A stretch of DNA of 64,000 bases. Source: a virus (taxonomy: Duplodnaviria; Heunggongvirae; Uroviricota; Caudoviricetes). The notes beneath the pieces were generated by a model. The model had not been told where the DNA came from. It worked only from the letters and a program-made list of their open reading frames with translations, and searched no databases. A program made the translations under genes and the position numbers. The stretch lies in IMG/VR virus record IMGVR_UViG_3300043399_000561; one strand, 5' to 3'. Numbering within the stretch: position 1 is the stretch's first letter; each line of letters begins with the position of its first letter. This document shows positions 1 through 64,000 of this stretch, in pieces.

Positions 1-2907
1 AACGTGGGTAATCTCGCCTGTCTTCCCTTTCGACGGACCCTTCATTATCTGAACTTTTTGTCCTTCTTTCGCATATTTAACAGCTTCGTCGGCAGTCATT
101 GTAGTCAAATCTGTTACATCAGCTTTAGGTTGTTCGGCGGCTTTATTTTCAACCTTTGCCATTTCATTTTTGTTAAAATATGACCAATCAGATTTTTTAG
201 AAAACTGAACAACATAGTCTCCGTCACTGTCTGGTCCATCTGTAATTGTACCAGTCTTCCCGTCATATGCGCTATATTCTCTAGTAACTATTACAGTGTC
301 ACCAATTTTAAACTCAGCCGGTTCAGTAGCAGGTTTATCTGCAATCTTTTCCATTTGGAAGTTGCTAACGAATAATATTTTACCATCATCAGTGACAACC
401 TTATAGTCACCATCGCTATCAGGATCAGCAATAATTGTAGCAATGCTACCGTCTACATCATAGCTCTTGTTTTTGAGCTTGACCTTATCGTTCTTATTGA
501 AAGTCTGCTCTTGAGATTCAACCTTTACAACCCAATCCAAGAATGTTTTAAAGCCGCCGGAATTATCCATCACTTGGACCCAAGTTTTACCGCTTGAGTT
601 AGTTCCTATTTCAGTTACCTTACCTATTATCCCGTTATATCCTGACTCGGGATTATTGACTTTAATAATATCACCAACCTTAATGTTACCTGCTGCACTA
701 GATTTTTCAGGTTCAATCTTTTCTACATCTTTTACATTGATATCAGGTGTGCCAGATCCATCACTAAATGCTACTGCAACTTCTGGATAGTTAGAATAAA
801 CATATTCAACCGTGCCAGTCTGGTTCTTGAAATCACCACTGATTACCTTTACCTTATCACCAACTTTAAGTGTTTCTTGTTCAATCTCGTCAGTTGATAA
901 TTCTAAAACTTTGACAGGAAGAGTAATTAGATATCCATTCTTAAGTAATTTAAGATCAACCTCATCTGGGAAAACATCACTAACATAACTTACTGTTGCA
1001 AAGTTTCCTTTATAATCACCGTCAGTTATTTTAACTGTGTCCCCGACCTTAAACTTAACTGCTGGCTTTTCTGGTTTATCATAATGCTCTAGGTCGTCAA
1101 TCTTTACATCAATTTTCTTGTCTAATCCAGTTAAATCAACAGATGCTTTTATGCCGTTCCCATATAGATAGTCAACCTTGCCTACATAGCCACTATGTTC
1201 GCCGCCGGTTATGTTAACTTTGTCTCCCACGTTAAACACTTTATCTTCTTTTGAGACAAGATCAGGGCCGGCATTCTTTAATAGTACCAATTGTTCTGGT
1301 TGGAAATCTATATACTCCCCCAATTTCTGTAGATAGACTTCAATAGTACCAGAACTATAGATATGATTAACTCTGCCTCTAGCCTTATAATATTTACTAT
1401 CAGGGTCGCTGACAACAACATCATCTTGGTCGTGAATAGTAGGAGGCTTAGATTCTAACTCTTTGGCTAGTTTTTGTTCTAATTCCTCTGAGTAGGGCGC
1501 AACTTGATTTTTATACATAGTGAACGAGTTTTTGGTAACTTCATCAGTGGCTTCAATCTTACCATTTGGATATACATAGTTAATAACAGCAGTGACACCA
1601 TAAAATCTACTTTCACTATCAGTAACGATTACCTTTTCCCCTCGCTCAAACATAGGGATAGAACCATCTGGTAGTTTATATAATTCAATATCAGTTTTTT
1701 CAACGCCCACACCATTAATCTTAGTTGATATAAACAATTCTACGCTACTGGTATATTCGTAAGTGATAGTACCAAGCATATCTTTGTATGGACCATTTAA
1801 AACTTTAACTACGTCACCCTGTTCATATGCTAGTGGCATTTCACCAACTGAATCAGGTAACTCAACATTATCCGTATCAATTTGCTGTAAAAACTTTATC
1901 AATTCATCTACGTGGTCAATATTAACTGCATAGTATGGACCTGTCAGGTATATCTCTTTGTTGCTTAATATAGCTTCAAACAAGTCTTTGTCTGTGAACT
2001 TAAAGTGTTCTTGAATACTCTGGGGAGTCAATAATTCATCTAATAAATCTGCTACCGTTTCTGGAACCAAATTCTTTTCAATCAAGCTTTCTACTTTTCT
2101 ATAGTCAGAATTATAATCATATCCATTACGAAATAGTTCGGCTGGACTAGCAAAAGGAAACTTTTCAGGATTTTCATTATAAGATTTAATAATTTCATTA
2201 ACGATTTGTTGACGAACATTTTTGTCAATCATATTCATTCGTTTAGCACTATCTAAAACCAAATCTTTGACCGTTTTACTCCAAGTAAACTTAAAACCAT
2301 CTACAGGAAATAATACATACAGACTATATCCATACCCACTTGCTTGGCTTCTATCGCCGGTCGTGAATGTAGAATTTTCTCTATCCGCTTCAAATCCCAT
2401 ATCTTTAATGGCGTTATTGAGCAAATCGTGCAATTCTCTATCACTATCTTTGGGTTTACGAGCTTCAAAAGGTTTTCCATATAGTGCATCATCGCTTGAT
2501 CTAATGCCTCTAAACAAAAACCTTTGCTTATTAAAGTTATTTTTGTTGAGTTCCTTATAGACCTTTATAATCTCTTTGCAATTCTTACTTAAAGCCTTAA
2601 ACAGATTATCCATCTTGACTGGTCTGTCATTGACTCTAGACTTCTCGTACATAGTTGAATATGCTGTATTAACCTTCTCTATCTCTGCATCTAACTTATC
2701 CTGCAAAGATTGCATATCACCCTTAAGTTCGGGAGGCATACTAGCAGACTGTAAATAGCTCATTGAATTTTTATATTTGTCTAACTCTGCCCTAACTTTA
2801 TCAAGCCTCTTTAAATTAAAGGATATTCCCTTTCGTTCACCCGGCTTAACAGGGGCTTCAGTAAGCTGTAACTGATTAAGTTTTTCTAATAGGTCTCTCA
2901 TTAACAT
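1..2907 (-). CDS. Large protein, 5'-partial in window (runs off left edge); C-terminal region is an array of ~55-60 aa KOW/SH3-like beta-barrel modules
   Basis: Uninterrupted minus-strand frame from ATG at 2907 to window edge (absent from ORF track only because there is no stop in window). Hand translation shows repeated motifs such as KIGDTVIVTREYSAYDGKTGTI, KVGDKVKVISGDFKNQTGTV and KVGDTVKITDGDYKGNFATV. Confidence 0.6.
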   Translation of the reverse strand, partial: MLMRDLLEKLNQLQLTEAPVKPGERKGISFNLKRLDKVRAELDKYKNSMSYLQSASMPPELKGDMQSLQDKLDAEIEKVNTAYSTMYEKSRVNDRPVKMDNLFKALSKNCKEIIKVYKELNKNNFNKQRFLFRGIRSSDDALYGKPFEARKPKDSDRELHDLLNNAIKDMGFEADRENSTFTTGDRSQASGYGYSLYVLFPVDGFKFTWSKTVKDLVLDSAKRMNMIDKNVRQQIVNEIIKSYNENPEKFPFASPAELFRNGYDYNSDYRKVESLIEKNLVPETVADLLDELLTPQSIQEHFKFTDKDLFEAILSNKEIYLTGPYYAVNIDHVDELIKFLQQIDTDNVELPDSVGEMPLAYEQGDVVKVLNGPYKDMLGTITYEYTSSVELFISTKINGVGVEKTDIELYKLPDGSIPMFERGEKVIVTDSESRFYGVTAVINYVYPNGKIEATDEVTKNSFTMYKNQVAPYSEELEQKLAKELESKPPTIHDQDDVVVSDPDSKYYKARGRVNHIYSSGTIEVYLQKLGEYIDFQPEQLVLLKNAGPDLVSKEDKVFNVGDKVNITGGEHSGYVGKVDYLYGNGIKASVDLTGLDKKIDVKIDDLEHYDKPEKPAVKFKVGDTVKITDGDYKGNFATVSYVSDVFPDEVDLKLLKNGYLITLPVKVLELSTDEIEQETLKVGDKVKVISGDFKNQTGTVEYVYSNYPEVAVAFSDGSGTPDINVKDVEKIEPEKSSAAGNIKVGDIIKVNNPESGYNGIIGKVTEIGTNSSGKTWVQVMDNSGGFKTFLDWVVKVESQEQTFNKNDKVKLKNKSYDVDGSIATIIADPDSDGDYKVVTDDGKILFVSNFQMEKIADKPATEPAEFKIGDTVIVTREYSAYDGKTGTITDGPDSDGDYVVQFSKKSDWSYFNKNEMAKVENKAAEQPKADVTDLTTMTADEAVKYAKEGQKVQIMKGPSKGKTGEITHV

Positions 2908-2925
2908 ATTTATGCTAAATACATT

Positions 2926-3597
2926 ATGCGCTTTAATGAATTTTCTCAGCCGCTAGACGAAGGCGTTCACGATCCAAATATCTTCAAAGCCGTGTTTATG
3001 GCAGGAGCCCCAGGTTCGGGCAAGACAACAGTTTCTAATCAGTTGTTTGCTGGGACTGGATTAAAGTCTCTGAATGTAGACGATTTCTATAACTACTTGC
3101 GGCAATCACAAAAAGCAGTGGGAGATCCAGAACAAGATTATGCTACTGCTTGGGAAAAGTACAGAAAAAGAGAGCAAAACTATCTAGATGGTCGCCTAGG
3201 ATTGATCATCGATGGCACTGGTAAAAACCCAGCTATTATGAATGATGTTAAGACTAAACTAGAAGAAATGGGATATGAGACTGCAATGGTCTTTGTCAAT
3301 ACATCATTGGATACTAGTTTAGAACGCACCACTCGTAGATCACAACGTCCCGGAAGAGATTATGGTAGACAGATTGATCCTAAGTTTGTAAAAGACACTT
3401 GGATGAGAGTTCAACAAGCATTAGGACAATTACAGAGTATCTTTGGAAACAGGTTCTTTATCATTGATAACAATCGCGGTGATCCCGATATTGCATATGT
3501 TCAGAAAACATTGGACAAATGGCTAAAAGCCAGTCCCCAATCCCACATCGCTAAAGAGTGGATCAAGAACGAGCTTCAAGCTAAGCAACAAAAATAG
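2926..3597 (+). CDS. P-loop kinase resembling the kinase domain of T4 polynucleotide 5'-kinase (Pnk-like); no phosphatase domain
   Basis: Walker A GAPGSGKTT. Downstream LIIDGTGKNP and RRSQRPGRD blocks parallel T4 Pnk VIISDTNLNP and RNSKRGTKA. 223 aa. Confidence 0.45.
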   Translation: MRFNEFSQPLDEGVHDPNIFKAVFMAGAPGSGKTTVSNQLFAGTGLKSLNVDDFYNYLRQSQKAVGDPEQDYATAWEKYRKREQNYLDGRLGLIIDGTGKNPAIMNDVKTKLEEMGYETAMVFVNTSLDTSLERTTRRSQRPGRDYGRQIDPKFVKDTWMRVQQALGQLQSIFGNRFFIIDNNRGDPDIAYVQKTLDKWLKASPQSHIAKEWIKNELQAKQQK

Positions 3598-3598
3598 T

Positions 3599-3674
3599 TG
3601 GTGGACCCTGTGGGGTTCGAACCCACGACCTACAGGTTAAAAGCCCGTTGCTCTACCTACTGAGCTAAAGGTCC
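3599..3674 (-). tRNA. tRNA-Lys(TTT)
   Basis: Cloverleaf with anticodon loop CTTTTAA, T-loop GGTTCGAAC, encoded CCA. Confidence 0.85.
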
Positions 3675-3680
3675 ATTATG

Positions 3681-3757
3681 TGGTGCGCCCGGGAGGATTC
3701 GAACCTCCGACCTTTCGATTATCAGTCGAATGCTCTAGCCAACTGAGCTACGAGCGC
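3681..3757 (-). tRNA. tRNA-Ile(GAT)
   Basis: Anticodon loop CTGATAA, D-arm AGCTCAGTTGGCTAGAGC, T-loop TTCGAAT, CCA encoded. Confidence 0.85.
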
Positions 3758-3763
3758 ATTAAT

Positions 3764-3841
3764 TGGAGCGACGGGTGTGATTCGAACACACGACTTTATT
3801 GCTTTGCAGGCAATTGCATTGGGCCTCTCTGCCACCGTCGC
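3764..3841 (-). tRNA. tRNA-Cys(GCA)
   Basis: Acceptor GCGACGG/CCGTCGC, anticodon loop CTGCAAA, T-loop TTCGAAT, CCA. Confidence 0.75.
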
Positions 3842-3859
3842 ATTAAACTTTATAGATTA

Positions 3860-3888
3860 GTTATATCAACATTCAGGACGAATGTCAA
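3860..3888 (-). promoter_or_regulatory. sigma70-type promoter TTGACA-N17-TATAAC driving the Cys-Ile-Lys tRNA trio
   Basis: Minus-strand TTGACA at 3888-3883, exact 17-nt spacer, TATAAC at 3865-3860, ~10 nt upstream of the tRNA-Cys 5' end. Confidence 0.6.
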
Positions 3889-3889
3889 G

Positions 3890-5419
3890 TTATTTGTTAA
3901 GATATTTCCATAAATTTATGAAATAATTGTCTGCATATTCTGCTGATCTTCTTTTGATTTCTTCGCTTTCATCAACTTTTTTCAAAGAGGTCTTCATCAT
4001 TTCGTATGAATCGTAACCCAATCTTGTTAGACCTGCTGCCTGATATGGGTCTAGCTTTCGGCGGCCCGAATTATATATCTGACTATACTGGTTGCACATA
4101 AACTCAAACGCTGCTTTCCTGTCCCAAATGTCATTTTTCCAATTGTGGTACAACCCAGATGAACCTAACAATTCATATCCGTATTTTTTTGGATTTTTTA
4201 AAATGCTACTGTCATCATATTGTCCGGGACCAATTGATAAACACGAAAGGCTTAGCGCATCCATTGGAAAATCTTCATCAGATAACAATTCTATATTCTT
4301 CTCTGCTATCTCTGGCGTTTCGCCCGGAAGTCCTATAATATATCCTGCGCTTATACCCAAAGCAGTGTCGCTTTCTTCATAGATATCTCTTAGCTTATAC
4401 AATGTTTCTATATTTTTTTCAGGGGAGCCGCCCTTGCCTATAGCCTTAGCAGCAGGAGCGTGTAATGATTCTAACCCGAAAAAATAACCGTTAAAATTTA
4501 AATCCCTCAACATATACATCTGTTCAGGTTTAGCTGCTAATAAGTCTAATCTACAGCATCCCATAAATTTCAAATCAATTTTAGACTTGTCTCTAACATA
4601 AAGCATACGCTCTATGTTATCTGTGCGGTGATTAAAAGTATCGTCAATTATGATGTAGCTAGTTGTTCCAAAATTTTCATAGTTATACAAAACTTCTTCT
4701 AGAATACAATCTTCGTGTCTCATATACGAAAGGTCGTTTTTATTTTTACCTAAGAGTGGATAGGTACAAAAAGCACATTTAAAAATACACCCTCTCGATA
4801 CTTCTATAGGCAAAGACTCATTGTTTGTTACCCCATCATAGTGTTCCCATATGTGAGTGGAGTGCCTAAAATCAAACATATCACCTTTCATATCATATGA
4901 TATGTCGTACATAAAAGTTTTAGGATCGTAATGCGGAGCTCCAACTGTCTTACTATAGATAGGATCTTTGTTTTTCTTGATGCATTCAACAATGTCTAAG
5001 ATCATTCCTTCTCCCATACCTCGAACCACGTAATCTACATTAAAATTATGGTGCCGGCCGTGATCAAGCATAACATGGGTATTACCCCCACCGTAGATTA
5101 TCTTTATCTTTGGAAATTTAGTTTTTACGTATTCGTTAATAAGAGAAAATGTATCATCACCATCTTTAAAAGTAGAGACTATGCCCGGCCTACTATCATC
5201 CATAAACAAAGTACTACTATACCCTAAAAATAAAGTATCAGTGGATATTACCCTATCTAATAAGCGCAACAATTCAGTAGTTGACAAATGGCTCATATGA
5301 TCAATGACCAAAGCCGAATATCCAGATTTGCGCAGTACGTCAGCTATTCTATAAGCACCGAAGGGTTTAAACCTTGTAGTCCAGGTCGCGTCTGATAATA
5401 TCACTGCGTTGAATGTCAT
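3890..5419 (-). CDS. B12 (cobalamin)-binding radical SAM enzyme, paralogue 1
   Basis: N-terminal B12-binding-like domain; CxxxCxxC motif RGCIFKCAFCTYP; 509 aa. Confidence 0.7.
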   Translation of the reverse strand: MTFNAVILSDATWTTRFKPFGAYRIADVLRKSGYSALVIDHMSHLSTTELLRLLDRVISTDTLFLGYSSTLFMDDSRPGIVSTFKDGDDTFSLINEYVKTKFPKIKIIYGGGNTHVMLDHGRHHNFNVDYVVRGMGEGMILDIVECIKKNKDPIYSKTVGAPHYDPKTFMYDISYDMKGDMFDFRHSTHIWEHYDGVTNNESLPIEVSRGCIFKCAFCTYPLLGKNKNDLSYMRHEDCILEEVLYNYENFGTTSYIIIDDTFNHRTDNIERMLYVRDKSKIDLKFMGCCRLDLLAAKPEQMYMLRDLNFNGYFFGLESLHAPAAKAIGKGGSPEKNIETLYKLRDIYEESDTALGISAGYIIGLPGETPEIAEKNIELLSDEDFPMDALSLSCLSIGPGQYDDSSILKNPKKYGYELLGSSGLYHNWKNDIWDRKAAFEFMCNQYSQIYNSGRRKLDPYQAAGLTRLGYDSYEMMKTSLKKVDESEEIKRRSAEYADNYFINLWKYLNK

Positions 5420-5427
5420 ATCAGTAT

Positions 5428-6909
5428 TTAACTATATAGTTTTTTGATTTTTGAAAAATATTCTTGCTCTATCTTTACTTTTAACTCAGGTATATTAGGC
5501 TTTATAGTTTCGTCAAATGTTTTGAGTGGCATATCAATCAGGTCATCAAATTTTAGACCAAATCTTAAATAGCCGGCTATCGAAAAAGACGGAATCTTCA
5601 ATTTTCCAGAATCATACAGAAACAAGTTATAATGATTGGCAATCTCTGCACATTTATGATAGTCCCAAACATCGTTTTCCCAAAAAGGATCGTTTGTTAA
5701 TCTATACCCATATTTTTCAGGATTGGCGTATAAACTACTTTTACCAAATGCACTCTCACTCATCCATAATGGAGACAGTCCCACACAATCTACCGGAGAA
5801 TCATCTTCTATTAGACGATTTATCCAGTAATCTACTGTTTCCGGCGTTTCATATGGTAGACCAACGATATACCCTAGCATTAAGTTAACTTTATTGTTGA
5901 ATGCATTTTTGAGCTTATGCATTGTTTCAAACAATTCTTCGGCCGGAGCATACTTGCCTATAGCCTTAGCAGTCTTCTCATTTAGTGTTTCAACTCCAAA
6001 ATAGTGTCCGTTGAAGTTAAGGTCCTTAAGTAAACTTATTTGCTCTGGCTTCTTTGCAAGCAAATCTAACCTGGTATATCCTACAAAATTTAAATCTAAT
6101 TTTGTTCTGTCTCTTGCTCTTAGCAACAATTCTATTTTATCATTGCGTTCATTAAAAGTGTCATCTACGATCATATATGTAGTAGTATTGAACTTTTCAT
6201 AATTATACAAAAGTTCAGAGTACAGGGAATCTTCCAAACGTATATACGAGGTGTCTTGTTTGTGCATTCCTATTAAAGGAAAAGTACAAAATGTACATCG
6301 GAAAATACAACCTCTTGCAACTTCAAGAGGTAGGCATTCACCCTCTATTATAAAATCTGAATCGTGCCAAAAATGTGTAGAATGCTTATAATCATACAGC
6401 TTGCCTCTGAGGTCATATGAAATAACATAAGCACCATTTACTTTATAATCATAGTAGGGTTCAGTATCATTTGCTAGTGAGTTTACTAAGTCCAACATCA
6501 TAGATTCTGCGTAGCCTAATACAACATAATCAGTATACGTTTCTCGTATTTTTACGAGTTGTTCAAGAATTACATTACTATTGCTACCGCCCACTATAAT
6601 TTTTATATTAGGGTATCTATTCTTAATATGTTGATTAATTGCAACGAAATCATCGTCTCCGTTATCAAAGGGAACTTTATGATTTTTTTTACTATGAAAC
6701 AGGGTGGTACTGTAACCCAAGAATAAAGTATCATCAGTAATAATGATATCTAATAAAGCAAAAAGCTGGTCTAATGGCAATCTGGATACATAGTCTAATA
6801 CTTGTATTTCATACCCTGCTTTTCGCAGTGTATCAGCAATCGTATATGCGCCTAGAGGTCTAATTCTTTCATCAAATACTGCATCAGTGAGTATAACGCC
6901 GTGGATCAT
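5428..6909 (-). CDS. B12-binding radical SAM enzyme, paralogue 2 (tandem duplicate)
   Basis: CxxxCxxC motif RGCIFRCTFCTFP; same domain order and conserved blocks as the upstream paralogue; 493 aa. Confidence 0.7.
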   Translation of the reverse strand: MIHGVILTDAVFDERIRPLGAYTIADTLRKAGYEIQVLDYVSRLPLDQLFALLDIIITDDTLFLGYSTTLFHSKKNHKVPFDNGDDDFVAINQHIKNRYPNIKIIVGGSNSNVILEQLVKIRETYTDYVVLGYAESMMLDLVNSLANDTEPYYDYKVNGAYVISYDLRGKLYDYKHSTHFWHDSDFIIEGECLPLEVARGCIFRCTFCTFPLIGMHKQDTSYIRLEDSLYSELLYNYEKFNTTTYMIVDDTFNERNDKIELLLRARDRTKLDLNFVGYTRLDLLAKKPEQISLLKDLNFNGHYFGVETLNEKTAKAIGKYAPAEELFETMHKLKNAFNNKVNLMLGYIVGLPYETPETVDYWINRLIEDDSPVDCVGLSPLWMSESAFGKSSLYANPEKYGYRLTNDPFWENDVWDYHKCAEIANHYNLFLYDSGKLKIPSFSIAGYLRFGLKFDDLIDMPLKTFDETIKPNIPELKVKIEQEYFSKIKKLYS

Positions 6910-6922
6910 AATTTTATTTAAG

Positions 6923-7014
6923 TGGCGGAGAGTGAGGGATTCGAACCCTCGGAACCAGTTTCCCAGTTCGCCTTCTTAGCAGGAAGATGGTTTAAGCCAC
7001 TCACCCAACTCTCC
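6923..7014 (-). tRNA. tRNA-Ser(GCT), type II
   Basis: Anticodon loop CTGCTAA, long variable arm, T-loop TTCGAAT, CCA. Confidence 0.8.
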
Positions 7015-7020
7015 GTAGTT

Positions 7021-7440
7021 CTATATATTTAAATGCTGTTTAGCATTTTCAACATAACTTTCAATTCTTTCTTTTCCAACATTGTTCTTAGAATGCACTA
7101 TATATCTAGGAAACTTCTTTTGATTATTTACGCAATATTCAACTAACCATTTTGCGCAATCATATCCGGTTTTTTCCGGTCCATAATCAAAGGTCTTTAT
7201 TAAATCACCGTCGTTGTATGTATAAGAATCTGCCTGGGCATTCTCCTCTAACATAACTGCATAATGAAAGTCCGCTAAATCGTGGTCAAAACACACAAAC
7301 TTCGGCAAACCAAAAAACTCAACGTGTCTGACAAAACCGTCAAAGCTACGAGCTATAAAAATAGAATCATAGCGAGGAAACTCGGCCCACGTTACTTGAT
7401 CGGGCATTCTTTCGTCATCAAGAAATAAAACGTAAGACAT
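7021..7440 (-). CDS. Hypothetical protein (139 aa; start trimmed to MSYVLF to avoid overlap with tRNA-Ser)
   Basis: ORF track frame. The upstream 30 codons of the listed ORF are the tRNA-Ser(TGA) gene read in frame. Confidence 0.45.
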   Translation of the reverse strand: MSYVLFLDDERMPDQVTWAEFPRYDSIFIARSFDGFVRHVEFFGLPKFVCFDHDLADFHYAVMLEENAQADSYTYNDGDLIKTFDYGPEKTGYDCAKWLVEYCVNNQKKFPRYIVHSKNNVGKERIESYVENAKQHLNI

Positions 7441-7456
7441 TGTTAATCCTAATAGT

Positions 7457-7544
<88 letters not shown>

Positions 7545-7584
7545 ATATTCATATTTATGAGCGTATTACTACTGTAGTAAAAAG

Positions 7585-7659
7585 TGGTGCGCCCGGCAGG
7601 ACTCGAACCCGCAACCTAGCCCTTATGAGGGGCCAGCTCCACCATTGAGCTACAGGCGC
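7585..7659 (-). tRNA. tRNA-Met(CAT)
   Basis: Anticodon loop CTCATAA with three G:C pairs closing the stem; paired 1:72 so not a classic bacterial initiator; T-loop TTCGAGT; CCA. Confidence 0.8.
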
Positions 7660-7668
7660 ATTATTATT

Positions 7669-7755
7669 TGGTGGGAGTGGATGGATTCGAACCAACTCAG
7701 CCTTCCGACAACAGATTTACAGTCTGCCCCAGCTCTCCAACTCTGGCGCACTCCC
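7669..7755 (-). tRNA. tRNA-Tyr(GTA), type II, copy 1
   Basis: Anticodon loop CTGTAAA, long variable arm, T-loop TTCGAAT, CCA. Confidence 0.8.
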
Positions 7756-7765
7756 AAATTAAACT

Positions 7766-7987
7766 TTACAAAAATTGATGGAGCCAACCATCAGCCAACT
7801 TCTGAACTTCTTCGTCAGAAGCAAAATACTTATTCATATCGTTAATAGCGTCAAGTGTATCAAGGACATCATCTTCGTCCAACCCTTGATTACGCAAATG
7901 ATTTAGATAATCAGTAAGAGTTTCACAATCACACAGTTCTTGTTCAACATTCTTCTTACCAAACTCGACTTGAATAACTTGGCCCAT
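7766..7987 (-). CDS. Small acidic hypothetical protein (73 aa)
   Basis: ORF track. Confidence 0.4.
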   Translation of the reverse strand: MGQVIQVEFGKKNVEQELCDCETLTDYLNHLRNQGLDEDDVLDTLDAINDMNKYFASDEEVQKLADGWLHQFL

Positions 7988-8003
7988 AGTTGGCTCCTAT
8001 GTG

Positions 8004-8207
8004 TTACTTGGTTGCAGATTCCGTTGCAGCACCAGATGGAGTATCAGATGCAGTCTTTACGGTACCATCATCATTAAGCTGAACATCAGCAGATGAGGAT
8101 GCAGCAGCGGCTTCATCAGCCGGTACATCAACAGTTTCAGTTCCCTTACTGCAAGCAGCAAGAGTAGCAAGGGCCGCAACAGCAGCAATAGTTACAATCT
8201 TCTTCAT
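8004..8207 (-). CDS. Small lipoprotein (signal peptide with lipobox LAAC)
   Basis: MKKIVTIAAVAALATLAAC, then a low-complexity Ala/Ser/Thr-rich mature part. Confidence 0.5.
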   Translation of the reverse strand: MKKIVTIAAVAALATLAACSKGTETVDVPADEAAAASSSADVQLNDDGTVKTASDTPSGAATESATK

Positions 8208-8257
8208 ATTTTTTCCTCTTAATAAATGGTCCATTATTGAACCAAACTCTAAATTAT

Positions 8258-8334
8258 TGGTGACCCCTACGGGATTCGAACCCGTGATCTTTCCCGTGAA
8301 AGGGGAATGTCCTAAGCCGCTAGACGAAGGGGCC
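8258..8334 (-). tRNA. tRNA-Glu(TTC)
   Basis: Anticodon loop CTTTCAC, T-loop TTCGAAT, CCA. Confidence 0.85.
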
Positions 8335-8506
8335 GATAAACTTGTTACGCTATTGCTGCAATATAGCTTCGGGACTTCGAAACCCGAACCTGGTCCCTAT
8401 TGTCGCCTTATGGGCTATCGTCGTTCTCCGTGCTAGCCTTACACCACATCTACTGTCACCGTTTGCAACCGTAAAATGCAGCAATATTAAAACTTTTTAT
8501 TGATTT

Positions 8507-8787
8507 TGGTATGAGCGGCGGGACTCGAACCCGCACGTCCAAAGGACACAAGATTTTCTTACCACTATAGCTTTCGCTACCCATTAGTTTGTGGTCTGGA
8601 CTATCCCTTCATCATATCATGACTGACTTAGATGCCTGCCGTCTAGTCTCTACACCTTCCCTTTCGGGCTTGGCTCGGGATCAGCATTTTACAGCCTTCC
8701 CCGAATTTGACAGGTTCTACTCTAGAGATTTCCCTCTAGGCACTCAAATTAATAAGTCTCGGGCGTCTACCATTCCGCCACGCTCAC
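8507..8787 (-). tRNA. tRNA-Leu(UAA) interrupted by a ~196-nt group I intron (exons 8754-8787 and 8507-8557)
   Basis: 5' exon is a Leu-type acceptor plus D-arm (GTGAGCG TG GCGGAATGGTAGACGCC CGAGA CTT). 3' exon is AAAA TCTTG, variable hairpin, T-arm and CGCTCAT A CCA. The intron sits between U34 and A35. Its sequence carries the conserved cores of the cyanobacterial/plastid tRNA-Leu IC3 intron (TTGAGT..CTAGAGGGAAATC, CAAATTCGGGGAA, GATCCCGAGCCAAGCCCGAAAGGGAAGGTGTAGAGACTAGACGG, AGTCCAGACC, GTAGCGAAAGCT, terminal G). Confidence 0.8.
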
Positions 8788-8847
8788 ACATTAAAACTTA
8801 ACCAACAATGTCAAAGAATAGAGTGTGTTTCTCACTCTGTATATCTC

Positions 8848-8876
8848 TTTATACGATATAATAGGATAAATGTCAA
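8848..8876 (-). promoter_or_regulatory. sigma70-type promoter TTGACA-N17-TATAAA upstream of the intron-containing tRNA-Leu
   Basis: Exact 17-nt spacing; a second TTGACA sits ~55 nt closer to the tRNA at 8814-8809. Confidence 0.5.
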
Positions 8877-8939
8877 GAAGTTTTTTCAAAAAAGCACACA
8901 ATTTCAGAGAACCGAAAGAAATCAAACAAATTGGTATAA

Positions 8940-9017
<78 letters not shown>

Positions 9018-9020
9018 ATA

Positions 9021-9413
9021 TTAGAAGTGAACTACACCACTGTCAATGACAGGATGCTCATCGTCTGTGCGATCTACAATTGTGTAGGTGAATTTGGTTG
9101 TTCCAAACTCACGGAGCATATCTGAAACACTGTCTAGTGTGAAATCTTTACAAGAGTAAAGATCAAACTTGAAAAAGGATGGCTCACCAGACCAAAAATG
9201 AATGCTACTGTGACTAGTAGTAATGCCTACCATACCGGTAACACCTTCGTTACCTTCATCATCACAATATACGCAGATAGGATCAATCAATATTTTCATA
9301 TCAACTGCTTCAACCAATCGGCGGAACCAATCATTTAGTTGGGGAACATACTCTGGGCCAGGAGCCTCTGCTAGGTATCCTGTAACCAGGACGTGCTTAT
9401 TAACTTGAGCCAA
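9021..9413 (-). CDS. Pyruvoyl-type S-adenosylmethionine decarboxylase-like proenzyme (SpeD/SpeH family)
   Basis: Core motif VGITTSHSSIHFWSGE against the family consensus ESH(I/L)S(I/V)HTWPE; 130 aa, typical for the small prokaryotic class. Confidence 0.5.
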   Translation of the reverse strand: MAQVNKHVLVTGYLAEAPGPEYVPQLNDWFRRLVEAVDMKILIDPICVYCDDEGNEGVTGMVGITTSHSSIHFWSGEPSFFKFDLYSCKDFTLDSVSDMLREFGTTKFTYTIVDRTDDEHPVIDSGVVHF

Positions 9414-9491
9414 CTCATAAAACCTTTCTCATCAATTTTACTGTCAGACAGCGAATAACTATTTATCATTATGTGTGTAGTTTTTAAGAAA

Positions 9492-9566
9492 TGGTAGCGC
9501 CGAGGAATTCTGCCATCCTGACCTTTCGGGTGTAAACCGAATGCTCTACTTCTGAGCTACGGCGCC
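9492..9566 (-). tRNA. tRNA-Val(TAC) with non-canonical T-arm
   Basis: Anticodon loop TTTACAC and good acceptor, but the T-arm is a 4-bp AGGA/TCCT stem with a 9-nt loop TGGCAGAAT. Confidence 0.6.
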
Positions 9567-9578
9567 ATTATTAAAATA

Positions 9579-9656
9579 TGGTCGGGGTAGCAGGATTCGA
9601 ACCTGCGACCTCCTGCTCCCAAAGCAGGCCGTCTAACCAGACTGACGTACACCCCG
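9579..9656 (-). tRNA. tRNA-Pro(TGG)
   Basis: Anticodon loop TTTGGGA, T-loop TTCGAAT, CCA. Confidence 0.85.
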
Positions 9657-9663
9657 ATATTCT

Positions 9664-9737
9664 TGGTGGAGACGGAGGGAATCGAACCCTCAAGTGCGCC
9701 TTGCAAAGGCGCCAGTTTCCCGTTAGCTTACGTCCCC
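9664..9737 (-). tRNA. tRNA-Ala(TGC)
   Basis: Anticodon loop TTTGCAA; G3:U70 identity pair present; T-loop TTCGATT; CCA. Confidence 0.85.
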
Positions 9738-9757
9738 GTTGAACTATTTATATACTC

Positions 9758-9786
9758 ACTATAACATAGGCAAATTCCTATGTCAA
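9758..9786 (-). promoter_or_regulatory. sigma70-type promoter TTGACA-N17-TATAGT upstream of tRNA-Ala
   Basis: Exact N17 spacing; -10 lies ~20 nt upstream of the tRNA 5' end. Confidence 0.55.
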
Positions 9787-9795
9787 GAAAAAACT

Positions 9796-9872
9796 TGGTG
9801 CGCCCGGCAGGATTCGAACCTGCAACTTGAAGCTTAGAAGGCTCCTGCTCTATCCAGTTGAACTACGAGCGC
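9796..9872 (-). tRNA. tRNA-Arg(TCT)
   Basis: Anticodon loop CTTCTAA, T-loop TTCGAAT, CCA. Confidence 0.85.
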
Positions 9873-9927
9873 GTTATTCTTACTTATACGATAGATTGAA
9901 ACGAGTGTCAACCTCTTTTTTCAAGAA

Positions 9928-10003
9928 TGGTGCTCTAGGAGAGAATCGAACTCCCTGTCTCCGGGTTACAAATCCGGCGCATCGCCAGCAATGCTTCTAG
10001 AGC
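9928..10003 (-). tRNA. tRNA-Thr(TGT)
   Basis: Anticodon loop TTTGTAA with an A:C at the stem closing pair; T-loop TTCGATT; CCA. Confidence 0.7.
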
Positions 10004-10538
10004 GTAATATTTTGTTTCTTTGCTTGTATATAGCAGCGTTAGAGACACCTAGCATATTTTCTAGTTCTCCGATTCTGTGCTTGTCAAGCAATGCAATCAA
10101 GTCAATACTATCCCAATCTACCTTTCGGCTGTTACGCTGGGCACAAGTATGACTGCAAAACTGTTGTGCAACAGGCTTTTGGGCATCGCAGATTGGACAA
10201 GCATCATACTCTGACACTTTCTTGAAGTCAGCAAATGCTTCATTAAAACCTTCATACGTTTCCGGAAGTTCTAAGGCTCCTGCGTGAATCTCACTGTGGC
10301 AGTTGTGACAAACCAAAATACACTTTCTAAGTTCAGTTACGACCTTAGACCATGATTTTGGATTCGCTCTAGTACCACCGAATCCAATGTCTTTTTGACT
10401 AGGATCAATATGATGAAATGCCAGCGCAGCAGTATGCTTATCATACCCACAGCATTGACATTTCCCGCCCATTGCTTCTACCATCTTATTTTTGGTATTT
10501 TCTCTCCAGCGTTTTACTTTTTCTGATCCATAGCTCAT
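9966..10538 (-). CDS. HNH homing-endonuclease-like protein with Cys-rich zinc-binding N-terminus
   Basis: CHNCHSEIH HNH core and several CxxC pairs. The last 12 codons are read from the 5' half of tRNA-Thr, and the stop codon is the TAA in its anticodon loop. Confidence 0.6.
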   Translation of the reverse strand: MSYGSEKVKRWRENTKNKMVEAMGGKCQCCGYDKHTAALAFHHIDPSQKDIGFGGTRANPKSWSKVVTELRKCILVCHNCHSEIHAGALELPETYEGFNEAFADFKKVSEYDACPICDAQKPVAQQFCSHTCAQRNSRKVDWDSIDLIALLDKHRIGELENMLGVSNAAIYKQRNKILRSRSIAGDAPDL

Positions 10539-10597
10539 AATATAACCTCTAACCTGTAATTCTATTTATCATAAAGTTGCAGGTTAGAGGTTTTAAT

Positions 10598-10674
10598 TGG
10601 CTCCGACACCAGGACTCGAACCTGGAAAAACGCTGATTAACAGTCAGCTGGGTCTACCATTCCCCCATGTCGGA
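10598..10674 (-). tRNA. tRNA-Asn(GTT), copy 1
   Basis: Anticodon loop CTGTTAA, T-loop TTCGAGT, discriminator G, CCA. Confidence 0.8.
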
Positions 10675-10700
10675 ATGAACTCTATAAACTATTTAACTTG

Positions 10701-10729
10701 ACTATAGCAGCCTGACAAATAAATGTCAA
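10701..10729 (-). promoter_or_regulatory. sigma70-type promoter TTGACA-N17-TATAGT upstream of tRNA-Asn
   Basis: Exact N17 spacing. Confidence 0.55.
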
Positions 10730-11292
10730 GCTGCTATTTTCAAGATCCTACTGTGCTTGGGAACACCTGAAATCAAGTAATCCATCTGATCCGCAAGAAT
10801 GTTGCGGTTCTGTAGAATCAAGCTTTCATAGTGGTTCGGCTCGTAGGGAATGTAACGCAATTCCATACCACTTTGCTTTAATGTCTTGCAACCCTTCTTT
10901 TGGTTACAGTCAAAGCAAGATGTTACGACATTAGTCCATTCGTCCAAACCGCCCAAGAACCTCGGGACAATGTGGTCACGACTCAAATCATACTTACTTG
11001 CGAAATGATTTCCACAGTAAGCACAGATATGTCTGTCACGAGCAAACAATGTAGGGTTCGTAAGAACTACTTTGTTGTGCTTTTTGAAATCGAAACCGTT
11101 ACCCCTAATAGCAATAATGCTAGGAGTTTCTAGATAGCTACGAGTACCATCGTTCTTGTAACCACCGTTGTATCTAGCAATTACATCACCTAGACTCCAA
11201 GCTACCAGATTTTTTGCGTGATACGAAATTGCTTCGTCGTGGGAGACCCACGTTCTGGGGACACCCGATATGTCTAAGGCTAGAACTGCCAT
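10726..11292 (-). CDS. HNH homing endonuclease
   Basis: DHIVPRFLGGLDEWTNVVTSCFDCNQKKG, a canonical HNH motif. Confidence 0.7.
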   Translation of the reverse strand: MAVLALDISGVPRTWVSHDEAISYHAKNLVAWSLGDVIARYNGGYKNDGTRSYLETPSIIAIRGNGFDFKKHNKVVLTNPTLFARDRHICAYCGNHFASKYDLSRDHIVPRFLGGLDEWTNVVTSCFDCNQKKGCKTLKQSGMELRYIPYEPNHYESLILQNRNILADQMDYLISGVPKHSRILKIAA

Positions 11293-11396
11293 AATAAACT
11301 CCTGTTATTCTTTCTATATTTACTAATCTACAAAGTGACTTCCCTATTGTCTGTTCACTGTACATTTGTTTGACCGAATTGTCAACCAAAATCTTT

Positions 11397-11482
11397 TGGT
11401 GCACGGAAGAGGATTCGAACCTCTACACCATTTCTGATAGTACCCCCTCAAGATACCGCGTCTGCCGTTTCGCCACCCGTGC
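11397..11482 (-). tRNA. tRNA-Leu(GAG), type II
   Basis: Leu-type 3-bp D-stem, anticodon loop TTGAGGG, variable arm, T-loop TTCGAAT, CCA. Confidence 0.75.
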
Positions 11483-12128
11483 GTGAATCCCACTCTTGTA
11501 TGTCTTTCATAAGCTCATCAATAGTACAGCTATTTTTCCAAGTCTTTTTGGCGTTAGCTGAATGTAAGACGAACTCGCAATTAGCAGGATGTGATATAAT
11601 CTTAGGATCAATATTGTTAGTAAATCCGTAATGCACTGATATACGATGATCACGGACTACCCCAGTAGGATTAATCTTTTTATGATACATACCGTGTTCT
11701 TGTAGAAGACAGTACCCTTTAACTTTTTCTATACAGGATGATAAGTGGAATGAGCAATCTTCCTTATACATCACCTTGCAAAGTGCTTGCTCATCAGTTA
11801 TCTTTCTTTTACCTGTCATGTTCGTGGCCCAAGAACGGATGCTTTCATGAGTATCTTTAGTGAGACCTTTTGCCCAAGCCATCCTCTGTTTAGAATCTTC
11901 GGACAATGTTGCATAGCGTTCCTTAGCACTTACTCGTTTACCGCTCTCATAAGCGTTCTTTGTGTTAGCACTATTTCTTGCTCTAACAGCAGGGCATTTG
12001 TTAGGAACAATCTCGCACGAAAGTTTGCCACTTGAGGTAGAGTAGTGTGCAATATTGCCACACCCATAACTACATAACTCATCAGTGGTGATCTTTATTC
12101 CTGATTTAATAGGCATTTGTTTCTCCAT
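11448..12128 (-). CDS. HNH-family homing endonuclease
   Basis: DHRISVHYGFTNNIDPKIISHPANCEFVLHSANAKK. The C-terminal ~12 codons and the TGA stop lie inside tRNA-Leu(GAG). Confidence 0.6.
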   Translation of the reverse strand: MEKQMPIKSGIKITTDELCSYGCGNIAHYSTSSGKLSCEIVPNKCPAVRARNSANTKNAYESGKRVSAKERYATLSEDSKQRMAWAKGLTKDTHESIRSWATNMTGKRKITDEQALCKVMYKEDCSFHLSSCIEKVKGYCLLQEHGMYHKKINPTGVVRDHRISVHYGFTNNIDPKIISHPANCEFVLHSANAKKTWKNSCTIDELMKDIQEWDSRTGGETADAVS

Positions 12129-12176
12129 TGGTATACACGCAAGTATTTATCTTTTGCATACCAATCGGTATTAATT

Positions 12177-12267
12177 TGGTACTCCTGCTCGGATTCGAAC
12201 CGAGACCGACCCCTAATCTGGGCTCCGGGATATAAATCCGGCCACTCTACCATTAAGCTACAGGAGT
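12177..12267 (-). tRNA. Unusual 91-nt type II tRNA, anticodon apparently TAT
   Basis: Perfect 7-bp acceptor, T-arm CTCGG TTCGAAT CCGAG, CCA and a long variable arm. The anticodon arm is CCGGA TTTATAT CCCGG, which is either a 4-bp stem with a 9-nt loop or a stem with an A:C closing pair. Confidence 0.5.
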
Positions 12268-12279
12268 ATGAAACTTGCT

Positions 12280-12352
12280 TGGTGCCTCGTGAGGGATTTG
12301 AACCCCCGGCCTTTGCTTTACGAAAGCACTGCACTACCACTGTGCTAACGAG
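12280..12352 (-). tRNA. tRNA-Thr(CGT)
   Basis: Anticodon loop TTCGTAA on a 4-bp stem, T-loop TTCAAAT, CCA. Confidence 0.65.
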
Positions 12353-12354
12353 GC

Positions 12355-12693
12355 TCAGAATGAGTTGTTATTTTTATGCCACTGACCATAAACACAATGT
12401 AAAAACTCGTGCCCTACATATTCCGGTTCATATCTAACTGATGGGTCAATCATATGAATTGTGCAAGTGTCAAACGGATATTTCAACACAGTAAATGCAG
12501 CAGTTTTGCCAGGGAGCTTTTTTTCAGCTACAACCTTACTAAACTCTTGTTCTGTTTTATAAGTTACGATGTTAACTTTCACCGTTTGTCGTTCATACTG
12601 TTTTTTACCAAACGTATATCCGTCCTTACCTGGAGTAGGACCTTGATTACAACTTACCAATAATAGCAATAATGTTGCACATAATTTTTTCAT
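12355..12693 (-). CDS. Small lipoprotein with HExxH zinc-metallopeptidase-like motif
   Basis: Signal peptide plus lipobox LLVSCN. Motif HEFLHCVYGQWH gives HExxH plus a third His 7 residues downstream. 112 aa. Confidence 0.45.
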   Translation of the reverse strand: MKKLCATLLLLLVSCNQGPTPGKDGYTFGKKQYERQTVKVNIVTYKTEQEFSKVVAEKKLPGKTAAFTVLKYPFDTCTIHMIDPSVRYEPEYVGHEFLHCVYGQWHKNNNSF

Positions 12694-12901
12694 AGAGAAT
12701 CTCCCTATGATATTTAGTAAATTATAGTGGGCCCGTCACCACAACATAGACGGCATTATGCGGAATTTATCAGCGCCTCCGCTTGTGGATAGCTTGCTAT
12801 CCTTTGGGTAAGTTATTGCAGATTACTTTCAGGTTAGCCTTCGCACCGTCTCCAATGTATGCCTACACGGGATTTCATCTTACTAACACCCACTATAAAC
12901 T

Positions 12902-12985
12902 TGGTGCCCCGAGAGGGACTTGAACCCCCACGCCTTTCAGCAAAAGATTTTGAGTCTTCCGTGGCTACCATTACACCATCGGGGC
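12902..12985 (-). tRNA. tRNA-Leu(CAA), type II
   Basis: Anticodon loop CTCAAAA, variable arm, T-loop TTCAAGT, CCA. Confidence 0.8.
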
Positions 12986-13104
12986 AAGAAACTAGGCCCG
13001 GGATATTTATACTGCATACGGGCGGCGCAGTATCGGTTCAGCCTAGCGCATAGCTTATTGTGCCTTGAGAACACTCCGGTGCACCGCGTTTCTCTTCCGA
13101 TATT

Positions 13105-13188
13105 TGGTGCGGGTAGAGGGACTTGAACCCCCACGCGATTAAGCAACAGATTCTAAGTCTGCCGTGGCTACCATTACACCATACCCGC
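13105..13188 (-). tRNA. tRNA-Leu(TAG), type II
   Basis: Anticodon loop CTTAGAA; close paralogue of the Leu(CAA) gene; CCA. Confidence 0.8.
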
Positions 13189-13339
13189 ATTTAAAATTAT
13201 TTACTCGCCGTGACTCGTATCTCAAATAAAGTCACCGATAGTTCTTTCAACTACTGCTACGGCCTTCGGGTACACTCTCGCTCGGATTGAGCATAGAGCA
13301 AGGTCACATACGGCATACCGTACACACACGAGTAAAATT

Positions 13340-13415
13340 TGGTGCCGCCTCGAGGTTTCGATCCCCGTTCTTCGGTGCTTCAAACCGACGCTATCACCAG
13401 ATCAGCTAAAGCGGC
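13340..13415 (-). tRNA. tRNA-Phe(GAA)
   Basis: Anticodon loop TTGAAGC, T-loop ATCGAAA (unusual), CCA. Confidence 0.7.
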
Positions 13416-13967
13416 ATTTAAGTCATTATATTGTTCTTTCTCTATAATGAGAATCTTCTTGTCAGGATGCTGTTCTATTACTGCATCCATCTTAGCTCTA
13501 TCATTGCCCCACCATCTGCCCTTTATCTCAACATAAAGATCAAAAGCAGGAAGATAGAAATCAGGAGTGTAGTTCTTTGTTATTCCATCTAGAACATACT
13601 TCCAAGACTTGCATCTTTCCCAAGCAATGTTATTATCGTTACAGTATAAAGCAAAAGTCCTTTCCCAGGTACCTTGCACTTTCTTACCGCTCACTTCAAA
13701 CCATTTACTCTTGCCACCTGGATTATGCTGTGACATTCGTTCGGACAATCGTTTACGAGCATCCTCGCCCATTACAGTAGGACCGTATTCAGCAATGCGA
13801 AGTTTTGTAGCTTCAGATTTAGTCCTAGTAATTAGGTCGCCGCGATTTTTGGCATTGACCAATGAGTTAAAAGCGAGTCCGTGCTTCTGTTGCAGGCCTC
13901 TAAAGCTCAACCCAGCGTCATAATCTTTCTGTATTTCAGCCCAATCGTAATGTTTCTTGTGTGGCAT
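13380..13967 (-). CDS. PD-(D/E)xK-type homing endonuclease with N-terminal HTH-like region
   Basis: DFYLPAFDLYVEIKG gives D...E-x-K. The last 11 codons (AALADLVIASV) are the 5' 33 nt of tRNA-Phe read in frame, and the TGA stop sits in its anticodon loop. Confidence 0.55.
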   Translation of the reverse strand: MPHKKHYDWAEIQKDYDAGLSFRGLQQKHGLAFNSLVNAKNRGDLITRTKSEATKLRIAEYGPTVMGEDARKRLSERMSQHNPGGKSKWFEVSGKKVQGTWERTFALYCNDNNIAWERCKSWKYVLDGITKNYTPDFYLPAFDLYVEIKGRWWGNDRAKMDAVIEQHPDKKILIIEKEQYNDLNAALADLVIASV

Positions 13968-13992
13968 TTGTGTTCTCCGTGATACTATTTAT

Positions 13993-14036
13993 CCCAGATA
14001 CACAATCAACTGCTCTACCAACTGAGCTACAGAGGC
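13993..14036 (-). pseudogene. 5' tRNA fragment (acceptor plus D-arm only) directly upstream of the endonuclease start codon
   Basis: GCCTCTGTAGCTCAGTTGGTAGAGCAG followed by no anticodon arm or T-arm; the endonuclease ATG follows at 13967. Confidence 0.5.
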
Positions 14037-14195
14037 AAAAACTATTGACTGGCTGCGTCACACCTACGCGATTTAACAGGATAGACTGTCCTGACCAATC
14101 TTTAGTTTAGTAAAATAACAATGTCAAAGAATAGAAAGCATCGCTCTCTATAGTCTTGTTATAGCAAACAATGATAGTGTTGTCAACTATTATTT

Positions 14196-14273
14196 TGGTC
14201 ACGCCGACGAGATTCGAACTCGCATTCTCCGACTTGAAAGGACGAACTCTTATGCCAATTAGAGGACGGCGTG
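14196..14273 (-). tRNA. tRNA with anticodon TTC (Glu-like), imperfect anticodon stem
   Basis: Good acceptor, D-arm and T-arm (TTCGAAT) with CCA; anticodon stem TCGTC/GTCGG has a T:T mismatch; loop CTTTCAA. Confidence 0.5.
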
Positions 14274-14279
14274 ATATCT

Positions 14280-14363
14280 TGGTGGGCCGGTGTGGACTTG
14301 AACCACGCCCCGAAGGATGAGTTTTACAGACTCACTGCTAAATCCAATTAGCTTTACCGTCCC
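14280..14363 (-). tRNA. tRNA-Tyr(GTA), type II, copy 2
   Basis: Anticodon loop CTGTAAA, variable arm, T-loop TTCAAGT, CCA; one A:G mismatch in the acceptor stem. Confidence 0.7.
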
Positions 14364-14370
14364 ATTAACT

Positions 14371-14555
14371 TGGTGAGGGCGACCAGATTCGAACTGGCAG
14401 AAGTCGTTACCAAAGCATTACCAGTGGCTGCCATCAGGTTCAAAGACTGCCGCGAGTCTACAAAAAATACCCCTAGGCACTTGCGAACAAACTCGGGTGT
14501 TACCCCAATCGTTCCTTACTTTAACGATGCGTATACCTATTTCCGCTACGCCCTC
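14371..14555 (-). ncRNA. 185-nt tRNA-like gene: Leu-type tRNA with ~100-nt insertion in the anticodon loop (small intron or disrupted tRNA)
   Basis: Perfect acceptor GAGGGCG/CGCCCTC with A and CCA, T-arm GCCAG TTCGAAT CTGGT, Leu-like D-arm GCGGAAATAGGTATACGC. The anticodon-stem 5' strand TCGTT pairs with AACGA about 100 nt downstream; the 3' exon loop then reads CTTTGGT, a possible TTG anticodon. Confidence 0.45.
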
Positions 14556-14565
14556 ATATAATCTT

Positions 14566-14641
14566 GGTGGAGCCTACGGGGATCAAACCCGTGACCTTTT
14601 GTCTGCCAGACAAATGCTCTCTCATCTGAGCTAAAGCCCCA
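14566..14641 (-). tRNA. tRNA-Ala(GGC)
   Basis: Anticodon loop CTGGCAG; G3:U70 present; T-loop TTTGATC; CCA. Confidence 0.75.
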
Positions 14642-14648
14642 ATATCGG

Positions 14649-14731
14649 AGGAGTGTGATGGCATCGAACCATGTACCTTTCGGTACCTACTGATTTCGAA
14701 TCAGTGCGGGGAGCCAACCCCAGCACACTCC
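14649..14731 (-). tRNA. tRNA-Ser(CGA), type II, no encoded CCA
   Basis: Anticodon loop TTCGAAA; variable hairpin GGTACCGAAAGGTAC; T-arm ATGG TTCGATG CCAT. Confidence 0.65.
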
Positions 14732-14805
14732 AATCTCGCGGGGGAGTTGCACTGTCCCCCTTCCCTCAATCTGCTATTGTGCAACGCAGTAATGAGGAGT
14801 ATTTC

Positions 14806-14881
14806 TGGTCGGGAAGACAGGGATCGAACCTGCGACCTCGGCGTCCCGAACGCCGCGCTCTACCACCTGAGCTACTTCCCG
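14806..14881 (-). tRNA. tRNA-Pro(CGG)
   Basis: Anticodon loop TTCGGGA, T-loop TTCGATC, CCA. Confidence 0.8.
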
Positions 14882-15018
14882 TTGTTATTCTTTAATCTAT
14901 CAAAAGCACGTTTCATCCGCGCTCTTGCTTCTTCTGCTTCTTTTCCTTTGAGGACTCTTACGCCCTCAAAAACACGGTTGCTCGTGTAGTTGCTAAAGTC
15001 AGGTAAATCAGACTTCAT
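14872..15018 (-). CDS. Possible small basic protein (48 aa)
   Basis: MKSDLPDFSNYTSNRVFEGVRVLKGKEAEEARARMKRAFDRLKNNNGK, taken from the internal ATG of the listed ORF. The upstream part of that ORF is tRNA sequence, and the stop overlaps tRNA-Pro by 10 nt. Confidence 0.2.
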   Translation of the reverse strand: MKSDLPDFSNYTSNRVFEGVRVLKGKEAEEARARMKRAFDRLKNNNGK

Positions 15019-15034
15019 AATGATTTCCTTTAAA

Positions 15035-15113
15035 TGGTCGGGATAGCAGGACTCGAACCTGCGACCTCTTGTCCCCCAGACAAGCGCGCTAAACCAGGCT
15101 GCGCCATACCCCG
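15035..15113 (-). tRNA. tRNA-Pro(GGG)
   Basis: Anticodon loop CTGGGGG, T-loop TTCGAGT, CCA. Confidence 0.75.
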
Positions 15114-15192
15114 TTGAATTGGCCGCCCCCTTTATTTTCCGTCCCCTTGCACTGAATAAACAGTAAAGCACAAGGTGAGAGGGCGATAAGAT

Positions 15193-15288
15193 TGGTGGAC
15201 TGTGAAGGATTCGAACCTTCGAGTGGCCGTCGCCAATGAGTACCATACTTAATGGGAATCGAACCCAATCCTCTTCCAGGAACAGTCC
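15193..15288 (-). pseudogene. Chimeric or pseudo tRNA (96 nt): intact acceptor, T-arm and CCA, but a non-foldable core containing a second internal T-arm-like segment
   Basis: GGACTGT...ACAGTCC A CCA with T-arm GAAGG TTCGAAT CCTTC. Interior holds TGGG TTCGATT CCCA and a hairpin TGGC GACG GCCA. No D-arm or anticodon arm can be drawn. Confidence 0.4.
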
Positions 15289-15294
15289 AATTAG

Positions 15295-15384
15295 TGGCGG
15301 AGTCGGTGAGATTCGAACTCACGGTACCCTTACGAGTACAACACCTTTCCAGGGTGTCACAATCGGCCACTCTGTCACGACTCC
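15295..15384 (-). tRNA. tRNA-Ser(GGA), type II
   Basis: Anticodon loop CTGGAAA; near-identical D-arm and variable arm to tRNA-Ser(TGA); CCA. Confidence 0.85.
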
Positions 15385-15522
15385 AGTATTTGGCGCGACC
15401 ACTTATTTTCTATGCCGACTACTACTTTCGGAAGGTAGCTCTTGCATGTGGCCGCATAAGAATGGAAAAGCGGTGACGTTTTTTCGTCACTATTATAGTG
15501 GTATCACTCGCCGCCATAAACT

Positions 15523-15597
15523 TGGTGCGCGATGCAGGAGTTGAACCTGCCGCCTCTTCCATGTCAAGGAAGCGTTCTACCGATGAACTAATCGCGC
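15523..15597 (-). tRNA. tRNA-Val(GAC)
   Basis: Anticodon loop TTGACAT, T-loop TTCAACT, CCA. Confidence 0.8.
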
Positions 15598-15604
15598 ATT
15601 GAAT

Positions 15605-15679
15605 TGGCTGACTAAGTAGGACTCGAACCTACATATCCTTCATTAACAGTGAAGTTCATTACCATTATGATATTAGCCA
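15605..15679 (-). tRNA. tRNA-Asn(GTT), copy 2
   Basis: Anticodon loop CTGTTAA, T-loop TTCGAGT, CCA. Confidence 0.8.
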
Positions 15680-15737
15680 ATGAAACTGTGTGCGTTTTTA
15701 AAAAGGGACGCACGGCCCGAGCAGCCGAAGCTGTAAC

Positions 15738-15815
15738 TGGGGTGGGTGAAGGGATTCGAACCCTCGACATTCGGCACCACAAGCCGACGCTCTAACCAAC
15801 TGAGCTACACTCACC
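15738..15815 (-). tRNA. tRNA-His(GTG) with encoded G-1
   Basis: Anticodon loop TTGTGGT; extra 5' G pairs with discriminator C73; CCA. Confidence 0.8.
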
Positions 15816-15821
15816 ATGAAT

Positions 15822-15897
15822 TGGAGGACCCGCCCGGGCTCGAACCGGGGACCTAGAGATTAAAAGTCTCCCACTCTACCTACTGAGTTACGGGTCC
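15822..15897 (-). tRNA. tRNA-Lys(TTT), copy 2
   Basis: Anticodon loop CTTTTAA, T-loop TTCGAGC, CCA. Confidence 0.85.
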
Positions 15898-15947
15898 GTA
15901 AAACTCTCAGCTTCGGCTGTAGACCGAACTTAATCGGTCTTAAAAAC

Positions 15948-16024
15948 TGGTGCAACCAGAAGGATTCGAACCTTCAACCTTCGGTTTCGTAGACCGATGC
16001 TCTATCCAGTTGAGCCATGGCTGC
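15948..16024 (-). tRNA. tRNA-Arg(ACG)
   Basis: Anticodon loop CTACGAA, T-loop TTCGAAT, CCA. Confidence 0.85.
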
Positions 16025-16035
16025 GTGAAATTGTT

Positions 16036-16692
16036 TTATAATGATTGTAGTCTATCTATAATAGAATTACGTTCTTCAATTGTGTTTTCTTTTAGGTCTA
16101 GAGGATAGAAAAACGCCATCGGAAGTTCAAATGCCGGCACTGACTCTAGTCCACCCTTAATTGTTTGGTTGTGATAAGTTTTAGCATTTAAACTAAAAAC
16201 ACTCTTGTTTTCAGCTTCATATTGCTCTATCAAGACAGGTGTACTTGAAGGGAAACTTTCATTGGGATCAGATACCTCACCCGGAACTTCATAAAAATTA
16301 ATTAAACTGTTGTTTGCGCCATCAAGCAAAAAAGTTAATGTGTAGTCAGAAGTGGTTGGGTGCAGATGTTTGTGTATATTTAAAGTAACGTTATTCAACC
16401 CAAATAACATAGGCAAAAAGTTATATTTCTTACATAATTCAGAAATATTGGTCCTGTTAATTACTTCACTATAAAGTAATTGATCTATATCTCTCACTTC
16501 ATCCGCAAGAGCATTGAAACTCATATAAGTTTGTGTACCAGTAACCGTCTGATATAATCCAGATGCCCAGCAATACGAATTCTGTACTGAAGGATCTAAC
16601 TCATAGACCAGAGAGAAGGCTTCTAGAGTGGAAGTGACAATTTCATTGTACACTGAATCTGACAGAATTACGGGAACATAATTTTTTGACAC
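16036..16692 (-). CDS. Hypothetical protein (218 aa)
   Basis: ORF track; no motif I can assign confidently. Confidence 0.45.
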   Translation of the reverse strand: MSKNYVPVILSDSVYNEIVTSTLEAFSLVYELDPSVQNSYCWASGLYQTVTGTQTYMSFNALADEVRDIDQLLYSEVINRTNISELCKKYNFLPMLFGLNNVTLNIHKHLHPTTSDYTLTFLLDGANNSLINFYEVPGEVSDPNESFPSSTPVLIEQYEAENKSVFSLNAKTYHNQTIKGGLESVPAFELPMAFFYPLDLKENTIEERNSIIDRLQSL

Positions 16693-16745
16693 CAGGAAAC
16701 TTTTCCTTTTTTGTTATTTAGTCCCGAAATTATTCGTAATTAATA

Positions 16746-16822
16746 TGGTAGACCCTGAGAGATTCGAACTCCCGACCTTCTGTTTCGAAGACAGACATTC
16801 TATCCAGCTGAACTAAGGGTCC
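16746..16822 (-). tRNA. tRNA-Arg(TCG)
   Basis: Anticodon loop CTTCGAA, T-loop TTCGAAT, CCA. Confidence 0.8.
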
Positions 16823-16833
16823 AAAATATTATA

Positions 16834-16907
16834 TGGTGCTCCCAGGAGGTACCGCCCCTCCGGCTCATCATTACCAATGATGTGTATTGCTTTTATACTA
16901 TGGGAGC
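16834..16907 (-). tRNA. tRNA-Thr(GGT) with non-canonical T-loop
   Basis: Anticodon loop TTGGTAA; T-arm GGAGG GGCGGTA CCTCC lacks the TTC; CCA. Confidence 0.6.
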
Positions 16908-16938
16908 CGACATCATATTTAGTATGCTAATTCCGGTG

Positions 16939-17535
16939 TTAATTTAAAGGAAGTCCTCTTGATGCTCTGCCATTGCCCTTATTACGACCTTTCCAAGTCG
17001 GCGTAATACTATGACAATTAGGACAAACTAATCTAAGGTTGGCGAATTCGTTATTTCCCGCGTTGCCGTCAATATGATCTAATTCCAACGACAATTTTGC
17101 GCCGCGCCATTCCGATATGCCACATTCAAAGCAGTTGCTTCCGTACTCACGAATCAACGCAGTTTTGATAGTCGTTCGTTCGGTTAGGTTTCCTTCATAT
17201 AATCGTTTTTTAGTGTCCTCTCTAGTAGGAATATGCTGGCAATCTGCACTACAATATTTTTTTACTAGGTGCTTAGAAGAGGTGTGTTTTTTTCCGCAGC
17301 CTGCACATTCCCATTCTACTTTGGTAGCTCTATTTTTATTAGAATGGGTAGCGGCGCAAGTGTGGTTACAGAATTTTTTGTGCCTATCAACATATGATAG
17401 TGTTTTGTTGCATTCCGCACAAGAACTAGGAGAACTGTCATAAAGTTCTACTCGTTGCAGTTTTTTCTTTTCTAAGGTAGCTCTGGCTTTTTTCATACCA
17501 AGCGCGCCTGCTTCTGCTTTTGTTAGTTTTCGCAT
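16939..17535 (-). CDS. HNH endonuclease with multiple CxxC zinc knuckles
   Basis: ELDHIDGNAGNNEFANLRLVCPNCHSITP. Confidence 0.65.
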   Translation of the reverse strand: MRKLTKAEAGALGMKKARATLEKKKLQRVELYDSSPSSCAECNKTLSYVDRHKKFCNHTCAATHSNKNRATKVEWECAGCGKKHTSSKHLVKKYCSADCQHIPTREDTKKRLYEGNLTERTTIKTALIREYGSNCFECGISEWRGAKLSLELDHIDGNAGNNEFANLRLVCPNCHSITPTWKGRNKGNGRASRGLPLN

Positions 17536-17600
17536 ATAATACTCTCCACAATGTATTTATGCTCTAGGTTCAAAACCAGCTAAAAGCAGCATTATAAAGT

Positions 17601-17674
17601 TGGATGCCCCTCTAGGACTCGAACCTAGGTTGACGGATTCAAAGTCCGCTCTCTTACCACTAGAGGAAGGGGCA
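17601..17674 (-). tRNA. tRNA-Gln(TTG)
   Basis: Anticodon loop CTTTGAA, T-loop TTCGAGT, CCA. Confidence 0.8.
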
Positions 17675-17692
17675 ATGTCAACTTGTAGACAC

Positions 17693-17721
17693 ATTATATA
17701 TGCGATTGCATAAAATGTCAA
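17693..17721 (-). promoter_or_regulatory. sigma70 consensus promoter TTGACA-N17-TATAAT upstream of tRNA-Gln(TTG)
   Basis: Perfect -35 and -10 hexamers with 17-nt spacer; -10 lies ~20 nt from the tRNA 5' end. Confidence 0.6.
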
Positions 17722-17727
17722 ATAAAA

Positions 17728-17803
17728 TGGATGCCCGAGATGGGGTCGAACCACCAACCTCCTGGTTCAGAGCCAGGCGATCTGCCAATTGATCTATCGG
17801 GCA
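17728..17803 (-). tRNA. tRNA-Gln(CTG)
   Basis: Anticodon loop CTCTGAA, T-loop TTCGACC, CCA. Confidence 0.8.
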
Positions 17804-18525
17804 GCATACCATAAATTGTTATGTGTTATATAATCTAGCAATTGAACATCTGGATCAACATATTTTTGCACCTTCTGAAGGTATTCAGGATCCAGTAGCT
17901 TTTCTTTAAGAATCTCATAAACAAAACGTTTTGATTCACTTCCTTCATCATATCTATGATAGTTATCATTGATGATAAGGTTATTGTCATTGCGTAAAGT
18001 GCGTATGAAGGAACACAGTTCGTCTTCTAAACTATCGTCACATTTAAAAAATATACATTTATTAATGTTATAATGAAAAATCACATCAAGCTGCCTATTA
18101 GAATGCGTATCCAATCGCCCTAATTCAAATAAAAACTTAATGAATCTTTCGTTAGTGAATAGTTCTGTGCAAAAATCTAAATCATACCCAGACATATATT
18201 GGGCAATACCTGCTACCCAACGTTCAACAGGATCACGAAGAATTATAATATATCTTCTTCTAAGGCCAAGCTTCCTTAATTCTTTTCTCGTGAAACATAG
18301 ATTTTCTTCAAATAATTTTGAAACCCAGCAATGAGCATTCTTTAATATAGGTAAATACGCATAGTGAATTGAACCTATTTTAGCTGAATATATGTTCCCG
18401 CCGATTGGAGGATAATACTTCGGTGCAGTTTTCTGTATTGGGATATTAGGTTTAATATTAAACAACATATGTTTATTTATTAGTAAAGCATTCGTTACTA
18501 AAGAATACTCAAGGTGCCGATCCAA
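17794..18525 (-). CDS. Possible sulfotransferase-family protein
   Basis: ILRDPVERWVAGIAQY resembles the sulfotransferase 3'-PB RDP..R..S.Y motif. The start is uncertain: TTG at 18525, or ATG at 18468. The stop overlaps tRNA-Gln by 10 nt. Confidence 0.3.
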   Translation of the reverse strand: MDRHLEYSLVTNALLINKHMLFNIKPNIPIQKTAPKYYPPIGGNIYSAKIGSIHYAYLPILKNAHCWVSKLFEENLCFTRKELRKLGLRRRYIIILRDPVERWVAGIAQYMSGYDLDFCTELFTNERFIKFLFELGRLDTHSNRQLDVIFHYNINKCIFFKCDDSLEDELCSFIRTLRNDNNLIINDNYHRYDEGSESKRFVYEILKEKLLDPEYLQKVQKYVDPDVQLLDYITHNNLWYAAR

Positions 18526-18756
18526 GGTTCACAGCCGAGGGGCGTTGTTCTTCTCTCATATTCTTGAATAATGAATGGTTAGCCTTTTGTTGACAAGCGA
18601 TCTATGTTGTCTGGCATTTCAGACTTGACCGCTTGAAGGGAATCACTATGTTCCCTACTGATAGATTTTTCATCGCACTAAAGCGAATCCATCCTTACCA
18701 CCGCCCCTTCTTTTTTTATAGTGCTTTGCAGGCTCGTTCCGACTTGCACTGTTAGT

Positions 18757-18790
18757 AATAAAAAACCCCAGAAACTTGAGTTTCCGGGGG
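18757..18790 (-). terminator. Rho-independent terminator for minus-strand transcription
   Basis: Minus strand reads CCCCCGGAAACT CA AGTTTCTGGGG followed by TTTTTTATT. Confidence 0.6.
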
Positions 18791-19049
18791 ACAAATAAAC
18801 TAGTTTATAACTATGCTTACTTCATCCCCTCATACCCCATTCAATCATTGAATTAAAGGTATTGCGGGCACTTGTTGGATATACTGCCGCAACCTGACCC
18901 AATAAGGAATCGAGTCCCCCGAGTCTATGTTGTTTCAGACATATGTTACGAGTGTTAGTATTCATAGTAAGTTTATTTAGTCCTGGTTTAAAATAGTGCA
19001 TTTTAACGGCTAGTTTTTCAACTTTTCGTCAATCTGCGCTACAATTACT

Positions 19050-19078
19050 CTTATATATCATTTGAAAAACATTGTCAA
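19050..19078 (-). promoter_or_regulatory. sigma70-type promoter TTGACA-N17-TATAAG
   Basis: Exact N17 spacing; transcribes toward the terminator at 18757-18790, about 290 nt away. Confidence 0.5.
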
Positions 19079-19085
19079 GAAAAAA

Positions 19086-19328
19086 TTATCCGCTTAACAA
19101 TTTATAAACTTCGTCGCAATCATTCAATATGCTGTTTAGTGAACGACCATTGCAACGAAGACCGAGCGTGTAAGCAGGGTCTTCAATTACCACGCCGAAC
19201 TTCCCATCATACATAATGAAGTCACCCTGGCGCAGAGTTTTGACATTACTAAAATCAACACGAGGTCCATATTTCATACCAATCTCCTTGCTATATCTCT
19301 TTATAGCAGTTTGAGCTTTCTGTGTCAA
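19086..19328 (-). CDS. Hypothetical protein (80 aa)
   Basis: ORF track. Confidence 0.4.
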   Translation of the reverse strand: MTQKAQTAIKRYSKEIGMKYGPRVDFSNVKTLRQGDFIMYDGKFGVVIEDPAYTLGLRCNGRSLNSILNDCDEVYKLLSG

Positions 19329-19353
19329 CCGTTTTCTTCTATCTAAATAGAAG

Positions 19354-19914
19354 ATGAACTACGATAGCTTCTCTCACGGTCAAATCCAATCCAAACTATG
19401 GCTTTGCAAGGAGCTTGAAAAGTTTGTCCACGCTAACATCAAGATTGCTATCTTGGGTAGCTGGTACAATGTTTTATCGTTTATGCTTCTTACTAGGAAT
19501 GCGGACAGATATCAATATATTTTGGGCGTGGACCTTGACCCAGAGACAAAAGAAATTGCCGACAAGATCACCGAAGCGTGGCGAATCGGTAAGGATTATA
19601 AGGTTGAGAACATTATAGCGGACGCAAATCTTGTAAATTTAGCTGGCTACGACCTTGTAATCAATTGTTCACCTGAACACTTGACCGGAAATGATTGGTT
19701 TGAGAATCTTGAGTATGGCACTATGGTCTGCATTCAATCAAGCGATGTGCAGACAAGTGACGATGATGTTTGGAAGTGTGTCAATCCAAATGAAAGTTTG
19801 GAAGATTTGGTATTAAAATACCCGTTATCAAAGTATCTTTACTCCGGTGAAAAGGAGATAAGGTATACTGAGGATAACGGGTATAAAAGATTTATGCTGA
19901 TTGGAATCAAATAA
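19354..19914 (+). CDS. Hypothetical protein, possibly a Rossmann-fold methyltransferase
   Basis: Only plus-strand gene in this block. IAILGSW and ILGVDLDPE are weak matches to MTase motifs I and II. Weak call. Confidence 0.3.
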   Translation: MNYDSFSHGQIQSKLWLCKELEKFVHANIKIAILGSWYNVLSFMLLTRNADRYQYILGVDLDPETKEIADKITEAWRIGKDYKVENIIADANLVNLAGYDLVINCSPEHLTGNDWFENLEYGTMVCIQSSDVQTSDDDVWKCVNPNESLEDLVLKYPLSKYLYSGEKEIRYTEDNGYKRFMLIGIK

Positions 19915-20374
19915 GACACTTGCTGATTGCAGGAATTACACTTGCAATATCAGCAACAGATTTGATTTGGTCGCTCGGAAATCCATTCAATAATAGATTA
20001 TTGATTGTTTGTTGAGCAATATGTGAGTTACCCAAAACTAACGCACTAGCTAATGCATAAGGGGTGTCATATGATGGAACATAAGGTGTACCGAGTAAAC
20101 AAACATCATATGTCATATTAACAATATCAACTGACATAGCTGCAACAGTTTTGGCAATATCTTCACGAATATCATTACCGAACAATACATCGCTCATAGT
20201 AATTTCAAACGCAAGTTCTCCGTTTCCATCAGCAAGTGCAGCAGCTAATGCGCAACTATGCGCTACAGCATCACCTAAATTATGTTCAGTCATTACAGAC
20301 TGAATCTTGTTACCTAAATCTTCTGCATAACCAGGAAGACTTATAGTAAGTGTTTTTACCCAATCTCTGTTCAC
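19907..20374 (-). CDS. Hypothetical protein (155 aa)
   Basis: ORF track; stop overlaps the start of the SGNH gene (coupled). Confidence 0.4.
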   Translation of the reverse strand: MNRDWVKTLTISLPGYAEDLGNKIQSVMTEHNLGDAVAHSCALAAALADGNGELAFEITMSDVLFGNDIREDIAKTVAAMSVDIVNMTYDVCLLGTPYVPSYDTPYALASALVLGNSHIAQQTINNLLLNGFPSDQIKSVADIASVIPAISKCLI

Positions 20375-20997
20375 GGATTCAAATCCTCTAATACTTGTTG
20401 ATAAATGCGTCTTGCACCATTTCCGCTAGGATGAATCCCATCACCGAGATGACCATAGTTTTCAAGTGGACCTAAGAATACAACATCTTCCTGTCTTGCT
20501 AGATTAGCAAGCTGTCCATTGACATTTTCTTTTCTAAAGTTAACACGATATGTGCCATAGCGATTATGAATCCAAGGGCTAGTGTTGCTACCAGTTCCTA
20601 CAAGAAACACCAATGCGCCAGCAGCCTTCAATCTGCCAATCTGTTGTCTAATAGGTCTAATATCAAGACTACGACCCTGACCATTCTTACGCTCATAAGT
20701 GCTATTGCTAGCACCACTGCTTAGAATGACAACACTTCCTCGTGCCTTTCCAGTAGCGATGAAATTATCAATGTAACGCAAGATGGTTACAGTATCCTTA
20801 CCACCCTTGCGCCAGCGATTATTTCCGGCGCGATCTAAACCATTTTCGTTGGCAATACCAACTGCGATACTATCACCGATCACATACACACGGTCTATTC
20901 CGTTAACAATCACGTGGCTATTAGTGACACGAATGTTAGCATATGCCGGAGTGGCAACTAACATTGATATAATTACTAAAAACAACTTTTTAAACAT
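20371..20997 (-). CDS. Secreted SGNH/GDSL hydrolase
   Basis: Signal peptide; GDS block VIGDSIAVG; catalytic DGIHPS (DxxH) near the C-terminus. Confidence 0.65.
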   Translation of the reverse strand: MFKKLFLVIISMLVATPAYANIRVTNSHVIVNGIDRVYVIGDSIAVGIANENGLDRAGNNRWRKGGKDTVTILRYIDNFIATGKARGSVVILSSGASNSTYERKNGQGRSLDIRPIRQQIGRLKAAGALVFLVGTGSNTSPWIHNRYGTYRVNFRKENVNGQLANLARQEDVVFLGPLENYGHLGDGIHPSGNGARRIYQQVLEDLNP

Positions 20998-21045
20998 ACT
21001 CTATCCTTTATACATAGGTTGGAAGGGACTAAGTCCCTTCCTAAA

Positions 21046-22113
21046 TTAAAATGCAAGTGCGCTGTAATCGTACAGTACCTTTTCCTTGACACGAGTAAGA
21101 ATGAGCCTTGCACCCTTGCTTTCAAAGATAAACATTCCCTTCTGTGAATCCAAATTGATAAGATTTTCGGGAGTGAACTTAAACTCCTTCCATTCAGCCT
21201 CATCATTGTTAGGGTCAGTATCATATTCGATATTAACACCAGACACAGCAAGCGGGTTGCCTCGCCATTCACAGTATTCCAAACGCTCACTAGGAATTTC
21301 AGCACCACAATCAATGAGAGTGATATCGTACCTAGCACCACTGTCATATTCAGGCTTTGCGTTAAGCATTTCAAGTGCCTCACTCGGGCTTTCGTTATAT
21401 CGGTTCATTTCTTCAATAAGAGCCTTAAGCATATCAAAGTTGAACTCACCAAACAAACTCGTAAGACCACAAATTTGGTCAATATACTGCTTGTTATTAA
21501 GACGATCCTCACAATATTCACGAATGAAGGTTACATCAAGTCCCTTAAAATCAAGCAGGTAGAACAGTCGACCGGGGCGATTACGCATATGCTCATTGAC
21601 ACGCCACTTGTCATTCACGGTGAGGATGTAAAGCTTCTTACTACCGAATACACCATCAAGCAGTGTGAGGATTTCCTCCTGCTTGTCGCGGTCGTATACC
21701 TTCTCAAACTCATCAAAAAGAATGACGCACGGCTGATCAATATCCTGCAATAGCTTGAAGAAGCCATCACCAGTCCAATCACGATTGATCACGATAGTAG
21801 GGACGCCTTGCTTTGCAAGTTCGATAGAGATATTCTTAGCAAGCAGCGTCTTGCCACTACCCTTTTCACCGTTCAACAGAACACCCGTCTGCTGGGGACG
21901 GTCCCAAAACGAATTGATAATCCGATCAGTGTGACGGAGAGTATTACCGTACAACTTTGACGGAATTTCAAAGTTTTCAATCTGATCAAGATAGAAATTA
22001 CCAAAAGGATCTACCGCAACGGTATAGTTGCCTGCAGGAAGTTGCTCGTGTAGATTCATTGCTTCCTTGCTGGAAACACGAAAAGTAGTACCACTCTTAA
22101 GAAAGTATGCCAT
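21046..22113 (-). CDS. AAA+ ATPase
   Basis: Walker A LLNGEKGSGKTL; Walker B CVILFDEFEK; sensor-1 LTVND; Arg finger RPGRLFY. Confidence 0.7.
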   Translation of the reverse strand: MAYFLKSGTTFRVSSKEAMNLHEQLPAGNYTVAVDPFGNFYLDQIENFEIPSKLYGNTLRHTDRIINSFWDRPQQTGVLLNGEKGSGKTLLAKNISIELAKQGVPTIVINRDWTGDGFFKLLQDIDQPCVILFDEFEKVYDRDKQEEILTLLDGVFGSKKLYILTVNDKWRVNEHMRNRPGRLFYLLDFKGLDVTFIREYCEDRLNNKQYIDQICGLTSLFGEFNFDMLKALIEEMNRYNESPSEALEMLNAKPEYDSGARYDITLIDCGAEIPSERLEYCEWRGNPLAVSGVNIEYDTDPNNDEAEWKEFKFTPENLINLDSQKGMFIFESKGARLILTRVKEKVLYDYSALAF

Positions 22114-22120
22114 ATTATCC

Positions 22121-22444
22121 TCAAAACTTTAGTAGGTTAAACGCAAGCAGGATATCCCGCTTGTCTTCGTCAACTGGATGAACTGCCAGTGCAGTATACT
22201 CACCTTCATTTAGATCAGGTTCATAAAACTTTTCATACTTGAATCCAAACTTAGTGAGAATCTTTTCAACAGCCTCGAGGGCTTCTAGGTTGCGAACGCC
22301 AACACAAGTAAAGTATGTGTTGTCAGGATCTTCGGTGGAGCCGAGCTTGAACCCCAGCTTCATAGCAACGTGTGCGGTCTGCACAAGCTGGTACTCCTTG
22401 AAAATATCTTGTCTGGTGAAAAAATATGCGTATCGTTTTGTCAT
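22121..22444 (-). CDS. PTH2-family peptidyl-tRNA hydrolase
   Basis: QLVQTAHVAM matches AAQCSHAA; TALAVHPVDED matches TVLGIGPGPAD; 107 aa is the right size for a PTH2 fold. Confidence 0.5.
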   Translation of the reverse strand: MTKRYAYFFTRQDIFKEYQLVQTAHVAMKLGFKLGSTEDPDNTYFTCVGVRNLEALEAVEKILTKFGFKYEKFYEPDLNEGEYTALAVHPVDEDKRDILLAFNLLKF

Positions 22445-22491
22445 AGTTTCTTATAACAGGAGTTGACCCTAAAGTCAACCCCTTATTATCC

Positions 22492-23865
22492 TCACTTGTT
22501 AGCGTTTGCCCGAACTTCGTCAAAAGTCATATCACGAACAAGAACACCATTTTCAAAAACTGCTTCAAGCATATCCGTAGCAAAAATGTATTCACGGTCA
22601 TCGCTACGAACAGTATGGTACGTTCCATCAACAAACTTGATCAGCTTGAGCTTACCCTTCTTGCTCTGCTTGCCCTTGTCAGTGATCGGGTCCTTGAAAA
22701 CATCAACCCACTTACCATCAACAAGTGCCGCGCTGCACTTCATAGCGAAGCGGAAATCATCTCTATTCACAGTCTGAAGTAACATTCCGCCCTGACCGAA
22801 AGCCACATTGTCAGCACTGTAACCAGCAAGCGTGATCGTGTAGAGAATGCTACGAATAGTCTGGTGATTGATGCCGTCACCCTGCAAGACACGGACATTG
22901 TTCAATACCTTGTAGCCCTTGTCATTAACAGTGTGACCAAAGTTCTTGTCAAGAATCTTGAGGCACTTGCAGACAACATCAGCTGGATCTCCCGAGTCAG
23001 GACGAACAACAAGAGTAGCACCACTATCAAGAACATCCTGCTTAAGTTCGGTACCCCACATTTCGCAAGCAGCGAAAATGTCATAGCTGTCCGAAACACA
23101 AGCAAAGATACCACCTGGCTTTGCGTTCTGTTTGATCATATTGCGATAGCTGTCAACCTCGTGTTCACGCCCCCAGCTGGTTACAGTGCTGTGTTCCATT
23201 GCAGGAACGCTAAACCCAGCCATGTCAGCATTGTAATAACGACGGGCAAAAAGCAGAGCCTCAACGGTGTCGGTCCCTTGAAAATTAACCAAGTGCGCGG
23301 CACCACCAATTCCTGCACTTTCCAAACTGCTAACCCCACGAGCACCGAAATCGTGAAGTTTAAAATCAATAGTAGTAGGATCACCAGTTTTCTCCAGATA
23401 TTCAAGAATCAATTTCTTGTTTTCATAGCTGTTAGTAGCAACAGTAGTAGGATACCAAATTGCACGAAGCAGCGCCGTTTCGAGGAACGAAGTCAGCCAG
23501 TAACAGTTAGGATCAGTGTTTTCAATCGTAACGAGAACATTACCAGTAGGAATGACAAGACCCTCAGGTGCTGCTTTAATGCGAACAGGAAGATATCCGT
23601 TATGTTCTAGAAGAATGTAAATCCAGCCTTCTCGATTAAAAGGTTCGCCGTGTGCTGTAATGATAGCTTCCGCTTCTTGGATCATTTCAAGCGTAATCGG
23701 GGTAAGCAAATATTCCTTAATAAAGGCCTGAAGTCCGAAGAAAACAGTAGCATCGTGTTTGCCACCGCGGCTTTCAATGTAGCTGTAGATACCAGTTGTG
23801 TTGGGAGGGTATTGATTGAACTGCGAATACTTATAGCTATCCGCGTTAAGAATAATGTTGTGCAT
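22492..23865 (-). CDS. nadV: Nicotinamide phosphoribosyltransferase (NAMPT / NadV)
   Basis: Extensive colinear identity to NAMPT: DSYKYSQFNQYPPNT, VPEGLVIPTGNVLVTIENTDPNCYWLT, LHDFGARGVSS, HLVNFQGTDTV, SVPAMEHSTVTSWG, VVRPDSGDP. Confidence 0.9.
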   Translation of the reverse strand: MHNIILNADSYKYSQFNQYPPNTTGIYSYIESRGGKHDATVFFGLQAFIKEYLLTPITLEMIQEAEAIITAHGEPFNREGWIYILLEHNGYLPVRIKAAPEGLVIPTGNVLVTIENTDPNCYWLTSFLETALLRAIWYPTTVATNSYENKKLILEYLEKTGDPTTIDFKLHDFGARGVSSLESAGIGGAAHLVNFQGTDTVEALLFARRYYNADMAGFSVPAMEHSTVTSWGREHEVDSYRNMIKQNAKPGGIFACVSDSYDIFAACEMWGTELKQDVLDSGATLVVRPDSGDPADVVCKCLKILDKNFGHTVNDKGYKVLNNVRVLQGDGINHQTIRSILYTITLAGYSADNVAFGQGGMLLQTVNRDDFRFAMKCSAALVDGKWVDVFKDPITDKGKQSKKGKLKLIKFVDGTYHTVRSDDREYIFATDMLEAVFENGVLVRDMTFDEVRANANK

Positions 23866-23920
23866 AATAGAACTCCTCTATTTAAAATGCTAGCTTCTAT
23901 CAGCTAGACTTGATGATTGA

Positions 23921-23948
23921 CTATAACAAATCTCTAGCAGAATGTCAA
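23921..23948 (-). promoter_or_regulatory. sigma70-type promoter TTGACA-N17-TATAGT upstream of nadV
   Basis: Exact N17 spacing; about 45 nt upstream of the NAMPT ATG. Confidence 0.5.
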
Positions 23949-24541
23949 CCGAATTCTACAAGGGTGACGGACCCGCCCTTACTAGAAACCTTTTCAGCAA
24001 AGTCTTCAATCATCGCAATGATGCGATCCTTATCACCCCCTGCAAGTCCCATACCGATGTAGGGGAAGCCGAAATTAAACATTTCCCCACCAAGTTGTCG
24101 GGCAGGCTTAGTTGCAGTTTGCCATGCCTTGGTATTTCCCTTGCCTGACCTCCAGCGAGTTTCAGCAAGTTCATTAGCAACCTTAGCACTGTCTTCGGAA
24201 TGTGCTACCTTTTCATACAGTGTGTCAAGAATGCGCTGGAATGCTTCATATTCAAAATGATCCTTGTCACGAGGTGCAAAGTCATATTGAGTATACGCAT
24301 TCACTATGAGAAAAGGATTATCCGCTTTTTTTACTACTTCAAGAGAGAAGGTACCTAGTTTGTCCCTATCACTCTTTACCGTAGCAAGGTCAGCTTCATA
24401 TGCCTCCGGATATCGTTCACGAATCTCCTTAGCGATTCCAGAACCCATCGTGTGGTGACAATTACAACCATGAACTATCACAGTGAATTCTCCCTGTTCA
24501 GCGAGGTCAATGAGATTTCCCTTAGTGTGCTTAAGCATCAT
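23945..24541 (-). CDS. Macro-domain protein (ADP-ribose / ADPR-1''-phosphate binding or processing)
   Basis: GNLIDLAEQGEFTVIVHGCNCHHTMGSGIAKEI matches the GDIT..AIVNAAN..L.GGGV macro core; C-terminal FPYIGMGLAGGD glycine motif. Confidence 0.65.
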   Translation of the reverse strand: MMLKHTKGNLIDLAEQGEFTVIVHGCNCHHTMGSGIAKEIRERYPEAYEADLATVKSDRDKLGTFSLEVVKKADNPFLIVNAYTQYDFAPRDKDHFEYEAFQRILDTLYEKVAHSEDSAKVANELAETRWRSGKGNTKAWQTATKPARQLGGEMFNFGFPYIGMGLAGGDKDRIIAMIEDFAEKVSSKGGSVTLVEFG

Positions 24542-24741
24542 CGTCTCCGATCCGTGAAAACATTTTTACCGCATTGCGGGCACTTGATGCCGCGATCAAC
24601 CGAATAATCACCTAAATAATCGTAGCTGTGCTTGATGGACTGCACTTCACTCTGGGTATATTCTAGAACCGAAGCACAAGACCAACAAGTAACACGATGG
24701 ACGGCTGATTCGTCTCTTCCTACAACCTTAACCATAATCAA
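24538..24741 (-). CDS. Small zinc-ribbon protein (CxxC...CPQC)
   Basis: 67 aa; CWSC and CPQCG pairs; start and stop overlap both neighbours (coupled). Confidence 0.45.
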   Translation of the reverse strand: MIMVKVVGRDESAVHRVTCWSCASVLEYTQSEVQSIKHSYDYLGDYSVDRGIKCPQCGKNVFTDRRR

Positions 24742-25787
24742 AGCCCCAGAAAATATTGAATGATATGAAAGTGATCATCAAACAGGTCTTCCTCACGAAG
24801 ATCACCAATCGGTACCCACTTTGCCTTTTCAGCATCGTCAGCACCCTTCACCTTTGGCAATGTAACATCGTCTGCCAACTTGAAGTGGTATGCCTTCGTG
24901 ATAACACGACCAAGCGTAGAACGATAAGGATCGTCAAAGGTTTGATGGTCACGAATGCTACCACGCAATACAGCTTCCGGAACCTTGATCTTGGTTTCTT
25001 CACGAAGTTCACGAATAGCACCATCAAGCTGACGCTCAAATTCGTTTAGGTGACCGCCAGGCAATGCCCACAGTCCCTTACCAGGTTCTGCTTTACGCTT
25101 GACAAGCAGGATGTGACCACTCTGTTCAACTACTGCATCAACAGTGGCGTGCTTCACAGGATAGGGCGAAACTTCCCACTGCTTCTTGTAGTTACGAACG
25201 AACTTAAGTTCACTCTGCAATTGCTTAAAAGCATCGGTGTTATAAAAGTTTATAATGAACTGTAGAACGCTTTCAGGAATAGCATCATTATGAATAAACT
25301 CTCCCGACAACCACTTCTCCCGAATATAGGTAGCGTGAACATCAGCCTGAATCTCAACATTCACCGAGCGAAACTGTGGGAACATCTTTAGATAATAGCT
25401 GGTGTTATCCTTGCTAGCACCGATCAATCCAACCTTAGCATCGTTGAATCCATTTGCGCGGAAGCCGAAGTTGTTGACAACATCAAGCACAGTGTCCTTA
25501 ACGATATGCTGAACCTGATTGATCCAGGCAGCTTCGTTATATGTCTTGTCATAGAGTGGCTTGATGATCAGCCTAGATGCATCTCCGCCGCGCATAGCAC
25601 CAAAAATCATATCTGCTCGTTCTTGGAACGTGAATGGGTTACGGATCGTGCGGGCCTTACCTGCCGAACCTACGAGAACCAATACATTTTTAGATTTTTG
25701 TAGCGCAATATCGATAATACGCTTATGCTCGTTGTGTAGTGGCTGAAACCTACCTACAAAGACCAATAGGTCAAACTCTTTTTCCAT
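24738..25787 (-). CDS. natV: Bifunctional NMN adenylyltransferase / Nudix hydrolase (NadM-Nudix, NatV-like)
   Basis: N-terminal GRFQPLHNEH (HxGH nucleotidyltransferase motif); C-terminal Nudix box GGHLNEFERQLDGAIRELREETKI. Confidence 0.85.
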   Translation of the reverse strand: MEKEFDLLVFVGRFQPLHNEHKRIIDIALQKSKNVLVLVGSAGKARTIRNPFTFQERADMIFGAMRGGDASRLIIKPLYDKTYNEAAWINQVQHIVKDTVLDVVNNFGFRANGFNDAKVGLIGASKDNTSYYLKMFPQFRSVNVEIQADVHATYIREKWLSGEFIHNDAIPESVLQFIINFYNTDAFKQLQSELKFVRNYKKQWEVSPYPVKHATVDAVVEQSGHILLVKRKAEPGKGLWALPGGHLNEFERQLDGAIRELREETKIKVPEAVLRGSIRDHQTFDDPYRSTLGRVITKAYHFKLADDVTLPKVKGADDAEKAKWVPIGDLREEDLFDDHFHIIQYFLGL

Positions 25788-25883
25788 TGCTCAAAACTCC
25801 TTTGAAGCTATTTTAATGTAGCGAGTCTATCTCGCTACAGTCTTATTTATACTTGGAAAGTAGGATAAAGTCAATAACTTTCT

Positions 25884-26105
25884 TTACCCATTTTTATTAC
25901 GAATCACCGTAGTTACATTATGAATGTCGGTGTTCTGCCTACGAATCTGCCTACTGTTCAATGCCAATAAGTTAGCCATCTTGTTTACCTGCTCACTCAA
26001 ATGACGAACACGATCCTCTAGAAACTTGATTCTTTTTTCTGGATCGTTGGGTTGAACGGTAACTTCTTTGTGTTCAGTTATTTGATTTGTATACATCTTC
26101 TTCAT
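25884..26105 (-). CDS. Hypothetical small protein (73 aa)
   Basis: ORF track. Confidence 0.35.
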   Translation of the reverse strand: MKKMYTNQITEHKEVTVQPNDPEKRIKFLEDRVRHLSEQVNKMANLLALNSRQIRRQNTDIHNVTTVIRNKNG

Positions 26106-26114
26106 AGTGATTCC

Positions 26115-26297
26115 TTACACGGTATTTATGTCATACTTCAAAACAAGATAACTTACTAGAGGATGATCAGCAGGTTCAAACTCAATGATATAGCTCGTAT
26201 GTCTTTTGGTATAGGGCAAATGCTTTACACCAGATTCCTTAATCGCCTTGTCAACTTCTCTGAAATGCTGCCAGGGAACTAAAATCTTAGTTGTCAT
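26115..26297 (-). CDS. Hypothetical small protein (60 aa; trimmed to internal ATG MTTKILVP)
   Basis: Trimmed so it overlaps the upstream gene only at the stop-start junction. Confidence 0.3.
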   Translation of the reverse strand: MTTKILVPWQHFREVDKAIKESGVKHLPYTKRHTSYIIEFEPADHPLVSYLVLKYDINTV

Positions 26298-26823
26298 AAA
26301 GTTCCTCCTCAAAGTCCTCTTCCGATTCCAGCTTGTAGCCACGACCATCTTTCTCATAGTCAATGTAATAGTCTTCGTTGGGCATAAGCTTACGAATACC
26401 ATCTACAGTGAGTGATAGAAACAGAAAGTCTTTCTCATCGGAAATGCTGACAACATACCAGCTAGTCCCGCATCCTCCACCAAACACTTTTAACATACCG
26501 TGCTTGATATTATGATTTGTAAGTGCTTCTCTAAGCTGCATACCTTTGCTAGTAATCAACCTAATAGGTTCCTTCTTACCATTTAACCTGTCACGATCTT
26601 CTGGCGTCAATAGGCTTAATGTAGCGTTATTGTCTTCGTCAATTGTCAATAGGCAAGACTTGACCTTGATGCTACCTTTTGTGCTAGGATTGTCGGGAGT
26701 TTCTTTGGTTGACCACGGAACAGAACATTCAACGTGATTAACATAGTAGCTCTCACCCTTAGTTTTCAAGACCCACATGGGAATTGATGGATCGGTGAGG
26801 TGACCCTTATTGAAATGGAACAC
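26287..26823 (-). CDS. Hypothetical protein (178 aa)
   Basis: ORF track. Confidence 0.45.
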   Translation of the reverse strand: MFHFNKGHLTDPSIPMWVLKTKGESYYVNHVECSVPWSTKETPDNPSTKGSIKVKSCLLTIDEDNNATLSLLTPEDRDRLNGKKEPIRLITSKGMQLREALTNHNIKHGMLKVFGGGCGTSWYVVSISDEKDFLFLSLTVDGIRKLMPNEDYYIDYEKDGRGYKLESEEDFEEELYDN

Positions 26824-26886
26824 AACGTCCTTACAAGCTAATTCAACTTTCTATGCCATTTTACTTTCTCCTTTAGTTAGCATTCA

Positions 26887-27171
26887 TTAATATTTATATG
26901 GTAGAATATATTGTTCTTCAAAATATTCTTCTGTGTATAGTATTGCTTTATCTGCAAAATACAACTTAAGCCAAGTTTCTTCTTTGTCAGTATAAGCGTA
27001 AATCTTGGCAGGATCTCTTTTTCCTGCTATCTTAACCGGTTGCCTAGTTCCTATGTCTACAAAATCCAGATAGTGTTGTTCACCGGGTTCGCATTCAATC
27101 TTGGACCGAAGCAGCCACTCAATATCATCTTGAGTGAGTGCTTCGGTAATGATCCAAGTCTTTTTGATCAC
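26887..27171 (-). CDS. Hypothetical protein (94 aa, GTG start)
   Basis: ORF track. Confidence 0.35.
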   Translation of the reverse strand: MIKKTWIITEALTQDDIEWLLRSKIECEPGEQHYLDFVDIGTRQPVKIAGKRDPAKIYAYTDKEETWLKLYFADKAILYTEEYFEEQYILPYKY

Positions 27172-27329
27172 ACTAATTCTTCAACGACACCAATTATTTC
27201 AGCAAGCAATAACATTCCCGCAAGAACGGCAATTGAACCCGTTCCCCAAGCTACAGCACATCCTAAAATACGAATGCCGCTCTTTGCAAAACTAATAATC
27301 TGATGCAGTCTAGGATCAGGCTGTTCCAT
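27168..27329 (-). CDS. Small hydrophobic protein (53 aa), translationally coupled to the peroxiredoxin gene
   Basis: MEQPDPRLHQIISFAKSGIRILGCAVAWGTGSIAVLAGMLLLAEIIGVVEELV. Its ATG overlaps the peroxiredoxin TAA as TAATG. Below the ORF-track size cutoff. Confidence 0.35.
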   Translation of the reverse strand: MEQPDPRLHQIISFAKSGIRILGCAVAWGTGSIAVLAGMLLLAEIIGVVEELV

Positions 27330-27865
27330 TATTCACCTCGCAAATAAGCAAGAACATTTTCAGGTGAAGTTTCACCATATGGGTCAGTTGTGCAGTTATG
27401 CTCAATGCCGGGCTCAATGAACCACTTTTCAATAACACCATTATCGATAATAACTGCATAGCGCCAAGAACGAACACCAAATCCAAGATTGTCCTTCTGA
27501 ACAAGCATATTCATCTGGCTAGTGAAATAACCAGAACCATCTGGAATAACCTTAACATTCTGCAATCCTTGATCTTGCGCCCACTTATTCATAACAAAAC
27601 TGTCATTCACAGAAACACAGTAGATTTCATCAATCCCGAGTTCCTTGAACTTTTCATAGTTCTGTTCAAAGCCCGGAAGCTGATAAGTTGAGCAAGTTGG
27701 GGTGAACGCTCCGGGGAGCGAAAACAATACTACTCGCTTACCTGCGAAATAGTCGTAACTTGATACATCCTGCCAGCGATAGGGATTTGGTCCTTCAATA
27801 GAATCATCACGGACACGAGTCTTAAAGACTACAGCAGGAACAATTTGTGGAAGTTGATCAGTCAT
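27329..27865 (-). CDS. Peroxiredoxin, Prx5-like (glutaredoxin/thioredoxin-dependent thiol peroxidase)
   Basis: Peroxidatic Cys motif LPGAFTPTCS; 178 aa. Confidence 0.75.
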   Translation of the reverse strand: MTDQLPQIVPAVVFKTRVRDDSIEGPNPYRWQDVSSYDYFAGKRVVLFSLPGAFTPTCSTYQLPGFEQNYEKFKELGIDEIYCVSVNDSFVMNKWAQDQGLQNVKVIPDGSGYFTSQMNMLVQKDNLGFGVRSWRYAVIIDNGVIEKWFIEPGIEHNCTTDPYGETSPENVLAYLRGE

Positions 27866-27882
27866 ATTTTTCCTTTAGTATA

Positions 27883-27957
27883 TGGCGCGCTCGGTGGGAT
27901 TCGAACCCACTGTCTCGGGCTTTAGAGACCCTTGCAATACCATTTAGCCTCGGGCGC
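27883..27957 (-). tRNA. Isolated atypical tRNA-like gene (8-nt anticodon loop, 1-nt variable region)
   Basis: Acceptor with one C:A mismatch, T-arm GTGGG TTCGAAT CCCAC and CCA. The only stem available for the anticodon is GTCTC/GAGAC around loop TAAAGCCC. Sits just upstream of the peroxiredoxin gene. Confidence 0.4.
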
Positions 27958-28001
27958 GTTTAATTTCTATGTTGAGAATATATCAGTTATTACAATGATA
28001 A

Positions 28002-28256
28002 TCAATTAATTTGGGTATCTTTGTGACCCTGAATAAACTTCTTTTCTTGGAATGTTCTTTCCTTAAAGAACTTGCGAGGATTACCGCACATTGAACAATC
28101 AGGATCACCGCAATTCAATGAATGCATCTTAGCATAGCGATGGGGCTGATTCTTAGTATGATTGATACCGTGACATTTAGCAATGCGCTTCTGTCGTTCA
28201 ATGGCAACTTGTGTCCTAGCGCGGCGAGTTGATTTCTTAAGTCTGTTATCGCTCAT
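28002..28256 (-). CDS. Small basic zinc-finger protein (84 aa)
   Basis: Lys/Arg-rich; CHG...CGDPDCSMCG. Confidence 0.4.
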   Translation of the reverse strand: MSDNRLKKSTRRARTQVAIERQKRIAKCHGINHTKNQPHRYAKMHSLNCGDPDCSMCGNPRKFFKERTFQEKKFIQGHKDTQIN

Positions 28257-28391
28257 TTCTTTCTCGTTTTGGGAGTGTGGCAGTTTTTTCTATTGTCTAG
28301 ATTTTGTTTCTGTTGGGTTGGTAACCAACCCATCGTACCGACGTTGTTCTGAGCTATTACTTTTTCTATAAACTTTTTACCTGCACCTAAT

Positions 28392-28967
28392 CTATTCAAA
28401 TCCATTTAATTCTCTCACTATCCAACCTAATTTGAGTAGGTCCTCTCTTATTTCGTCGGTGACTTCACTTTCACCTACAGTACCTTCACCGTCGTGTCTT
28501 CCAATCCCAGAACAATACCAATCGATATAGTCACCCTCTTCTCGCATATCAGCAATTATGCCTCCTGCATAACGCCAACTACAGCTCCAAGCTTCTCCCT
28601 TTAATACAGGCCAAACATCATTTTTGATGAATTCATTATTACACATAGCAGCATAAAGGTTCTGTGCGTATGCATCGCTTTCACGAACCTTTATCAATAT
28701 CCAGTCTGTAGATCGAAGATCATATTCGAGATTGTTTTTCTGCCATTCTGGATCTTGTTCTCGGTCTTTCTTAAGCTGGTCCCAAGTTCGGTACCACTCA
28801 AGCATCTTATCAGTTTCAGGATCGTCTATTAGGCCCTTTTCAGTCTGTCTTTCTACATACTTATCACGCTGAAAAGTGTTGCGTTCAGGGCTTCTTGATA
28901 TCGTCATACTTTTTTGCTCTACTAAACATCCAAGATACCAAAATATAAACTCCAATAGGAACAGCAA
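28392..28967 (-). CDS. Hypothetical Trp- and acidic-rich protein with hydrophobic N-terminus
   Basis: ORF track. Confidence 0.4.
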   Translation of the reverse strand: MLFLLEFIFWYLGCLVEQKSMTISRSPERNTFQRDKYVERQTEKGLIDDPETDKMLEWYRTWDQLKKDREQDPEWQKNNLEYDLRSTDWILIKVRESDAYAQNLYAAMCNNEFIKNDVWPVLKGEAWSCSWRYAGGIIADMREEGDYIDWYCSGIGRHDGEGTVGESEVTDEIREDLLKLGWIVRELNGFE

Positions 28968-29021
28968 CTCCAGTTACTACTACGGTCCCTATCATAGCTA
29001 AAAAGTTAAGAAATATTTCTA

Positions 29022-29234
29022 TCATCGTTTTATCTTTCGCAACTTACTATTTATATAGTATATTGCTATGAAGGGCGAAACGACCAAAACGCCTATCAAG
29101 AATAAAATTATCATCATTAACGACAATAACTCATCTGATAGGCGTTTTAACATTATACTACTTGAAACAAAACTAAAGCAAGAATTCCAGTTAGATATAG
29201 GAATGTTCTTCCCCAGCCCGAGTAGACCAACCAA
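29022..29234 (-). CDS. Small membrane protein (70 aa)
   Basis: Hydrophobic core LMMIILFLIGVLVVSPFIAIYYI. Confidence 0.35.
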   Translation of the reverse strand: MVGLLGLGKNIPISNWNSCFSFVSSSIMLKRLSDELLSLMMIILFLIGVLVVSPFIAIYYINSKLRKIKR

Positions 29235-29235
29235 T

Positions 29236-29457
29236 TCATTCTACGAACTCCAAACTAGTAACAACTGCGCTTTCATATTCAGCAAGACCGCGGTGTTCGT
29301 CTTCAACTAACTCCTTCAACTCATATGCTAAACTCTTTTCGGGAGTAGGATGAACAACAAAATGGTTTCGCTGATGGTAGGATATTAAATCCTCAATTGA
29401 AGAAAATCTATCTTCATCAAAATGAACATCAAATTCAATAACAGCACGAACACGCAT
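29236..29457 (-). CDS. Hypothetical small acidic protein (73 aa)
   Basis: ORF track. Confidence 0.35.
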   Translation of the reverse strand: MRVRAVIEFDVHFDEDRFSSIEDLISYHQRNHFVVHPTPEKSLAYELKELVEDEHRGLAEYESAVVTSLEFVE

Positions 29458-29526
29458 TTTACATTCTCCGTAGCAATCTATTAGAATCTCACTATATGTT
29501 ATTTATGTTCCTAAGTCAACCAAAAA

Positions 29527-29560
29527 AATAGCCTCTTTCGAGGCTATTTTCTTTTATTGA
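29527..29560. terminator. Bidirectional rho-independent terminator
   Basis: AAAAAAAT AGCCTC TTTCG GAGGCT ATTTTCTTTTATT; lies immediately 3' of the TonB-dependent receptor gene. Confidence 0.65.
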
Positions 29561-29570
29561 GATTGTAACA

Positions 29571-31811
29571 TTAAAAGTGAAGTCCCAACGAGACTCCATA
29601 TGTCCTGGGCTCTCTAGCAAAAGCCAAAGACCAAAGACCTACTAGGTTTCCTGCGGCGTGAACTGGGCCTCTAGAATTAAGTAAATTGTGACCCCAAAAT
29701 GTCAACTTAGCATCTGCGCCATTAAGTGAAAACGATGTAGCTACACTTGCATCTAATAGATTCAGCGCAGGTGAGCGAACACCTGGGTCCATTGTCAATA
29801 CTTTATAATTTTGTGTCCCGTTTGCATTTGAACTTAGTAAAATTCCAGGTCCTTGCGAATTATAAACATCGTGTGGACCTACGTAACGATAAGCAAGATT
29901 AAAATTAACATTTTTTAGTGTATAATTAACACTCGCTGTTCCCATAAACTTTGGAGCGTAGATCATATCTACACTAGACAAGTCGTAGGTATCAGTCAAT
30001 GGAGCCAAATTCGGGTTAGGAGAATTAATAACAAATCCATTATAACTCGTCTTTAATGCAGAAAATGAACCATTAAATGTTAAATTATTAACTGGCTTAT
30101 ATGAAAGTTCTAGCTCAACGCCTTTAATGTTGCTTGAAGCAACATTCGCAATTACGACCTCATTTCCGGTTGGGCCTCCTGGAATATTAGTAATTTGCTG
30201 CATACCTTTATATTTTGCAACAAATCCAGCAAGTGATATATTCAGTTTGTTATCAAACAAAGAAACCTTGGTTCCTAATTCAAAAGAATCAACAATCTCT
30301 GGATTGAATGGTGTAGTTGCTGATACAGGAGTCAGTCCGCGTAAAGAAAATCCGCCCGAACGATAACCCTGAGACCAAGAAGCATATACCATAGTATCCT
30401 TGTTTATATGATAATCCACGCTAACTCTAGGAGTAAATCTATTGAAATTCTTAGATGAGTCTCCTAGTTGATAGAAGAAGAACTGGTTTAACCACTTCTT
30501 GTCGTGAGTCCATCTGCCCCCCAATTCTAATCGCAAGTTGTCAGTAATATTTGCGTTAACATCACTGAAGAAAGCGTAAGAAGTTGTTCCTCCCTTAGCA
30601 ACTTGAGCATTAGGTAACGAAAGAGAACCCCCGACCCACGAACCAAAGAATCTAGTGTTCATTGCGTGGTAGTAGCGACCATCATAGAAATAAGCACCAA
30701 CTACATAATCAATAGAATTATTAATGTTGCCTGCTGCTCTCAACTCTTGACTATATTGACGAAATGTTTGTTGTCTATAGATAGCAGAAAAATCCAATGA
30801 AGTTCCGTCAAAATCCTGCCACTGATATTCGGTTGACTTCCTATAAGATGAAATGGATGTTAGCTTGACTGCATCAAGATCGTAATTCATTTCCAACGTC
30901 ACTGATGGAGCAGAAAAATATGTTTTAGGTTCGTTACCATCAATAGTATTTCCAAAAACAGTGTATAAATCAGAAGTTAGATTGCGATTGCATTGGTTAG
31001 AAGGAATTAATGCACAAAGATATTCGCCGTTTTTAGTTGTCGAAGAAACATAAGGATTTGATTCTTGAATCTGCTTCTCAACAGTTAATAAAGCATTAAA
31101 ATTATTGCTGGGTTCATATAAGAAACTTGCACCGAAGTTTTCATTATTATATCCTCCTACACTCTTTCCATCAGATGCTCGGTGTAGGAAGCCGTCGCTT
31201 TGACTATGAAAATACCAAAGCTTAGTAGAAATAGAGTCTGCCAACTTAGGCAAGTTTACTACTGTTTTTGCAGTGTATGAATTATAATTTCCGTAAGATA
31301 CATCTGCCTTAACATCAAGTCTGCCTAGAGGTCTTGTTCTCTTGATATTAATTACGCCGCCTATAGTGTTTCTACCGAACAGAGTTCCCTGAGGACCTCT
31401 CAAAATTTCAAGTTGTGAAGTATCATACAAATCCAAATATTGTCCAGTGCTTGTTCCGATAAAGACACCGTCAACCACTACAGCAACTGTTGGGTCATAG
31501 GATTTTTCAACATCAGCAAATGACATTCCCCTGATAGATACACTTGCTGTTCCGGCTGCCGAAGGCTGTGCGTTGAAAAGCACATTTGGGGCAATGCCCA
31601 TCAAGTCGCCGGTGTTTACATTACCGCGAAGATCCAGCGTTTTTGAATCAATTGCAGTGATGGCGATAGGAGTATTTCGTAGTTCTTCGTTTCTGTATCT
31701 AGCAGTAACGATGATATCATTGGGATTTTCTGTCTCAATTTTATTAGGTGCAGCGATTGCACTAGTTGATGCTAATAATGAAAGACATAGCCCAAATAAA
31801 TATTTCTTCAT
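29571..31811 (-). CDS. TonB-dependent outer-membrane receptor/transporter
   Basis: Start trimmed to MKKYLFGLCLSLLASTSAIA (signal peptide) with RBS AAGGAAAG. TonB-box-like DIIVTA, plug domain, about 700 aa of beta-barrel sequence, terminal aromatic ...LGLHF. Confidence 0.8.
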   Translation of the reverse strand: MKKYLFGLCLSLLASTSAIAAPNKIETENPNDIIVTARYRNEELRNTPIAITAIDSKTLDLRGNVNTGDLMGIAPNVLFNAQPSAAGTASVSIRGMSFADVEKSYDPTVAVVVDGVFIGTSTGQYLDLYDTSQLEILRGPQGTLFGRNTIGGVINIKRTRPLGRLDVKADVSYGNYNSYTAKTVVNLPKLADSISTKLWYFHSQSDGFLHRASDGKSVGGYNNENFGASFLYEPSNNFNALLTVEKQIQESNPYVSSTTKNGEYLCALIPSNQCNRNLTSDLYTVFGNTIDGNEPKTYFSAPSVTLEMNYDLDAVKLTSISSYRKSTEYQWQDFDGTSLDFSAIYRQQTFRQYSQELRAAGNINNSIDYVVGAYFYDGRYYHAMNTRFFGSWVGGSLSLPNAQVAKGGTTSYAFFSDVNANITDNLRLELGGRWTHDKKWLNQFFFYQLGDSSKNFNRFTPRVSVDYHINKDTMVYASWSQGYRSGGFSLRGLTPVSATTPFNPEIVDSFELGTKVSLFDNKLNISLAGFVAKYKGMQQITNIPGGPTGNEVVIANVASSNIKGVELELSYKPVNNLTFNGSFSALKTSYNGFVINSPNPNLAPLTDTYDLSSVDMIYAPKFMGTASVNYTLKNVNFNLAYRYVGPHDVYNSQGPGILLSSNANGTQNYKVLTMDPGVRSPALNLLDASVATSFSLNGADAKLTFWGHNLLNSRGPVHAAGNLVGLWSLAFAREPRTYGVSLGLHF

Positions 31812-31913
31812 ATTTCTTTCCTTTATACTAATAATTATCTGAAATAATATGTTCCAAAAAAAATCCAGATAAGGCGGTGCCCACTCTTTCAAGCGGGCAC
31901 CCATTTTATCTAC

Positions 31914-33293
31914 TTACTTAGAAGTTTCTTTCTTAGCAGGTTTTGCGTTAGGTGCACCCAACTTAGTGATTACACCGTTGACAAGAGCCTGACCTTCTTC
32001 TGTCTGGCTAAGAGCAGTCAACATACCTGCAATGCTAGTTCCGCCCGCCGGGCTGAACACGCCTGCAAGATTAGACATACCGCTCTGTACATCACCGCCG
32101 TTAGCGATGATCTTAAGATCAGCAGCCTTAATAGCTCCAGCCATTTCCTTACCAACAGCTTCGGTAGCTTCAACATTACGAATCTTGATGAGATAATCCT
32201 GATAACTCTGGTTCTCACCGATTTCCTTAGCAAGCGTCATTTGAGCGTTAACCGGGGCAAGCAAGATAGCCTTTTCAGCTTCACCCTTAGCGATACCCTC
32301 AGCCTGAATACCTTCTGCATTCTTGAGAGTAGCCTGTAGATTACCTTCTGCAATCTTAATTGCAGCTTCACGCTCGGCTTCTGCACTCACCACCTTGACT
32401 CGCTGATCCTGCTCTGCCTTAACAACAGCAACTTCACGCTCGATTTCAGCAGTCTTGACGCTCTGAACCTTCTGTACTTCCATCTGTCGTTCAGCAGTAG
32501 TCTTAGCTTCTGCCTGAACTTCCTGCTCACTCTTTTCCTGAGCGATGCCGACGATCTTTTCCTTTTCGGCTTCACGAAGACCGACAGTCTGTTCAGCTTC
32601 TGTCTTGCTCAATGCAATCTGTCGCTGGGCTTCAATTTCTCGGGATTCAGCTTCCTGCAAGTTCTTCGCAACTTCCATACGACTTTCCTTTTCAATAAAG
32701 GACTTTTTCTTCGCCATAATGTTGTGAATAACCTGGCTGTTCTGTGCGTCACGAATGTTCATAAACTCAATAGTCTTAACAGTCTGGACACCCCATTCCT
32801 TAAGACCTTCGTCAACAACAGCAGAGAATTCTGCGCCCATTGTAGCACGATCTGTCATAATGTGATCAAGGGTATACTTAGCAAGAACATTACGAACAGC
32901 ACCTTGTAGAACACCAGATAGCTGATCCTTGAGTTCCTGGAAGTTAGAAACACGCTGGGCAGCAGTCTGACTATCGCTTACTCGGAAGAATGCACGAACG
33001 TCTACGAGAAATTCAAGACGATCAACGTCATATGCATCGTAATTGAGCAGGTTCAAGTCAAACACTGACAATGGGAACTTACTGACTGTGACACCGATCT
33101 TGGGAATCCAGCTGGGGAATTCATAGTAGCTGTTGCCGGCTTCAAGTCCAGACCCATATGAGATAGACTTCTTACCTGACTGAACGATATGCACTTCGTT
33201 AGTAGGGACAACAACGCGCCAAAAGAGGGCGCAAATAATGCTAATGCCGACAATAGCAGCAAGAGCAATCAAACCAATAAAAATCATATTCAA
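31914..33293 (-). CDS. SPFH/band-7 (flotillin/YqiK-like) membrane protein
   Basis: N-terminal TM helix, SPFH core, long Glu/Ala/Lys-rich coiled coil (EAQRQIALSKTEAEQ...), Gly/Ala-rich C-terminus. Confidence 0.75.
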   Translation of the reverse strand: MNMIFIGLIALAAIVGISIICALFWRVVVPTNEVHIVQSGKKSISYGSGLEAGNSYYEFPSWIPKIGVTVSKFPLSVFDLNLLNYDAYDVDRLEFLVDVRAFFRVSDSQTAAQRVSNFQELKDQLSGVLQGAVRNVLAKYTLDHIMTDRATMGAEFSAVVDEGLKEWGVQTVKTIEFMNIRDAQNSQVIHNIMAKKKSFIEKESRMEVAKNLQEAESREIEAQRQIALSKTEAEQTVGLREAEKEKIVGIAQEKSEQEVQAEAKTTAERQMEVQKVQSVKTAEIEREVAVVKAEQDQRVKVVSAEAEREAAIKIAEGNLQATLKNAEGIQAEGIAKGEAEKAILLAPVNAQMTLAKEIGENQSYQDYLIKIRNVEATEAVGKEMAGAIKAADLKIIANGGDVQSGMSNLAGVFSPAGGTSIAGMLTALSQTEEGQALVNGVITKLGAPNAKPAKKETSK

Positions 33294-33299
33294 TATTCC

Positions 33300-33821
33300 T
33301 TAGTTAGAGTTAGAGGTAAGAACAACGATAGTAGGATCGCTGATACGAAACGGCTTGTCACTGTAAAGGTACTTACCAGCCCACTGAAAATACTGACCAT
33401 CAGTAGTCCAGAAGAACACATAAGGGGTAGAGTTACCATAAGTGCCTTCATCGCTAGGAGCTTCGACTACTTCATAGCTACATCCGCCACCTGCGACGCC
33501 AAGACACTGAAATTCCTGAGGGCGAGTCAGTCGCTTGCCACCAGAAGTGATCTTACCCTTGACACTTGCATACATTACGGGCTTGCCCATTTCATTAAGC
33601 AATAGAACGAATCCGATCTGACCCGGATTACTTGTCAATTCAAGACGCTGCTTGATATTGTCAATTTCAGCATTTTCATTAAACTTAATTGAATTAGCGG
33701 CAGCAGCAGCCTTTTCAGCTTGAACATCCTTAGCAGTCTTTGGCTCAGACTGAACATCACACCCAGCAAGAGCAAATGATGCTGCAAGAGCAGCAACAAT
33801 TCCAAACTTATTCATAATCAT
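33300..33821 (-). CDS. Lipoprotein (lipobox LAGC), unknown function
   Basis: MNKFGIVAALAASFALAGCD. Confidence 0.5.
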   Translation of the reverse strand: MIMNKFGIVAALAASFALAGCDVQSEPKTAKDVQAEKAAAAANSIKFNENAEIDNIKQRLELTSNPGQIGFVLLLNEMGKPVMYASVKGKITSGGKRLTRPQEFQCLGVAGGGCSYEVVEAPSDEGTYGNSTPYVFFWTTDGQYFQWAGKYLYSDKPFRISDPTIVVLTSNSN

Positions 33822-33825
33822 TTCC

Positions 33826-34224
33826 TTATTCGCAAACAGTTACATCAAGTTCGTAGGGAAGGTTGCGATCCTTAAACAGCCCACGATTAAGCTTCTTACT
33901 ATCAGCATTATAGCCATTAGCAAGTTCTCGGCAGCTTTGCTTCATACCCGAGAGTTCGATCCTAAGATTAGTCTTTTCAGTAGGATCAGTCGTTTCTGCA
34001 AGCAATGCCTTGTGTTCCTTAATCTGCGAAACACGAGATTCATAGTTTGCATTAACATCGAAGAATCGTTCATAATTGAAAACGATGTTGTTGGTTTCAA
34101 GTGTCTTGTTGATGACACGGCCGGGAGCAGTAGCAGCGGTATTAAAAACACCGAGATAAGTGCATCCTACCGGGACTGCAACCAGAATTAGGGCACCAAC
34201 TGCCACTATGCGTAATACGGACAT
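33826..34224 (-). CDS. Lipoprotein or membrane-anchored protein (VGCT), first gene of the operon; start trimmed to MSVLRIV
   Basis: RBS AAAGGAG 7 nt upstream of this ATG. Confidence 0.5.
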   Translation of the reverse strand: MSVLRIVAVGALILVAVPVGCTYLGVFNTAATAPGRVINKTLETNNIVFNYERFFDVNANYESRVSQIKEHKALLAETTDPTEKTNLRIELSGMKQSCRELANGYNADSKKLNRGLFKDRNLPYELDVTVCE

Positions 34225-34255
34225 TTTTACTCCTTTATGCCGTTGTAATAATATA

Positions 34256-34284
34256 GTTATATGTGAATGTATAGAGAATGTCAA
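34256..34284 (-). promoter_or_regulatory. Strong sigma70-type promoter TTGACA-N17-TATAAC for the lipoprotein / SPFH / TonB-receptor operon
   Basis: Minus strand reads CTTGACA TTCTCTATACATTCACA TATAAC, then AAAGGAG and ATG. Confidence 0.65.
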
Positions 34285-34565
34285 GCAGAGATTTCAGCTT
34301 CGGGCAAATCAATATGTCGAGGTCCTTCGGTCTTGAACCACTCAAGAACCTCTTGCTTATTCTTACCGAAGAAGGAAACATCCATACCAAAGTGCTTGGT
34401 ACTATTGAAAATCTTACCCTGCCAAGCTGGCCCGCCGGCATTCTTAGGACGACTGGTAAACTTAAGTTGTCCGACAACCTTGCCGTTATACTTGACAGCA
34501 AAAGTGTGAAAACGTTCGTTCTGCAAATCTGCAAAACCGTTGAGAACTTTAGCGAGAGTCCACAT
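34281..34565 (-). CDS. Hypothetical protein (94 aa)
   Basis: ORF track. Confidence 0.4.
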   Translation of the reverse strand: MWTLAKVLNGFADLQNERFHTFAVKYNGKVVGQLKFTSRPKNAGGPAWQGKIFNSTKHFGMDVSFFGKNKQEVLEWFKTEGPRHIDLPEAEISA

Positions 34566-34828
34566 TACGCAGCTACCTTTTCACCACGAGCAATCTGAAT
34601 ATCAATGTCACGGAAAGTCACTACGAACTTCATCATTTCGAGAGCAGCGTCCGACAGATAAGTGACAGTTTCACGACCATTGAGATAGTGCTGAACACCA
34701 ATCCAAGGGCGAACAACATCGTCGGCGCACATACGATCAACGATTGCTACAACTTCCCCGCGGATAGTACCAGCAGCAGATTCGTAGCGAACACGATCAC
34801 CAACGAGAACAGTCTTGGGATAAGCCAT
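34565..34828 (-). CDS. Hypothetical protein (87 aa)
   Basis: ORF track; a TTGACA-N17-TATAAC promoter sits at 34862-34890. Confidence 0.4.
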   Translation of the reverse strand: MAYPKTVLVGDRVRYESAAGTIRGEVVAIVDRMCADDVVRPWIGVQHYLNGRETVTYLSDAALEMMKFVVTFRDIDIQIARGEKVAA

Positions 34829-34894
34829 ATACAGAACCTTTCGTTTGCTCTTTATATGACTGTTATATCAGTTTTGGGTAACCGTGTCAACCGA

Positions 34895-37800
34895 TTATTT
34901 TACCCAGCAATCACAATTGCACTCAATAACCTTAGCAATCGCATCCTTGACGCTTAATGTTGCCGGAAGCAGTGTGCTGCTTGTATAGTTAGGATCTAAA
35001 TTATAAGGGACATTTGAAGGATCTAACTGGGAAGGAGGCTGAATTATAGGTATGCCGTCGTCACCTAAGTTGTTCGGTGATTCTGTAACTCCAGTCAAAT
35101 CAGTGTCAGGCATATAGATAGTAGAATTTTCATCTGATGTGCTAGGACCAACTGGTACATATGGGCCGACAACCGGATTGTCTGTTGTGCCGGCTATAAT
35201 AGGATCAATGACACCAAATGCAGGCGCAACATCAGTTGTTTCTTCAAATGTTCCAATCAATCCGGTATCAGTGGGCGTATATATTCCATCTGGAATAGGG
35301 CTTACTTCTTCATTGTTTATAATATTAACAGGCCAAGATGGCTCAGTATAGCCATTTATATCATTGTTTAGTCCAGCTAGAACAGTTCCATTTGTCGTTA
35401 ATGTTTTAAAATCCATTGCTGATATTTCGTCAGGGATATTATTATCTAACCCAATACCAATATTTGACAATCGCGCTTCATTTCTATCTTGTCGCATTGC
35501 ACCCACAACACTTTGACCCCCTACTAGATCAAGATTGCTTATTGCTTCAAGTGTCTGCACTGACATATGGGGCCTAGTGTCTTGTGCAAAGCCGGGGAGT
35601 GCATCAACAAAAACAATAGTTGTTGTGGGATAAGGATTTATCCAAGTATTTTGTGGAATTGGAACAGGTTGTAATAGATTATATCTAGTTCTCTGTTCAA
35701 TCAATAATTGCTCACCCAAAAGATTCCAAAAAATGTTTAAGTATTCTGCTTCTTGAGGATATGTCAATGCAAATTCTTCTATGAATTCATTTGCCTGATC
35801 AATATATGCTTGAACCACTCCATTCATTGGACTAGCCCAACCAGTCGTGCCGTCAGGCGTATTAGTTCCGCCCGTTGCTACTGAACCGTCTGGCTGAATT
35901 GGGAGAGTAGCAGTCGGGGGACATTCTACTGTAATAGTTACATTTGGGGGCGCATTGCCTCCTGTTAGTGATGGCGGATTGTCATTTAAATAATTATAGA
36001 CGGTGTTGTAATTCACCGAAGAGCCGTCGTTGGGGGGACCAAACGTTATTCGGCCGAACGTCCCTTCTCCGTTTGACCCCGCATTTTTATCATCAGTCCC
36101 TACAATAGCAGTCATTGAAGCACCTCCGGGATTGGGAGTAATTGTAACAACCGGGGCGGGTGCCGTTCCTCTACCATATCCTCCTCCTAAGCCATCACCG
36201 GCAACAGCTAACGTATACGAAAGTGTGTCTATTCTAGGCTGACAGCAAGGGTCTGTAGTTGGCGTCCCAGTACCGCATTGCAAATATGGATTCGTTGGGT
36301 CAATTGAAGGATAATCAGGATTGGCTGCATTTGCAATATAATGCTGAACGTTTGTATAGGTTGGAGTAACTTCTACTGTAGCGGTAGCTGGTTCCCATTC
36401 TACTGCTAAAAATAACTGCTGATATATGTTTTTTAATTTGTCTAATGGCAATTCGTTAAACTTATTATAAATCGCTTCCCAAGGATAGGGAAGTCCACTC
36501 ATACAACCGAACATATCAGAAAATGTATAAGTTCCATATGGTCCTGTTCCCAAAGATAAATTCGTTATCGCGTTGTCAGTTGATGCTTGATTTGTGGGTT
36601 TACTAGTACCATTGATCAATGACAGCCCGGCAGTATTTTCCATTGCTTTAGCGACTTTAGCAAACTTCTTAGAATCTGCCTGGTGAATCTTACCTACTTG
36701 ACGCATAGTGAATTGAAATGCGCCGGCGGCTATAGCCTGGTCATCCGGTAATATTCCTCGTAAGTAAGAACCAAATCCTTGCGTAGGCTCTTGATAATTT
36801 TCAGGAGATAAACTACCTTCTGCAATGGGAGGAGGACCATATGGAAGTTGCACTCCCACATAATCTTCCATATCAGGAGTAGATAACGCAGAATTTACTC
36901 CCTCACCTTCGTAAATCAAATAGTATGTTTTACTATTTGTAGGTAATCCTACCTCGCTATTATACATAGGAACAGTTAATGATTGATATGAATTAGGGAA
37001 AAGCTTTTTAACATCTAACAAATCAGCTAATGATTCTAATCCTGCTGTTTTACATTGCAAAGATGCTAAGATAGTTGCAAGATTTTGTCCTTGAATTAAT
37101 TTAAATGACTCGTATATTTTTTGTTCTTGATCCGTAGTAGGTCTTGTTAATGTACCGTTAGTGATCGCAGCTATCTCTGATCCTGACAATCCCGCAGTAA
37201 GCAACAATAAAGAAAGGTCTTGCGTAACCGCAATGTTTTTACCAAGAATTTCTAACAAGACAGAAGGTAAACCAAATGCATCCAGTCTACTTAAATTTAT
37301 TATTTTACCTAACTTTTCTAAATCGCTTCCAAATTCTTTAGTTGATAAACTAATTCCAGATACATCAGCAGTAATTAAGTCATCCATATTACTATAGATA
37401 TTATCCATAAAATCATCAGAATTATGCGAGGTCATTATAGCACGATTAATATAATCTATAGCACTAGACGCTGACAAAAATGATCCGCAAAATTGACCAT
37501 AGTCCGGATTCGCTTGATCAGGAACGCCATTATAATTAAACTCATCCCACGCTTGTAGTGCGTGTAATCTTGCATAACCCCACTGAGTTACTGATTTATT
37601 GGGGTTAGAAGTATCATATGGTATCCAAGAAGCTTCTTGGCCCTGCCCAGTGTTTCCTGAAATACCATACGAAGTCGCGGCAGGTGTCCCTGCATCAGTC
37701 CATTTACCAGAAGGATCATTGTCCTTAAAAGTAGGTGGTTTGGCGTTACCTAATGCTTCTACTTGATCTTCACCTATCGAAATTAGATTATCGTATGTCG

Positions 37801-38041
37801 AGTTAGTGACAGTTTTTTCTGGACCGGATACTGCAACACCGCGAGCATATGCATCATTAATCGCATAAGTCAATAGTCGTAATACGGTTCCGTTAACTAG
37901 TTTTCCCATATCATACTGAGAATTAGTTTTGCTTTTTCCTATATATGATTCAGCTACCGGGTTAATGTTCAGTCCCGTATTAACTAGAAATGATCCTAAG
38001 ACATTTACTCCTAATGGATTTTGTTTACCTGTGTCTGACAT
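34895..38041 (-). CDS. Large virion structural protein (1048 aa), probably baseplate- or tail-associated
   Basis: Immediately downstream of the PAAR gene; Gly/Pro/Thr/Asn-rich C-terminal half typical of fibrous or structural proteins. Confidence 0.45.
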   Translation of the reverse strand: MSDTGKQNPLGVNVLGSFLVNTGLNINPVAESYIGKSKTNSQYDMGKLVNGTVLRLLTYAINDAYARGVAVSGPEKTVTNSTYDNLISIGEDQVEALGNAKPPTFKDNDPSGKWTDAGTPAATSYGISGNTGQGQEASWIPYDTSNPNKSVTQWGYARLHALQAWDEFNYNGVPDQANPDYGQFCGSFLSASSAIDYINRAIMTSHNSDDFMDNIYSNMDDLITADVSGISLSTKEFGSDLEKLGKIINLSRLDAFGLPSVLLEILGKNIAVTQDLSLLLLTAGLSGSEIAAITNGTLTRPTTDQEQKIYESFKLIQGQNLATILASLQCKTAGLESLADLLDVKKLFPNSYQSLTVPMYNSEVGLPTNSKTYYLIYEGEGVNSALSTPDMEDYVGVQLPYGPPPIAEGSLSPENYQEPTQGFGSYLRGILPDDQAIAAGAFQFTMRQVGKIHQADSKKFAKVAKAMENTAGLSLINGTSKPTNQASTDNAITNLSLGTGPYGTYTFSDMFGCMSGLPYPWEAIYNKFNELPLDKLKNIYQQLFLAVEWEPATATVEVTPTYTNVQHYIANAANPDYPSIDPTNPYLQCGTGTPTTDPCCQPRIDTLSYTLAVAGDGLGGGYGRGTAPAPVVTITPNPGGASMTAIVGTDDKNAGSNGEGTFGRITFGPPNDGSSVNYNTVYNYLNDNPPSLTGGNAPPNVTITVECPPTATLPIQPDGSVATGGTNTPDGTTGWASPMNGVVQAYIDQANEFIEEFALTYPQEAEYLNIFWNLLGEQLLIEQRTRYNLLQPVPIPQNTWINPYPTTTIVFVDALPGFAQDTRPHMSVQTLEAISNLDLVGGQSVVGAMRQDRNEARLSNIGIGLDNNIPDEISAMDFKTLTTNGTVLAGLNNDINGYTEPSWPVNIINNEEVSPIPDGIYTPTDTGLIGTFEETTDVAPAFGVIDPIIAGTTDNPVVGPYVPVGPSTSDENSTIYMPDTDLTGVTESPNNLGDDGIPIIQPPSQLDPSNVPYNLDPNYTSSTLLPATLSVKDAIAKVIECNCDCWVK

Positions 38042-38049
38042 AATAATCC

Positions 38050-38316
38050 TTAAGGTACAAAAATGTCTGGGCTACCTTGCGAAATAGGATGACCGCAAGT
38101 ATTTCCTGACCCAACCCGTAGAACAGGACAATTTTCAACAAACACAGTAGGACTACCTTCTGTGGTTTTTGCTGAGGCGTGTGGACCAATACCGTGAGAA
38201 GTAATATCGCTTACGTGCAGTCCTACTGGAATACCGTTTGCAAATACTGTTCCTGCACCGCGTATAATTCGGCCGCCGCCGGAATCTTGATCGCCTTTTC
38301 TACTAAGTTGTGGCAT
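38050..38316 (-). CDS. PAAR-repeat spike-tip protein (T4 gp5.4-like)
   Basis: 88 aa with repeated G-x-P-x-(A/G)-x-x-(G/S)-D and HG/CG units: GIPVGLHVSDITSHGIGPHASAKT, CPVLRVGSGNTCGHP. Confidence 0.6.
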   Translation of the reverse strand: MPQLSRKGDQDSGGGRIIRGAGTVFANGIPVGLHVSDITSHGIGPHASAKTTEGSPTVFVENCPVLRVGSGNTCGHPISQGSPDIFVP

Positions 38317-38344
38317 TCCGTATCCTTTGTTAATAATATTTATA

Positions 38345-38644
38345 CTAACCTAAAATCAGCTTTTTCTCCGGCATCACAATACCGGTTGTAGCTTCAATAT
38401 ACTTTGACTTGATAGTAGCATCAGCCAATGCATAAATTGATATACTATTCTTATTTAATCTAGTCTCAGCCTTCGGATCTGCGGTGAATAGGCTAGGAAT
38501 AAGTCCCATTCCTTGAGGTCCCGGAGCTACAGATAATGGATCGTGAATTACGATTTCACTGTCAGTTACTTCAACCACCTTAGTTACAATCTCTTCACCC
38601 GAGTTCAACTTAAAAACCCAAACTTCATCTTTCTTAATAGTCAT
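38345..38644 (-). CDS. Hypothetical protein (99 aa)
   Basis: ORF track. Confidence 0.4.
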   Translation of the reverse strand: MTIKKDEVWVFKLNSGEEIVTKVVEVTDSEIVIHDPLSVAPGPQGMGLIPSLFTADPKAETRLNKNSISIYALADATIKSKYIEATTGIVMPEKKLILG

Positions 38645-38652
38645 AATTTTCC

Positions 38653-38907
38653 TTATGCTGCTTGCGGGAGCAGTCTTGTTCTGAGTTCATTGAACCCACC
38701 CACGTATTCTTCATCTAAAAAGATTTGAGGTACGGTACGAGCATCAGGAACTGCTTCTAACAAATCTTCCTTTGTATATCCTTCACCAATCTTCTTTTCT
38801 ATATATTCAATACCCTTCTGTGATAATAGATTCTTTGCCTGCACACAATAGGGGCAGTTATCCTTTGACCATATAATTGCTTGCATAATGTTTTCCTTTC
38901 TTATCAA
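38653..38907 (-). CDS. Glutaredoxin (NrdH/NrdC-like redoxin for the RNR)
   Basis: CPYC active site; 84 aa; the ATG overlaps the upstream stop by 4 nt. Confidence 0.7.
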   Translation of the reverse strand: MIRKENIMQAIIWSKDNCPYCVQAKNLLSQKGIEYIEKKIGEGYTKEDLLEAVPDARTVPQIFLDEEYVGGFNELRTRLLPQAA

Positions 38908-39584
38908 TCCTCTATATTCATACCGGATAACTCTCGCATTCTACGAGTGTTAAACTGTGACTTTGTTTCCATTAAATGAGTGCCCGGTTTTGATAGCACA
39001 AACCGGTATCTTTTATAATCTTCTGCATAACCAAAAACCGATTCTAACTCCTTTTTATCGGTAATTGTTTTGAATGACCCACCGGGATTGTCTATATCAT
39101 AAATTGATATTATTCCACCTAAGTCTAATAATCTAGCCCATATGTCAAATCCTTCATCATAAAGCATAGTATCAGACATAAGTATAGAGTAATTAGTATT
39201 GTTCAATATAGTAAAATATAAATCGGAAGCATAGGGTGGTTTTCCTGTATATTTAGGATTTTTAGATGTTCCTACTACCGCTAATCCCTGAGGTCTTATT
39301 TCCAATTCAGAAATTATCACATATTCATTTGTGTTAGGGTCGGTTAACCAGACATACAATATTTTTCCCCCGATATATGTATAATAACCATTACCTAAAT
39401 CAGTTATAGAATCCGACGGGACCGTTTTCTGTAGCTCGTCTATATTATGCTTCATATTTTTATATAAATTGTTTGCTTTTCCTATTAATCTTTGTGGCAT
39501 TTCAACCAACCAAGTCTCATTGAAGTCAGTCCTGCTAGTAGGACCAATTCTTAAGTCCGGGATAAACAATTTATTTTCAGTCAT
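38904..39584 (-). CDS. Unknown-function protein, paralogue A (flanks nrdB)
   Basis: Shares N-terminal R/TDFN-S/ETWL-V/AEMPQ and C-terminal FNTRRMREL-S/AG with gene 40701-41330. Confidence 0.45.
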   Translation of the reverse strand: MTENKLFIPDLRIGPTSRTDFNETWLVEMPQRLIGKANNLYKNMKHNIDELQKTVPSDSITDLGNGYYTYIGGKILYVWLTDPNTNEYVIISELEIRPQGLAVVGTSKNPKYTGKPPYASDLYFTILNNTNYSILMSDTMLYDEGFDIWARLLDLGGIISIYDIDNPGGSFKTITDKKELESVFGYAEDYKRYRFVLSKPGTHLMETKSQFNTRRMRELSGMNIED

Positions 39585-39598
39585 TAAGAGTTTTATCC

Positions 39599-40699
39599 TT
39601 ATAAATCTGGTAATTCGTCGTAATCTAATGTGTCGGTCATAACACCGATCACATACGAGGTACTTTCAGATTCTTGCAAGGCCGTTTGCTTTTTGGAGGT
39701 ATCCACGTGCTTATTGAACCAAGGAATAGGAGTAGACTTGGGTGCTATATTCCAGTATTTAATTCCAATCTGCTTAAGTGCATCTATTGCATTGTAGTCA
39801 ACAAAGTCTATCATAATTTTTTCATTAAGACCAATAACTGGACCCTTCTTGAATAGATATCTAGCCCAGTCTTTTTCTTCACGAATCACATCTTCATAAA
39901 TCTTGTGAACTTCTGGTTCGCAATCAATCTTTGCCTTAGCAAAGCGAGGATCTTCTTTAACAACTTGATTAATGATCCAAGCAGTCCACTCTTTGTGTAA
40001 CAATTCATCTTGGAGAATAAGACTAATAATGTTCCCATTACCCATAAACAGCTTATTCTCAACCATACCCAGACTAGTCGCAAATGATACCATAAACCTA
40101 AATGCTTCAAGTGCATAGCTTGCGTGAAGTGCTAACCAAATGCTGTTGATATGCTCTTGTTCGTCTACCTTCTGTCCAAGCTCTTTCTTGCAATTAAGAA
40201 GGTGAAGCTTGTCATAATATTTCCCGACACTAGACGCCATATCAATAATTTCTGTAGTGTCGTGGATAGTGTTAAACACTTCTTTAGGAACATTATAGAT
40301 ATTACGAATGATATGTGAGTATGAACGACTATGAATGTTCGTTTCGAAAAACGACCAATTACTCATAATAGCTTCTAATTCTGGAATAGAGCAAACAGGA
40401 GTAAAGACTTGTGCTGGTGCTCTACCTTGTAAACTGTCAAGTGCGGTCTGACGAAGAACATTGCTAGTAAAGATATGAGATACCGCTTCACTAGCTTCCT
40501 TCATATCATTAGCATCTTTAGATAGATTAACTTCTTCTGGGACCCAAAAGAATCCACGAGCCGTTTGTTCAATCTTCTGTAATTTTTGATACTTGACTTC
40601 TTCAAAACGCTGGATAGTTACAGGACCCGCAGGATCAAGAAACATCTTGCGCTGAAGGTAATCAGTCTTTGTGTTTAGATTGTATTGTTGCTTTGACAT
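39599..40699 (-). CDS. nrdB: Ribonucleotide reductase class Ia beta subunit (NrdB)
   Basis: 366 aa; ferritin-like di-iron and radical-site blocks in T4-like order. Confidence 0.8.
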   Translation of the reverse strand: MSKQQYNLNTKTDYLQRKMFLDPAGPVTIQRFEEVKYQKLQKIEQTARGFFWVPEEVNLSKDANDMKEASEAVSHIFTSNVLRQTALDSLQGRAPAQVFTPVCSIPELEAIMSNWSFFETNIHSRSYSHIIRNIYNVPKEVFNTIHDTTEIIDMASSVGKYYDKLHLLNCKKELGQKVDEQEHINSIWLALHASYALEAFRFMVSFATSLGMVENKLFMGNGNIISLILQDELLHKEWTAWIINQVVKEDPRFAKAKIDCEPEVHKIYEDVIREEKDWARYLFKKGPVIGLNEKIMIDFVDYNAIDALKQIGIKYWNIAPKSTPIPWFNKHVDTSKKQTALQESESTSYVIGVMTDTLDYDELPDL

Positions 40700-40700
40700 A

Positions 40701-41330
40701 TTAATCTTCTAATCCCAATCCTGCTAATTCTCTCATTCGTCTTGTGTTAAAATGACTTCTAGTGTTAAGATAATTGTCACCTGATTCAGATAACACAAAT
40801 CTATATTTTCTAAAATTAGTATCATCAGGAGAAAAATATTGTTTCAGATCATCAACCGTCGCAAGTGTAGTGAAAGTTTGTCCTGGTTGATCCGTATTGT
40901 ATACTGATATTTTATGTCCCGATTGTAACAATCTAACCCAAACCTTAAAAGCGTCTTCGCTCATATCTGCATCACTTATTAATCTTATTGATCTATTAGT
41001 GTCGTTAAGAATAGCTTCGTATAAATCTGCTGCGTAGGGGGAGCCTGATATATCAGGATTTTTAGCCAAACCATTAACTACCAATCCTTGCGGCTTAATT
41101 TCTAATTCAGCTCCCAACAATATCACACCATTCTTATTCTCGTACCAATAATATTTGACTTCTTGTCCATCTATTTTTTTCAAACTATCTGTCAGGTTTA
41201 TTACTTTGGCTCCTTCTTTAATAAGATCATATATATTATATGTCAACCAATCATACAATTGTGTCTTGCCGATATTTTGTGGCATTTCTGCCAACCAAGT
41301 AGAGTTAAAATCTGTTCTATTGGTAGTCAT
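40701..41330 (-). CDS. Unknown-function protein, paralogue B (flanks nrdB)
   Basis: See paralogue A; ends FNTRRMRELAGLGLED. Confidence 0.45.
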   Translation of the reverse strand: MTTNRTDFNSTWLAEMPQNIGKTQLYDWLTYNIYDLIKEGAKVINLTDSLKKIDGQEVKYYWYENKNGVILLGAELEIKPQGLVVNGLAKNPDISGSPYAADLYEAILNDTNRSIRLISDADMSEDAFKVWVRLLQSGHKISVYNTDQPGQTFTTLATVDDLKQYFSPDDTNFRKYRFVLSESGDNYLNTRSHFNTRRMRELAGLGLED

Positions 41331-43636
41331 AACTTACAAGCCTCGCAGGATTCGTCTTCTTCAAAAAAGTCAATAGCTTCAAGTGGTGCTTCATCCTCTT
41401 CTTCTTTCGAACCTTGCTTGTTTATGAGACTGTAATATACCGTCTTACAACCATACTTATGTGCAAGCATTAGATTCTTAGCAATCAATGTAGTAGGTAC
41501 CTTACGATCAGGGAAATGTGCAGGATTATAGAAAGTATCCATTGAGATACTTTGATCCATATATGCTGCTAGAACAGCGGCTGTTTTGATGTATCCTAAG
41601 CAATCTGTTTGTTCCCACATCAACTGATATTTGTTCTTTAATCTATGATATTCTGGAACAACCTGCACGAACGATCCAGCCTTTGATTCCTTAACACTAA
41701 TCAAACTCATTGGCAATGCAATGCCGTTTGTTGAATTGATCGCTACACTTGATGATTCTACTGGAGCAATAGCACCTTGTGTAGCGTTACGAACACCGTG
41801 TTCTTTCATTTCGGCTCTTAGTGTTTCCCAGTCAAGTTCAGGAGTAAAGTCTGCAAGTTCATTTACACCCTCAGCACGAAGCTCCCAAGGGAAAATACCC
41901 TGACCATATCTAGTCTTGTCACTATCTAAGCACTTGCCGCGTTCCTTAGCGAGTTCAACAGTAGCCTCAGTAAGATAATACATTTGATGTTCAGCCCAGC
42001 TTTTAGTTTCTTGCAATGCTTCTATATCACCATACTTATATCCGCGCTTGGCGTGCCAATATGCAAGATTAGTAACGCCTATACCAATTGGTCTGATTTC
42101 TTCGTTACTCAACTTACTTTGAATTGATAAGAAATCCTGATAGTCTAATATATTGTTCAAGCTTCTGTGTAATAATCTACACGCTCTGCGCATATCTTCT
42201 GGATTTCTAAATGCACCCCAATTCATACTTCCTAAGGTACAAAGCGCGATACGCCCAGTTGGATCGTCTAATCTTTTGAATGGCTTTGTAGGAAGAAGTA
42301 TCTCAACACAAAGGTTTGATTGATAGATTGTATGATACTCAGGATCAAATGGACCCTGATTCATAACATTATCAATGAACACTAGATAGATTCTACCTGT
42401 GTCAGTGCGTTCCTTGAGAATGCCTCCCTTGAAGACTTCCTCAGCACTCATTACCTTTCTACGTAAATCCTTACGCTTTTCATACTTCACATAAAGTTCT
42501 TCAAACTTCTTTGTGTCCTTATAAAATGCTTCATACAAGTCAGGTACTTCGTTTGGATCAAAGAACGTGATGTTCTCTTTGTTCTTAAAGCGTCTCCAAA
42601 AGAATGCAGAGAGAACTACACCATAGTCCATATGACGAACACGAGTTTCCTCAGTGCCCTGATTGTTCTTGAGAACGATCAAATCATCAAACTGATGATG
42701 CCAGATAGGATAAAAGACAGTAGCACTAGCATTACGAATGCCGCCTTGTGAGCAACTACGAAGATCACCGAACCACTTCTTCAAGAAGGGAATCATGCCA
42801 GTGTGCATAATCTCTCCCCCTCGGATAGGCGAACCGAGAGGGCGAAGTCTGCCGATTTCTAAGCCGATGCCAGCACGTTTGCTAGCATACTTAGCCATCA
42901 TTTCACCAGAAGCGAAGATTGAATCCAGATCGTCATCGCTGCGAATAAGAACACAAGAGGAGAATTGCTTGGTTGGGGTACCAAGACCAGCCAGAACAGG
43001 AGTGGCAAGTGTAAACAAACCATCACTAGCTGCATTATAATATTCTTTAACAAACTTAAGACGCTTGCTAGATTCTTCCATATGAAAGACTGTTGCAGCC
43101 GCGACCATATATCTAACTTGAGGTGTTTCATATACTTCTTTCGTGGCTCTGTTGCGAACAAGATATTTTTCAATAAGTTGTTCAATTGCTGCGTATGAGT
43201 ACTCCTCATCTTTTTCGTGATCAATGAATTCATCCATCTTGTTCCACTCTTCCTCAGTGTACCAAGATAATAATTCAGGAGTGTAAAGGCCCACCGATAT
43301 GTTCTTCTTTACAATCTCATACAATGGAGGTGGGGTATATTCTCCGTAAACATCTTTACGAAGCATAGATAATCTTTGCTTACCGGCTACAAATTGATAA
43401 TTCGTGTGACCAACATCAGGATTACTTTCAACATCAATCAAATCTACGATAGCTCTCAGAGTTATTTCATCGATTTCTCTGGTAGTAATACCATCAAAAA
43501 AGTGAGGGTGAGCTTTAATTTCAATCATAGACTGACTTATATCAGCCGTTCCATTGCATACTTTAGATATTTGTGCTTGCCACTTTTCCAAAGCAAGTGG
43601 CTCCTTGTTTCCTGATCGCTTGGTTACATTAATCAT
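41327..43636 (-). CDS. nrdA: Ribonucleotide reductase class Ia alpha subunit (NrdA) with ATP-cone
   Basis: 769 aa; ATP-cone N-terminus (VTKRSG..E.L...K); catalytic blocks; C-terminal Cys pair CEACKL. Confidence 0.85.
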   Translation of the reverse strand: MINVTKRSGNKEPLALEKWQAQISKVCNGTADISQSMIEIKAHPHFFDGITTREIDEITLRAIVDLIDVESNPDVGHTNYQFVAGKQRLSMLRKDVYGEYTPPPLYEIVKKNISVGLYTPELLSWYTEEEWNKMDEFIDHEKDEEYSYAAIEQLIEKYLVRNRATKEVYETPQVRYMVAAATVFHMEESSKRLKFVKEYYNAASDGLFTLATPVLAGLGTPTKQFSSCVLIRSDDDLDSIFASGEMMAKYASKRAGIGLEIGRLRPLGSPIRGGEIMHTGMIPFLKKWFGDLRSCSQGGIRNASATVFYPIWHHQFDDLIVLKNNQGTEETRVRHMDYGVVLSAFFWRRFKNKENITFFDPNEVPDLYEAFYKDTKKFEELYVKYEKRKDLRRKVMSAEEVFKGGILKERTDTGRIYLVFIDNVMNQGPFDPEYHTIYQSNLCVEILLPTKPFKRLDDPTGRIALCTLGSMNWGAFRNPEDMRRACRLLHRSLNNILDYQDFLSIQSKLSNEEIRPIGIGVTNLAYWHAKRGYKYGDIEALQETKSWAEHQMYYLTEATVELAKERGKCLDSDKTRYGQGIFPWELRAEGVNELADFTPELDWETLRAEMKEHGVRNATQGAIAPVESSSVAINSTNGIALPMSLISVKESKAGSFVQVVPEYHRLKNKYQLMWEQTDCLGYIKTAAVLAAYMDQSISMDTFYNPAHFPDRKVPTTLIAKNLMLAHKYGCKTVYYSLINKQGSKEEEDEAPLEAIDFFEEDESCEACKL

Positions 43637-44076
43637 TCTTTGCCTATTTTCTGTTGTAATGGTGTTATATCTAGATATTTGATGTTTGTAAAATCCGATA
43701 GTTTCATATTTACTACTGAGTTAGGGTAGTAATTAAGAACATATTTTGCGTTGTCGACCAGGACTAAACATACATTTTCACTATTATCGTCTAAACAGTC
43801 AACAAAGTCAATGTTCTCTACGCCCAATAACAATAGTGTGTATACCATTCCTAAACCTCGCGCATACTGACAATAATTATTGTCGTATATCAGTTCCCAT
43901 GGACCGGGCCAGTCTATAGTGTCGGCAGGATGTAAATAATGATTTGACATTGGACATTGTTGCCAAAACTTATCTACTTCAATGCAGATAGTTTGTATGT
44001 CTGATTTCCCGAGATTTTCTTTGAGTTTATGCCACTGTTTTAATCTTGTATAATAGTCTTGAAGAAAGGTATTCAT
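43633..44076 (-). CDS. Hypothetical protein (147 aa)
   Basis: ORF track. Confidence 0.4.
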   Translation of the reverse strand: MNTFLQDYYTRLKQWHKLKENLGKSDIQTICIEVDKFWQQCPMSNHYLHPADTIDWPGPWELIYDNNYCQYARGLGMVYTLLLLGVENIDFVDCLDDNSENVCLVLVDNAKYVLNYYPNSVVNMKLSDFTNIKYLDITPLQQKIGKE

Positions 44077-44096
44077 TATACTTACTTATAATTTTA

Positions 44097-47000
44097 TTAG
44101 AAGAAAAGAAAGAATTGTCCACCGACAGTAGAAATTAATACACCTATCATATAGGTTATATTAAGATAATCTACCGTGCCAGCAACATAATATATGCCAG
44201 TATTATTTCCATTATCATCTGTATTAGCTCCGACATTCCAAGCAGTAGCTTTACTAAGTGTATATTGACTTGTATTTGTAGATGTCAGATATGTTCTTAC
44301 ATTTGAGATACCGTTGACGCTGAATGTGGTCAGACTTTGTGTAGATCCACCTTCAAATAAAATAATAGTAGGCGATGCTGAATTAGTCAAAGTATCAATT
44401 GTATTATTACCATAGATGAATAAAGGACTAGCGCCAGCAGATATAGTTCCGTACTCTAGACCGCCACCATAGAATGACTGATTTCCAGCAGTACCAGTGA
44501 ATGTTATATTAAGTGGTGTTGTATATGTTAAGCCTGTAGTATTTTCTATTTCAAATACTGGTATAAATCGTGAATATCCTGAAAATACTCCTTCATCTTT
44601 ACCGGTAATATTAATTTGACCTGAACCTTGAGTAATAGTTTTAGCTGAAGTATCTAATATACTAATACCTTTTGTTGTTAGATTAAATCCGTTCAAATCA
44701 AATGTACCTGAGACTAGATAAAAGCCTCCTGTGTCATTTGTGGAGTTTAAAGTTAGATTGTCAAGTAGCCTCAATGTTCCTGAAGTTTTAATTACTTCTA
44801 TTAAGATACCCCCTGATCTACCATTTGATTTAATAGTCTGATCTGTTGATCCTCGAAATGAAAAAATAAAATTAGTAGTAGTTAAATCTACTGAGCTACC
44901 TAAATCAACATCACCATAAATAAAGATAGAATTTGAAAGACCAGTAGGTTTTCCCCCGAATCCAGTTAGATTTAAGTTATTGATATATCTGTTAGTTAGA
45001 TTCAATATATCTGTTCCAGCAGTTACATTAATATTTACAGAAGTGACAGAAGAATCAAGTAAATTTATACTTCTCGTTCCAGTTGCACCACTATAAGTAC
45101 AATTGAACGTAGGTGTGCCGGTCATAGTGAGATATGTTCCTACACCATTTTGATAACTCAAAATAGTAGCACTATTACCAGTCAAATTAATTGTACTAGT
45201 ACCAAATGTTATAGTTCTATTAGTAGGAACAAATGTTTCTGTAAACGAAGCACCAGTCAAAGTAAACCCATTTAGATTAAGCGTACCTCTTCCATGTGTA
45301 ATAGTACCTGTTGTAGTCGTAGCAGCACTTAACTGAACCGTTCCTGTATTAACAAGATTCAGACCATAGGTCATTGTGATACCAGCAGTATTAATACTTT
45401 GTGTGCCAGTTCCAATAAAGTTGATAGCTGTCGTACCAGAAGAGGTCAACGAGCTATAAAGAGTTAAACTACCAGTCATCCAAGGCGCAAATGATGTACA
45501 AGCTAAAGTTGTAGCCGTAGTTCTAGAAGCATATGTAATTGAACCGACAAGATAGTTTGCATTATATGTTACTACTTGACCAATTGCGGTACCATTATTT
45601 GTAAATGCAGCAGTATCCTGTGCTAATGGAAAGTTATTTAAAGCAGGAGTACCAGACGGAGCAGTAGCCCAAGCAGTAGCAGACCAATTTTGAGGAGTAC
45701 CTGTTAAATTCCAGTATACAGTTTTAGCTGCTGGAAATGTAATATTGCTATTACCACTACCATTACCCAGTCTTGTACCTGACCATGTACCAGCAGCACC
45801 AGCCGCTGTAATATTATGGAAATCAATATCTGTAAAAGTTCCGACCGCTGCTGCTGTAATTGTTGTAGTTGTGTCAAACGAATACAAAAATGTTCTATAG
45901 ATTACACTGGTACCAGCATTAAGTGTAAATGTTCCATTAACTGTTACACCAGTACAGCCTTGGAACTGAATTCGAGATATGCCGACGGAACCTGATCTAC
46001 CAGTAACCGTGAAATTATTACAAGTAAACGAAACCGTAGATGTATACGCCGTACTACCTATATAGGTTGAACTGCCGATATAGATATTACTGATTGTGGT
46101 ATTAGTAAATGAAAGATTACGAAATGTAGCCATACCATCTAGAATTAAGGCAGATGTTGTTCCGCTAAATGTTATAGTACTTGTACCGGCGTTGAATGTA
46201 GTTGAACCATTACTTAACCCGTAAAGTCTAAGTCCAGTACTAGAGGAGCCTCCAGTTATAGTTATTGTGGAGGAACCTAGATTTGTTGTTCTATTAAATG
46301 ATGAACTAGAGTCAATATAAACTCCTGCACAAGTTACATTATAATTTTGGGTATTGAAAGTACCAAAATATTGCTGTATTTCGCTACCTAATGTTATAGC
46401 AGAGCCGAGATTAAGAGTACCAGAGCCGTATACTAACAATGATCCTGTAATTGATATAGCAGAACTAGTAAATGTTTGTGTATCTGTATTAATAAAAACA
46501 AAACTATAACTAACGCCCGAAACTGTTACACCAGAGCCTAAATTAACATCTCCATTCACGACAGGATAATTAAAACCAGGTATACTTAATGTTACAGCAC
46601 TGGTTCTGGCACTCATATTAAGAGTACCTATCATATAATTAGCATTTATGGTAACGGTAGTTGCTGCTCCGGTATTATCAAAAATACAAGTATCTTGTGG
46701 CAAAGGAAAGTTTGCGGCAGCAGGTGTGCCACCAGAACTTGTAGCCCAAGCTGTAGCATTCCAATTTTGTGTACCAGTTAGATTCCAATAAACAGTCTTT
46801 GTTGCCGCGAATGTAATATTACTATTTCCCCCTGCATCGCCAAGCCTTGTGCCTGTCCATGGTGTAGCTGGACCAGAAGCCACAATATTTTTGAAATCAA
46901 TATCATCAAGACCTGAAATAGCACCAGCATAAATTGTTCTTGTGGCAGGTGTGAGGCTGCCAATAAATGCGAGCCTAGCAGTATTAAGTAATGTTCCTGT

Positions 47001-50000
47001 TACAGATAAAGTGCCATTGATAGTTTGATTGGCATTAAATACTACTTGCACATAAGAAGCTGCGGCTGGATGCGTAAATGTTAGATTGTTATAGGTATTA
47101 GCGCCATTAAAAGTCATATCCGTAGGCGCTGTAGATGTGAATGACATGTTATAAAATGTCTGTCCGCCCCCCTGCAATGTTACACTAGCACCAGAAAAAC
47201 TAATCGTAGATGTTCCGGAACTAAACGTAAGACCAGTAGTAGTAAAATTCCATACTGTGCCAGTGCCAGATAATGCGACTGTAGAAGCACCAAGTGTAAT
47301 AGAACGAGTATTGCTATTACTAGAGGATAATGAAGCAGCAGTTACATTGAAGCCACCAGTAGAAAACGTTCCTGAGTTAATAGTCAACGCATTTGCACCA
47401 ATGTTAAGAGCATCCTGTAATGTCCATCCACCTGTAGTTGATGAGAAGGTAATCGGGAATCCAAGAGTCTTACCATTTGATCTTATAGTCTTACCCGTCG
47501 ATGATGCTGCAAATGTTAAAGCATTAGCACCAGCTGTCACAGTCATACCAGTTGATACGGTTAAACTTCCAAAAAGTGTTAGTGCTGTGTTAGCCCAGGT
47601 TCCTGTGAAGCCGGTAAAATCTAAGTCGCGTATATTCCCAGCCGTAATTGTAACAGTAGCAGCCCCAGCACCTGATATTTTGAATGAGATTGAATTAGTC
47701 TCATCAGGTGCACCTGGTGTAATAGTTTTAGCAGTCGTTGTAGCATTGGTCATATTTACAACAGGCGTGCCGTAGATAAACAACTCTTGTACTGATGTTG
47801 TGTCCCATACAGTACCAGTACCATTTACAGCAATAGTACCAGATGATCCAAAATCAATAAAACGAATATTTGAGTTATTAGACGCAAAGTTATTACAAGT
47901 CAGCGTAAAGTTATTAAGAATCAATGAACCATATGTAAGAGTGACACCGTAGGTCGTACCTGTAGTCATAGCATCTTGGAGAGTCCACTCGCCTCCGATA
48001 CCATTAAAGACAACAGGAAAGCCTAATGTTTTACCTGCAGATGTGATAGTCTTACCAATTGAAGTAGCAGCAAATGTTACCGCGTTAGCACCAGCTGTAA
48101 CAGTCATACCGGTAGCAATATTAAGACTGCCATAGATGGTCAGTACAGTATTGGCCCACGAACCGGTGAAACCTGTAAAGTCTAAATCCCGTACATTACC
48201 GGCTGTAATTGAAACTGTGCCAGCACCTGCCGTGACATAGAAATTAATAGAATTGGCTTCTGACACCGCGCCCGGTTGAATAGTTCGTGTAATACCAGCG
48301 CCGGCGGCTCCAGTCAATCTAACATTTGAAGTGCCAAGAATAGTAATACTTGGTACCGCCACAGCAGGCACAAACCAGACAGTAGTAGTAGTTGTAGCAG
48401 TAAGATTTATTGTACCTGAGTTACCGAAATTAAGTTGCGTAGTAAGTGTATTTGAACCAAACTCAAACGTGGTCGCTTGCAAGGTATAATTATTTAGATT
48501 AAGCAAACCACTGCTAAGAACAAATGAATTTGTAGAAGTAAAATTACTACCTAATGTAACAGTTCCTGCATTGTTATTATCTGTGCCTGTAATACTAACT
48601 ACTGCGCTTATGGTAGCACCATTAGTAGTTAATGAGCGTGAAGATCCAGTAATACTATACATATTTAAAATAGCGGTACCACTTATAGTAAGCGATGAGC
48701 TAAGTGTAATATCACCTAATATTAGGATTCCGTTATTAACTATGATGGAAAATGCGCTTGTTCTAGTAGATGTATCTAAATCTGTTATATTATAACCAAT
48801 TTGATCTACTGTAATAGAAGTTCCAGCTGAAGAATTATCTATAATAACTGTATCTTGAGGTAACGGAAAGTTGGATAAACTTGGTGAACCTCCAGACGAA
48901 GCTGCCCAACCATTTGATGACCAATTATTAGCGCCGGCTAAATTCCAATATACAGTTTTTGGTGCGTCAAATGTAATATTTGTATTATTTCCTATATCAC
49001 CAAATGATGTACCAGTCCATGGTATAGAAGATCCAGCCGCGGTAATGTCTGAAAAATTAACATATGAAAGTGAAATTGCATTAGCCGTAATTTGTCTAAT
49101 AGACCCGCCACCACCAATACTATATCTTTTCGTTTCGTCTGTACCGTTAGCAGTTAATGTGCCATTAATGATTTGATTAGCATTAAATGCTACAGAAGCT
49201 CTTGTGGTAGTCGTAGGAAAACTTAAATTATTAAAGGTGTTAATTCCAAATATAAAATAATTTGTTACGGCGCTGTTAGTAAAGCTTACATTGTAAAACG
49301 TTTGGCCACCACCTTGAAATGTAGTACTAGATCCACTTGAACAATTGATTTGACTCGTACCAGAACTAAATGTAAGATTGGTAGATGTAGTAAAATCAAC
49401 AGGTGTTGTTCCAAGGAGCGATACTGTAGATGAACCAAGAGTGATCGTTCTTGTATTTGAGTTGCTAGAGCTTAATTGTGAAGCAATAACACTAAATCCA
49501 TTTGTATTGAGTGAACCATTTGTGACTGTGATAGCACCAGCTGATGACATAGCATCTTGAAGCGTCCAGCCGCCACCAACACCATTAAATGTTATTAACG
49601 CAAAAGTTCTACCTGCACTTGTAATAGTTTTACCTGTAGTGGTAGCGGCAAAAGTAAGACCGTTCGAAGCAAAAGTTACGCCTGATACATTAGTCAAGCT
49701 ACCATAGATAGTTATAGTTGCAGTAATAGTACCCGCGAATCCGGTAAGATTTAGATCATTTACAAAGTTATTATCTGTAAATAATACGGTATCAGTCCCA
49801 GCAGAAATATTAAAACTAAATGTAGTAGCAGTTGTGCCTGATGTAATAGTTCTTGTACCAGTAGAACCAGCATATGTACAATTAATAACAGGTGTTCCAG
49901 ATACAGTCAAATTTGTTTGAGTAGTAGCATCAAAGATTGTTGCGCCATTACCAGTAAGAGTTAAATTACCTGTACCAAAGTTAAAAGTTCTAGCGGTAGT

Positions 50001-51062
50001 ACCTGAAATAGTACATAGACCAACCGAAAGTGTAAAAGAGCTAAGAGCTAATGTTCCTTGAGTAAGAGTTAATGTTCTTGTTGAACCAATAGTACAAGCA
50101 TCTCCTAATGTTACGGTAATACCGCTGCCGTTAATTGTAACAGGAAAATCTAAAAGTTCACCATTTGTAGTAAGTGTTGAAGATCCAACAAATGTCCATG
50201 CATTCGCGCCTGCTGTTAGAGTCATTGTATTGGATAAAGTAACATTACCGTATAAAGATAAAGCAACATTTGAAAGAGTACCAGAAAATCCGGTAAAATT
50301 TAGATTGTTAACTCTATTATTTGCTGTAAATGTTACAGTATCAGAACCGGCAGAAATATTGAATCTAAACGTGGTAACACCTGCACCACAAGCAATAGTT
50401 CTTGTACCAGTAGAACCAGCATATGTGCAGTTGATAGTAGGAGTACCTGATACAGTCAAACTTGTCTGTGTGGTAGCTGTAAAGATTGTTATACCATTAC
50501 CAGTGAGTGTTAAATTACCAGTACCAAAGTTGAATGTTCTCGTTGATGTACCAGAAATATTAGCAGTTAAAGCTGTAAATGTGTTTGTTCCGAGTGCCAA
50601 GGTACCCTGTGTGAGTGTTAATGCTGCTGAGGTACTAACATTACCATTAAGTGTAACTGTAATAGAAGCACCACTAATAACAATAGTACTTGCTATCGTC
50701 GTTGTACCGGTATTAAATGTAGATGTTGTACCCGATGCAGTTAATGTACCGGTATTTGTCCAGTTTATAGTACCGGATATGGTTAAACCTGCCGTTGTAA
50801 CACCAATAACGCTTGATCCGGCAAACGTCAAAGTACCAGCAGATGGATTAGCCATATTGATACCCTGAACGTTTGTTGTGGCGGTTCTAGTTACGGTATA
50901 ACTGGCGCCGGCGCCTGCGACATTGGATGCTGAATCAAAGATAGCAACGTCGGCGGTACTTGGAACCGACGCACCTCCAGAACCACCACTAGTCGTTGAC
51001 CAGTTAGTAGTTGTCGTGGCATCCCATGTACCCGTTCCTCCAACCCAATATCTATTTGCCAT
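44097..51062 (-). CDS. Giant modular fibre-like structural protein (2321 aa), Thr/Gly/Asn/Ser-rich with internal tandem repeat modules
   Basis: Single uninterrupted frame. Internal modules recur, such as GTPxINCTY(A/S)G(S/A)TGTR and W(N/S)ATAWA..SGG.P....FPLPQDT. Every plus-strand ORF listed inside it is a Pro/Val-rich reverse-frame artefact. Confidence 0.7.
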   Translation of the reverse strand: MANRYWVGGTGTWDATTTTNWSTTSGGSGGASVPSTADVAIFDSASNVAGAGASYTVTRTATTNVQGINMANPSAGTLTFAGSSVIGVTTAGLTISGTINWTNTGTLTASGTTSTFNTGTTTIASTIVISGASITVTLNGNVSTSAALTLTQGTLALGTNTFTALTANISGTSTRTFNFGTGNLTLTGNGITIFTATTQTSLTVSGTPTINCTYAGSTGTRTIACGAGVTTFRFNISAGSDTVTFTANNRVNNLNFTGFSGTLSNVALSLYGNVTLSNTMTLTAGANAWTFVGSSTLTTNGELLDFPVTINGSGITVTLGDACTIGSTRTLTLTQGTLALSSFTLSVGLCTISGTTARTFNFGTGNLTLTGNGATIFDATTQTNLTVSGTPVINCTYAGSTGTRTITSGTTATTFSFNISAGTDTVLFTDNNFVNDLNLTGFAGTITATITIYGSLTNVSGVTFASNGLTFAATTTGKTITSAGRTFALITFNGVGGGWTLQDAMSSAGAITVTNGSLNTNGFSVIASQLSSSNSNTRTITLGSSTVSLLGTTPVDFTTSTNLTFSSGTSQINCSSGSSTTFQGGGQTFYNVSFTNSAVTNYFIFGINTFNNLSFPTTTTRASVAFNANQIINGTLTANGTDETKRYSIGGGGSIRQITANAISLSYVNFSDITAAGSSIPWTGTSFGDIGNNTNITFDAPKTVYWNLAGANNWSSNGWAASSGGSPSLSNFPLPQDTVIIDNSSAGTSITVDQIGYNITDLDTSTRTSAFSIIVNNGILILGDITLSSSLTISGTAILNMYSITGSSRSLTTNGATISAVVSITGTDNNNAGTVTLGSNFTSTNSFVLSSGLLNLNNYTLQATTFEFGSNTLTTQLNFGNSGTINLTATTTTTVWFVPAVAVPSITILGTSNVRLTGAAGAGITRTIQPGAVSEANSINFYVTAGAGTVSITAGNVRDLDFTGFTGSWANTVLTIYGSLNIATGMTVTAGANAVTFAATSIGKTITSAGKTLGFPVVFNGIGGEWTLQDAMTTGTTYGVTLTYGSLILNNFTLTCNNFASNNSNIRFIDFGSSGTIAVNGTGTVWDTTSVQELFIYGTPVVNMTNATTTAKTITPGAPDETNSISFKISGAGAATVTITAGNIRDLDFTGFTGTWANTALTLFGSLTVSTGMTVTAGANALTFAASSTGKTIRSNGKTLGFPITFSSTTGGWTLQDALNIGANALTINSGTFSTGGFNVTAASLSSSNSNTRSITLGASTVALSGTGTVWNFTTTGLTFSSGTSTISFSGASVTLQGGGQTFYNMSFTSTAPTDMTFNGANTYNNLTFTHPAAASYVQVVFNANQTINGTLSVTGTLLNTARLAFIGSLTPATRTIYAGAISGLDDIDFKNIVASGPATPWTGTRLGDAGGNSNITFAATKTVYWNLTGTQNWNATAWATSSGGTPAAANFPLPQDTCIFDNTGAATTVTINANYMIGTLNMSARTSAVTLSIPGFNYPVVNGDVNLGSGVTVSGVSYSFVFINTDTQTFTSSAISITGSLLVYGSGTLNLGSAITLGSEIQQYFGTFNTQNYNVTCAGVYIDSSSSFNRTTNLGSSTITITGGSSSTGLRLYGLSNGSTTFNAGTSTITFSGTTSALILDGMATFRNLSFTNTTISNIYIGSSTYIGSTAYTSTVSFTCNNFTVTGRSGSVGISRIQFQGCTGVTVNGTFTLNAGTSVIYRTFLYSFDTTTTITAAAVGTFTDIDFHNITAAGAAGTWSGTRLGNGSGNSNITFPAAKTVYWNLTGTPQNWSATAWATAPSGTPALNNFPLAQDTAAFTNNGTAIGQVVTYNANYLVGSITYASRTTATTLACTSFAPWMTGSLTLYSSLTSSGTTAINFIGTGTQSINTAGITMTYGLNLVNTGTVQLSAATTTTGTITHGRGTLNLNGFTLTGASFTETFVPTNRTITFGTSTINLTGNSATILSYQNGVGTYLTMTGTPTFNCTYSGATGTRSINLLDSSVTSVNINVTAGTDILNLTNRYINNLNLTGFGGKPTGLSNSIFIYGDVDLGSSVDLTTTNFIFSFRGSTDQTIKSNGRSGGILIEVIKTSGTLRLLDNLTLNSTNDTGGFYLVSGTFDLNGFNLTTKGISILDTSAKTITQGSGQINITGKDEGVFSGYSRFIPVFEIENTTGLTYTTPLNITFTGTAGNQSFYGGGLEYGTISAGASPLFIYGNNTIDTLTNSASPTIILFEGGSTQSLTTFSVNGISNVRTYLTSTNTSQYTLSKATAWNVGANTDDNGNNTGIYYVAGTVDYLNITYMIGVLISTVGGQFFLFF
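45600..50950. repeat. Intragenic tandem and dispersed DNA repeats inside the giant fibre gene
   Basis: ~200-nt module present three times (about 45640, 46720 and 48880). ~560-nt modules in tandem at about 47430-48560 and 49820-50940. Confidence 0.6.
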
Positions 51063-51065
51063 TGA

Positions 51066-51350
51066 TTAACCTTGCTGTAGCAACTCTTGAATAGTCGGTG
51101 TTGGTGTAGGTTCTGTCAGCCCCGGTAATGTTATTGCTGTCTCCTCAGGAACCGGGTCGGGAACCCCTTTAATAGCTTCAAGCCAATTATTGAATCTGCG
51201 ATCTTTTTCCATTTCAATTTCAGCTGGATCAACTGTAGGATATACATCTGCTCTATAATAGAGAGCATCTCTATAATTATTCACACCATCGGTCTTCTCA
51301 AAGATAATGCGAATCTGACCATCGTCTGTTGTTTCGATAATATCTTCCAT
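51066..51350 (-). CDS. Hypothetical small protein (94 aa) between fibre genes
   Basis: ORF track. Confidence 0.4.
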   Translation of the reverse strand: MEDIIETTDDGQIRIIFEKTDGVNNYRDALYYRADVYPTVDPAEIEMEKDRRFNNWLEAIKGVPDPVPEETAITLPGLTEPTPTPTIQELLQQG

Positions 51351-51361
51351 AATTTAACTCC

Positions 51362-54130
51362 TTAAAATCCAAAGTTCTTAGCAATCAACTGCCACTTAAT
51401 TGCAGTTGAATCATATATAAAACCCAGATAATCTGTCAATGAACTTCCTGATGTTGCTGTAGGTAAAGCCAAATCAGATGATCCATCAAAAATAGAATTC
51501 CACGAAAAGGTTTGGACGTTGCTTGATTTTATTCGTAACATGACCATCTGTCCATTTAATGGTGTTCCAGTTGGAGCATTAATAGTCAATGTGCCTGTAA
51601 CTTGTGTATTTATTTGGGTTGCCATGTCTGTTGTGTCTGCATTGATAGTAATTGACGTTCCGTCTGCGAGAGCATTAACTCTGCGCACTAATCCGCCGGT
51701 TGAGTTCAATGTTCCAGTTACATTTGCACCTGTCGTGGTAACAACAAATACGTTAGCAACATTCCCTACTGAGGTAGTAACATTACCACCTGAAGTAGCG
51801 ATGTTAACATTACTTGTACCGTTTGCAATATTTGATCCACCGGATCCTGAGGGTCCTTGCTGGCCGCCGCCCGACGTTACTGCCGCATAACCTGTCTGGG
51901 CGCTGTCAAAAGTTACAGTTAAGGTTGTTGTGTTATTGAATGTGATTGTAGGATAATTATATCTACCAGTCCAACTGTTTCCTGTTGCGTCTACAAGTTG
52001 GACATTAACATATTGAACACCTAAATTATGTGTCACCGTCCAAGTTGCACTTGACACTGATTGTGTATGAACATATCCAGTAGTAGAACTAACAAATGAT
52101 AAATTACCAGCACCATCAGTGATGAGAATAGCATTAGCAGAACCGCCAGTAATTTTAAGATTGCTTACAGAACCCAAGCTGACGTTCGGTCCAGTGAATG
52201 TTACATTACCGGTAGCTACTAAAGCCCCTGTGCCTAAATTACCTACATTAGCGTTGCCAGTTGCAGTTATCGCAGTAACATTAGCATTTGTCGCACCGAT
52301 ATTACCCACGTTGGCATTGCCAGTAGCATTTAGTGTTCCGGTAACATTAATTCCGGTGCTAGTAATTACTAATTCATTTGTTCCTCCGGCCGCAGTAATG
52401 TTTATATTTCCGCTTGCTGTAGGAATAGCAATATTACTTGTGCCGTTTGCAAAAGTACCAATGAGATTACCACCTGTTATATTGCCAGTTACTGATAATG
52501 AGGTTAATGTACCAACACTTGTGATATTGGGTTGTGTTGCAGTAGTTAATGTACCAGTAATAAAATTTCCTGATATTAAGTTAGCACCTGTTATCTGAGA
52601 AGAAAGACCAGACAAAGTAATACTGGCATTAGTTGCCATTGAAATAGATGTAAGTGTGCCTACTGTAGTGATATTTGATTGGTTGCCAGTTGTTAATGTT
52701 CCGCCAAGAAGTGTAGCAGCAAAATGTCCATTTGCTAAATTGGCGGAGAATGCAGTATTTGAACCTAATGCATAATTAGCAGTTGTATTACCACTTACAA
52801 ACGTCGGGTAATATACGCCGGTTGTTTGTGTTGTGACTACATTAAAGTCGCTTACGTTAGCGTAATTAACATTTAAGTTGGCAACTCTTGTAGTAGAGGT
52901 AACAGTTAACGGTGCAGTACCAGTAGCCACATTTGATGTTAAAGTGCTAGCAATAACAGCAGCACTTGTTAATATATTACCACCTGTGATATTACCAGTT
53001 GCAGTGATTAGCCCAGCAGTTCCTAAGTTACCGACATTAGCATTGCCGGTTACTGCTAATGCATCTCCAACAGAAGTATTACCTACAATTGTAATATTTC
53101 CATTTTGTTCTACAGTTAAGCGGACAGCATTAGTAGTAGAGCCGTTAGGTGTAGTAGCAATAGCATATTTGGTTCCGTGTGCAGTGGCAGACCAATTTTC
53201 CGTAGTTTGGGAGATTGCATATGCACCCCGTGCATATGTAGTCCCGTCATAACCATAGAAACCATGGTAACCTAATTCAGCTCCTGAAACGACCAAACCA
53301 TTAGCATCAGTAGTATTACCTCGCTTGTATACATTAAACCCGGTACTAAAATTATTATTAGCAACTGAGTAGATAGATACCGTACCTGATGTACTGAGTC
53401 CAGTAAGCTGGCCAACGCTTGTAATATTAGGCTGTGCTGCGGTAGTTAATGTCCCTGTTACTAATGTACCGGATAAGTTGCCACCGGTGATATTACCTGT
53501 TGCCGTAATTAAACCGCTAGTGCCTAAATTGCCGACATTGGCGTTTCCTGTTACTGAAAGGGCGTTACCCAATGATAGCGTGTTAGAAGTCTTATTAAAT
53601 GTGAAATTTGCGCTTCCGTTCGCATTGCCGGCGTCATTGAATAAAACTTGAGTATTAGATCCGCCGGCTGGACCAACTGCGCCGCCGCCTGAAGTTACAG
53701 CGGCATATCCAGCTTGTGCGCTATCGAAAGTTACAGTTAATGCACTTGTATTATTAAATGTGATAGTTGGATAGTTATATCTACCAGTCCAACTATTTCC
53801 TGTTGCATCTACGAGTTGAACATTAACATACTGAATTCCCAAATTATGTGTTACTGTCCAAGTAGTAGCTGCTACTGATTGTGTATGTACATATCCGGTT
53901 GTAGAGCTAGCAAATGATAGATTTCCAGCACCATCCGTGATAAGAATAGCGTTAGCCGAGCCACCAGTTATCTTAAGATTCGAGACATTACCTACACTTA
54001 CATTTGCGCCAGTAAATGAAACATTAGCTGTTGCAACTAAGTTAGATGTAGTAGTCGTGTTAGTACTTGCATCTAATGTGATGTTACCAGCCGTCAGGCC
54101 ATTTTTAACATTAAAATTTCTCGTTGCCAC
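51362..54130 (-). CDS. Fibre-like structural protein (922 aa)
   Basis: N-terminus MATRNFNVKNGLTAGNITLDA is shared with gene 54180-57710; repeated GNANVGNLGTAGLITATGNITGGN units. Confidence 0.65.
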   Translation of the reverse strand: MATRNFNVKNGLTAGNITLDASTNTTTTSNLVATANVSFTGANVSVGNVSNLKITGGSANAILITDGAGNLSFASSTTGYVHTQSVAATTWTVTHNLGIQYVNVQLVDATGNSWTGRYNYPTITFNNTSALTVTFDSAQAGYAAVTSGGGAVGPAGGSNTQVLFNDAGNANGSANFTFNKTSNTLSLGNALSVTGNANVGNLGTSGLITATGNITGGNLSGTLVTGTLTTAAQPNITSVGQLTGLSTSGTVSIYSVANNNFSTGFNVYKRGNTTDANGLVVSGAELGYHGFYGYDGTTYARGAYAISQTTENWSATAHGTKYAIATTPNGSTTNAVRLTVEQNGNITIVGNTSVGDALAVTGNANVGNLGTAGLITATGNITGGNILTSAAVIASTLTSNVATGTAPLTVTSTTRVANLNVNYANVSDFNVVTTQTTGVYYPTFVSGNTTANYALGSNTAFSANLANGHFAATLLGGTLTTGNQSNITTVGTLTSISMATNASITLSGLSSQITGANLISGNFITGTLTTATQPNITSVGTLTSLSVTGNITGGNLIGTFANGTSNIAIPTASGNINITAAGGTNELVITSTGINVTGTLNATGNANVGNIGATNANVTAITATGNANVGNLGTGALVATGNVTFTGPNVSLGSVSNLKITGGSANAILITDGAGNLSFVSSTTGYVHTQSVSSATWTVTHNLGVQYVNVQLVDATGNSWTGRYNYPTITFNNTTTLTVTFDSAQTGYAAVTSGGGQQGPSGSGGSNIANGTSNVNIATSGGNVTTSVGNVANVFVVTTTGANVTGTLNSTGGLVRRVNALADGTSITINADTTDMATQINTQVTGTLTINAPTGTPLNGQMVMLRIKSSNVQTFSWNSIFDGSSDLALPTATSGSSLTDYLGFIYDSTAIKWQLIAKNFGF

Positions 54131-54179
54131 AGTTCCATATATCCCTGTTTTATATTTTATTTAGCTATTTCTAGCTGTA

Positions 54180-57100
54180 TTATGTCAAAATGTAACTAGA
54201 CACAATATTAACCTTTACATTTGCACCTGTGTTTGCTGCATATAATGAAACATTACCAGAAACACCATTGATATTAGCAGTAACATCGATGATATCAGCA
54301 GAAACGTTTGAGCAAATAGATCCATATATTGTAATATAAGCGTTCACCCCGTCGTGAACCAATAATGATTCAACTGATTGGTATCCATTATCGCCTGATG
54401 CACTAATGATATATTTAGCTGTTCTGAATGTTGCCGGAGCAAACTGATCAATTACAGTAGCACCAGAAATCGAAACATTTGATCTATTGCTGAGTAATCC
54501 GCCATTTAGTTTAACGTTGCCGGTTGTTACATTACCAGTTACAGTGAGCGAACTAAGAGTTCCAAGACTTGTAATGTTTGGCTGAGCCGCTGTAGTTAAT
54601 GTACCGGTTAGTAACGAAGCGCCGATCGTACCTGAGTTGGCATATACATTACCGGCAGTAACATTTGCAGTGAAGGAGCCAGCTGTGGCGCCCACGTTGC
54701 CGATATTTGCGTTGCCGACAATGTTTGCATATCCTGCAATGTTTGCACCAGTAGATGTTACAACCAACTGAGCAGTAGCGTTACCACCGATGAACGTAGA
54801 AACGTTACCACCTGAAGCAAGAGTGATATTAGAAGTACCATTCTGCACTAAGCCGGTATTAACAGTAGTAATGTTACCGGTAGTAATGATTGCAGTAGTA
54901 GTACCAAGATTACCAACGTTAGCATTTCCTGAAGCATTTAATGTGCCAGTAATATTTGCACCAGTTGATGTTACTACTAGAACGTTAGCGGTACCACCAG
55001 CACTAATGTTAACATTACCATTAGCAGAAGGAATATTTACATTTGAGTTACCATTTGCATGAACGCCTAATAGATTACCACCAGTGATATTGCCAGTAAC
55101 TGTAAGTGATGACAATGTACCGAGTGAGGTAATGTTTGGCTGAGCAGCAGTAGTTAGTGTACCAGTTAACAATGTAGCACTCAGTGCGCCAGTTGCAGCG
55201 TTGAATGAAACGTTAGCATTGGATGCTAATGCATAGTTAGCAGTCGTGTTACCGTTCACAAAAACCGGATAGAAAGTTCCAGTTGTTTGAGTAGTAACAA
55301 CATTAAAATCGCTGACATTTGCGTAAGCAACGTTAAGATTTGATACACGAGTTGTAGAAGTAACAGTTAATGGAGCAGTACCAGTAGCGACATTTGATGT
55401 TAATGTGCTTCCGATAACGGCAGCAGAAGTTAATAAGTTGCCGCCAGTAACGTTACCGGTAGCCGCAATAGAACCAGCAGTACCTAAGTTACCTACGTTA
55501 GCATTACCTGAAGAGTTCAATGTACCTGCTACGTTAACACCGGTTGATGTTACTACTAGAACGTTAGCAACACCGCCGACAGAAATATTGACGTTGCCAG
55601 CAGCAGCAGGAATTCTTACGTTAGAAGTAGTATTAGCAAGGGTACCTAAGAAGTTACCTGAAGTAGTATTGCCAGTAACAGTCAATGAACCTAGAGTACC
55701 AACGCTCGTCAAACTTGAATTTACGATAGATGAGTTAAGAGTGGTACCTGTCAAGTTAGCAGCATTTGCCTGAATAACGGTATTGCTTGCGGCTGTTAGC
55801 TGACCTTGCTGATTAACTGTAAAGGTTGCTACACTGTCACTACTGCCGTAGGATCCTGATGTAACCGCAGTGTTAGTGATGCTAAATGAATAGTCCGCGT
55901 TTAATGTCAAGCCGGTGTTAGCAGTATATGATTGAATACTACTGAACTGACTGAATACGATGTTGCTTGTACCAAACGTGATTGTACCCGATGGTGCGCT
56001 AACAACCCAAGAAGTATTCTTGTTTACTTGGCCACCACTTACGAAGAAATAGTCGTTGATACTTAAGTCAGTAGTGCTATCCGGACCGTAACTGTCTGCG
56101 TCAGTTGCACGAACAATAGTAGTTGCGTTAGCCCAAGTGTAAACACCGTTCCAAGCTGCGTTTGCTTCGTTCTTAACAAGGATACGAGTACCAACTGTTT
56201 GAACGTTTGCTGTATCGATTAAGTTGAACGAACCTGTAGTAACAAGATTTGCGCCGACGCCGCTTGCACCGTTGTTGTATGTCATTGTACCGCCGGTTGT
56301 TGTGGCTAGAGTTGTAGTTGTAGCAGCAGTAACGGCAGTGTGGAATGCAATACCAGTTGTAGCAATATTGTCTACGTATGCCTTAGTAGCAGCGTCTTGT
56401 GCATTAACCGGATTTTTAACACTAGTGATGTTTGTGGCATTAGCGTCAATATTACCGGTGCCGTTTGGCTTCAGGTTGATGTTAGTATTAGTACCAGCAC
56501 TTGTAATAGTCAATGCACCGGTGCGACCTAGAATGTTATCAGAAATTAAGTTTGCACTTGAAGTGATATTTCCTGTTGCAGTGATTAGTCCACCAGTACC
56601 TAAATTGCCTACGTTAGCATTACCGCTTGTAGTAAGTGCGGTTAAATTAGCGTTCGTTGCGCCGATATTACCAACGTTAGCATTACCGGTTGCATTCAAC
56701 GTACCAGTAATGTTTGCACCAGTTGCTGTTACTACCAATGAAGTGTTGCCAGCAGCAACAAGATTGACATTGCCACCTGAAGCAGGAATGCTTACGTTTG
56801 ATGTGCCATTAGAGATTCTATCTGTTTGAAGACCGGTTAACTGACTGCCATTACCAATAAAGAAGTTAGCAGAGATATTACCATTTGCGTCTCTTAATGC
56901 AATGGTGCTTGCTGTGTTAGCAGTAGCAGTAGTGTATCCATCAAGCAAGTCAGCATTAAGATTAGTAACAAGAGTATTTGATGTGACAACTAGAGGAGCA
57001 GTGCCCTGTGCTACGTTAGAAATAAGCTGCGGAGCAGTTACGTTAGCAGTGGCGAGAACCTGAGCAGTACCTAGATTACCGACGTTAGCATTACCAGTAG

Positions 57101-57710
57101 CGGTAATTGCAGTCACATTAGCATTTGTAGCACCAATGTTACCAACGTTGGCGTTACCAGTAGCATTCAACGTACCGGCTATGTTTGCACCGGTGGTTGT
57201 TACAACAAATACGTTAGAAACACCGCCTACTGAAGTAGTAACATTACCGCCGGAAGTGAAAATATTAATGTTTGACGTACCATTACTGATACCAGTACCA
57301 GTGGGAACAGCAGCCCAAGATAGTCCGCCTGAACCATTTGTTTGTAAATAGTAACCTGAAGAACCGCCGGTAATTGTAACATTACCTACCGCTCCTAGAT
57401 TAGTAGTACCAGATACAGTAAGGCTAGTTAATGTGCCAACACTTGTAATATTGGGCTGTGCAGCAGTCGTTACCGTGCCTGAAGTGAGTGCCGTTGTAGC
57501 AGCTAGGTTAGCAACCGTTGTCGTGGAGTTTACGAGGAAAGGTGCAGTACCAGTCGTGACATTGCTAATGATCTGAGGGGCGGTAATATTAGCAGTTGCA
57601 AGAACTTGAGCGGTGCCCACATTACCAAGATTGGCATTACCGGTTGCAGCATCAATAGTCGCAGTTCCTACTGTCAACCCATTTTTAACATTAAAATTTC
57701 TAGTTGTCAT
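54180..57710 (-). CDS. Fibre-like structural protein (1176 aa), paralogue of the preceding gene
   Basis: N-terminus MTTRNFNVKNGLTVGTATIDA and shared internal modules. Confidence 0.65.
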   Translation of the reverse strand: MTTRNFNVKNGLTVGTATIDAATGNANLGNVGTAQVLATANITAPQIISNVTTGTAPFLVNSTTTVANLAATTALTSGTVTTAAQPNITSVGTLTSLTVSGTTNLGAVGNVTITGGSSGYYLQTNGSGGLSWAAVPTGTGISNGTSNINIFTSGGNVTTSVGGVSNVFVVTTTGANIAGTLNATGNANVGNIGATNANVTAITATGNANVGNLGTAQVLATANVTAPQLISNVAQGTAPLVVTSNTLVTNLNADLLDGYTTATANTASTIALRDANGNISANFFIGNGSQLTGLQTDRISNGTSNVSIPASGGNVNLVAAGNTSLVVTATGANITGTLNATGNANVGNIGATNANLTALTTSGNANVGNLGTGGLITATGNITSSANLISDNILGRTGALTITSAGTNTNINLKPNGTGNIDANATNITSVKNPVNAQDAATKAYVDNIATTGIAFHTAVTAATTTTLATTTGGTMTYNNGASGVGANLVTTGSFNLIDTANVQTVGTRILVKNEANAAWNGVYTWANATTIVRATDADSYGPDSTTDLSINDYFFVSGGQVNKNTSWVVSAPSGTITFGTSNIVFSQFSSIQSYTANTGLTLNADYSFSITNTAVTSGSYGSSDSVATFTVNQQGQLTAASNTVIQANAANLTGTTLNSSIVNSSLTSVGTLGSLTVTGNTTSGNFLGTLANTTSNVRIPAAAGNVNISVGGVANVLVVTSTGVNVAGTLNSSGNANVGNLGTAGSIAATGNVTGGNLLTSAAVIGSTLTSNVATGTAPLTVTSTTRVSNLNVAYANVSDFNVVTTQTTGTFYPVFVNGNTTANYALASNANVSFNAATGALSATLLTGTLTTAAQPNITSLGTLSSLTVTGNITGGNLLGVHANGNSNVNIPSANGNVNISAGGTANVLVVTSTGANITGTLNASGNANVGNLGTTTAIITTGNITTVNTGLVQNGTSNITLASGGNVSTFIGGNATAQLVVTSTGANIAGYANIVGNANIGNVGATAGSFTANVTAGNVYANSGTIGASLLTGTLTTAAQPNITSLGTLSSLTVTGNVTTGNVKLNGGLLSNRSNVSISGATVIDQFAPATFRTAKYIISASGDNGYQSVESLLVHDGVNAYITIYGSICSNVSADIIDVTANINGVSGNVSLYAANTGANVKVNIVSSYILT

Positions 57711-57731
57711 TTTATTCTTTCCTTTTGGGTA

Positions 57732-58748
57732 TTAGTCTGGAACATACGTTCCTAATAAATTTACTCTTGTATTTGCACTCAAACCAGTAGCACGTAACTC
57801 AACTATTCCAGTATTAATATCCGAATCTAATGTTATGATATCTGATCCAGTGGTGGACAAGTTACCATATACTGTAGTGATACTATTTATGTTATCGTGA
57901 ACCAAAAGCACCTCTAGAGCCTGGTAGCCCAAGTCATTACTAGCTCTGATAGTATACTTTGCCGAACGATATTCAGCAATGCTGAAAGAATCTATCACTG
58001 TGTCAACTGTTACGTATACTGGTGCGCGATTACTGTAAAGATCACCTACTCTAACATTCTGTGCAGTGACCGTACCGGTTGATATTATATTGGATGCGTT
58101 GAACGTGCCTCTAGAGGTGACATTTCCTGAGACTGATCCCATTATAATATTGGCTTCTAAACCAATATTAACATCGTCTACTAATGAAGCGAAAATACCC
58201 GCGTTGTTTCCATCTACCGCAATGACTGCTTGAGAGATTTTAACACAACCTGAGGTAGACACTAGGTAATTGGCGCTTACCGCATTAGCATTAGAAATAT
58301 TACCCGATACGATTAAATCACCTTGCAAATTTGCAGTATTAGAGCTAATCACAAGAACATTGCTAGTACCGGCCACAGACACACTTACGTTACCATTAGC
58401 AGCAACCTTAACGTTGCTGTTACCATTGACAATTGAAGTGCTATCTAATGAAACGAATACAAGATTCCCATTACCATCAGTCGATAAAACCTGCCCGGTC
58501 GAACCATCGGTATTAGGAAAGCTGTATTGCTCATAGAACGTTACAGTGTTTGATCCAATGTTTACTACGTTGGACCAGCTTCTTACACCGGTCGTAGTTG
58601 AAGTGAATAAACTACCAGTTGCTGTGGGTACACCCAAACTGGGTTCAGCGTTCGCAAGCCCCAAAAACTCATAGCGGCTGCTAGTGAGATTATTATAAGG
58701 AGTAACCGGAACACGACCACTTATTAGTTTAGATGAGTTCATCGCCAT
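57732..58748 (-). CDS. Fibre/tail-associated protein (338 aa), Ser/Asn/Val-rich
   Basis: ORF track; composition and synteny. Confidence 0.5.
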   Translation of the reverse strand: MAMNSSKLISGRVPVTPYNNLTSSRYEFLGLANAEPSLGVPTATGSLFTSTTTGVRSWSNVVNIGSNTVTFYEQYSFPNTDGSTGQVLSTDGNGNLVFVSLDSTSIVNGNSNVKVAANGNVSVSVAGTSNVLVISSNTANLQGDLIVSGNISNANAVSANYLVSTSGCVKISQAVIAVDGNNAGIFASLVDDVNIGLEANIIMGSVSGNVTSRGTFNASNIISTGTVTAQNVRVGDLYSNRAPVYVTVDTVIDSFSIAEYRSAKYTIRASNDLGYQALEVLLVHDNINSITTVYGNLSTTGSDIITLDSDINTGIVELRATGLSANTRVNLLGTYVPD

Positions 58749-58749
58749 A

Positions 58750-59088
58750 TTATGAGCCTGTCACCAACGTTTCTAGATAGCTCAATGTCAGTTGTGCGCT
58801 GGTGTCATCGCTACTAGCAAACTGTAATTCGTCGCCATAGTTCAAAATCAATCTACCTGTTAGCACGGTGATAGCATCATTTGTAGGTATGCTAGCTTCT
58901 TTTATCAAATTAGTGGTAATGCTGGATCTGACAATACTGGCTGTTACCTGTATAGTATCATTACCGTTGTTGCTTACTTGGGCTAATAGAACGACAGTAG
59001 CATAACCTAAAGGGGGAGTATACACGGTTGTCGTGGTGGTTGTTACATCAGCGAGTGTTGTTCTAAAATTATTTAATGCGGCTGGCAT
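58750..59088 (-). CDS. Small structural or assembly protein (112 aa)
   Basis: ORF track; Thr-rich. Confidence 0.4.
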   Translation of the reverse strand: MPAALNNFRTTLADVTTTTTTVYTPPLGYATVVLLAQVSNNGNDTIQVTASIVRSSITTNLIKEASIPTNDAITVLTGRLILNYGDELQFASSDDTSAQLTLSYLETLVTGS

Positions 59089-59104
59089 AACGTTTCCTTC
59101 TTCA

Positions 59105-60355
59105 TTAATCTGAACCCAAAGCCAGAATAAACGGGGTCATCTGTGCAAACAAACTTTGATAGTAATAGGTACCGGTGATAGTTCCTGTAGCCTGATTGAT
59201 AGTAAAACCATCACCAACCTTAAAGTTACCTTTCTGATCAGTACTGGTGTAAGTTACAATTCCGCCACCTGTTTGTATAACTTCATTAGCTGGAATAGGA
59301 ATACCGCCATATTGCGGTAGTGCAGTTGCAGGATTAGTACCAGCTCCCACATATTCAAACGTGTGTGCGCTTGCTATAATCGAGCTACGTACATAGAATG
59401 ACACTGCTGTTCCCGGTGGTGGATTCTTATTATAAATTTGCTGTATAACTACTGTAGCCTGACCCGCAGATGGGGTATCAGGAAAAATTGTATCAATAGT
59501 ATAGTAGTTTGGATCACCGTCAACAATCATAATAGTGTTAACGTTAGGTTGATCGGTGAGATTATCAATTACAAATGCACCTTGATATTGAGATACAATA
59601 GTTCCTGAGGTCTGTAGAGGTCCATATCCTTCGGCTACTAATCCATAATTGCCAATAGAACAGTCACTGCCGTTCAATGTGCAGAACGCACCGGATTCCA
59701 CGTGGATACCAATATCACACGCAATCGTGTAAATGTTTACAAGTTGACTATAACCGGTATTTACTATATGAATTCCTTTGCCGCCTCGATTGATGATCGT
59801 AAAGAAGCCAACAATCATTGCCTTTGTGCTATTTGCACTCACGTTGCTTCCGTCAATATACACTGCGGTGCCGGTTGTGGTAGTTGAGGTTAAGTTTTGA
59901 ATGTATGGACTAACGAATACATTTTGTGTGGGAGTAGATGGGTCAAAACTAAATCCATTAGCTAGATAGTTTCTAATAGAAATGCCCCACACATAACACC
60001 CGTTAGTAACATAGAATAAATCGTCAGCAGGAGTTTGTGGAATAACATTAACGTTTCTTAGATTATCACCCATCAGTGCTACGCTAGGAGGAATAGTAAT
60101 AGGATTAGCTTCTGTATAATTTCCAGGAGCTACTTGTACCGATACGTTGGTTGGTAATGATGCTGCAACTTGCATCGCGTGTTTAATTGTTAGAAACGGA
60201 TTGTTAAATGTACCGTCATTAGTATCGTCTCCGTTTTTTGCAACATACAATATCTTAGAAGGTGCGCCCACAAGATTTCCGTTGGAATCAATAACCGGTT
60301 TTGAGTTTTCTCCTGCTGAAAAACCACCAACTGAGTTAATCGGTCTTAATGCCAT
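59105..60355 (-). CDS. Tail fibre/spike protein, probably right-handed beta-helix (pectin-lyase-like) fold
   Basis: YVAKNGDDTNDGTFNNPFLTIKHA is typical of beta-helix depolymerase N-caps; N-terminus MALRPINSVGGFS is shared with the next gene. Confidence 0.45.
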   Translation of the reverse strand: MALRPINSVGGFSAGENSKPVIDSNGNLVGAPSKILYVAKNGDDTNDGTFNNPFLTIKHAMQVAASLPTNVSVQVAPGNYTEANPITIPPSVALMGDNLRNVNVIPQTPADDLFYVTNGCYVWGISIRNYLANGFSFDPSTPTQNVFVSPYIQNLTSTTTTGTAVYIDGSNVSANSTKAMIVGFFTIINRGGKGIHIVNTGYSQLVNIYTIACDIGIHVESGAFCTLNGSDCSIGNYGLVAEGYGPLQTSGTIVSQYQGAFVIDNLTDQPNVNTIMIVDGDPNYYTIDTIFPDTPSAGQATVVIQQIYNKNPPPGTAVSFYVRSSIIASAHTFEYVGAGTNPATALPQYGGIPIPANEVIQTGGGIVTYTSTDQKGNFKVGDGFTINQATGTITGTYYYQSLFAQMTPFILALGSD

Positions 60356-60392
60356 CTTTACTTGTTTCCTTTAGTCTCTATATTTATCTATA

Positions 60393-62207
60393 TTATTCTT
60401 CGTAGACCGTCATTTGAATCTTATACGTAGTTGGATTACTAGTGTAAGGTTCAACATATAGTGTCACTTGCGGTGGCGCAATAATGCTTCCGGGTTGATA
60501 ACCTACCGTGAAGTTTCCAACCAATCCATTAATGCTCAATGTATTATATTCGTTATAGTCTAATGTCTCATCGTACATAATAGCTGACAATTTACTAACC
60601 TGTCTTACGTTATCTAGTGGAGTGGTAGCAACAATAGTATAATCCACACTAGACACCGTAGTAGCGTTTAGTGACACGAGAGGAGTAACAGAAGTAGTAG
60701 ATGATGAAGCGTGTACCACATTTGATTTTGAGAACTTGTAAATGCCCGAACCAATTTCAATTGAATTAGCAATCAAGTCTCCTGCAACAGTCAACGTAGT
60801 AGTTGCACTATTGAATGTGAAGTATGGACTACCTCCAAACAAACCATTGTCATTGTATTGTATTTGTGAGTTTGAGCCTCCCGGGACGCCATTACCATTC
60901 GAAGTAGTTGTCTGCCAAGCTAGATTTCCTAATCCATCAGTAGTTAAAACTTGTCCGTTTGTTCCACCAAATATATGAATGTTACCTACATATCCCAATG
61001 ATACGTTAGGTGAAGTATTAGCTGATAGATTACCCAATACGTTCAGCTTTCCGCCGGTGTTAACTGTAAGATTTGAACCCACTGTTGTTTTTATAGTGTT
61101 TGCATTATCAACAGTTAATGTGTTTGAATATTGATTGAATGTAAAATTTGCAACGCCGCCGAACACGCCGCCATCGTTGAATTGAATTTGCGTTGTGTTG
61201 CCTCCTGGCAAGCCTGCATTAGCATTATTTTCAATCCAAGAAAGATTTCCAGAACCATCAGTTGATAATATATATCCTGCTAGGCCACCAGCAATGTGGA
61301 TATTAGATGGCTGTCCTAAATTTATATCAGGTGAAGTTGCAAAATTTACATTTCCTAAACCATAAAGTGTTCCGGTTATATTAGCAAATGTAGTGATTCG
61401 TATGTTAGCAGCATTCATTGTTCCTGCTGTACTAAAACTTGCAGCAGTAACAAAGCTAGAAGAAATGATACCACCGTTTCCTACTGAAAGATTGAGTAGA
61501 GTTCCCACTTGAGTGATATTAGGTTGATAACTATTGCTTACTGTGTTAGCAACACCGGCTACAATTCCAGTAAGCTGTGAACCGTTTCCTAAGAAATAAC
61601 TAGCTTGCACGTTTCCGGTTGCAACTATATTTCCTGCAACATTGACATTGGATGTATTAACCTTAGTTAAGTTTGCAGTCGTTGCATTAATATTAGTAGT
61701 AACAACAGTGTTCCCTATAGTCAAAGTGTTAGAGGTCTTGTTGTACATGAAGCCGGCATCGCCGCCAAATATACCTTGATCATTGAACTGAACCTGCATA
61801 TTCGAGCCGCCCGGGCTAGTGTTGCCACCACCATTGCCACCGCCTGCTACAGACCAAGTTAGTCTGCCTTCACCATCCGTCTGTAAGAAATATCCGTTTT
61901 CTCCGCCGCCGATAGAAAGTTGTGACACATCACCTAATGATAGAATCTTTCCATCCCAAGTGGCATTTGGAATTCCACCGAATGTTCCACTGTTATTGAA
62001 CTGTAATTGTGTGTCGTTTCCTCCAGGCAAAGTCATAAAAGGGGCGCCATTAGGGAAATAGAAAGCATTGGCATATATTACATTAGCAGATACATTACCA
62101 CTAAGATTGTTAAAGTTAGATACAATGTTGCCATTGCTATCCACAACTTCAATGGGAGGAATGTTAACTGAAAACCCACCCAATGAATTGAAAAGTTCTG
62201 CTGCCAT
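60393..62207 (-). CDS. Fibre-like protein (604 aa) with shared N-terminal motif
   Basis: MAAELFNSLGGFS against MALRPINSVGGFS; Gly/Asn/Thr-rich repeats. Confidence 0.55.
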   Translation of the reverse strand: MAAELFNSLGGFSVNIPPIEVVDSNGNIVSNFNNLSGNVSANVIYANAFYFPNGAPFMTLPGGNDTQLQFNNSGTFGGIPNATWDGKILSLGDVSQLSIGGGENGYFLQTDGEGRLTWSVAGGGNGGGNTSPGGSNMQVQFNDQGIFGGDAGFMYNKTSNTLTIGNTVVTTNINATTANLTKVNTSNVNVAGNIVATGNVQASYFLGNGSQLTGIVAGVANTVSNSYQPNITQVGTLLNLSVGNGGIISSSFVTAASFSTAGTMNAANIRITTFANITGTLYGLGNVNFATSPDINLGQPSNIHIAGGLAGYILSTDGSGNLSWIENNANAGLPGGNTTQIQFNDGGVFGGVANFTFNQYSNTLTVDNANTIKTTVGSNLTVNTGGKLNVLGNLSANTSPNVSLGYVGNIHIFGGTNGQVLTTDGLGNLAWQTTTSNGNGVPGGSNSQIQYNDNGLFGGSPYFTFNSATTTLTVAGDLIANSIEIGSGIYKFSKSNVVHASSSTTSVTPLVSLNATTVSSVDYTIVATTPLDNVRQVSKLSAIMYDETLDYNEYNTLSINGLVGNFTVGYQPGSIIAPPQVTLYVEPYTSNPTTYKIQMTVYEE

Positions 62208-62299
62208 ACAATAAGTCCATTTATTATCTTGTATTTATGCAGATGCCCAAATTATTAACACTGGTTTTAAGTTTTTAGGTTCGCTTATAAATAGATTAT

Positions 62300-62668
62300 A
62301 TGCTTACTGAACAACCACCAAGGCCAATCTGCGCTCATTGTAAGTTTGCTCTCAGTAAACCTAACGGAAAAAGCAAACACGGGTTTACGCAATGGCACAA
62401 GTATTGCGAAGACTGTGCAAAAACACTTTATTCAGGTAGATTCAAGCATCTACAACATAAAGGAAATGATTGTGAGGTGTGCGGGTTCGTACCAGAAGAT
62501 CGTATTCAACTTGATCTAGTATATAAGGATGGCAATAAGAAAAACAAAAAGAAAAATAATCTATTGACATTATGTGCTAACTGTGCTAGGTTATACAACA
62601 AGAAAGTTCGCACAGGTAAGAAATCTATATTGAATGCTACAGTGGATGGTGACACTAGAATTATTTAA
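62300..62668 (+). CDS. Degenerate HNH-like zinc-finger endonuclease, plus strand, inserted between the fibre genes and the nuclease gene
   Basis: CAHC, CEDC, CEVCGF..LDLVYKDGNKKN..NLLTLCANCARL. The layout is HNH-like but the first His is replaced by Tyr. Confidence 0.45.
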   Translation: MLTEQPPRPICAHCKFALSKPNGKSKHGFTQWHKYCEDCAKTLYSGRFKHLQHKGNDCEVCGFVPEDRIQLDLVYKDGNKKNKKKNNLLTLCANCARLYNKKVRTGKKSILNATVDGDTRII

Positions 62669-63108
62669 TTGCACCAGCTTTGTTTAGCTTCGCCGTAATA
62701 TTCTCGTGCATATCCATTCTGAATCAACATAGCTCGTAAGCTATGTCCATCTAAAATAATATCACCCAATACACGGCCGCCATACTTATCCCAGTCATAA
62801 AGAACGATTTGTCTTTTAGTAGCAATATCCACTAAATGTTTAGTAAATTGAGTGGCAGCTTGACCTCTCTGATCTTCGCTTGCACACTTTGCCCTAAAAC
62901 CTTTTTCAGGGGTGTCCACTCCAAACACACGAATACTGAGTTCTGGTTTTAATGGGGCTGGCAAAAAACTTGCCTTAAATGCTACAGTGTCTCCGTCAAT
63001 TACTCTTAATATGTCAACATCATACATAACACCTTGCGGAGTCTTTTGTGCAATTGCTAGAGTTGTTAATAGAAATATAGATAGTAAGGTAGTTATTATT
63101 TTTTTCAT
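62665..63108 (-). CDS. Secreted staphylococcal-nuclease (SNase/thermonuclease)-like protein
   Basis: Start trimmed to MKKIITTLLSIFLLTTLAIA (signal peptide); VIDGDTV, VRVFGVDTPE and downstream Arg/Tyr motifs of the SNase fold. Confidence 0.65.
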   Translation of the reverse strand: MKKIITTLLSIFLLTTLAIAQKTPQGVMYDVDILRVIDGDTVAFKASFLPAPLKPELSIRVFGVDTPEKGFRAKCASEDQRGQAATQFTKHLVDIATKRQIVLYDWDKYGGRVLGDIILDGHSLRAMLIQNGYAREYYGEAKQSWCN

Positions 63109-63119
63109 ATTGCATCCTT

Positions 63120-63482
63120 TTAATATTTTTGTAATTCTTTCCAACCTAAATCTTTAATTCTATCTGGACTGATCGTTTTTGTGGTATAATAGAATCCATT
63201 ACCATATTGCAATGGTAATCCGGTAACATCAATTTGCAACAATGTAAGTTGCTCATCATATAACCCTTCATCATCAAGATTACTTTCAATCCAACCACGC
63301 ACTTCTGTTATATCTTTAGTGTCGGTGATTAGATACGCTCTACTATTATCATAGAAATCTACATTTCTATCGTTTCTTGGTTCAAGTCCATATTTTAGTA
63401 TCTCAACAGCATTTTCTTCCGTGGTGATGTGGTAGGCTACAGATAGGTGAGTGGATTCTAGAAGGATTTCGTTGATACGCAT
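63120..63482 (-). CDS. Hypothetical protein (120 aa)
   Basis: ORF track. Confidence 0.4.
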   Translation of the reverse strand: MRINEILLESTHLSVAYHITTEENAVEILKYGLEPRNDRNVDFYDNSRAYLITDTKDITEVRGWIESNLDDEGLYDEQLTLLQIDVTGLPLQYGNGFYYTTKTISPDRIKDLGWKELQKY

Positions 63483-63533
63483 CTATTATTTAGTGTTGCT
63501 TACAGTTATCACCGTCTTAATGAATATGGCCAT

Positions 63534-63869
63534 TTATTTTCGGTTAAGTTGCAACTGAATTGATTCATATAATTCATAGAGGTCATCATAAAGTTTGTCA
63601 AAATCGGGATCATTTTCAATATGTTGCCAATCAGGATTAGTAAGTAATGCGTGAACATAACTAGATAATTCCAACATATCTTGTCGGGCACGAAAATTAT
63701 TTTGGTCATTTATTATTTTTGTGTATGCATTGAAATATGATTCAATATCAATATCATTACGAAGTTGCCAATATATTCTGATAGAGTCTCTATCTTCTAG
63801 TAAATCAGTTATTTTCATCGCTAATGTCTCGCTGTAGAATTGATTGCACAAATCTGTTAAGATCATCAA
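63534..63869 (-). CDS. Hypothetical protein (111 aa)
   Basis: ORF track. Confidence 0.4.
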   Translation of the reverse strand: MMILTDLCNQFYSETLAMKITDLLEDRDSIRIYWQLRNDIDIESYFNAYTKIINDQNNFRARQDMLELSSYVHALLTNPDWQHIENDPDFDKLYDDLYELYESIQLQLNRK

Positions 63870-64000
63870 CTTGCTGCTTTAACGTTTTTCTTGTTCCATC
63901 CTCATTCAATGATTCAGTTGGAGTTTCTTTGTATAATCTTCGCTTAGTCATCTCACATATCTTCCTTTTTACAGCTATCAGGTGATTCACATAGCAGTTC

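Follow-up and report, generated by a model that had tools for sequence, protein, structure and literature searches.

A 185-nt gene in a phage tRNA array joins a tRNA-like body to an inserted domain that stands in the place of the anticodon arm and is conserved, in sequence and in pairing, among related viral contigs. The gene lies on the minus strand at positions 14371-14555 of the window, as we call the whole 64,000-nt stretch of viral DNA that was analysed; its sequence was re-read and verified. We tentatively regard it as encoding a stable, unspliced, non-decoding tRNA-like RNA, whose function we infer. It represents a new family of unusual architecture within the known broad kind of tRNA-like RNAs and is not in Rfam 15, and full-text searching of the literature found no described element of this kind.

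Genomic setting and tRNA-like features

The window is part of a jumbo-phage-like genome. Its ORFs encode both subunits of ribonucleotide reductase, a nicotinamide phosphoribosyltransferase, and tail-fibre, baseplate and radical-SAM proteins. Related contigs represent genomes of 333-360 kb, about five times the length of the window, and no close relative of the window was found among GenBank phages. All tRNA genes of the window are encoded on the minus strand, one at 27.9 kb and the others between 3.6 and 17.8 kb, and about 39 tRNA-like genes share the strand of the 185-nt gene. The array is interspersed with HNH and endonuclease-I-type nuclease genes and also includes one ORF with a cRec domain. 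The gene is flanked upstream by tRNA-Ala(GGC) and downstream by a Tyr-like tRNA, each 9 nt away, and neither a promoter nor a strong terminator was found between these flanking tRNAs. In another contig with the element (L004), it is again directly followed by a Tyr-like tRNA. The position in a tRNA array, the shared strand, the 9-nt spacing on both sides and the conservation in other phages together indicate that the gene is more than a chance resemblance.

With introns allowed, ARAGORN returned exactly 14371-14555 as a tRNA-Gln(UUG) interrupted by an insert of 107 nt between positions 31 and 32. The gene was missed by ARAGORN in its default mode and by the Rfam tRNA model (RF00005, threshold 29 bits), which gave no match on the element at E<=10 or at E<=5. 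Read on the minus strand from 14555 to 14371, the gene is GAGGGCG-UA-GCGGAAAUAGGUAUACGC-...-GCCAGUUCGAAUCUGGU-CGCCCUC-ACCA. Both the sequence and the ARAGORN cloverleaf contain the canonical 7-bp acceptor stem, a D arm, a T loop of the UUCGAAU type, and the discriminator followed by CCA. The transcribed molecule does not keep a 5-bp anticodon stem with a 7-nt loop (U33, R37). The original prediction, made from the sequence of the window, had described a Leu-type tRNA with about 100 extra nucleotides in its anticodon loop. All of the tRNA-like features that it listed are present (seven of seven Watson-Crick acceptor pairs, ACCA, the T arm and the Leu-like D arm), and its estimate of the insert length is close to the 107 nt given by ARAGORN. 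Its assignment of the body to the Leu type agrees with the best ordinary match of a covariance model that we built from the element (R1), which is tRNA-Leu of related phages and of T4.

Relatives, conservation and consensus fold

Besides the window, ten viral or metagenomic contigs carry the element, and four sequence variants of it can be distinguished. Relatives were identified by exact-pattern scans, in IMG/VR contigs (L001-L004) and in metagenome contigs (L006, L008, L010 and L011); the four distinct variants, the window included, make up alignment A3 and fall into two main lineages. Model R1 scored 229 bits on the window gene and 222-227 bits on its homologs. The distribution of the family is narrow. 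No further member was detected when R1 was searched against 23 related jumbo-phage loci that share the array, by more degenerate pattern scans of IMG/VR, or among the GenBank phages searched, and the element is absent from GTDB (one genome for each of 185,579 species) by pattern scans. Three candidate contigs (L040-L042) proved to be chance matches.

Pairwise identity among the variants is 87-98% for the whole element and 83-98% for its middle 129 columns. In comparisons of the same genomes, ordinary tRNAs are about 70-97% identical (mostly 75-90%) and ORFs about 67-77%, and most spacers are unalignable. The element ranks among the best conserved segments of the array, and the identity figures show that purifying selection acts on the insert no less strongly than on the surrounding tRNAs. 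Only three positions distinguish the window from its nearest variant, two of them being the two sides of a single base pair in the helix labelled H4 below.

We derived a consensus fold from the four variants with RNAalifold, in alignment columns. The parts of the element, with their window coordinates and, for the helices of the fold, the alignment columns, are:

14371..14555, minus strand: whole tRNA-like gene, 185 nt (ARAGORN in intron mode; 229 bits with model R1)
14529..14555, minus strand: 5' tRNA-like part, with acceptor GAGGGCG, U8 A9 and the Leu-type D arm GCG-GAAAUAGGUAUA-CGC (sequence reading); the acceptor stem occupies columns 1-7/177-183 (RNAalifold)
14508..14528, minus strand: hairpin HP1, AUCGUU-AAAGUAAGG-AACGAU, 6 bp, in the place of the anticodon arm; columns 29-34/45-50 (AUCGUU/AACGAU), 100% paired in the four variants
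14495..14506, minus strand: small hairpin HP2, GGG-GUAACA-CCC; columns 52-54/61-63 (RNAalifold), with G-C changed to A-U on both sides in two variants
14486..14494, minus strand: 5' strand of the long-range helix H3, GAGUUUGUU, conserved partner of the 3' strand AACGACUU; columns 64-72/150-157 for the helix (RNAalifold), supported by covariation
14429..14479, minus strand: long arm H4-H7, which includes the hairpin AGACU-CGCGGC-AGUCU; columns 79-129 (RNAalifold), supported by covariation of an H4 pair
14409..14428, minus strand: hairpin H8, GCCA-CUGGUAAUGCUU-UGGU; columns 130-149 (RNAalifold), with C-G changed to U-A on both sides
14401..14408, minus strand: 3' strand of H3, AACGACUU, which the original prediction had taken for the 3' strand of the anticodon stem; it covaries with 14486-14494, not with TCGTT
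14371..14398, minus strand: T arm GCCAG-UUCGAAU-CUGGU, acceptor CGCCCUC, discriminator A and encoded CCA (sequence reading)

The consensus fold, which also contains the D arm and the T arm, has 53 pairs, and 99.5% of the cells are paired across the four variants. Both partners are substituted in five pairs, of which H3 contributes two and HP2, H4 and H8 one each, versus zero in all six slid controls. Fifteen of the 26 variable columns fall in helices, and 14 of these 15 keep their pairing: ten make up the five compensated pairs and four pair through wobble, leaving one that breaks a pair. The two doubly changed pairs of H3 go from A-U to G-C and from U-A to C-G, and a further H3 pair goes from U.G to U-A; at the H4 pair, the window has C-G and the other variants have A-U. 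The original prediction had offered an inactivated tRNA as one explanation, which is contradicted by the strong conservation and by these compensatory changes in the insert.

Three helices (HP1, HP2 and H3) stand where a tRNA has its anticodon arm, and the centre of the fold is a tight six-helix junction with linkers of 0-2 nt. Helix H3 closes a 77-nt three-way-junction domain made of a 51-nt arm with a nearly invariant core and a hairpin with a 12-nt loop. A 33-nt stretch of the long arm (14436-14468) is invariant in the three closest variants, and alignment columns 90-121 are invariant in all four. At the ends of the gene, the 5' tRNA-like part (14529..14555) is invariant across the four variants except in the D loop, and the 3' part (14371..14398) is invariant in every variant. 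The loop of HP1 is 9 nt long (10 nt in one variant) and has no U33, and one A-U pair of its stem is changed to G.U; the variable length and the lack of U33 indicate that it is not a decoding loop. The tetranucleotide GUAA is present in four to five copies versus about 1.1-1.7 expected, a count reached by about 1% of dinucleotide shuffles and noticed post hoc. The copies are located in the loops of HP1, HP2 and H8 and at the H8/H3 junction; one variant lacks the copy in HP1, and a junction GCAA is replaced by GUAA in another lineage.

The proposed fold is well supported, short of proven, by covariation among four sequences from two main lineages with few independent events. An alternative register, which involves H8 and the 3' strand of H3, likewise covaries and leaves room for two conformations. 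Folding of the insert had been proposed in the original prediction; the four-variant consensus yielded the structure described above, and folding of the single sequence was uninformative (z = -0.87).

Spliced tRNA or stable tRNA-like RNA

According to the original prediction, TCGTT (nt 29-33) can pair with AACGA (nt 148-152), which lies just before the variable region, as an anticodon stem interrupted by an intron in its loop, leaving CTTTGGT as the 3' portion of that loop. The letters do allow this pairing, with a variable loop of 5 nt after AACGA, but selection does not keep it. In two of the four variants AACGA is replaced by AACAG, which against the invariant TCGTT gives an uncompensated C.A mismatch and a G.U pair, and the same changes are exactly compensated inside the insert, where UUUGUU becomes ACUGUU. 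For these two variants ARAGORN loses the gene or calls another tRNA. In the consensus fold, the 3' splice point given by ARAGORN (G|C, 14416/14415) and the putative 7-nt anticodon loop CUUUGGU are both held within H8.

Our tentative reading of the gene as an unspliced RNA draws on the conservation and covariation described above and on the decay, in two variants, of the anticodon stem that a spliced tRNA would need. The reading is also supported by the putative anticodon, which is UUG in some variants versus CUA in others and does not suit a Leu-type body, and by the precedent of T4 rnaC and rnaD, stable RNAs that are encoded in a phage tRNA cluster and are not tRNAs. As the gene is located in a promoter-less stretch of closely spaced tRNAs, the RNA is probably released from a polycistronic precursor and, like its neighbours, would be cut out by RNase P and 3'-end nucleases. 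It would then stay 185 nt long and act as a non-decoding tRNA mimic, its intact elbow and acceptor/T minihelix making it a likely substrate for tRNA-handling proteins. Charging with leucine is conceivable given the A73 discriminator and the Leu-type D arm. The leucyl-tRNA synthetase of E. coli (LeuRS) reportedly uses A73 and tertiary features of the D and T loops and is said to require neither the anticodon arm nor the variable arm, so that leucylation could conceivably extend to the unspliced RNA. The inserted domain, with its invariant loops, its 33-nt near-invariant core and its four to five GUAA motifs, may serve as a platform to which a protein or an RNA of the phage or the host binds. 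Such an RNA could, for example, be a tRNA mimic or decoy against host tRNA-targeting defences, or a regulator of tRNA-handling enzymes.

As a special case of the unspliced reading, the RNA might act as a decoy or sponge that occupies a tRNA-targeting nuclease of the host. Its tRNA-shaped scaffold would then present several copies of GUAA in loops, each standing for the tRNA-Tyr anticodon together with A37. The excess of GUAA, its placement in loops and the change from GCAA to GUAA in another lineage are consistent with such a role, as is the Tyr-like tRNA directly after the gene in the window and in L004. Phage tRNA arrays are also known counter-measures against tRNA-cleaving defences (PMC7824862; PMC13096335). 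Nevertheless, we consider this specific role improbable, since the motif was counted post hoc and one variant has no copy in HP1; a structural role of the GNRA type explains the GUAA motifs equally well.

The opposite possibility is that the gene encodes a tRNA with a new, non-group-I small intron and that the product is a 78-nt tRNA with a Leu-type body. Splicing of a kind other than group I, such as by the novel mini-intron suggested by the original prediction, is plausible in itself; as an account of this gene we think it rather unlikely, though it explains several observations well. The fold of HP1, H3 and H8 would present both splice sites, and excision would be due to a small ribozyme activity or to a phage or host endonuclease together with an RNA ligase. 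The predicted junction in the product of about 78 nt would be ...ACGCAUCGUU|CUUUGGUAACGA... or ...CGCUUUGUU|CUUUGG..., and the anticodon would be UUG in the lineage of the window and CUA, an amber suppressor, in the other. When nt 34-140 are deleted, the resulting 78-nt molecule is called a tRNA by ARAGORN in all four variants, which would be a striking coincidence if the RNA were never spliced, and the 7-nt loop of this hypothetical product keeps C32, U33, R37 (G37) and U38 throughout. When the internal strand supplies the 5' half of the anticodon stem, this stem pairs perfectly in the four variants and covaries like a normal 27-43 pair. The putative boundaries obey the group I convention, the insert being preceded by U and ending in G.

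Small inserts in the anticodon loops of otherwise intact tRNA genes of related jumbo phages, namely tRNA-Leu(UAA), tRNA-Thr(UGU) and tRNA-Ser(UGA), also argue that this phage group is able to splice such inserts, which counts against a permanently unspliced RNA. The tRNA-Leu(UAA) gene of the relatives is mostly intron-less; three lineages have in it a group I intron about 200 nt long, and another has an insert of only 62 nt (L026, 11085-11233). In contig L032 (8405-8567 and 15793-15966), positional orthologs of tRNA-Thr(UGU) and tRNA-Ser(UGA) carry homologous inserts of about 85 nt, have intact exons and still score above the Rfam tRNA threshold. This family of 85-90-nt inserts is found in three phage contigs (L032, L038 and L039) and at three loop positions, a recurrence that suggests mobility and splicing. 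RNA ligases and end-healing enzymes are common among the jumbo phages that have tRNA arrays (PMC7824862), and the array of the window includes the ORF with a cRec domain, both of which are compatible with splicing. The 107-nt insert could be one of several undescribed kinds of small (about 60-110 nt), non-group-I tRNA introns of jumbo phages, alongside the 62-nt tRNA-Leu(UAA) insert and the 85-90-nt family of tRNA-Thr and tRNA-Ser, an idea that we find doubtful. Removal would be by a tiny ribozyme or by phage RNA-repair enzymes.

Several observations are difficult to reconcile with a spliced product. A product of a single excision has the C.A mismatch and the G.U pair in the anticodon stem of two variants, and the version with a perfect stem requires that two pieces be removed, one on each side of a 6-nt micro-exon. 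With its A73 and the anticodon UUG, a Leu-type body would place leucine at glutamine codons, and orthologs with UUG and CUA have no coherent decoding role in a phage that already has tRNA-Gln(UUG) and a tRNA(CUA). Recoding of stop codons does not account for the CUA anticodon, as TAG, which is rare, remains in use as the stop of two of 40 ORFs. No ribozyme or intron family matches the element, no intron-less allele was found by a pattern scan of IMG/VR, and no ligase or splicing endonuclease was found among the scanned ORFs of the window, which covers about one fifth of a genome of roughly 330-360 kb.

The original prediction had considered the insert too small for a standard group I intron, and it is also unlike one. 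The Rfam group I model (RF00028) gave no match in a search of 501 nt (E<=10) or in one of 2.8 kb (E<=5); on the genuine intron at 8577-8764 the same model scores 65.7 bits. There is no U.G wobble at the putative 5' splice site, the last exon U pairing with A in HP1 in all variants. The terminal G of group I introns (omega G) is present, as the insert ends in ...GGUAAUG in the four variants under the ARAGORN parse. Three other contigs considered as group I cores (L005, L007 and L009) were chance matches in GC-rich coding DNA that have no Rfam match. We also weighed whether the gene could be a decayed relic, that is, a pseudogene that arose as a duplicate of the intron-bearing tRNA-Leu(UAA), whose group I intron lost P4-P6 and P8 by deletion, and that persists only because the divergence of the phages is recent. 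A tRNA-Leu(UAA) with a 196-nt group I intron is encoded in the same window, the 5' half of the element is most like that gene, and the element and the phage's own tRNA-Leu intron have short strings in common in the same order (AGUGCCUAG, GUAGA..CGGCAG and UGGUAA.G); one relative has just 62 nt at the intron site of its tRNA-Leu(UAA). We nevertheless judge a relic very improbable. Local alignments with the three group I introns of this group of phages are not significant, their scores being equalled by 17-347 of 500 shuffles, Rfam finds no group I match even at E<=10, and the element is highly conserved and carries pairwise-compensated substitutions, which drift does not yield.

No other known RNA class accounts for the insert. 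Comparison with intron and ribozyme models, which the original prediction had also proposed, returned no Rfam family: hammerhead, twister, pistol, HDV and other ribozymes are not detected at E<=10, and the string CUGAUGG is not a hammerhead core and is not conserved. Protein-spliced tRNA introns of archaea and eukaryotes have a bulge-helix-bulge (BHB) motif at their boundaries, usually at position 37/38. The BHB-like element suggested by the original prediction is not evident on inspection of the consensus fold, which has no two 3-nt bulges separated by 4 bp at the boundaries; the position of the insert is 31/32. A tmRNA was rejected because the third acceptor pair is G3-C70 and not G3.U70, ARAGORN reports no tmRNA, and the 10 bits (E=7.9) obtained with the Rfam permuted-tmRNA model are at chance level. 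YrlA/Y RNA and GOLLD models have no match on the element.

Comparison with known systems and significance

The closest analogues that we identified are the species 1 and species 2 RNAs of T4 (rnaC and rnaD), likewise small stable RNAs encoded in a phage tRNA cluster beside homing-endonuclease genes. These RNAs were discovered in the 1970s, and to our knowledge their function is still unknown. Of the two, rnaC carries a canonical T arm (CCGGG-UUCGAAU-CCCGG), its ends pair to enclose additional hairpins, and it does not serve as a decoding tRNA; the element, judged by its position and consensus fold, likewise combines a place in a tRNA cluster, a T arm and paired ends with the character of a non-decoder. 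The resemblance does not extend to sequence or model similarity, as R1 hits T4 tRNA-Leu (33 bits) and has no match to rnaC or rnaD at E<=10. Unlike the T4 RNAs, the element retains the D arm in full, an acceptor stem with all 7 bp intact and an encoded ACCA, and it has a three-way-junction domain closed by a long-range helix. It can thus be placed in a class with rnaC and rnaD by analogy only, as an analogue and not a homolog.

Among tRNAs, the element is comparable with the tRNA-Leu(UAA) of the window (8507-8787), with which it shares the Leu-type D arm (a 3-bp stem and a long loop with GG) and A73, and whose acceptor and T arms resemble its own. It differs in having neither a 7-nt anticodon loop in its conserved fold nor a long variable arm or UAA anticodon. 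With group I introns it shares the placement of an insert in the anticodon loop, the U before and the final G, and a 5' hairpin that pairs the exon end with a guide-like strand. However, at 107 nt the insert is about half the length of the 196-nt intron of the window, it has no P4-P6, and no P3-P7 pseudoknot was found in it. The tRNA-like domain of tmRNA offers another parallel, as it likewise combines an acceptor/T-arm module and CCA with a large structured domain that replaces the anticodon arm; in contrast to tmRNA, the element has a normal D arm and has neither the G3.U70 alanine identity pair nor a tag reading frame. GOLLD RNA (RF02032) is likewise a large structured RNA of phage tRNA arrays but a different molecule. 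Two homologous contigs encode it, about 900 nt downstream of the element; it is not found in the window.

Standard tRNA finders miss several genes of such arrays. Should splicing prove to be true, the element would exemplify a new class of tRNA introns, very small and carried by bacterial viruses, with the inserts of the relatives as variations on the same theme, and would bear on how introns originate, shrink and are removed without a group I core; its tRNA would read CAA in one lineage and the UAG stop in another. Phage tRNA arrays are now regarded as phage weaponry in a contest over translation and over the tRNA-cleaving defences of the host, and the odd RNAs encoded in them have been unexplained since T4 species 1 and 2. 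The element adds a new family, supported by covariation, in which the anticodon arm of an otherwise complete tRNA body gives way to a six-way junction and a conserved domain, and it provides a concrete molecule with which the role of tRNA mimics can be tested.

Neighbours of the 185-nt gene and other unusual tRNA-like genes

The 185-nt tRNA-like gene lies directly upstream of a second atypical gene, and two metagenome contigs that carry its homolog encode a GOLLD RNA.

Window 14285-14361, minus strand: Tyr-like class II tRNA with anticodon loop CUGUAAA
L006 2641-3128 and L008 512-999: GOLLD RNA (RF02032, 192 bits)

An A.G mismatch interrupts the acceptor stem of the Tyr-like tRNA, whose Rfam score is just 19 bits. 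This tRNA and the 185-nt gene are conserved as a pair in L004 (IMG/VR) and L011 (metagenome). The GOLLD RNA is found ~900 nt downstream of the homolog of the 185-nt gene in both contigs and is absent from the window.

Further tRNA-like genes of unusual length occupy a syntenic location in the window and in related contigs.

Window 15193-15288, minus strand: 96-nt gene between tRNA-Ser(GGA) and tRNA-Pro(GGG)
L026 1101-1217, L028 374-498 and L004 ~1115-1253: three variants of a 117-125-nt family

The 96-nt gene was detected neither by ARAGORN nor by the Rfam tRNA model, and its match to the tRNA-Sec model is weak (20 bits, E ~1). Its 7-bp acceptor stem is perfectly paired, ACCA is present and the T arm is canonical; where the D/anticodon region would be expected there is instead a further hairpin resembling a T arm (UUGGG-UUCGAUU-CCCAU). 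In the 117-125-nt family the T arm is present, the D region is reduced and there is an internal domain; the L028 member shares the 12-mer GUAAGUGACUAG with the 185-nt gene.

Protein genes and other elements in and around the array

Protein-coding genes are interspersed among the tRNA genes, together with a block that is not a tRNA and several atypical tRNAs.

Window 7021-7530 (minus strand), 9966-10538, 10726-11292, 13380-13967 and 16939-17535 (minus strand): cRec-domain and nuclease ORFs
Window ~12719-12821, minus strand: non-tRNA block of ~100 nt
Window 9495-9566, 16837-16907 and 12177-12267, minus strand: tRNAs with atypical features
Window 27883-27957, minus strand: tRNA with anticodon CUA (amber suppressor, labelled Pyl by ARAGORN), outside the main array

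One ORF encodes a cRec (cyclic-phosphate-processing receiver) domain, and its start, at the listed coordinates, overlaps tRNA-Ser(UGA); four or more others encode nucleases of the HNH or endonuclease-I type. The non-tRNA block is 82-89% identical in L003, L004 and L008, forms hairpins with variable loops (GGAUAG-loop-CUAUCC and GCGGA...UCCGC) and had no match in Rfam; it is a candidate small RNA within the array. Two of the three atypical tRNAs were detected by Rfam only and have atypical T loops, and the same set includes a 91-nt tRNA-Ile(UAU) whose long extra arm is not typical of an Ile tRNA. TAG is rare in the window but used as a stop codon (2 of 40 ORFs).

Inserts in tRNA-Leu(UAA), tRNA-Thr(UGU) and tRNA-Ser(UGA)

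Among the relatives, tRNA-Leu(UAA) either lacks an intron, has one of ~200 nt, or carries a 62-nt insert alone.

Window 8507-8787, minus strand: tRNA-Leu(UAA) with a 196-nt compact group I intron (RF00028, 65.7 bits)
L012 1524-1814 and L033 2352-2644: tRNA-Leu(UAA) with a ~200-nt intron
L026 11085-11233, equivalent to L003 452-597, and also L024, L025 and L027: tRNA-Leu(UAA) with the 62-nt insert

The intron in the window is inserted between U34 and A35, ends in G and has a U.G pair at the 5' splice site. The 62-nt insert lies between C32 and U33, is closed by a CGAGGA/UCCUCG stem and is flanked by intact exons (39 bits, Rfam tRNA). Its length falls far short of what a group I intron needs, and it shows no significant similarity to one.

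A separate family of 85-90-nt inserts was found in anticodon loops of tRNA-Thr(UGU) and tRNA-Ser(UGA).

L032 8405-8567 and 15793-15966, L038 1242-1414 (minus strand) and L039 1 to ~135: tRNA genes with 85-90-nt inserts

These inserts, found in three different huge-phage contigs and at three different loop positions, had no family match in Rfam and obey the U/G rule at their boundaries inconsistently. The interrupted tRNA genes are otherwise intact. In their shared architecture, the 5' hairpin contains a conserved U.U, another hairpin is variable and the hairpin GAGAGCCUAAAGCUC is invariant. The family is a candidate for a new class of tRNA intron, one that is small and possibly mobile.

Follow-up and report, generated by a model that had tools for sequence, protein, structure and literature searches.

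The phage DNA analysed here, a stretch of 64,000 nt that we call the window, carries what on balance appears to be a NARP2-type NAD+ reconstitution module, together with a pair of accessory genes and an RNA control element that both pathway genes share. The four genes proposed for this cassette by a first-pass annotation are real and lie where it had placed them, all on the minus strand, with the macro-domain and zinc-ribbon genes bracketed by natV and nadV as claimed (Table 1). Stop and start codons overlap at the natV/zinc-ribbon and zinc-ribbon/macro junctions (TGA/ATG, ATGA), and these three genes are translationally coupled. A search of 50,697 phage records turned up no close relative of this phage; the best cultured-phage match to its NatV is 47% identical.

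Table 1. Features of the NAD+ reconstitution region, in window coordinates.
Feature	Position	Strand	Description
natV promoter candidate	25846..25874	−	sigma-70-like TTGACT-N17-TATAAA, read from the sequence
natV leader	25787..25843	−	covariance model (CM) R1, 52.6 bits, E 8.6e-8
P1 hairpin of natV leader	25817..25839	−	TGTAGCGA-GATAGAC-TCGCTACA
natV	24738..25787	−	349 aa; bifunctional NMN adenylyltransferase (NMNAT) and Nudix
zinc ribbon	24538..24735	−	65 aa; ORF 24538..24741, likely ATG at 24735
macro	23945..24541	−	198 aa; Adpp/Poa1p-like macro domain, predicted ADPR-1''P phosphatase
nadV promoter candidate	23920..23948	−	sigma-70-like TTGACA-N17-TATAGT, TG before −10; 11/12 matches
nadV leader	23863..23913	−	CM R1, 34.4 bits, E 2e-4
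P1 hairpin of nadV leader	23890..23907	−	CTAGCT-GATAGA-AGCTAG
nadV	22492..23865	−	457 aa; nicotinamide phosphoribosyltransferase (NAMPT)

The identification of NadV and NatV as a NARP2 pair proved correct: both enzymes exceeded curated equivalog thresholds (NatV, 427 bits against NCBIfam NF003786, cut-off 397; NadV, 656 bits against NF006629, cut-off 405), and domain searches recovered the predicted NAPRTase, CTP_transf_like and NUDIX domains. NatV combines Pfam CTP_transf_like (PF01467) with NUDIX (PF00293), and its translation contains the HxxH motif (GRFQPLHNEH) and an intact Nudix box (G-x5-E-x7-REL-x-EE). NadV comprises NAPRTase (PF04095) and NAMPT_N (PF18127), matches phrog_448 at E 1.7e-162 and is similar at the DNA level to the nadV of the KVP40 group; its gene is 65–66% identical in DNA to nadV of Synechococcus phages B3/B23 and Ralstonia phage RsoM2USA. 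No second NAPRTase-family gene was found in the 64-kb window. As in KVP40, NadV would join nicotinamide and PRPP to give NMN, the N-terminal domain of NatV would adenylylate NMN to NAD+, and its C-terminal domain, a Nudix of ADP-ribose pyrophosphatase type, would split ADPR into AMP and ribose-5-phosphate (R5P). The Nudix domain of KVP40 NatV reportedly acts on ADPR, in work by Lee and co-workers from 2017.

NARP2 and its anti-defence activity were defined for the KVP40 pair NadV/Nampt and NatV/Nmnat-Nudix (bioRxiv 10.1101/2024.02.11.579819); the literature documents phage rescue from NAD+-depleting defence, and the synthesis of NAD+ out of nicotinamide, PRPP and ATP, for the KVP40 genes only, and the authors of NARP2 found no phage that carries NARP1 as well. 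Both enzymes are present in the window as neighbours, in the natV-to-nadV order of many phages, with the zinc-ribbon and macro genes as extra genes between them. In KVP40-like phages, by contrast, natV and nadV lie tens of kilobases apart, and neither a macro gene nor the leader motif described below was found within 8 kb of their natV.

The macro gene probably encodes an ADPR-1''P phosphatase of the Adpp family, judging from its sequence relationships. The predicted Macro domain fell just short in Pfam (20.9 bits; gathering score, 22), and was borne out by stronger matches to phrog_335 (E 2.7e-44), to Poa1p in a profile search and at the level of structure, where an AlphaFold2 model (pLDDT 82, pTM 0.80) returned macro-fold matches; an insertion of ~36 aa at about residues 113–152 was modelled with low confidence. 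By both sequence and fold, the closest solved relative is Poa1p, the ADPR-1''P phosphatase of yeast (phmmer E 2e-4; profile E 8e-7, the best PDB match; Foldseek target-normalised TM score (TMt) 0.78 to 6LFR). A full-length BLASTP alignment gave 27% identity to Adpp of Vibrio phage Gary (E 6e-14), and a second NARP1-linked macro protein was 32% identical (E 4e-27). Gary Adpp is a validated, Poa1p-like ADPR-1''P phosphatase that extends NARP1, with H24A among its listed mutant constructs (bioRxiv 10.64898/2026.01.28.702374). The catalytic His24 of the window protein corresponds in alignments to His24 of Gary Adpp and to His23 of Poa1p, the residue replaced in the H23A mutant structure 6LFS, and is at least 90% conserved among 62 homologues. 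Homology to Adpp and the conserved His24 thus support the earlier suggestion that the macro protein acts on ADPR-phosphate by-products. Genes of the phrog_335 type are present in 2837 phage records and in most cases have no NARP gene in their vicinity, so that family membership as such leaves the substrate unfixed; identity to the Adpp proteins compared is only 27–32%.

As an Adpp-type phosphatase, the protein would remove the 1''-phosphate of ADPR-1''P, the product of RES-type NAD+ phosphorolysis, and would thereby detoxify it. The resulting ADPR could then be cleaved by the adjacent Nudix domain to AMP and R5P, from which the host would again make PRPP. The natV-zinc ribbon-macro-nadV arrangement would then be the NARP2 counterpart of the published NARP1-AP (Adps-Adpp-Namat; bioRxiv 10.64898/2026.01.28.702374), likewise an NAD+ reconstitution operon with a macro protein of the same family and the same essential His. 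Whereas the preprint defines Adpp as encoded no more than two genes away from Adps and Namat, the window protein is flanked by natV and nadV, and it differs from the NARP1-linked Adpp proteins by its ~36-aa insertion. Moreover, NARP2, unlike the pathway in the NARP1-AP setting, does not use ADPR as a substrate: there, ADPR passes to Adps, while any ADPR produced here would pass to Nudix. Only NARP1 neighbourhoods were screened in that preprint, and our search found no published report of Adpp within NARP2. Since, in the published assay, NARP2 by itself is enough to overcome aRES defence, the macro protein is not required for the aRES phenotype and any benefit it brings must be subtler. No ORF in the window or in 88 loci matched, at E up to 1, an HMM built from six proteins of the aRES inhibitor aRad1 (aRad1a–f).

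Two other substrates classes were weighed against ADPR-1''P. The macro protein may be linked to NARP2 and act on a different soluble ADP-ribose derivative, destroying a signal or toxin instead of feeding Nudix; candidates are sirtuin-type O-acetyl-ADPR, ADPR-2'-phosphate or a cyclic phosphate, and immune signals such as the gcADPR of Thoeris. Family members do bear the JGI name ‘O-acetyl-ADP-ribose deacetylase’, although this is an automatic COG label, and Iyer, Burroughs, Anantharaman & Aravind 2022 (Viruses 14:1977) hold that phage Macro, NADAR and Nudix proteins mainly target soluble ADPr derivatives and divide this labour. Further in line with this reading, a NADAR (DUF1768) gene fills the natV-nadV interval of Xanthomonas phage XacN1 in place of macro, suggesting that this interval generally accommodates an accessory gene for ADPr processing. 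Given that the nearest characterised relatives, Poa1p and Gary Adpp, are ADPR-1''P phosphatases whose essential His is kept in the window protein, we regard a different soluble substrate as unlikely.

We consider it more improbable still that the protein reverses the ADP-ribosylation of macromolecules, whether of DNA (DarT-type) or of protein (ART toxins), as an independent counter-defence gene within an NAD cluster. The DarG and TARG1 macrodomains were among the top Foldseek matches (E 3e-7 to 1e-5), and the profile also matched the SCO6735-like structure 5E3B; yet TMt was lower for DarG/TARG1 (0.63–0.73) than for Poa1p (0.71–0.78). A partial NCBIfam match to the antitoxin DarG was weak and, at 26 bits, stayed far under the cut-off of 250. 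Inspection by eye placed an invariant Gln of the family (N81-A-Y-T-Q85) where DarG and TARG1 would carry their catalytic Lys (NFPTK-like motif), which would again argue against this activity.

The first-pass annotation had named a lack of conservation of the two inserted genes next to natV and nadV in relatives as something that would count against its reading, and the two fared differently. Of 54 IMG/VR NatV clusters, 22 (5 of 24 clades) have a macro gene in the natV-nadV interval, and it is absent from the slot in the remaining 32; the order natV-(zinc ribbon)-macro-nadV recurs down to 38–40% NatV identity, so that for the macro gene this check did not refute the reading. The slot held no macro gene in any of the cultured NARP2 phages inspected: RcXuper, RpAliso, XacN1, Papperlapapp, Marzo, Cp1R7A-A1, KVP40-like phi-Grn1, phiN3, which has one 1.5 kb downstream instead, and CfP1 (judged from its annotation alone). 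The zinc ribbon, for its part, is a facultative accessory protein. It belongs to phrog_2834 (E 1.8e-12) and keeps two CxxC pairs (C17/C20 and C52/C55) invariant across 13 diverse members, all its Pfam zinc-ribbon matches being below threshold. Its gene was present in just 8 of the 54 NatV clusters, and the closest relatives, with 83% NatV identity, lack it; in phiM9, Phosso, a Variovorax phage and LR756511, family members are located at a distance from any NAD genes.

Such a distribution raises the question of whether the macro and zinc-ribbon genes have any functional link to NARP2, or are simply common early-region genes of large phages that were inherited or transferred as a cassette into this slot. 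Macro domains are found in 40–56% of medium and jumbo phages, according to Iyer et al. 2022. The natV-nadV interval is a hotspot that holds many unrelated small ORFs in relatives, a close relative (locus L015) has no macro gene, and the zinc-ribbon family also occurs away from NAD genes, as noted. Against mere coincidence, the slot is filled in five NatV clades that are only 38–48% identical to the window NatV, the macro gene typically stands immediately before nadV (gap, 73–101 nt), and by a rough estimate a random single gene in a ~300-gene genome would hit the slot in ~1–2% of cases. The zinc ribbon is rare (46 of the 50,697 records by tblastn) and nevertheless directly adjoins natV or nadV in five NatV clades, including those of cultured RcXuper and Cp1R7A-A1. 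An absence of any functional link thus strikes us as quite improbable. The part of Iyer et al. 2022 cited here places NADAR domains beside NadM and NadV in phages, and the natV-NADAR-nadV layout of XacN1 resembles the natV-macro-nadV slot of the window; within that part, the neighbourhood link is given for NADAR and not for Macro, and neither the zinc ribbon nor an RNA element is mentioned.

With respect to transcription, the cassette probably consists of two units, natV-zinc ribbon-macro and nadV. The claim of a single coupled operon with its own promoter proved wrong: although natV, zinc ribbon and macro are coupled in translation, the TTGACA-N17-TATAGT site falls at the macro-nadV junction and precedes nadV alone. 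The TGA within its TTGACA is the macro stop codon, an overlap kept in nine related loci (L005, L006, L010, L012, L013, L016, L024, L048 and L074). A separate site precedes natV, where the automatic scan had missed it because its last −10 base is an A; separate sites before natV and nadV make two transcription units more likely than one operon. Among relatives, 61 of 94 unique leaders had a promoter-like site (at least 9 of 12 positions), most ending 2–8 nt before the leader, while such sites were not enriched in the region overall (12 observed, 19.3 expected). Each unit would accordingly be read from a host-type promoter and begin with the same structured 5' leader.

This leader is a candidate for a new cis-regulatory RNA. 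In the natV copy, the P1 hairpin is followed by an A/U-rich linker, a second hairpin (P2) with AGGAG (Shine-Dalgarno) in its loop, and the AUG; the P2 of the nadV copy reads ATAGA-GGAGT-TCTAT, again followed by AUG, and homologous leaders in relatives show compensatory changes in their stems. Over 15 base pairs, 87–88% of positions were paired as opposed to 52% in shuffles, and the covariation score reached 0.86, compared with 0.19–0.20 for shuffles and at most 0.23 for slid controls. Helix P2 was 90–96% paired even though it had not been used in selecting the sequences. The model is also specific: within the window it recovered only the two sites (next best, 13.7 bits), and across 1.54 Mb of loci, a sample biased towards relatives of the window NatV, it returned 118 matches, all on the gene strand; about 109 of the 118 stand directly before natV or nadV, and 105 of the 118 have the GAUAGAC loop. 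A gene-blind pattern scan of IMG/VR gave a similar picture, 20 of 22 model matches preceding natV or nadV. Leaders were found in 20 of 28 NatV clades and in the cultured phages RcXuper and RpAliso. When both strands of 22300..26200 were run against Rfam with cmscan, neither copy gave a match at E up to 10, and our search returned no published description.

We infer that the leader acts after transcription to co-regulate both NARP2 genes, by way of a protein or small ligand, with P1 presenting its conserved GAUAGAC loop at about the transcript start and P2 presenting the Shine-Dalgarno sequence in a loop; such co-regulation would be in keeping with the waste and toxicity reported for NARP2 expression. 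The known NAD+ riboswitches (nadA motif, class I; pnuC motif, class II) are likewise structured 5' leaders of NAD genes that involve the Shine-Dalgarno sequence, but the window leader differs in its two simple hairpins with GAUAGAC and AGGAG loops and in lacking an Rfam match. Protein-binding phage hairpins such as lambda boxB and coat-protein operators, like the leader, have a conserved loop on a freely covarying stem.

A possible, if doubtful, alternative is that the leader is no sensor at all but a constitutive expression element, a stabilising 5' hairpin plus a Shine-Dalgarno hairpin, travelling with natV and nadV. At about 55 nt, it consists of two simple hairpins with neither internal loops nor an evident ligand pocket, and its start lies close to the 5' end predicted for the transcript, a position in which hairpins are known to shield mRNA. 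Yet a stabilising hairpin needs no invariant 7-nt loop over a freely changing stem, nor does this reading readily explain why the element is kept separately before both genes, even when these are kilobases apart. Returning to a regulatory leader, we can offer a specific mode of action only as an unlikely, tentative proposal: a new class of small riboswitch, or an operator through which NadV or NatV autoregulates, might sense the NAD+ state (NAD+, NMN, ADPR, ADPR-1''P or PRPP) and thereby confine production of the costly NARP2 enzymes and the co-transcribed macro phosphatase to cells whose NAD+ a defence system has depleted.

Few bacterial strategies against phages are commoner than NAD+ depletion, which phages are known to counter by three pathways, NARP1, NARP2 and NARP3. 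The recurrence of an Adpp-type phosphatase in NARP2 suggests that ADPR-1''P matters even when NAD+ is rebuilt from PRPP, be it as a toxin or as a sink of phosphate and ribose that is recycled through Nudix, and would extend the idea of an associated phosphatase from NARP1 to a second pathway. The zinc ribbon, repeatedly found beside NARP2 genes, is a candidate for an accessory or inhibitor function. Compact, strongly covarying and almost exclusive to natV and nadV, the leader may provide a handle on the control of a pathway described as both wasteful and toxic, and it is testable in the cultured phages RcXuper and RpAliso.

Four consecutive minus-strand ORFs fill positions 22492-25787 of the window: natV, a gene for a zinc-ribbon protein, a macro-domain gene and nadV. 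The natV stop codon overlaps the start region of the zinc-ribbon gene, whose own stop overlaps the macro start (ATGA). As the first-pass annotation had proposed, the outer genes encode an NMNAT-Nudix protein and a NAMPT: HMM searches recovered the cytidylyltransferase-like, NUDIX and NAPRTase domains, with NatV scoring 427 bits against a cut-off of 397 for NF003786 (the curated NCBIfam equivalog for bifunctional NMN adenylyltransferase/Nudix hydrolase) and NadV 656 bits against 405 for NF006629. No second NAPRTase-family gene was found within the 64-kb window, which is the visible part of this genome. The cassette core is the already known NARP2, the NadV-NatV pathway of NAD+ reconstitution published for phage KVP40. 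Every functional statement made here is inferred from homology and genomic context.

Features of the cassette, its surroundings and related loci (L-numbers, loci of related phages; all other positions refer to the window)
Feature	Position	Strand	Remarks
natV	24738..25787	-	349 aa; cytidylyltransferase-like and NUDIX domains
zinc ribbon	24538..24741	-	likeliest start ATG 24735, giving 65 aa
macro	23945..24541	-	198 aa
nadV	22492..23865	-	457 aa; NAMPT_N and NAPRTase domains
leader of natV	25787..25843	-	GAUAGAC-loop hairpin 25817..25839, then Shine-Dalgarno-in-loop hairpin
leader of nadV	23863..23913	-	GATAGA-loop hairpin 23890..23907, then Shine-Dalgarno-in-loop hairpin
promoter-like site of nadV	23948..23920	-	TTGACA-N17-TATAGT; 11/12 matches; directly upstream of nadV
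promoter-like site of natV	25874..25846	-	TTGACT-N17-TATAAA
third promoter-like site	22455..22490	-	TTGACT-N17-TATAAG
107-aa ORF	22121..22444	-	headed by the third site
AAA ATPase	21046..22113		follows the 107-aa ORF
tRNA array	3599..17803	-	34 genes
suppressor-type tRNA	27883..27957	-	anticodon CTA
giant ORF	44097..51062	-	2321 aa
interval cargo of relatives with NAD/ADP-ribose link	L050 11436-12053; L036 12085-12645; L093 (XacN1) 8815-9402		
~100-aa family	L086 (RpAliso) 9038-9337; L022 11067-11387; L016 11062-11376; L018 13841-14155		
split nadV	L018/L019/L026 (14209-14913 and 16006-16731)		~1.1-kb insertion
lengthened nadV	L081 11623-13962		example of L081-L083
CTA tRNA of phage Phosso	L091 9553-9628		
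218-aa ORF	L077 11309-11965		
extra leader motifs	L036 13427-13482, 14079-14134; L061 3572-3623; L022 9278-9331; L046 9261-9315; L057 6648-6703; L150 1574-1626		

The phage is uncultured, and none of 50,697 deposited phage genomes is a near relative: neither a megablast search with the cassette nor a tblastn search with a 604-aa window protein (ORF 60393..62207) returned a match in these records. Among cultured phages, Rhodobacter phage RcXuper has the best-matching NatV (47% identity); IMG/VR contigs, the nearest relatives of all, reach NatV identities of up to 83%. The window harbors 35 tRNA genes. Besides a dense array there is a separate suppressor-type tRNA next to a peroxiredoxin gene, called tRNA-Pyl by ARAGORN; a CTA tRNA is also present in Sinorhizobium phage Phosso near its zinc-ribbon homologue. 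The giant ORF is followed by ORFs of 922 and 1176 aa.

With respect to transcription, the first-pass annotation had assigned all four genes to one operon with its own TTGACA-N17-TATAGT promoter. This site is real but sits between macro and nadV. Since it overlaps the macro stop codon, and since natV has a separate site, the cassette is best read as two units, natV-zinc ribbon-macro and nadV, rather than as a single operon with a single promoter. The third promoter-like site lies inside a GTTGAC/GTCAAC hairpin just past nadV. The 107-aa ORF behind it is kept beside nadV in relatives, with 75-90% identity in the closest.

The proposed macro domain escaped the Pfam search (20.9 bits, just below the threshold of 22) but was borne out by a match to phrog_335 (E 2.7e-44) and by an AlphaFold2 model with a macro fold (pLDDT 82, pTM 0.80). 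Among solved structures, yeast Poa1p, a phosphatase of ADP-ribose-1''-phosphate (ADPR-1''P), was closest in sequence (phmmer E 2e-4; E 8e-7 with a 62-sequence profile) and gave the highest target-normalised TM-scores (0.71-0.78), followed by the DarG and TARG1 macrodomains (0.63-0.73). A helical insertion of ~36 aa, at about residues 113-152, is modelled with low confidence and is missing from most of the ~160-aa homologues.

In January 2026, a Poa1p-like macro gene, Adpp, was described in 15% of operons of NARP1, the Adps-Namat pathway; Adpp removes the phosphate from ADPR-1''P, which the RES-domain defence aRES produces, and thereby lets NARP1 rebuild NAD+, a combination termed NARP1-AP (bioRxiv 10.64898/2026.01.28.702374). 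The window protein shares 27% identity (E 6e-14) with the validated Adpp of Vibrio phage Gary and 32% (E 4e-27) with another NARP1-linked macro protein. It has the HxCNC...MGxGIA and IGxGLAGGD motifs in common with Adpp proteins, and its His24 aligns with His23 of Poa1p and with His24 of the Gary protein, for which an H24A construct appears in tables of the same preprint. Because of this homology, the common motifs and the aligned histidine, we assign the window protein, on sequence grounds, to the Adpp family, in a different genomic context: Adpp is defined by its NARP1 neighbourhood, and this Adpp/Poa1p-like protein falls outside that definition. The JGI gene call for macro, P0017, has 167 aa and covers 84% of the query at 100% identity. 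Its length points to Met32 as the probable start; as this would remove the catalytic His24, it looks like a start-codon miscall.

To assess conservation of the arrangement, we collected 80 IMG/VR loci encoding NatV relatives (38-83% identity), located natV, nadV, macro and zinc-ribbon genes with iterated HMMs, and counted 54 NatV clusters (95% identity) whose downstream sequence was long enough, clades being set at 60% identity. In this sample, biased towards relatives of the window NatV and towards IMG/VR, nadV lay within 9 kb of natV in 46 of the 54 clusters, and a macro gene stood between the two in 22, spread over five of 24 clades. Where the slot holds a macro gene, nadV typically comes next, 73-101 nt further downstream. 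Within the window's own clade nearly every cluster has it, the close relative L015 being the exception, and it recurs in clades of only 38-48% NatV identity (L048, L054, L073, L077-L084). No macro gene was found in the natV-nadV slot of cultured NARP2 phages with scanned loci, CfP1 being judged from annotation only; phiN3 has one 1.5 kb downstream of nadV.

Other relatives carry different cargo in the interval: a NADAR (DUF1768) gene in place of macro in XacN1, a PnuC-type NMN/NR transporter, or an AAA_28 (NadR-kinase-like) protein. The natV-nadV interval behaves as an accessory-gene slot, a cargo hotspot. A recurrent family of ~100 aa is also found there in several clades, including that of the cultured phage RpAliso; it ends in a C-terminal ...GW.V.YD.P.Y.ENY...F.F pattern and has no Pfam match. 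A Pfam scan of eight recurrent uncharacterised ORFs from related cassettes found no domains. In some relatives nadV itself is split, or extended to ~780 aa (~320 aa over the usual length), which points to an inserted intron, intein or homing endonuclease.

The first-pass annotation had proposed macro and zinc ribbon alike as parts of a four-gene module. Macro recurs in the slot as counted above; the zinc ribbon was adjacent in eight of the 54 clusters (three clades) and was missing from the window's closest relatives (L005, L006 and L011). Its product matches phrog_2834 (E 1.8e-12) and has two CxxC pairs, four invariant cysteines in all, in what is modelled as a generic beta ribbon. It is not aRad1: an HMM of six aRad1 proteins drew no hit at E ≤1 among the ORFs of the window and of 88 loci. 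In the cultured Rhodobacter phage RcXuper and Mesorhizobium phage Cp1R7A-A1 the gene lies between or after natV and nadV. A census from the zinc-ribbon side covered 46 phage records, with eight contexts inspected. Around the homologues of phiM9, Phosso, a Variovorax phage and a metagenomic megaphage, NAD genes are lacking for 5-8 kb; Karamvirus-like phages (Taquito locus) have a macro gene ~3 kb from the zinc ribbon, and record coordinates place natV ~6-7 kb from it in related phages. The tie of the zinc ribbon to the cassette is one of guilt by association only.

Comparison of the macro-nadV intergenic regions revealed, besides the kept promoter-like site, a hairpin whose loop always reads GATAGA(C) and whose stem varies among loci yet remains complementary, followed by a Shine-Dalgarno sequence within an inverted repeat. 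Exactly two such hairpins behind a promoter-like site exist in the window, upstream of natV and nadV, so that the hairpin does not mark this phage's intergenic regions in general. Minimum-free-energy folds of 58 unique leaders returned the same two-hairpin architecture in nearly all: P1, with a G-C closing pair and an AUAGA pentaloop; an A/U-rich linker of 6-12 nt; and P2, with (A)GGAG(U) in its loop and the AUG a few nucleotides on. In the leader alignment (A5), 87.4% of cells were paired as compared to 52.3% in shuffles, and the covariation score was 0.86, while shuffles gave 0.20 and slid registers no more than 0.23, with both sides changing in 14 of 15 pairs. The inner five pairs of P1 served in sequence selection and are therefore biased; the outer P1 pairs and P2 were not so used, and P2 was paired to 90.5% on A5 and to 95.7% on 94 unique matches recovered by the covariance model. 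A sigma-70-like site (≥9/12 matches) precedes 61 of these 94 leaders, mostly ending 2-8 nt ahead, and therefore P1 would sit roughly where the transcript begins. A pseudoknot between the P1 loop and the P2 3' arm fits the window's nadV leader (ATAGA/TCTAT), but the pairing is not kept in others such as L074.

The covariance model (R1), run unfiltered on the window, returned the two leaders only (52.6 and 34.4 bits), the next best site reaching 13.7 bits (E 1.7). On the loci it gave 118 matches at E ≤0.1, all on the gene strand, of which ~109 abut natV or nadV and the remainder mostly precede small uncharacterised genes that belong to these cassettes or adjoin them. A simple hairpin search of 1.54 Mb of loci had 67 of its 98 instances directly upstream of natV or nadV. 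As R1 was quickly calibrated, its E-values are rough, and the argument is borne by the bit scores and by a gene-blind IMG/VR scan for GATAGAC-N18-34-AAGGAGTTT: among the 80 loci returned, 22 sites passed R1, and 20 of these lie directly before natV or nadV. Of 28 NatV clades, 20 have the leader, among them those of the cultured RcXuper and RpAliso; the remaining cultured phages in the sample (KVP40-like phi-Grn1, phiN3, XacN1, Cp1R7A-A1, Papperlapapp, CfP1 and Marzo) lack it. No Rfam family matched either leader, and literature searches for a phage riboswitch or RNA motif of nadV/NAMPT returned nothing relevant and no description of this RNA.

As to what the macro protein contributes, ADPR is not consumed by NARP2, which by itself cancels aRES in the published assay. 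Phages that carry NARP1 together with NARP2 were not found by the NARP authors (bioRxiv 10.1101/2024.02.11.579819). ADPR-1''P is described as toxic by Iyer et al. 2022 (Viruses 14:1977), who also record NADAR beside NadM and NadV and treat Macro/NADAR/Nudix co-occurrence generally. For an Adpp-like enzyme translated together with NatV, the most parsimonious role would be to convert ADPR-1''P to ADPR, which could then serve as substrate for the ADP-ribose pyrophosphatase-type Nudix domain encoded on the same transcript. We infer, rather than observe, that the two steps would remove a toxic metabolite and recycle AMP and ribose-5-phosphate back towards PRPP. The macro protein might possibly act instead on other soluble ADP-ribose derivatives, or reverse macromolecular ADP-ribosylation. 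'NARP2 with an associated phosphatase' was not found in the searchable literature.

For the leader, an unvarying loop on a freely covarying stem is the hallmark of an RNA hairpin that is recognised specifically. The recogniser could be NadV or NatV, some other protein of phage or host, or a metabolite. A few further genes close to NARP2 cassettes also have the motif in front of them, among them those for a ~120-aa family (L036, L061), a 314-aa protein and a 215-aa protein resembling by eye the 218-aa ORF of L077; the genes behind these motifs may be part of the same regulon. The KVP40 NARP2 operon is reported to be toxic in E. coli and to make a wasteful excess of NAD+ (bioRxiv 10.1101/2024.02.11.579819; 10.64898/2026.01.28.702374), which provides a rationale for control of the pathway. 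The leader is the one component of the cassette that may be new in its own right.

Follow-up and report, generated by a model that had tools for sequence, protein, structure and literature searches.

The known auxiliary genes of phages mostly serve cytoplasmic metabolism or encode periplasmic binding proteins. Other phage genes, often in accessory positions, alter the host surface; these include lambda Lom and Bor, the PA-2 porin Lc and T5 Llp, which acts on FhuA. Their products are small barrels, porins or lipoproteins with roles in lysogenic conversion or exclusion, and to our knowledge none of them is an energised TonB-dependent transporter. A putative SusC-type TonB-dependent receptor, known from annotation only, is encoded by the marine megaphage Mar_Mega_1 and by LR745206, and was proposed to boost nutrient uptake in infected cells (Michniewski et al. 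2021, PMC9723777). Phages of ammonia-oxidising bacteria carry annotated TonB-dependent transporters that were interpreted either as genes for the uptake of iron or haem or as receptor-related (bioRxiv 10.64898/2026.05.02.722434). A first-pass annotation of the locus described here had called such a receptor very unusual in a phage, a judgement tempered by these earlier annotations of putative receptors (PMC9723777; bioRxiv 10.64898/2026.05.02.722434).

The locus lies in a stretch of 64,000 nucleotides, hereafter the window, in which two small genes (g1 and g2), an SPFH gene and a receptor gene follow one another on the minus strand. These four genes are not one functional unit; they form a three-gene operon and a separate, downstream receptor cassette. 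Our preferred explanation is that two units, independent of each other, share an accessory-gene hotspot in a large tRNA-rich phage, and that the receptor cassette was captured once, became adapted to the phage and would import a scarce substrate during infection. Taken as a whole, this explanation has in our judgement an even chance of being right.

Phage residence of the locus

The window carries 35 tRNA genes, ribonucleotide reductase, the NAD salvage genes NadV and NatV, PAAR, and tail-fibre and baseplate matches, and all of its annotated genes but one lie on the same strand. Checked for their origin, the flanks of the operon proved to be phage DNA on both sides, with phage-type genes and no host or prophage junction. 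Over 20.7 kb the window is matched at 100% identity by a Logan assembly of run SRR35181291. The receptor cassette resides in a phage genome. It is scarcely credible that the operon is instead ordinary host DNA, whether chromosome, prophage junction or chimeric assembly. Bacterial homologues of the receptor at about 50% identity would fit such an origin, but phage genes and phage promoters stand on both sides, GC and GC3 are those of the phage and not of the bacterial homologues, and the arrangement recurs in another assembly as well as in contigs of related phages from other samples. Moreover, no integrase, attachment site or host housekeeping gene flanking the operon was found among the ORFs scanned across the 64 kb.

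Gene organization and hotspot borders

Promoter, terminator and all four genes lie on the minus strand where the first-pass annotation had put them. The sigma-70-type promoter of the g1-g2-SPFH operon (34256-34284, minus strand) was found by direct reading as TTGACA (34284-34279), a 17-nt spacer and TATAAC (34261-34256); an AAGGAG ribosome-binding site (34230-34235, minus) precedes the ATG of g1 by 5 nt. Then follow, also on the minus strand, g1 (33826-34224, 132 aa), g2 (33300-33815, 171 aa), the SPFH gene (31914-33287, 457 aa), a terminator-like hairpin with U8 (31856-31912) and the receptor gene (29571-31811, 746 aa). The receptor cassette is closed by a bidirectional intrinsic terminator (29525-29550) with an 11-bp stem and T-runs on both strands. 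Gene starts are those with a ribosome-binding site, in agreement with gene calls on the independent assembly; the mechanical ORF starts are too early. Allowing spacers of 16-18 nt, TTGACA-N16-18-TATA occurs 13 times in the window against 0.81 expected, always on the minus (coding) strand, and the exact TTGACA-N17-TATAAC occurs four times. Because of this excess and its strand bias, the g1 promoter is no chance match; it is one of the 13 window members of a phage promoter class.

The receptor gene occurs in at least six related phage contigs (L006, L007, L008, L100, L101 and L102-104; GC 0.39-0.44), of which L006, L007, L008, L100 and L102 share the backbone genes o94, o87, o73, o187 and AhpC with the window. 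Backbone genes also border the variable region. At its left border is o94 (34281-34565, minus), with homologues of 73% identity upstream of the island in L007 and, in L100, immediately upstream of the receptor region. At its right border is o73 (29236-29457, minus), which has its own promoter (TTGACT-N17-TATAGT, 29519-29491, minus) and a 70% identical homologue downstream of the receptors in L008. The 29525-29550 terminator lies within 41 nt that recur at 95% identity downstream of the L101 receptor. Between o94 and o73/o187 the island varies among the window, L006, L007, L008, L100 and L102, and the receptor is thus placed as a phage moron or auxiliary cassette would be, as a non-core gene in a variable position between backbone genes.

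The g1-g2-SPFH operon

The first-pass annotation had read both small proteins as lipoproteins, which holds for g2 and fails for g1. The predicted product of g1 is a bitopic membrane protein with a hydrophobic segment at residues 1-31. Its PVGC is no canonical lipobox and the cysteine, Cys21, is not conserved in the family, findings that rule out a lipoprotein and point to a signal-anchored periplasmic protein, with an N-terminal signal-anchor helix and a predicted periplasmic domain containing two cysteines (C98 and C131) that are invariant in the family alignment. The family comprises 282 cluster representatives, and g1 has no match in Pfam, PHROG or NCBIfam. By contrast, g2 has a lipobox, LAGC, at residues 16-19, with a nearly invariant cysteine and Asp at +2, followed by a predicted beta-rich periplasmic domain with a Cys104/Cys112 pair; its 781 homologues form a family highly conserved in phages. 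In gene order and predicted topology the pair would fit a two-component spanin; features of g2 that speak against this are its highly conserved beta-rich domain, homologues in phages of Gram-positive hosts and the Asp at +2, and no lysis gene adjoins g1 or g2.

The third gene was correctly recognised as SPFH/flotillin-like: a Band_7 profile search placed it well above the cut-off (66.4 bits vs 23.6, 4.5e-18). Its product combines an N-terminal membrane helix (hydrophobic segment 1-30) with the SPFH domain and a C-terminal region rich in Ala, Glu, Lys and Gln, and its best solved relative is QmcA or stomatin. Equivalence to the bacterial flotillin FloT was rejected (NF058507, 17.9 bits vs a cut-off of 700), and no NfeD-type partner gene, as in an SPFH-NfeD operon, lies next to it. 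Of at least 1465 homologues, the best 120 (63-100% identity) are all metagenome proteins, on contigs of up to 455 kb. Among cultured phages, the protein is 45-59% identical to gene products of Brevundimonas jumbo phages, Ralstonia phage RP13, Xanthomonas phages X1/BUDD and Vibrio Thalassavirus phages. The Brevundimonas phage Domovoi has its SPFH gene followed by NatV and NadV, as in the window, and the paper on Xanthomonas phage X1 merely lists the gene. None of these cultured-phage loci has an adjacent receptor, and, unlike in the window, the four loci examined showed no g1 or g2 beside SPFH.

Judged by these relatives, g1, g2 and SPFH are phage-specific families that form a module present in many large phage contigs without a receptor, and for three of the four genes the earlier label of a host-like operon is mistaken. 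We propose that promoter, g1, g2, SPFH and hairpin terminator would constitute a phage-specific early operon for envelope proteins.

Separation of the receptor from the operon

The 121-nt stretch that separates SPFH from the receptor gene has a folding energy of -34.6 kcal/mol (z = -4.32), with none of 200 shuffles as good. Its hairpin consists of an 11-bp GC-rich inner stem within a 7-bp outer stem (31912-31866), followed by U8 at 31863-31856; it is preserved with compensatory changes in L006 and L007, and canonical terminators follow SPFH in L092 and L095. The genes are adjacent and on one strand, as the term four-gene operon implied, but the hairpin and U8 separate the receptor gene from SPFH and so leave a three-gene operon and a cassette that is reached, at best, by read-through.

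It has also been suggested that SPFH is the receptor's microdomain partner, and in its fullest form this idea would have all four genes encode one complex, with g1, g2 and the flotillin-like scaffold organising or stabilising the receptor. Four adjacent genes that share a strand, one strong upstream promoter and a downstream terminator would suit such a complex, as would the adjacency of SPFH and receptor in L006 and L007. The distribution of the genes, however, contradicts it and shows the receptor to be independent of SPFH. L100 has the receptor but no SPFH gene, whereas L091, L092 and L095 have the g1-g2-SPFH triad but no receptor, and the receptor is likewise absent from the cultured-phage SPFH loci. 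In IMG/VR, g1 adjoins g2 in 32 of 34 loci, SPFH follows the pair in only 3 and a receptor was detected in none of the 34, while in L007 a second Band_7 gene replaces g1 and g2. With a conserved hairpin or terminator after SPFH, and with SPFH proteins belonging to the inner membrane and the receptor to the outer, we consider a four-gene complex highly improbable and retain the reading of two independent units.

A predicted complete TonB-dependent transporter

By its signal peptide, TonB box, plug, barrel and terminal Phe, the receptor is predicted to be a complete TonB-dependent outer-membrane transporter, with all the hallmarks that the first-pass annotation had assigned to it. Pfam profiles matched both the plug (PF07715, 58.7 bits vs 23.9) and the barrel (PF00593, TonB_dep_Rec_b-barrel, 130.7 vs 27). 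The signal peptide, read by eye from the sequence, is MKKYLFGLCLSLLASTSAIA (residues 1-21, 31811-31749), with AP after the cleavage point. The TonB box is DIIVTA (residues 32-37, 31718-31701), of which I33, V35 and A37 never vary in the phage clade, the last two being shared by all 50 homologues; the C-terminal Phe746, an assembly signal, is invariant in the phage clade and nearly so across the 50. The plug motifs IRG, DG and RGP and the residues R94, R138, E505 and E566 are invariant.

An AlphaFold2 model (pLDDT 79.9, pTM 0.81) has a 22-strand barrel, and Foldseek returned 301 PDB matches at E <= 0.001, the 50 listed all being TonB-dependent transporters. The closest solved structure is the yersiniabactin/pesticin receptor FyuA (PDB 4epa), which has the same 22-strand barrel and plug (target-normalised TM-score 0.88, Foldseek E-value 3e-40); at only 19% identity, it permits no inference about the substrate.

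Origin and selection of the phage receptors

The closest cellular homologues, from Sphingorhabdus, Sphingobium and Novosphingobium, share the domain order and invariant motifs of the window receptor, and these Sphingomonadaceae proteins are about 50% (47-51%) identical to it over their full length. The phage receptors nevertheless form a clade apart from them, with 100/100 neighbour-joining bootstrap support, and on this phylogeny they are of single origin. Base composition also sets them apart: GC3 is 0.27-0.38 in the phage receptor genes (0.293 in the window copy) and 0.70-0.72 in the bacterial homologues. We propose that an ancestor of the phage lineage captured the cassette once, from an alphaproteobacterial, Sphingomonadales-like donor, and that the gene would since have become fully adapted to the phage.

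The copies in the related contigs are all full length (740-769 aa), although they differ from the window receptor at 42-47% of amino acids, and pairwise comparisons give a saturated pS (0.72-0.78) against a pN of 0.13-0.31. These ratios indicate that the receptor is under purifying selection in related phages, and its integrity under such selection suggests that it is probably a rare auxiliary uptake gene. The same data bear on whether the receptor is a functionless passenger from a recombination hotspot that brings the phage nothing in its lytic cycle. Interchangeable cassettes clearly mark the locus as a hotspot, and no dedicated receptor promoter was found; yet a passenger would hardly be full length in every related contig at such divergence, with pN far below saturated pS, a fully phage-adapted base composition and invariant functional motifs. 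We regard this reading as quite improbable.

A further alternative is that the receptor serves exclusion or interference, as a surface decoy, a replacement receptor or a titrator of host TonB that blocks superinfection by TonB-dependent phages or bacteriocins. TonB-dependent receptors commonly serve phages and colicins as receptors, the structural matches include complexes of FhuA with pb5, of FhuA with Llp (8a60) and of FpvA with pyocin S2, and the cassette adjoins envelope genes predicted to be expressed early. In addition, for the same phage pairs the receptor has a pS of 0.75-0.78 and the adjacent SPFH gene one of 0.40-0.47, which could mean that old alleles are maintained or exchanged. 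Surface loops, however, are not hypervariable: within the phage clade, loop identity equals strand identity (both 0.66, by an approximate DSSP-based assignment), so that a conserved ligand fits better than an arms race. The invariant plug motifs and R94, R138, E505 and E566 are transport-only features that a decoy does not need (titration of TonB would still need the TonB box), and the BtuB-like partner and metabolic neighbours described below suit uptake better. Exclusion is accordingly an unlikely role, and nutrient uptake, as first proposed, is on the sequence evidence the best-supported reading of the receptor.

Uptake and candidate substrates

Under the uptake model, the receptor gene would be transcribed in infected cells, probably from the sigma-70-type promoter by polymerase that reads through the hairpin. 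The host Sec system would export the protein, and host BAM would insert it into the outer membrane. The TonB box would then couple the receptor to host TonB-ExbBD and so drive the import of a scarce substrate that limits phage production.

Several observations count against this model. The hairpin and U8 may block read-through, and no sigma-70-type promoter is recognisable directly upstream of the receptor gene, where there is only TATAAAGG, a near-match to a recurrent ATAAATA motif. A riboswitch search found none, and no phage TonB, ExbB or ExbD is encoded among the ORFs scanned. Synthesis and insertion of a 22-strand barrel are slow for a single lytic cycle. The closest bacterial homologues, finally, lie among oxidoreductase, P450, GST and catabolic genes and not among iron or B12 genes.

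As for the substrate, homologues were readily found, but a substrate class could not be assigned from them: no substrate-specific NCBIfam family is reached at its curated cut-off, the best match being TIGR01785 (71.6 bits vs 316.85). As regards B12, the receptor itself falls far short of the TonB-B12 family (37.3 vs 599.7). The idea has indirect backing in two sister phages, where a BtuB-like second receptor lies directly downstream of this one (TIGR01779 end to end, 293 bits; PDB BtuB 2e-44), and the window does hold the two B12-binding radical SAM genes that had been noted, together with an AdoMet-decarboxylase-like gene. Other neighbours of the receptor in sister phages are an MTA/SAH-nucleosidase-like gene and a SAM synthetase (MetK). 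Neither these two nor the BtuB-like gene is present in the window, and since MetK also occurs elsewhere in the related phage L126, its adjacency to the receptor may reflect the hotspot and not a shared function. Collectively, the neighbours weakly suggest cofactor supply, and from them comes our leading guess, a cofactor or micronutrient that would feed SAM-, B12- or iron-dependent enzymes of the phage. A more sweeping version is that large aquatic phages of one lineage encode their own outer-membrane cofactor import, a TonB-powered 'vitamin piracy' in which the receptor, often with a BtuB-like receptor and SAM-cycle enzymes, would feed B12-binding radical SAM and iron-dependent enzymes; we offer it tentatively, as a minority possibility.

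Comparison with described phage receptors

If its function is confirmed, this conserved, phage-adapted and energy-coupled transporter would mean that some phages also rewire what the infected cell takes up from its surroundings, which would matter for the cycling of micronutrients (iron, B12) in natural waters and for the ways in which the host surface is altered by phages. A second outcome is the definition of a widespread, previously uncharacterised phage envelope module, the g1-g2 pair, which in some loci is followed by the flotillin-like protein.

Phage receptors of comparable type had already been reported by annotation, and the window receptor adds a well-supported case. Like it, the receptor of Mar_Mega_1 and LR745206 resides in a very large uncultured phage genome (PMC9723777), but that receptor is SusC-like and tied to carbohydrate uptake, whereas the window receptor is of Sphingomonadales type, and LR745206 is not among the six phage records that match it at E <= 1e-5. 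The receptors of phages of ammonia-oxidising bacteria were assigned to siderophore or haem families, whereas the window receptor reaches no family cut-off and, in contrast to theirs, belongs to a lytic-type, tRNA-rich phage in which the ORFs scanned include no integrase. Unlike the receptor of Mar_Mega_1, the one described here has its conservation, monophyly and selection documented across a phage lineage.

Genomic setting of the operon

The window is phage DNA. It encodes 35 tRNA genes, a class Ia ribonucleotide reductase, NadV, NatV, a peroxiredoxin, a glutaredoxin, a PAAR protein and two radical SAM proteins, together with tail-fibre and baseplate matches; its annotated genes share a single strand with one exception, and GC content is even throughout. 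The JGI contig that contains the window is 120,127 bp long. A Logan assembly of SRR35181291, whose raw data are possibly the same as those of the JGI contig, is 100% identical over 20.7 kb. The first-pass annotation had allowed that the operon might be ordinary DNA of a host chromosome or prophage junction, yet phage genes flank it on both sides, and we regard host DNA or an assembly chimera as a nearly negligible prospect. No close cultured relative of this phage was found, a 12-kb megablast query matched none of 50,697 phage records, and the neighbouring 1048-aa ORF had no phage match.

That ORF (34895-38041) comes after the PAAR gene (38050-38316) and, like two other very large ORFs (44097-51062, 2321 aa; 54180-57710, 1176 aa), belongs to no Pfam or PHROG family; the 1176-aa protein has only a 200-aa tail-fibre-like segment in common with freshwater and marine phages. 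An array of 34 tRNA genes with interspersed small ORFs occupies positions 3599-17803, and two of these ORFs (10726-11292 and 16939-17535) match the HNH region of IscB/Cas9 models and are probably homing endonucleases. A further tRNA with anticodon CUA (an amber suppressor, called tRNA-Pyl by ARAGORN) lies at 27883-27957 on the minus strand, in a region 82% identical in the sister phage contig L006. Of the three stop codons TAG is the least used in the window, ending 4 of 52 genes, each followed by a short read-through only, and we saw no sign of stop-codon recoding by a suppressor tRNA.

Gene layout and transcription signals

The four genes lie in a row on the minus strand: g1 (34224..33826, 132 aa), g2 (33815..33300, 171 aa), SPFH (33287..31914, 457 aa) and the TonB-dependent receptor gene (31811..29571, 746 aa). 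Each begins at a start codon with a ribosome-binding site, as in the gene calls on an independent assembly. Direct reading of the sequence agreed with the first-pass annotation on the promoter (minus strand, 34284-34256: TTGACA at 34284-34279, N17, TATAAC at 34261-34256), on the ribosome-binding site AAGGAG placed 5 nt ahead of the ATG at 34224, and on the bidirectional terminator after the receptor gene (29525-29550), an 11-bp hairpin with T-runs on each strand. The window holds 13 TTGACA-N16-18-TATA sites (3862 to 51439), where shuffled sequence would give 0.81, and every one of them is on the minus, coding strand. Four copies match TTGACA-N17-TATAAC exactly, so the g1 promoter is a member of a genuine promoter class in this genome. 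Many of the 13 have the unusual TATAAC as their -10 hexamer, and the class is a phage promoter class read by a host-type sigma factor.

The claim of a single four-gene operon holds insofar as the genes follow one another after this promoter, but a minus-strand hairpin with U8 (31912-31856) sits inside the 102-nt gap between SPFH and the receptor gene. This intergenic stretch folds with z = -4.3, compensatory changes preserve its hairpin in two related phages, and more distant phages carry a canonical terminator directly 3' of SPFH. Directly upstream of the receptor gene we found no sigma-70-type promoter, and the best Fur-box candidate there, judged by eye in AT-rich sequence, fits the E. coli consensus at only 12 of 19 positions, which we do not count as evidence. 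No riboswitch or known RNA element was found in the operon; the sole matches, to NRON and a histone stem-loop, both fall over the terminator and are spurious. With the hairpin-U8 ahead of it and no recognised promoter or RNA element, transcription can thus extend into the receptor gene at best through read-through, unless it starts at a promoter of an unrecognisable type.

A second motif, ATAAATA, stands 15-30 nt upstream of many start codons in the window (for example 7552, 9460, 10563, 12144, 13986, 17554, 25844, 26123, 29500 and 60381) and resembles the T4 late promoter TATAAATA; 20 of its 23 copies lie on the coding strand, at a total count equal to chance. The T4-type sequence TATAAATA itself occurs directly after the post-SPFH terminator in the uncultured phage contigs L092 and L095.

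g1, g2 and SPFH as phage genes

Two lipoproteins had been proposed, of which g2 alone retains that description. Its lipobox is LAGC with a nearly invariant Cys, making it a candidate true lipoprotein; the confidence of its predicted structure was too low for fold assignment. In g1 the corresponding motif, PVGC, is non-canonical and its Cys is not conserved in the family, and we therefore read g1 as a putative signal-anchored periplasmic protein; C98 and C131 are invariant in the family and fit a periplasmic disulfide. A weak AbiB match of g1 (E 4.8e-4) was treated as chance, and no defence-system model matches otherwise. The SPFH assignment was upheld by a Pfam Band_7 match of 66.4 bits, well above cut-off, and an NfeD-like partner gene was not supported.

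The first-pass annotation described these genes as host-like, whereas their homologues and loci sit on phage and metagenome contigs, which makes g1, g2 and SPFH phage-specific. The g1 family has 282 cluster representatives, and g2 has 781 homologues that, apart from one identical copy, are at most 85% identical. SPFH has at least 1465 homologues, the best 120 all on metagenome contigs of up to 455 kb, and its cultured relatives (45-59% identity) come from phages that infect Brevundimonas, Ralstonia, Xanthomonas and Vibrio. The g1-g2-SPFH order of the window recurs in three large phage contigs (125, 139 and 213 kb); two of them have NAD-salvage genes downstream, and none carries a receptor. Adjacency of g1 and g2 is kept in 32 of 34 IMG/VR loci, which span GC contents of 0.32-0.71 on contigs of up to 518 kb; SPFH follows in only three of the 34, and no receptor was detected in any. 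The g1-g2 pair is thus the most stable core of the three genes and, judged from sequence, a widespread putative phage envelope module, with the g2 domain present also in phages of Gram-positive hosts. As far as gene order and topology reach, the candidate roles weighed for the three genes were a spanin pair (g1 and g2), exclusion of superinfecting phages and stabilisation of the membrane.

NadV and NatV (22492-25787 in the window) lie downstream of SPFH in the window, in Brevundimonas jumbo phages such as Domovoi and in L092 and L095, a synteny that spans widely differing GC contents. An SPFH homologue 90% identical to that of the window lies on a 317,681-bp contig, and the phage group of the window may therefore include jumbo phages.

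A variable hotspot in sister phages

Backbone genes of the window (among o94, o87, o73, o187 and AhpC) recur at 63-92% identity in the receptor-bearing contigs L006, L007, L008, L100 and L102, and the island between o94 and o73/o187 differs from phage to phage. As far as each contig reaches, the island of the window (g1, g2, SPFH, receptor) is replaced in L007 by a 58-aa ORF, a second Band_7 gene (265 aa), SPFH, a nucleosidase-like gene and the receptor; in L006 by a Band_7 gene fragment, SPFH, a nucleosidase-like gene, the receptor and a BtuB-like second receptor; in L008 by a nucleosidase-like gene (cut by the contig end), the receptor and a BtuB-like second receptor; and in L101, L103 and L104 by a SAM synthetase gene and the receptor. 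L100 has o94, two small ORFs and the receptor, with no SPFH gene at all. The MTA/SAH-nucleosidase-like gene (~180 aa; L006 1714-2256, L007 3352-3891) and the SAM synthetase gene (L101 311-1408, L103 479-1579) stand directly upstream of the receptor, and the BtuB-like gene directly after it (L006 4523-6352, L008 2684-4561).

This variation shows that SPFH and the receptor occupy one hotspot as cassettes independent of each other. The proposal that SPFH is the receptor's partner is accordingly not supported: the two share an island in the window, L006 and L007, but L100 has a receptor without SPFH and the three large contigs with the g1-g2-SPFH order have no receptor. A four-protein complex uniting the receptor with SPFH is, in our assessment, highly improbable.

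A phage-adapted receptor clade under purifying selection

The receptor was confirmed as a full-length TonB-dependent transporter by Pfam matches to Plug (58.7 bits) and the TonB-dependent barrel (130.7 bits), both well above cut-offs, and by a signal peptide, TonB box (DIIVTA) and terminal Phe read from the sequence. Its AlphaFold2 model (pTM 0.81) has as its best solved structural matches only TonB-dependent transporters, FyuA first. The ten closest proteins (53-59% identity) form a clade with it at 100/100 bootstrap among 50 sampled homologues, and every member that could be placed lies on a contig of GC 0.39-0.44. This clade was found in Logan and ENA assemblies only; an IMG/VR scan with the receptor alignment, a method reaching close relatives only, returned no relative, and a JGI metagenome scan returned bacterial-type homologues only (≤48% identity).

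All receptors of the phage clade are full length (740-769 aa). Between phages, pS is saturated (0.72-0.78) and non-synonymous differences are low (0.13-0.31), which amounts to purifying selection over long residence in phages. GC3 is 0.27-0.38 in phage receptor genes vs 0.70-0.72 in bacterial homologues, so the capture is old and not an assembly artefact. For the same phage pairs (window vs L006 and L007), pS is 0.75-0.78 in the receptor vs 0.40-0.47 in the adjacent SPFH; the deeper receptor divergence may reflect cassette exchange among phages or the maintenance of old alleles. Invariant positions include the TonB box, plug motifs (IRG, DG, RGP, GG), the terminal Phe and four charged residues, R94, R138, E505 and E566; as a lead only, these four are reminiscent of the 'lock' between plug and barrel in FepA. 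A functionless passenger we hold to be decidedly unlikely for a receptor conserved in this way.

Surface loops and barrel strands of the phage clade, assigned by an approximate reading of the model's secondary structure, are equally conserved (0.66 vs 0.66). Equal conservation speaks for a conserved ligand and against a surface that takes part in an arms race or serves as a decoy. Exclusion, a decoy function or titration of TonB, raised in part by the first-pass annotation, is an unlikely role for the receptor, if the foremost of the alternatives to uptake.

Proposed function and substrate

An auxiliary uptake gene is the most likely mechanism, one to which we give about an even chance. The receptor gene would be transcribed during infection, probably by read-through from the g1 promoter, which is of early type, and its product would be exported and assembled by host machinery. 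Host TonB would supply the energy, as the scanned ORFs revealed no TonB, ExbB or ExbD of the phage's own, and the transporter would import a limiting micronutrient or cofactor.

Prediction of a substrate class from the closest homologues, suggested at the outset, proved uninformative. No NCBIfam substrate family came near cut-off, solved relatives share only 12-19% identity, and the closest bacterial homologues are Sphingomonadaceae receptors with dehydrogenases, P450, GMC oxidoreductases and GST as neighbours and no iron or B12 signal nearby. The sole substrate hints are the neighbour genes in sister phages. The second receptors of L006 and L008 match the B12-receptor model over its full extent with 293 and 271 bits, scores under its cut-off of 599.7, and their best solved relative is BtuB (2e-44). 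MTA/SAH nucleosidases also clear 5'-deoxyadenosine, an inhibitory by-product of radical SAM enzymes; both radical SAM proteins of the window are B12-binding, and an AdoMet-decarboxylase-like protein is encoded there too. The window itself has no BtuB-like gene, nucleosidase or MetK, and MetK also occurs elsewhere in related phages. The earlier B12 idea gains indirect support from the BtuB-like receptors and the radical SAM genes and none from the bacterial homologues; a cofactor-supply theme for the receptor cassette, drawn from these neighbours and from the window's radical SAM and AdoMet-decarboxylase-like genes, is a plausible hypothesis.

The two radical SAM proteins (509 and 493 aa) are encoded adjacently on the minus strand at 3890-6909 and score below every curated family cut-off; nearby lie the AdoMet-decarboxylase-like gene (9021-9413) and one for a cREC_REC (cyclic-phosphate processing receiver) domain protein (7021-7530).

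Comparison with known phage receptors

Phage-borne TonB-dependent receptors are rare, yet not new. The first-pass annotation called such a gene very unusual, which fits the 6 of 50,697 phage records that match at E ≤ 1e-5, all metagenome-derived and at most 28% identical, but putative phage receptors had already been annotated. Annotation of the marine megaphage Mar_Mega_1 and of LR745206 had yielded a SusC-type receptor, for which a role in raising uptake was proposed (PMC9723777), and a study on phages of ammonia oxidisers lists six TonB-dependent transporters (bioRxiv 10.64898/2026.05.02.722434). The matching PHROGs family, phrog_5687, is labelled as of unknown function; the papers found contain no experimental test of a phage TonB-dependent receptor, and we found no literature report of a phage-encoded BtuB-like gene. 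To these earlier cases the present analysis adds a separate clade of receptors adapted to phages, for which conservation and selection are documented, and a receptor hotspot that in sister phages also houses a BtuB-like receptor and SAM-cycle genes.
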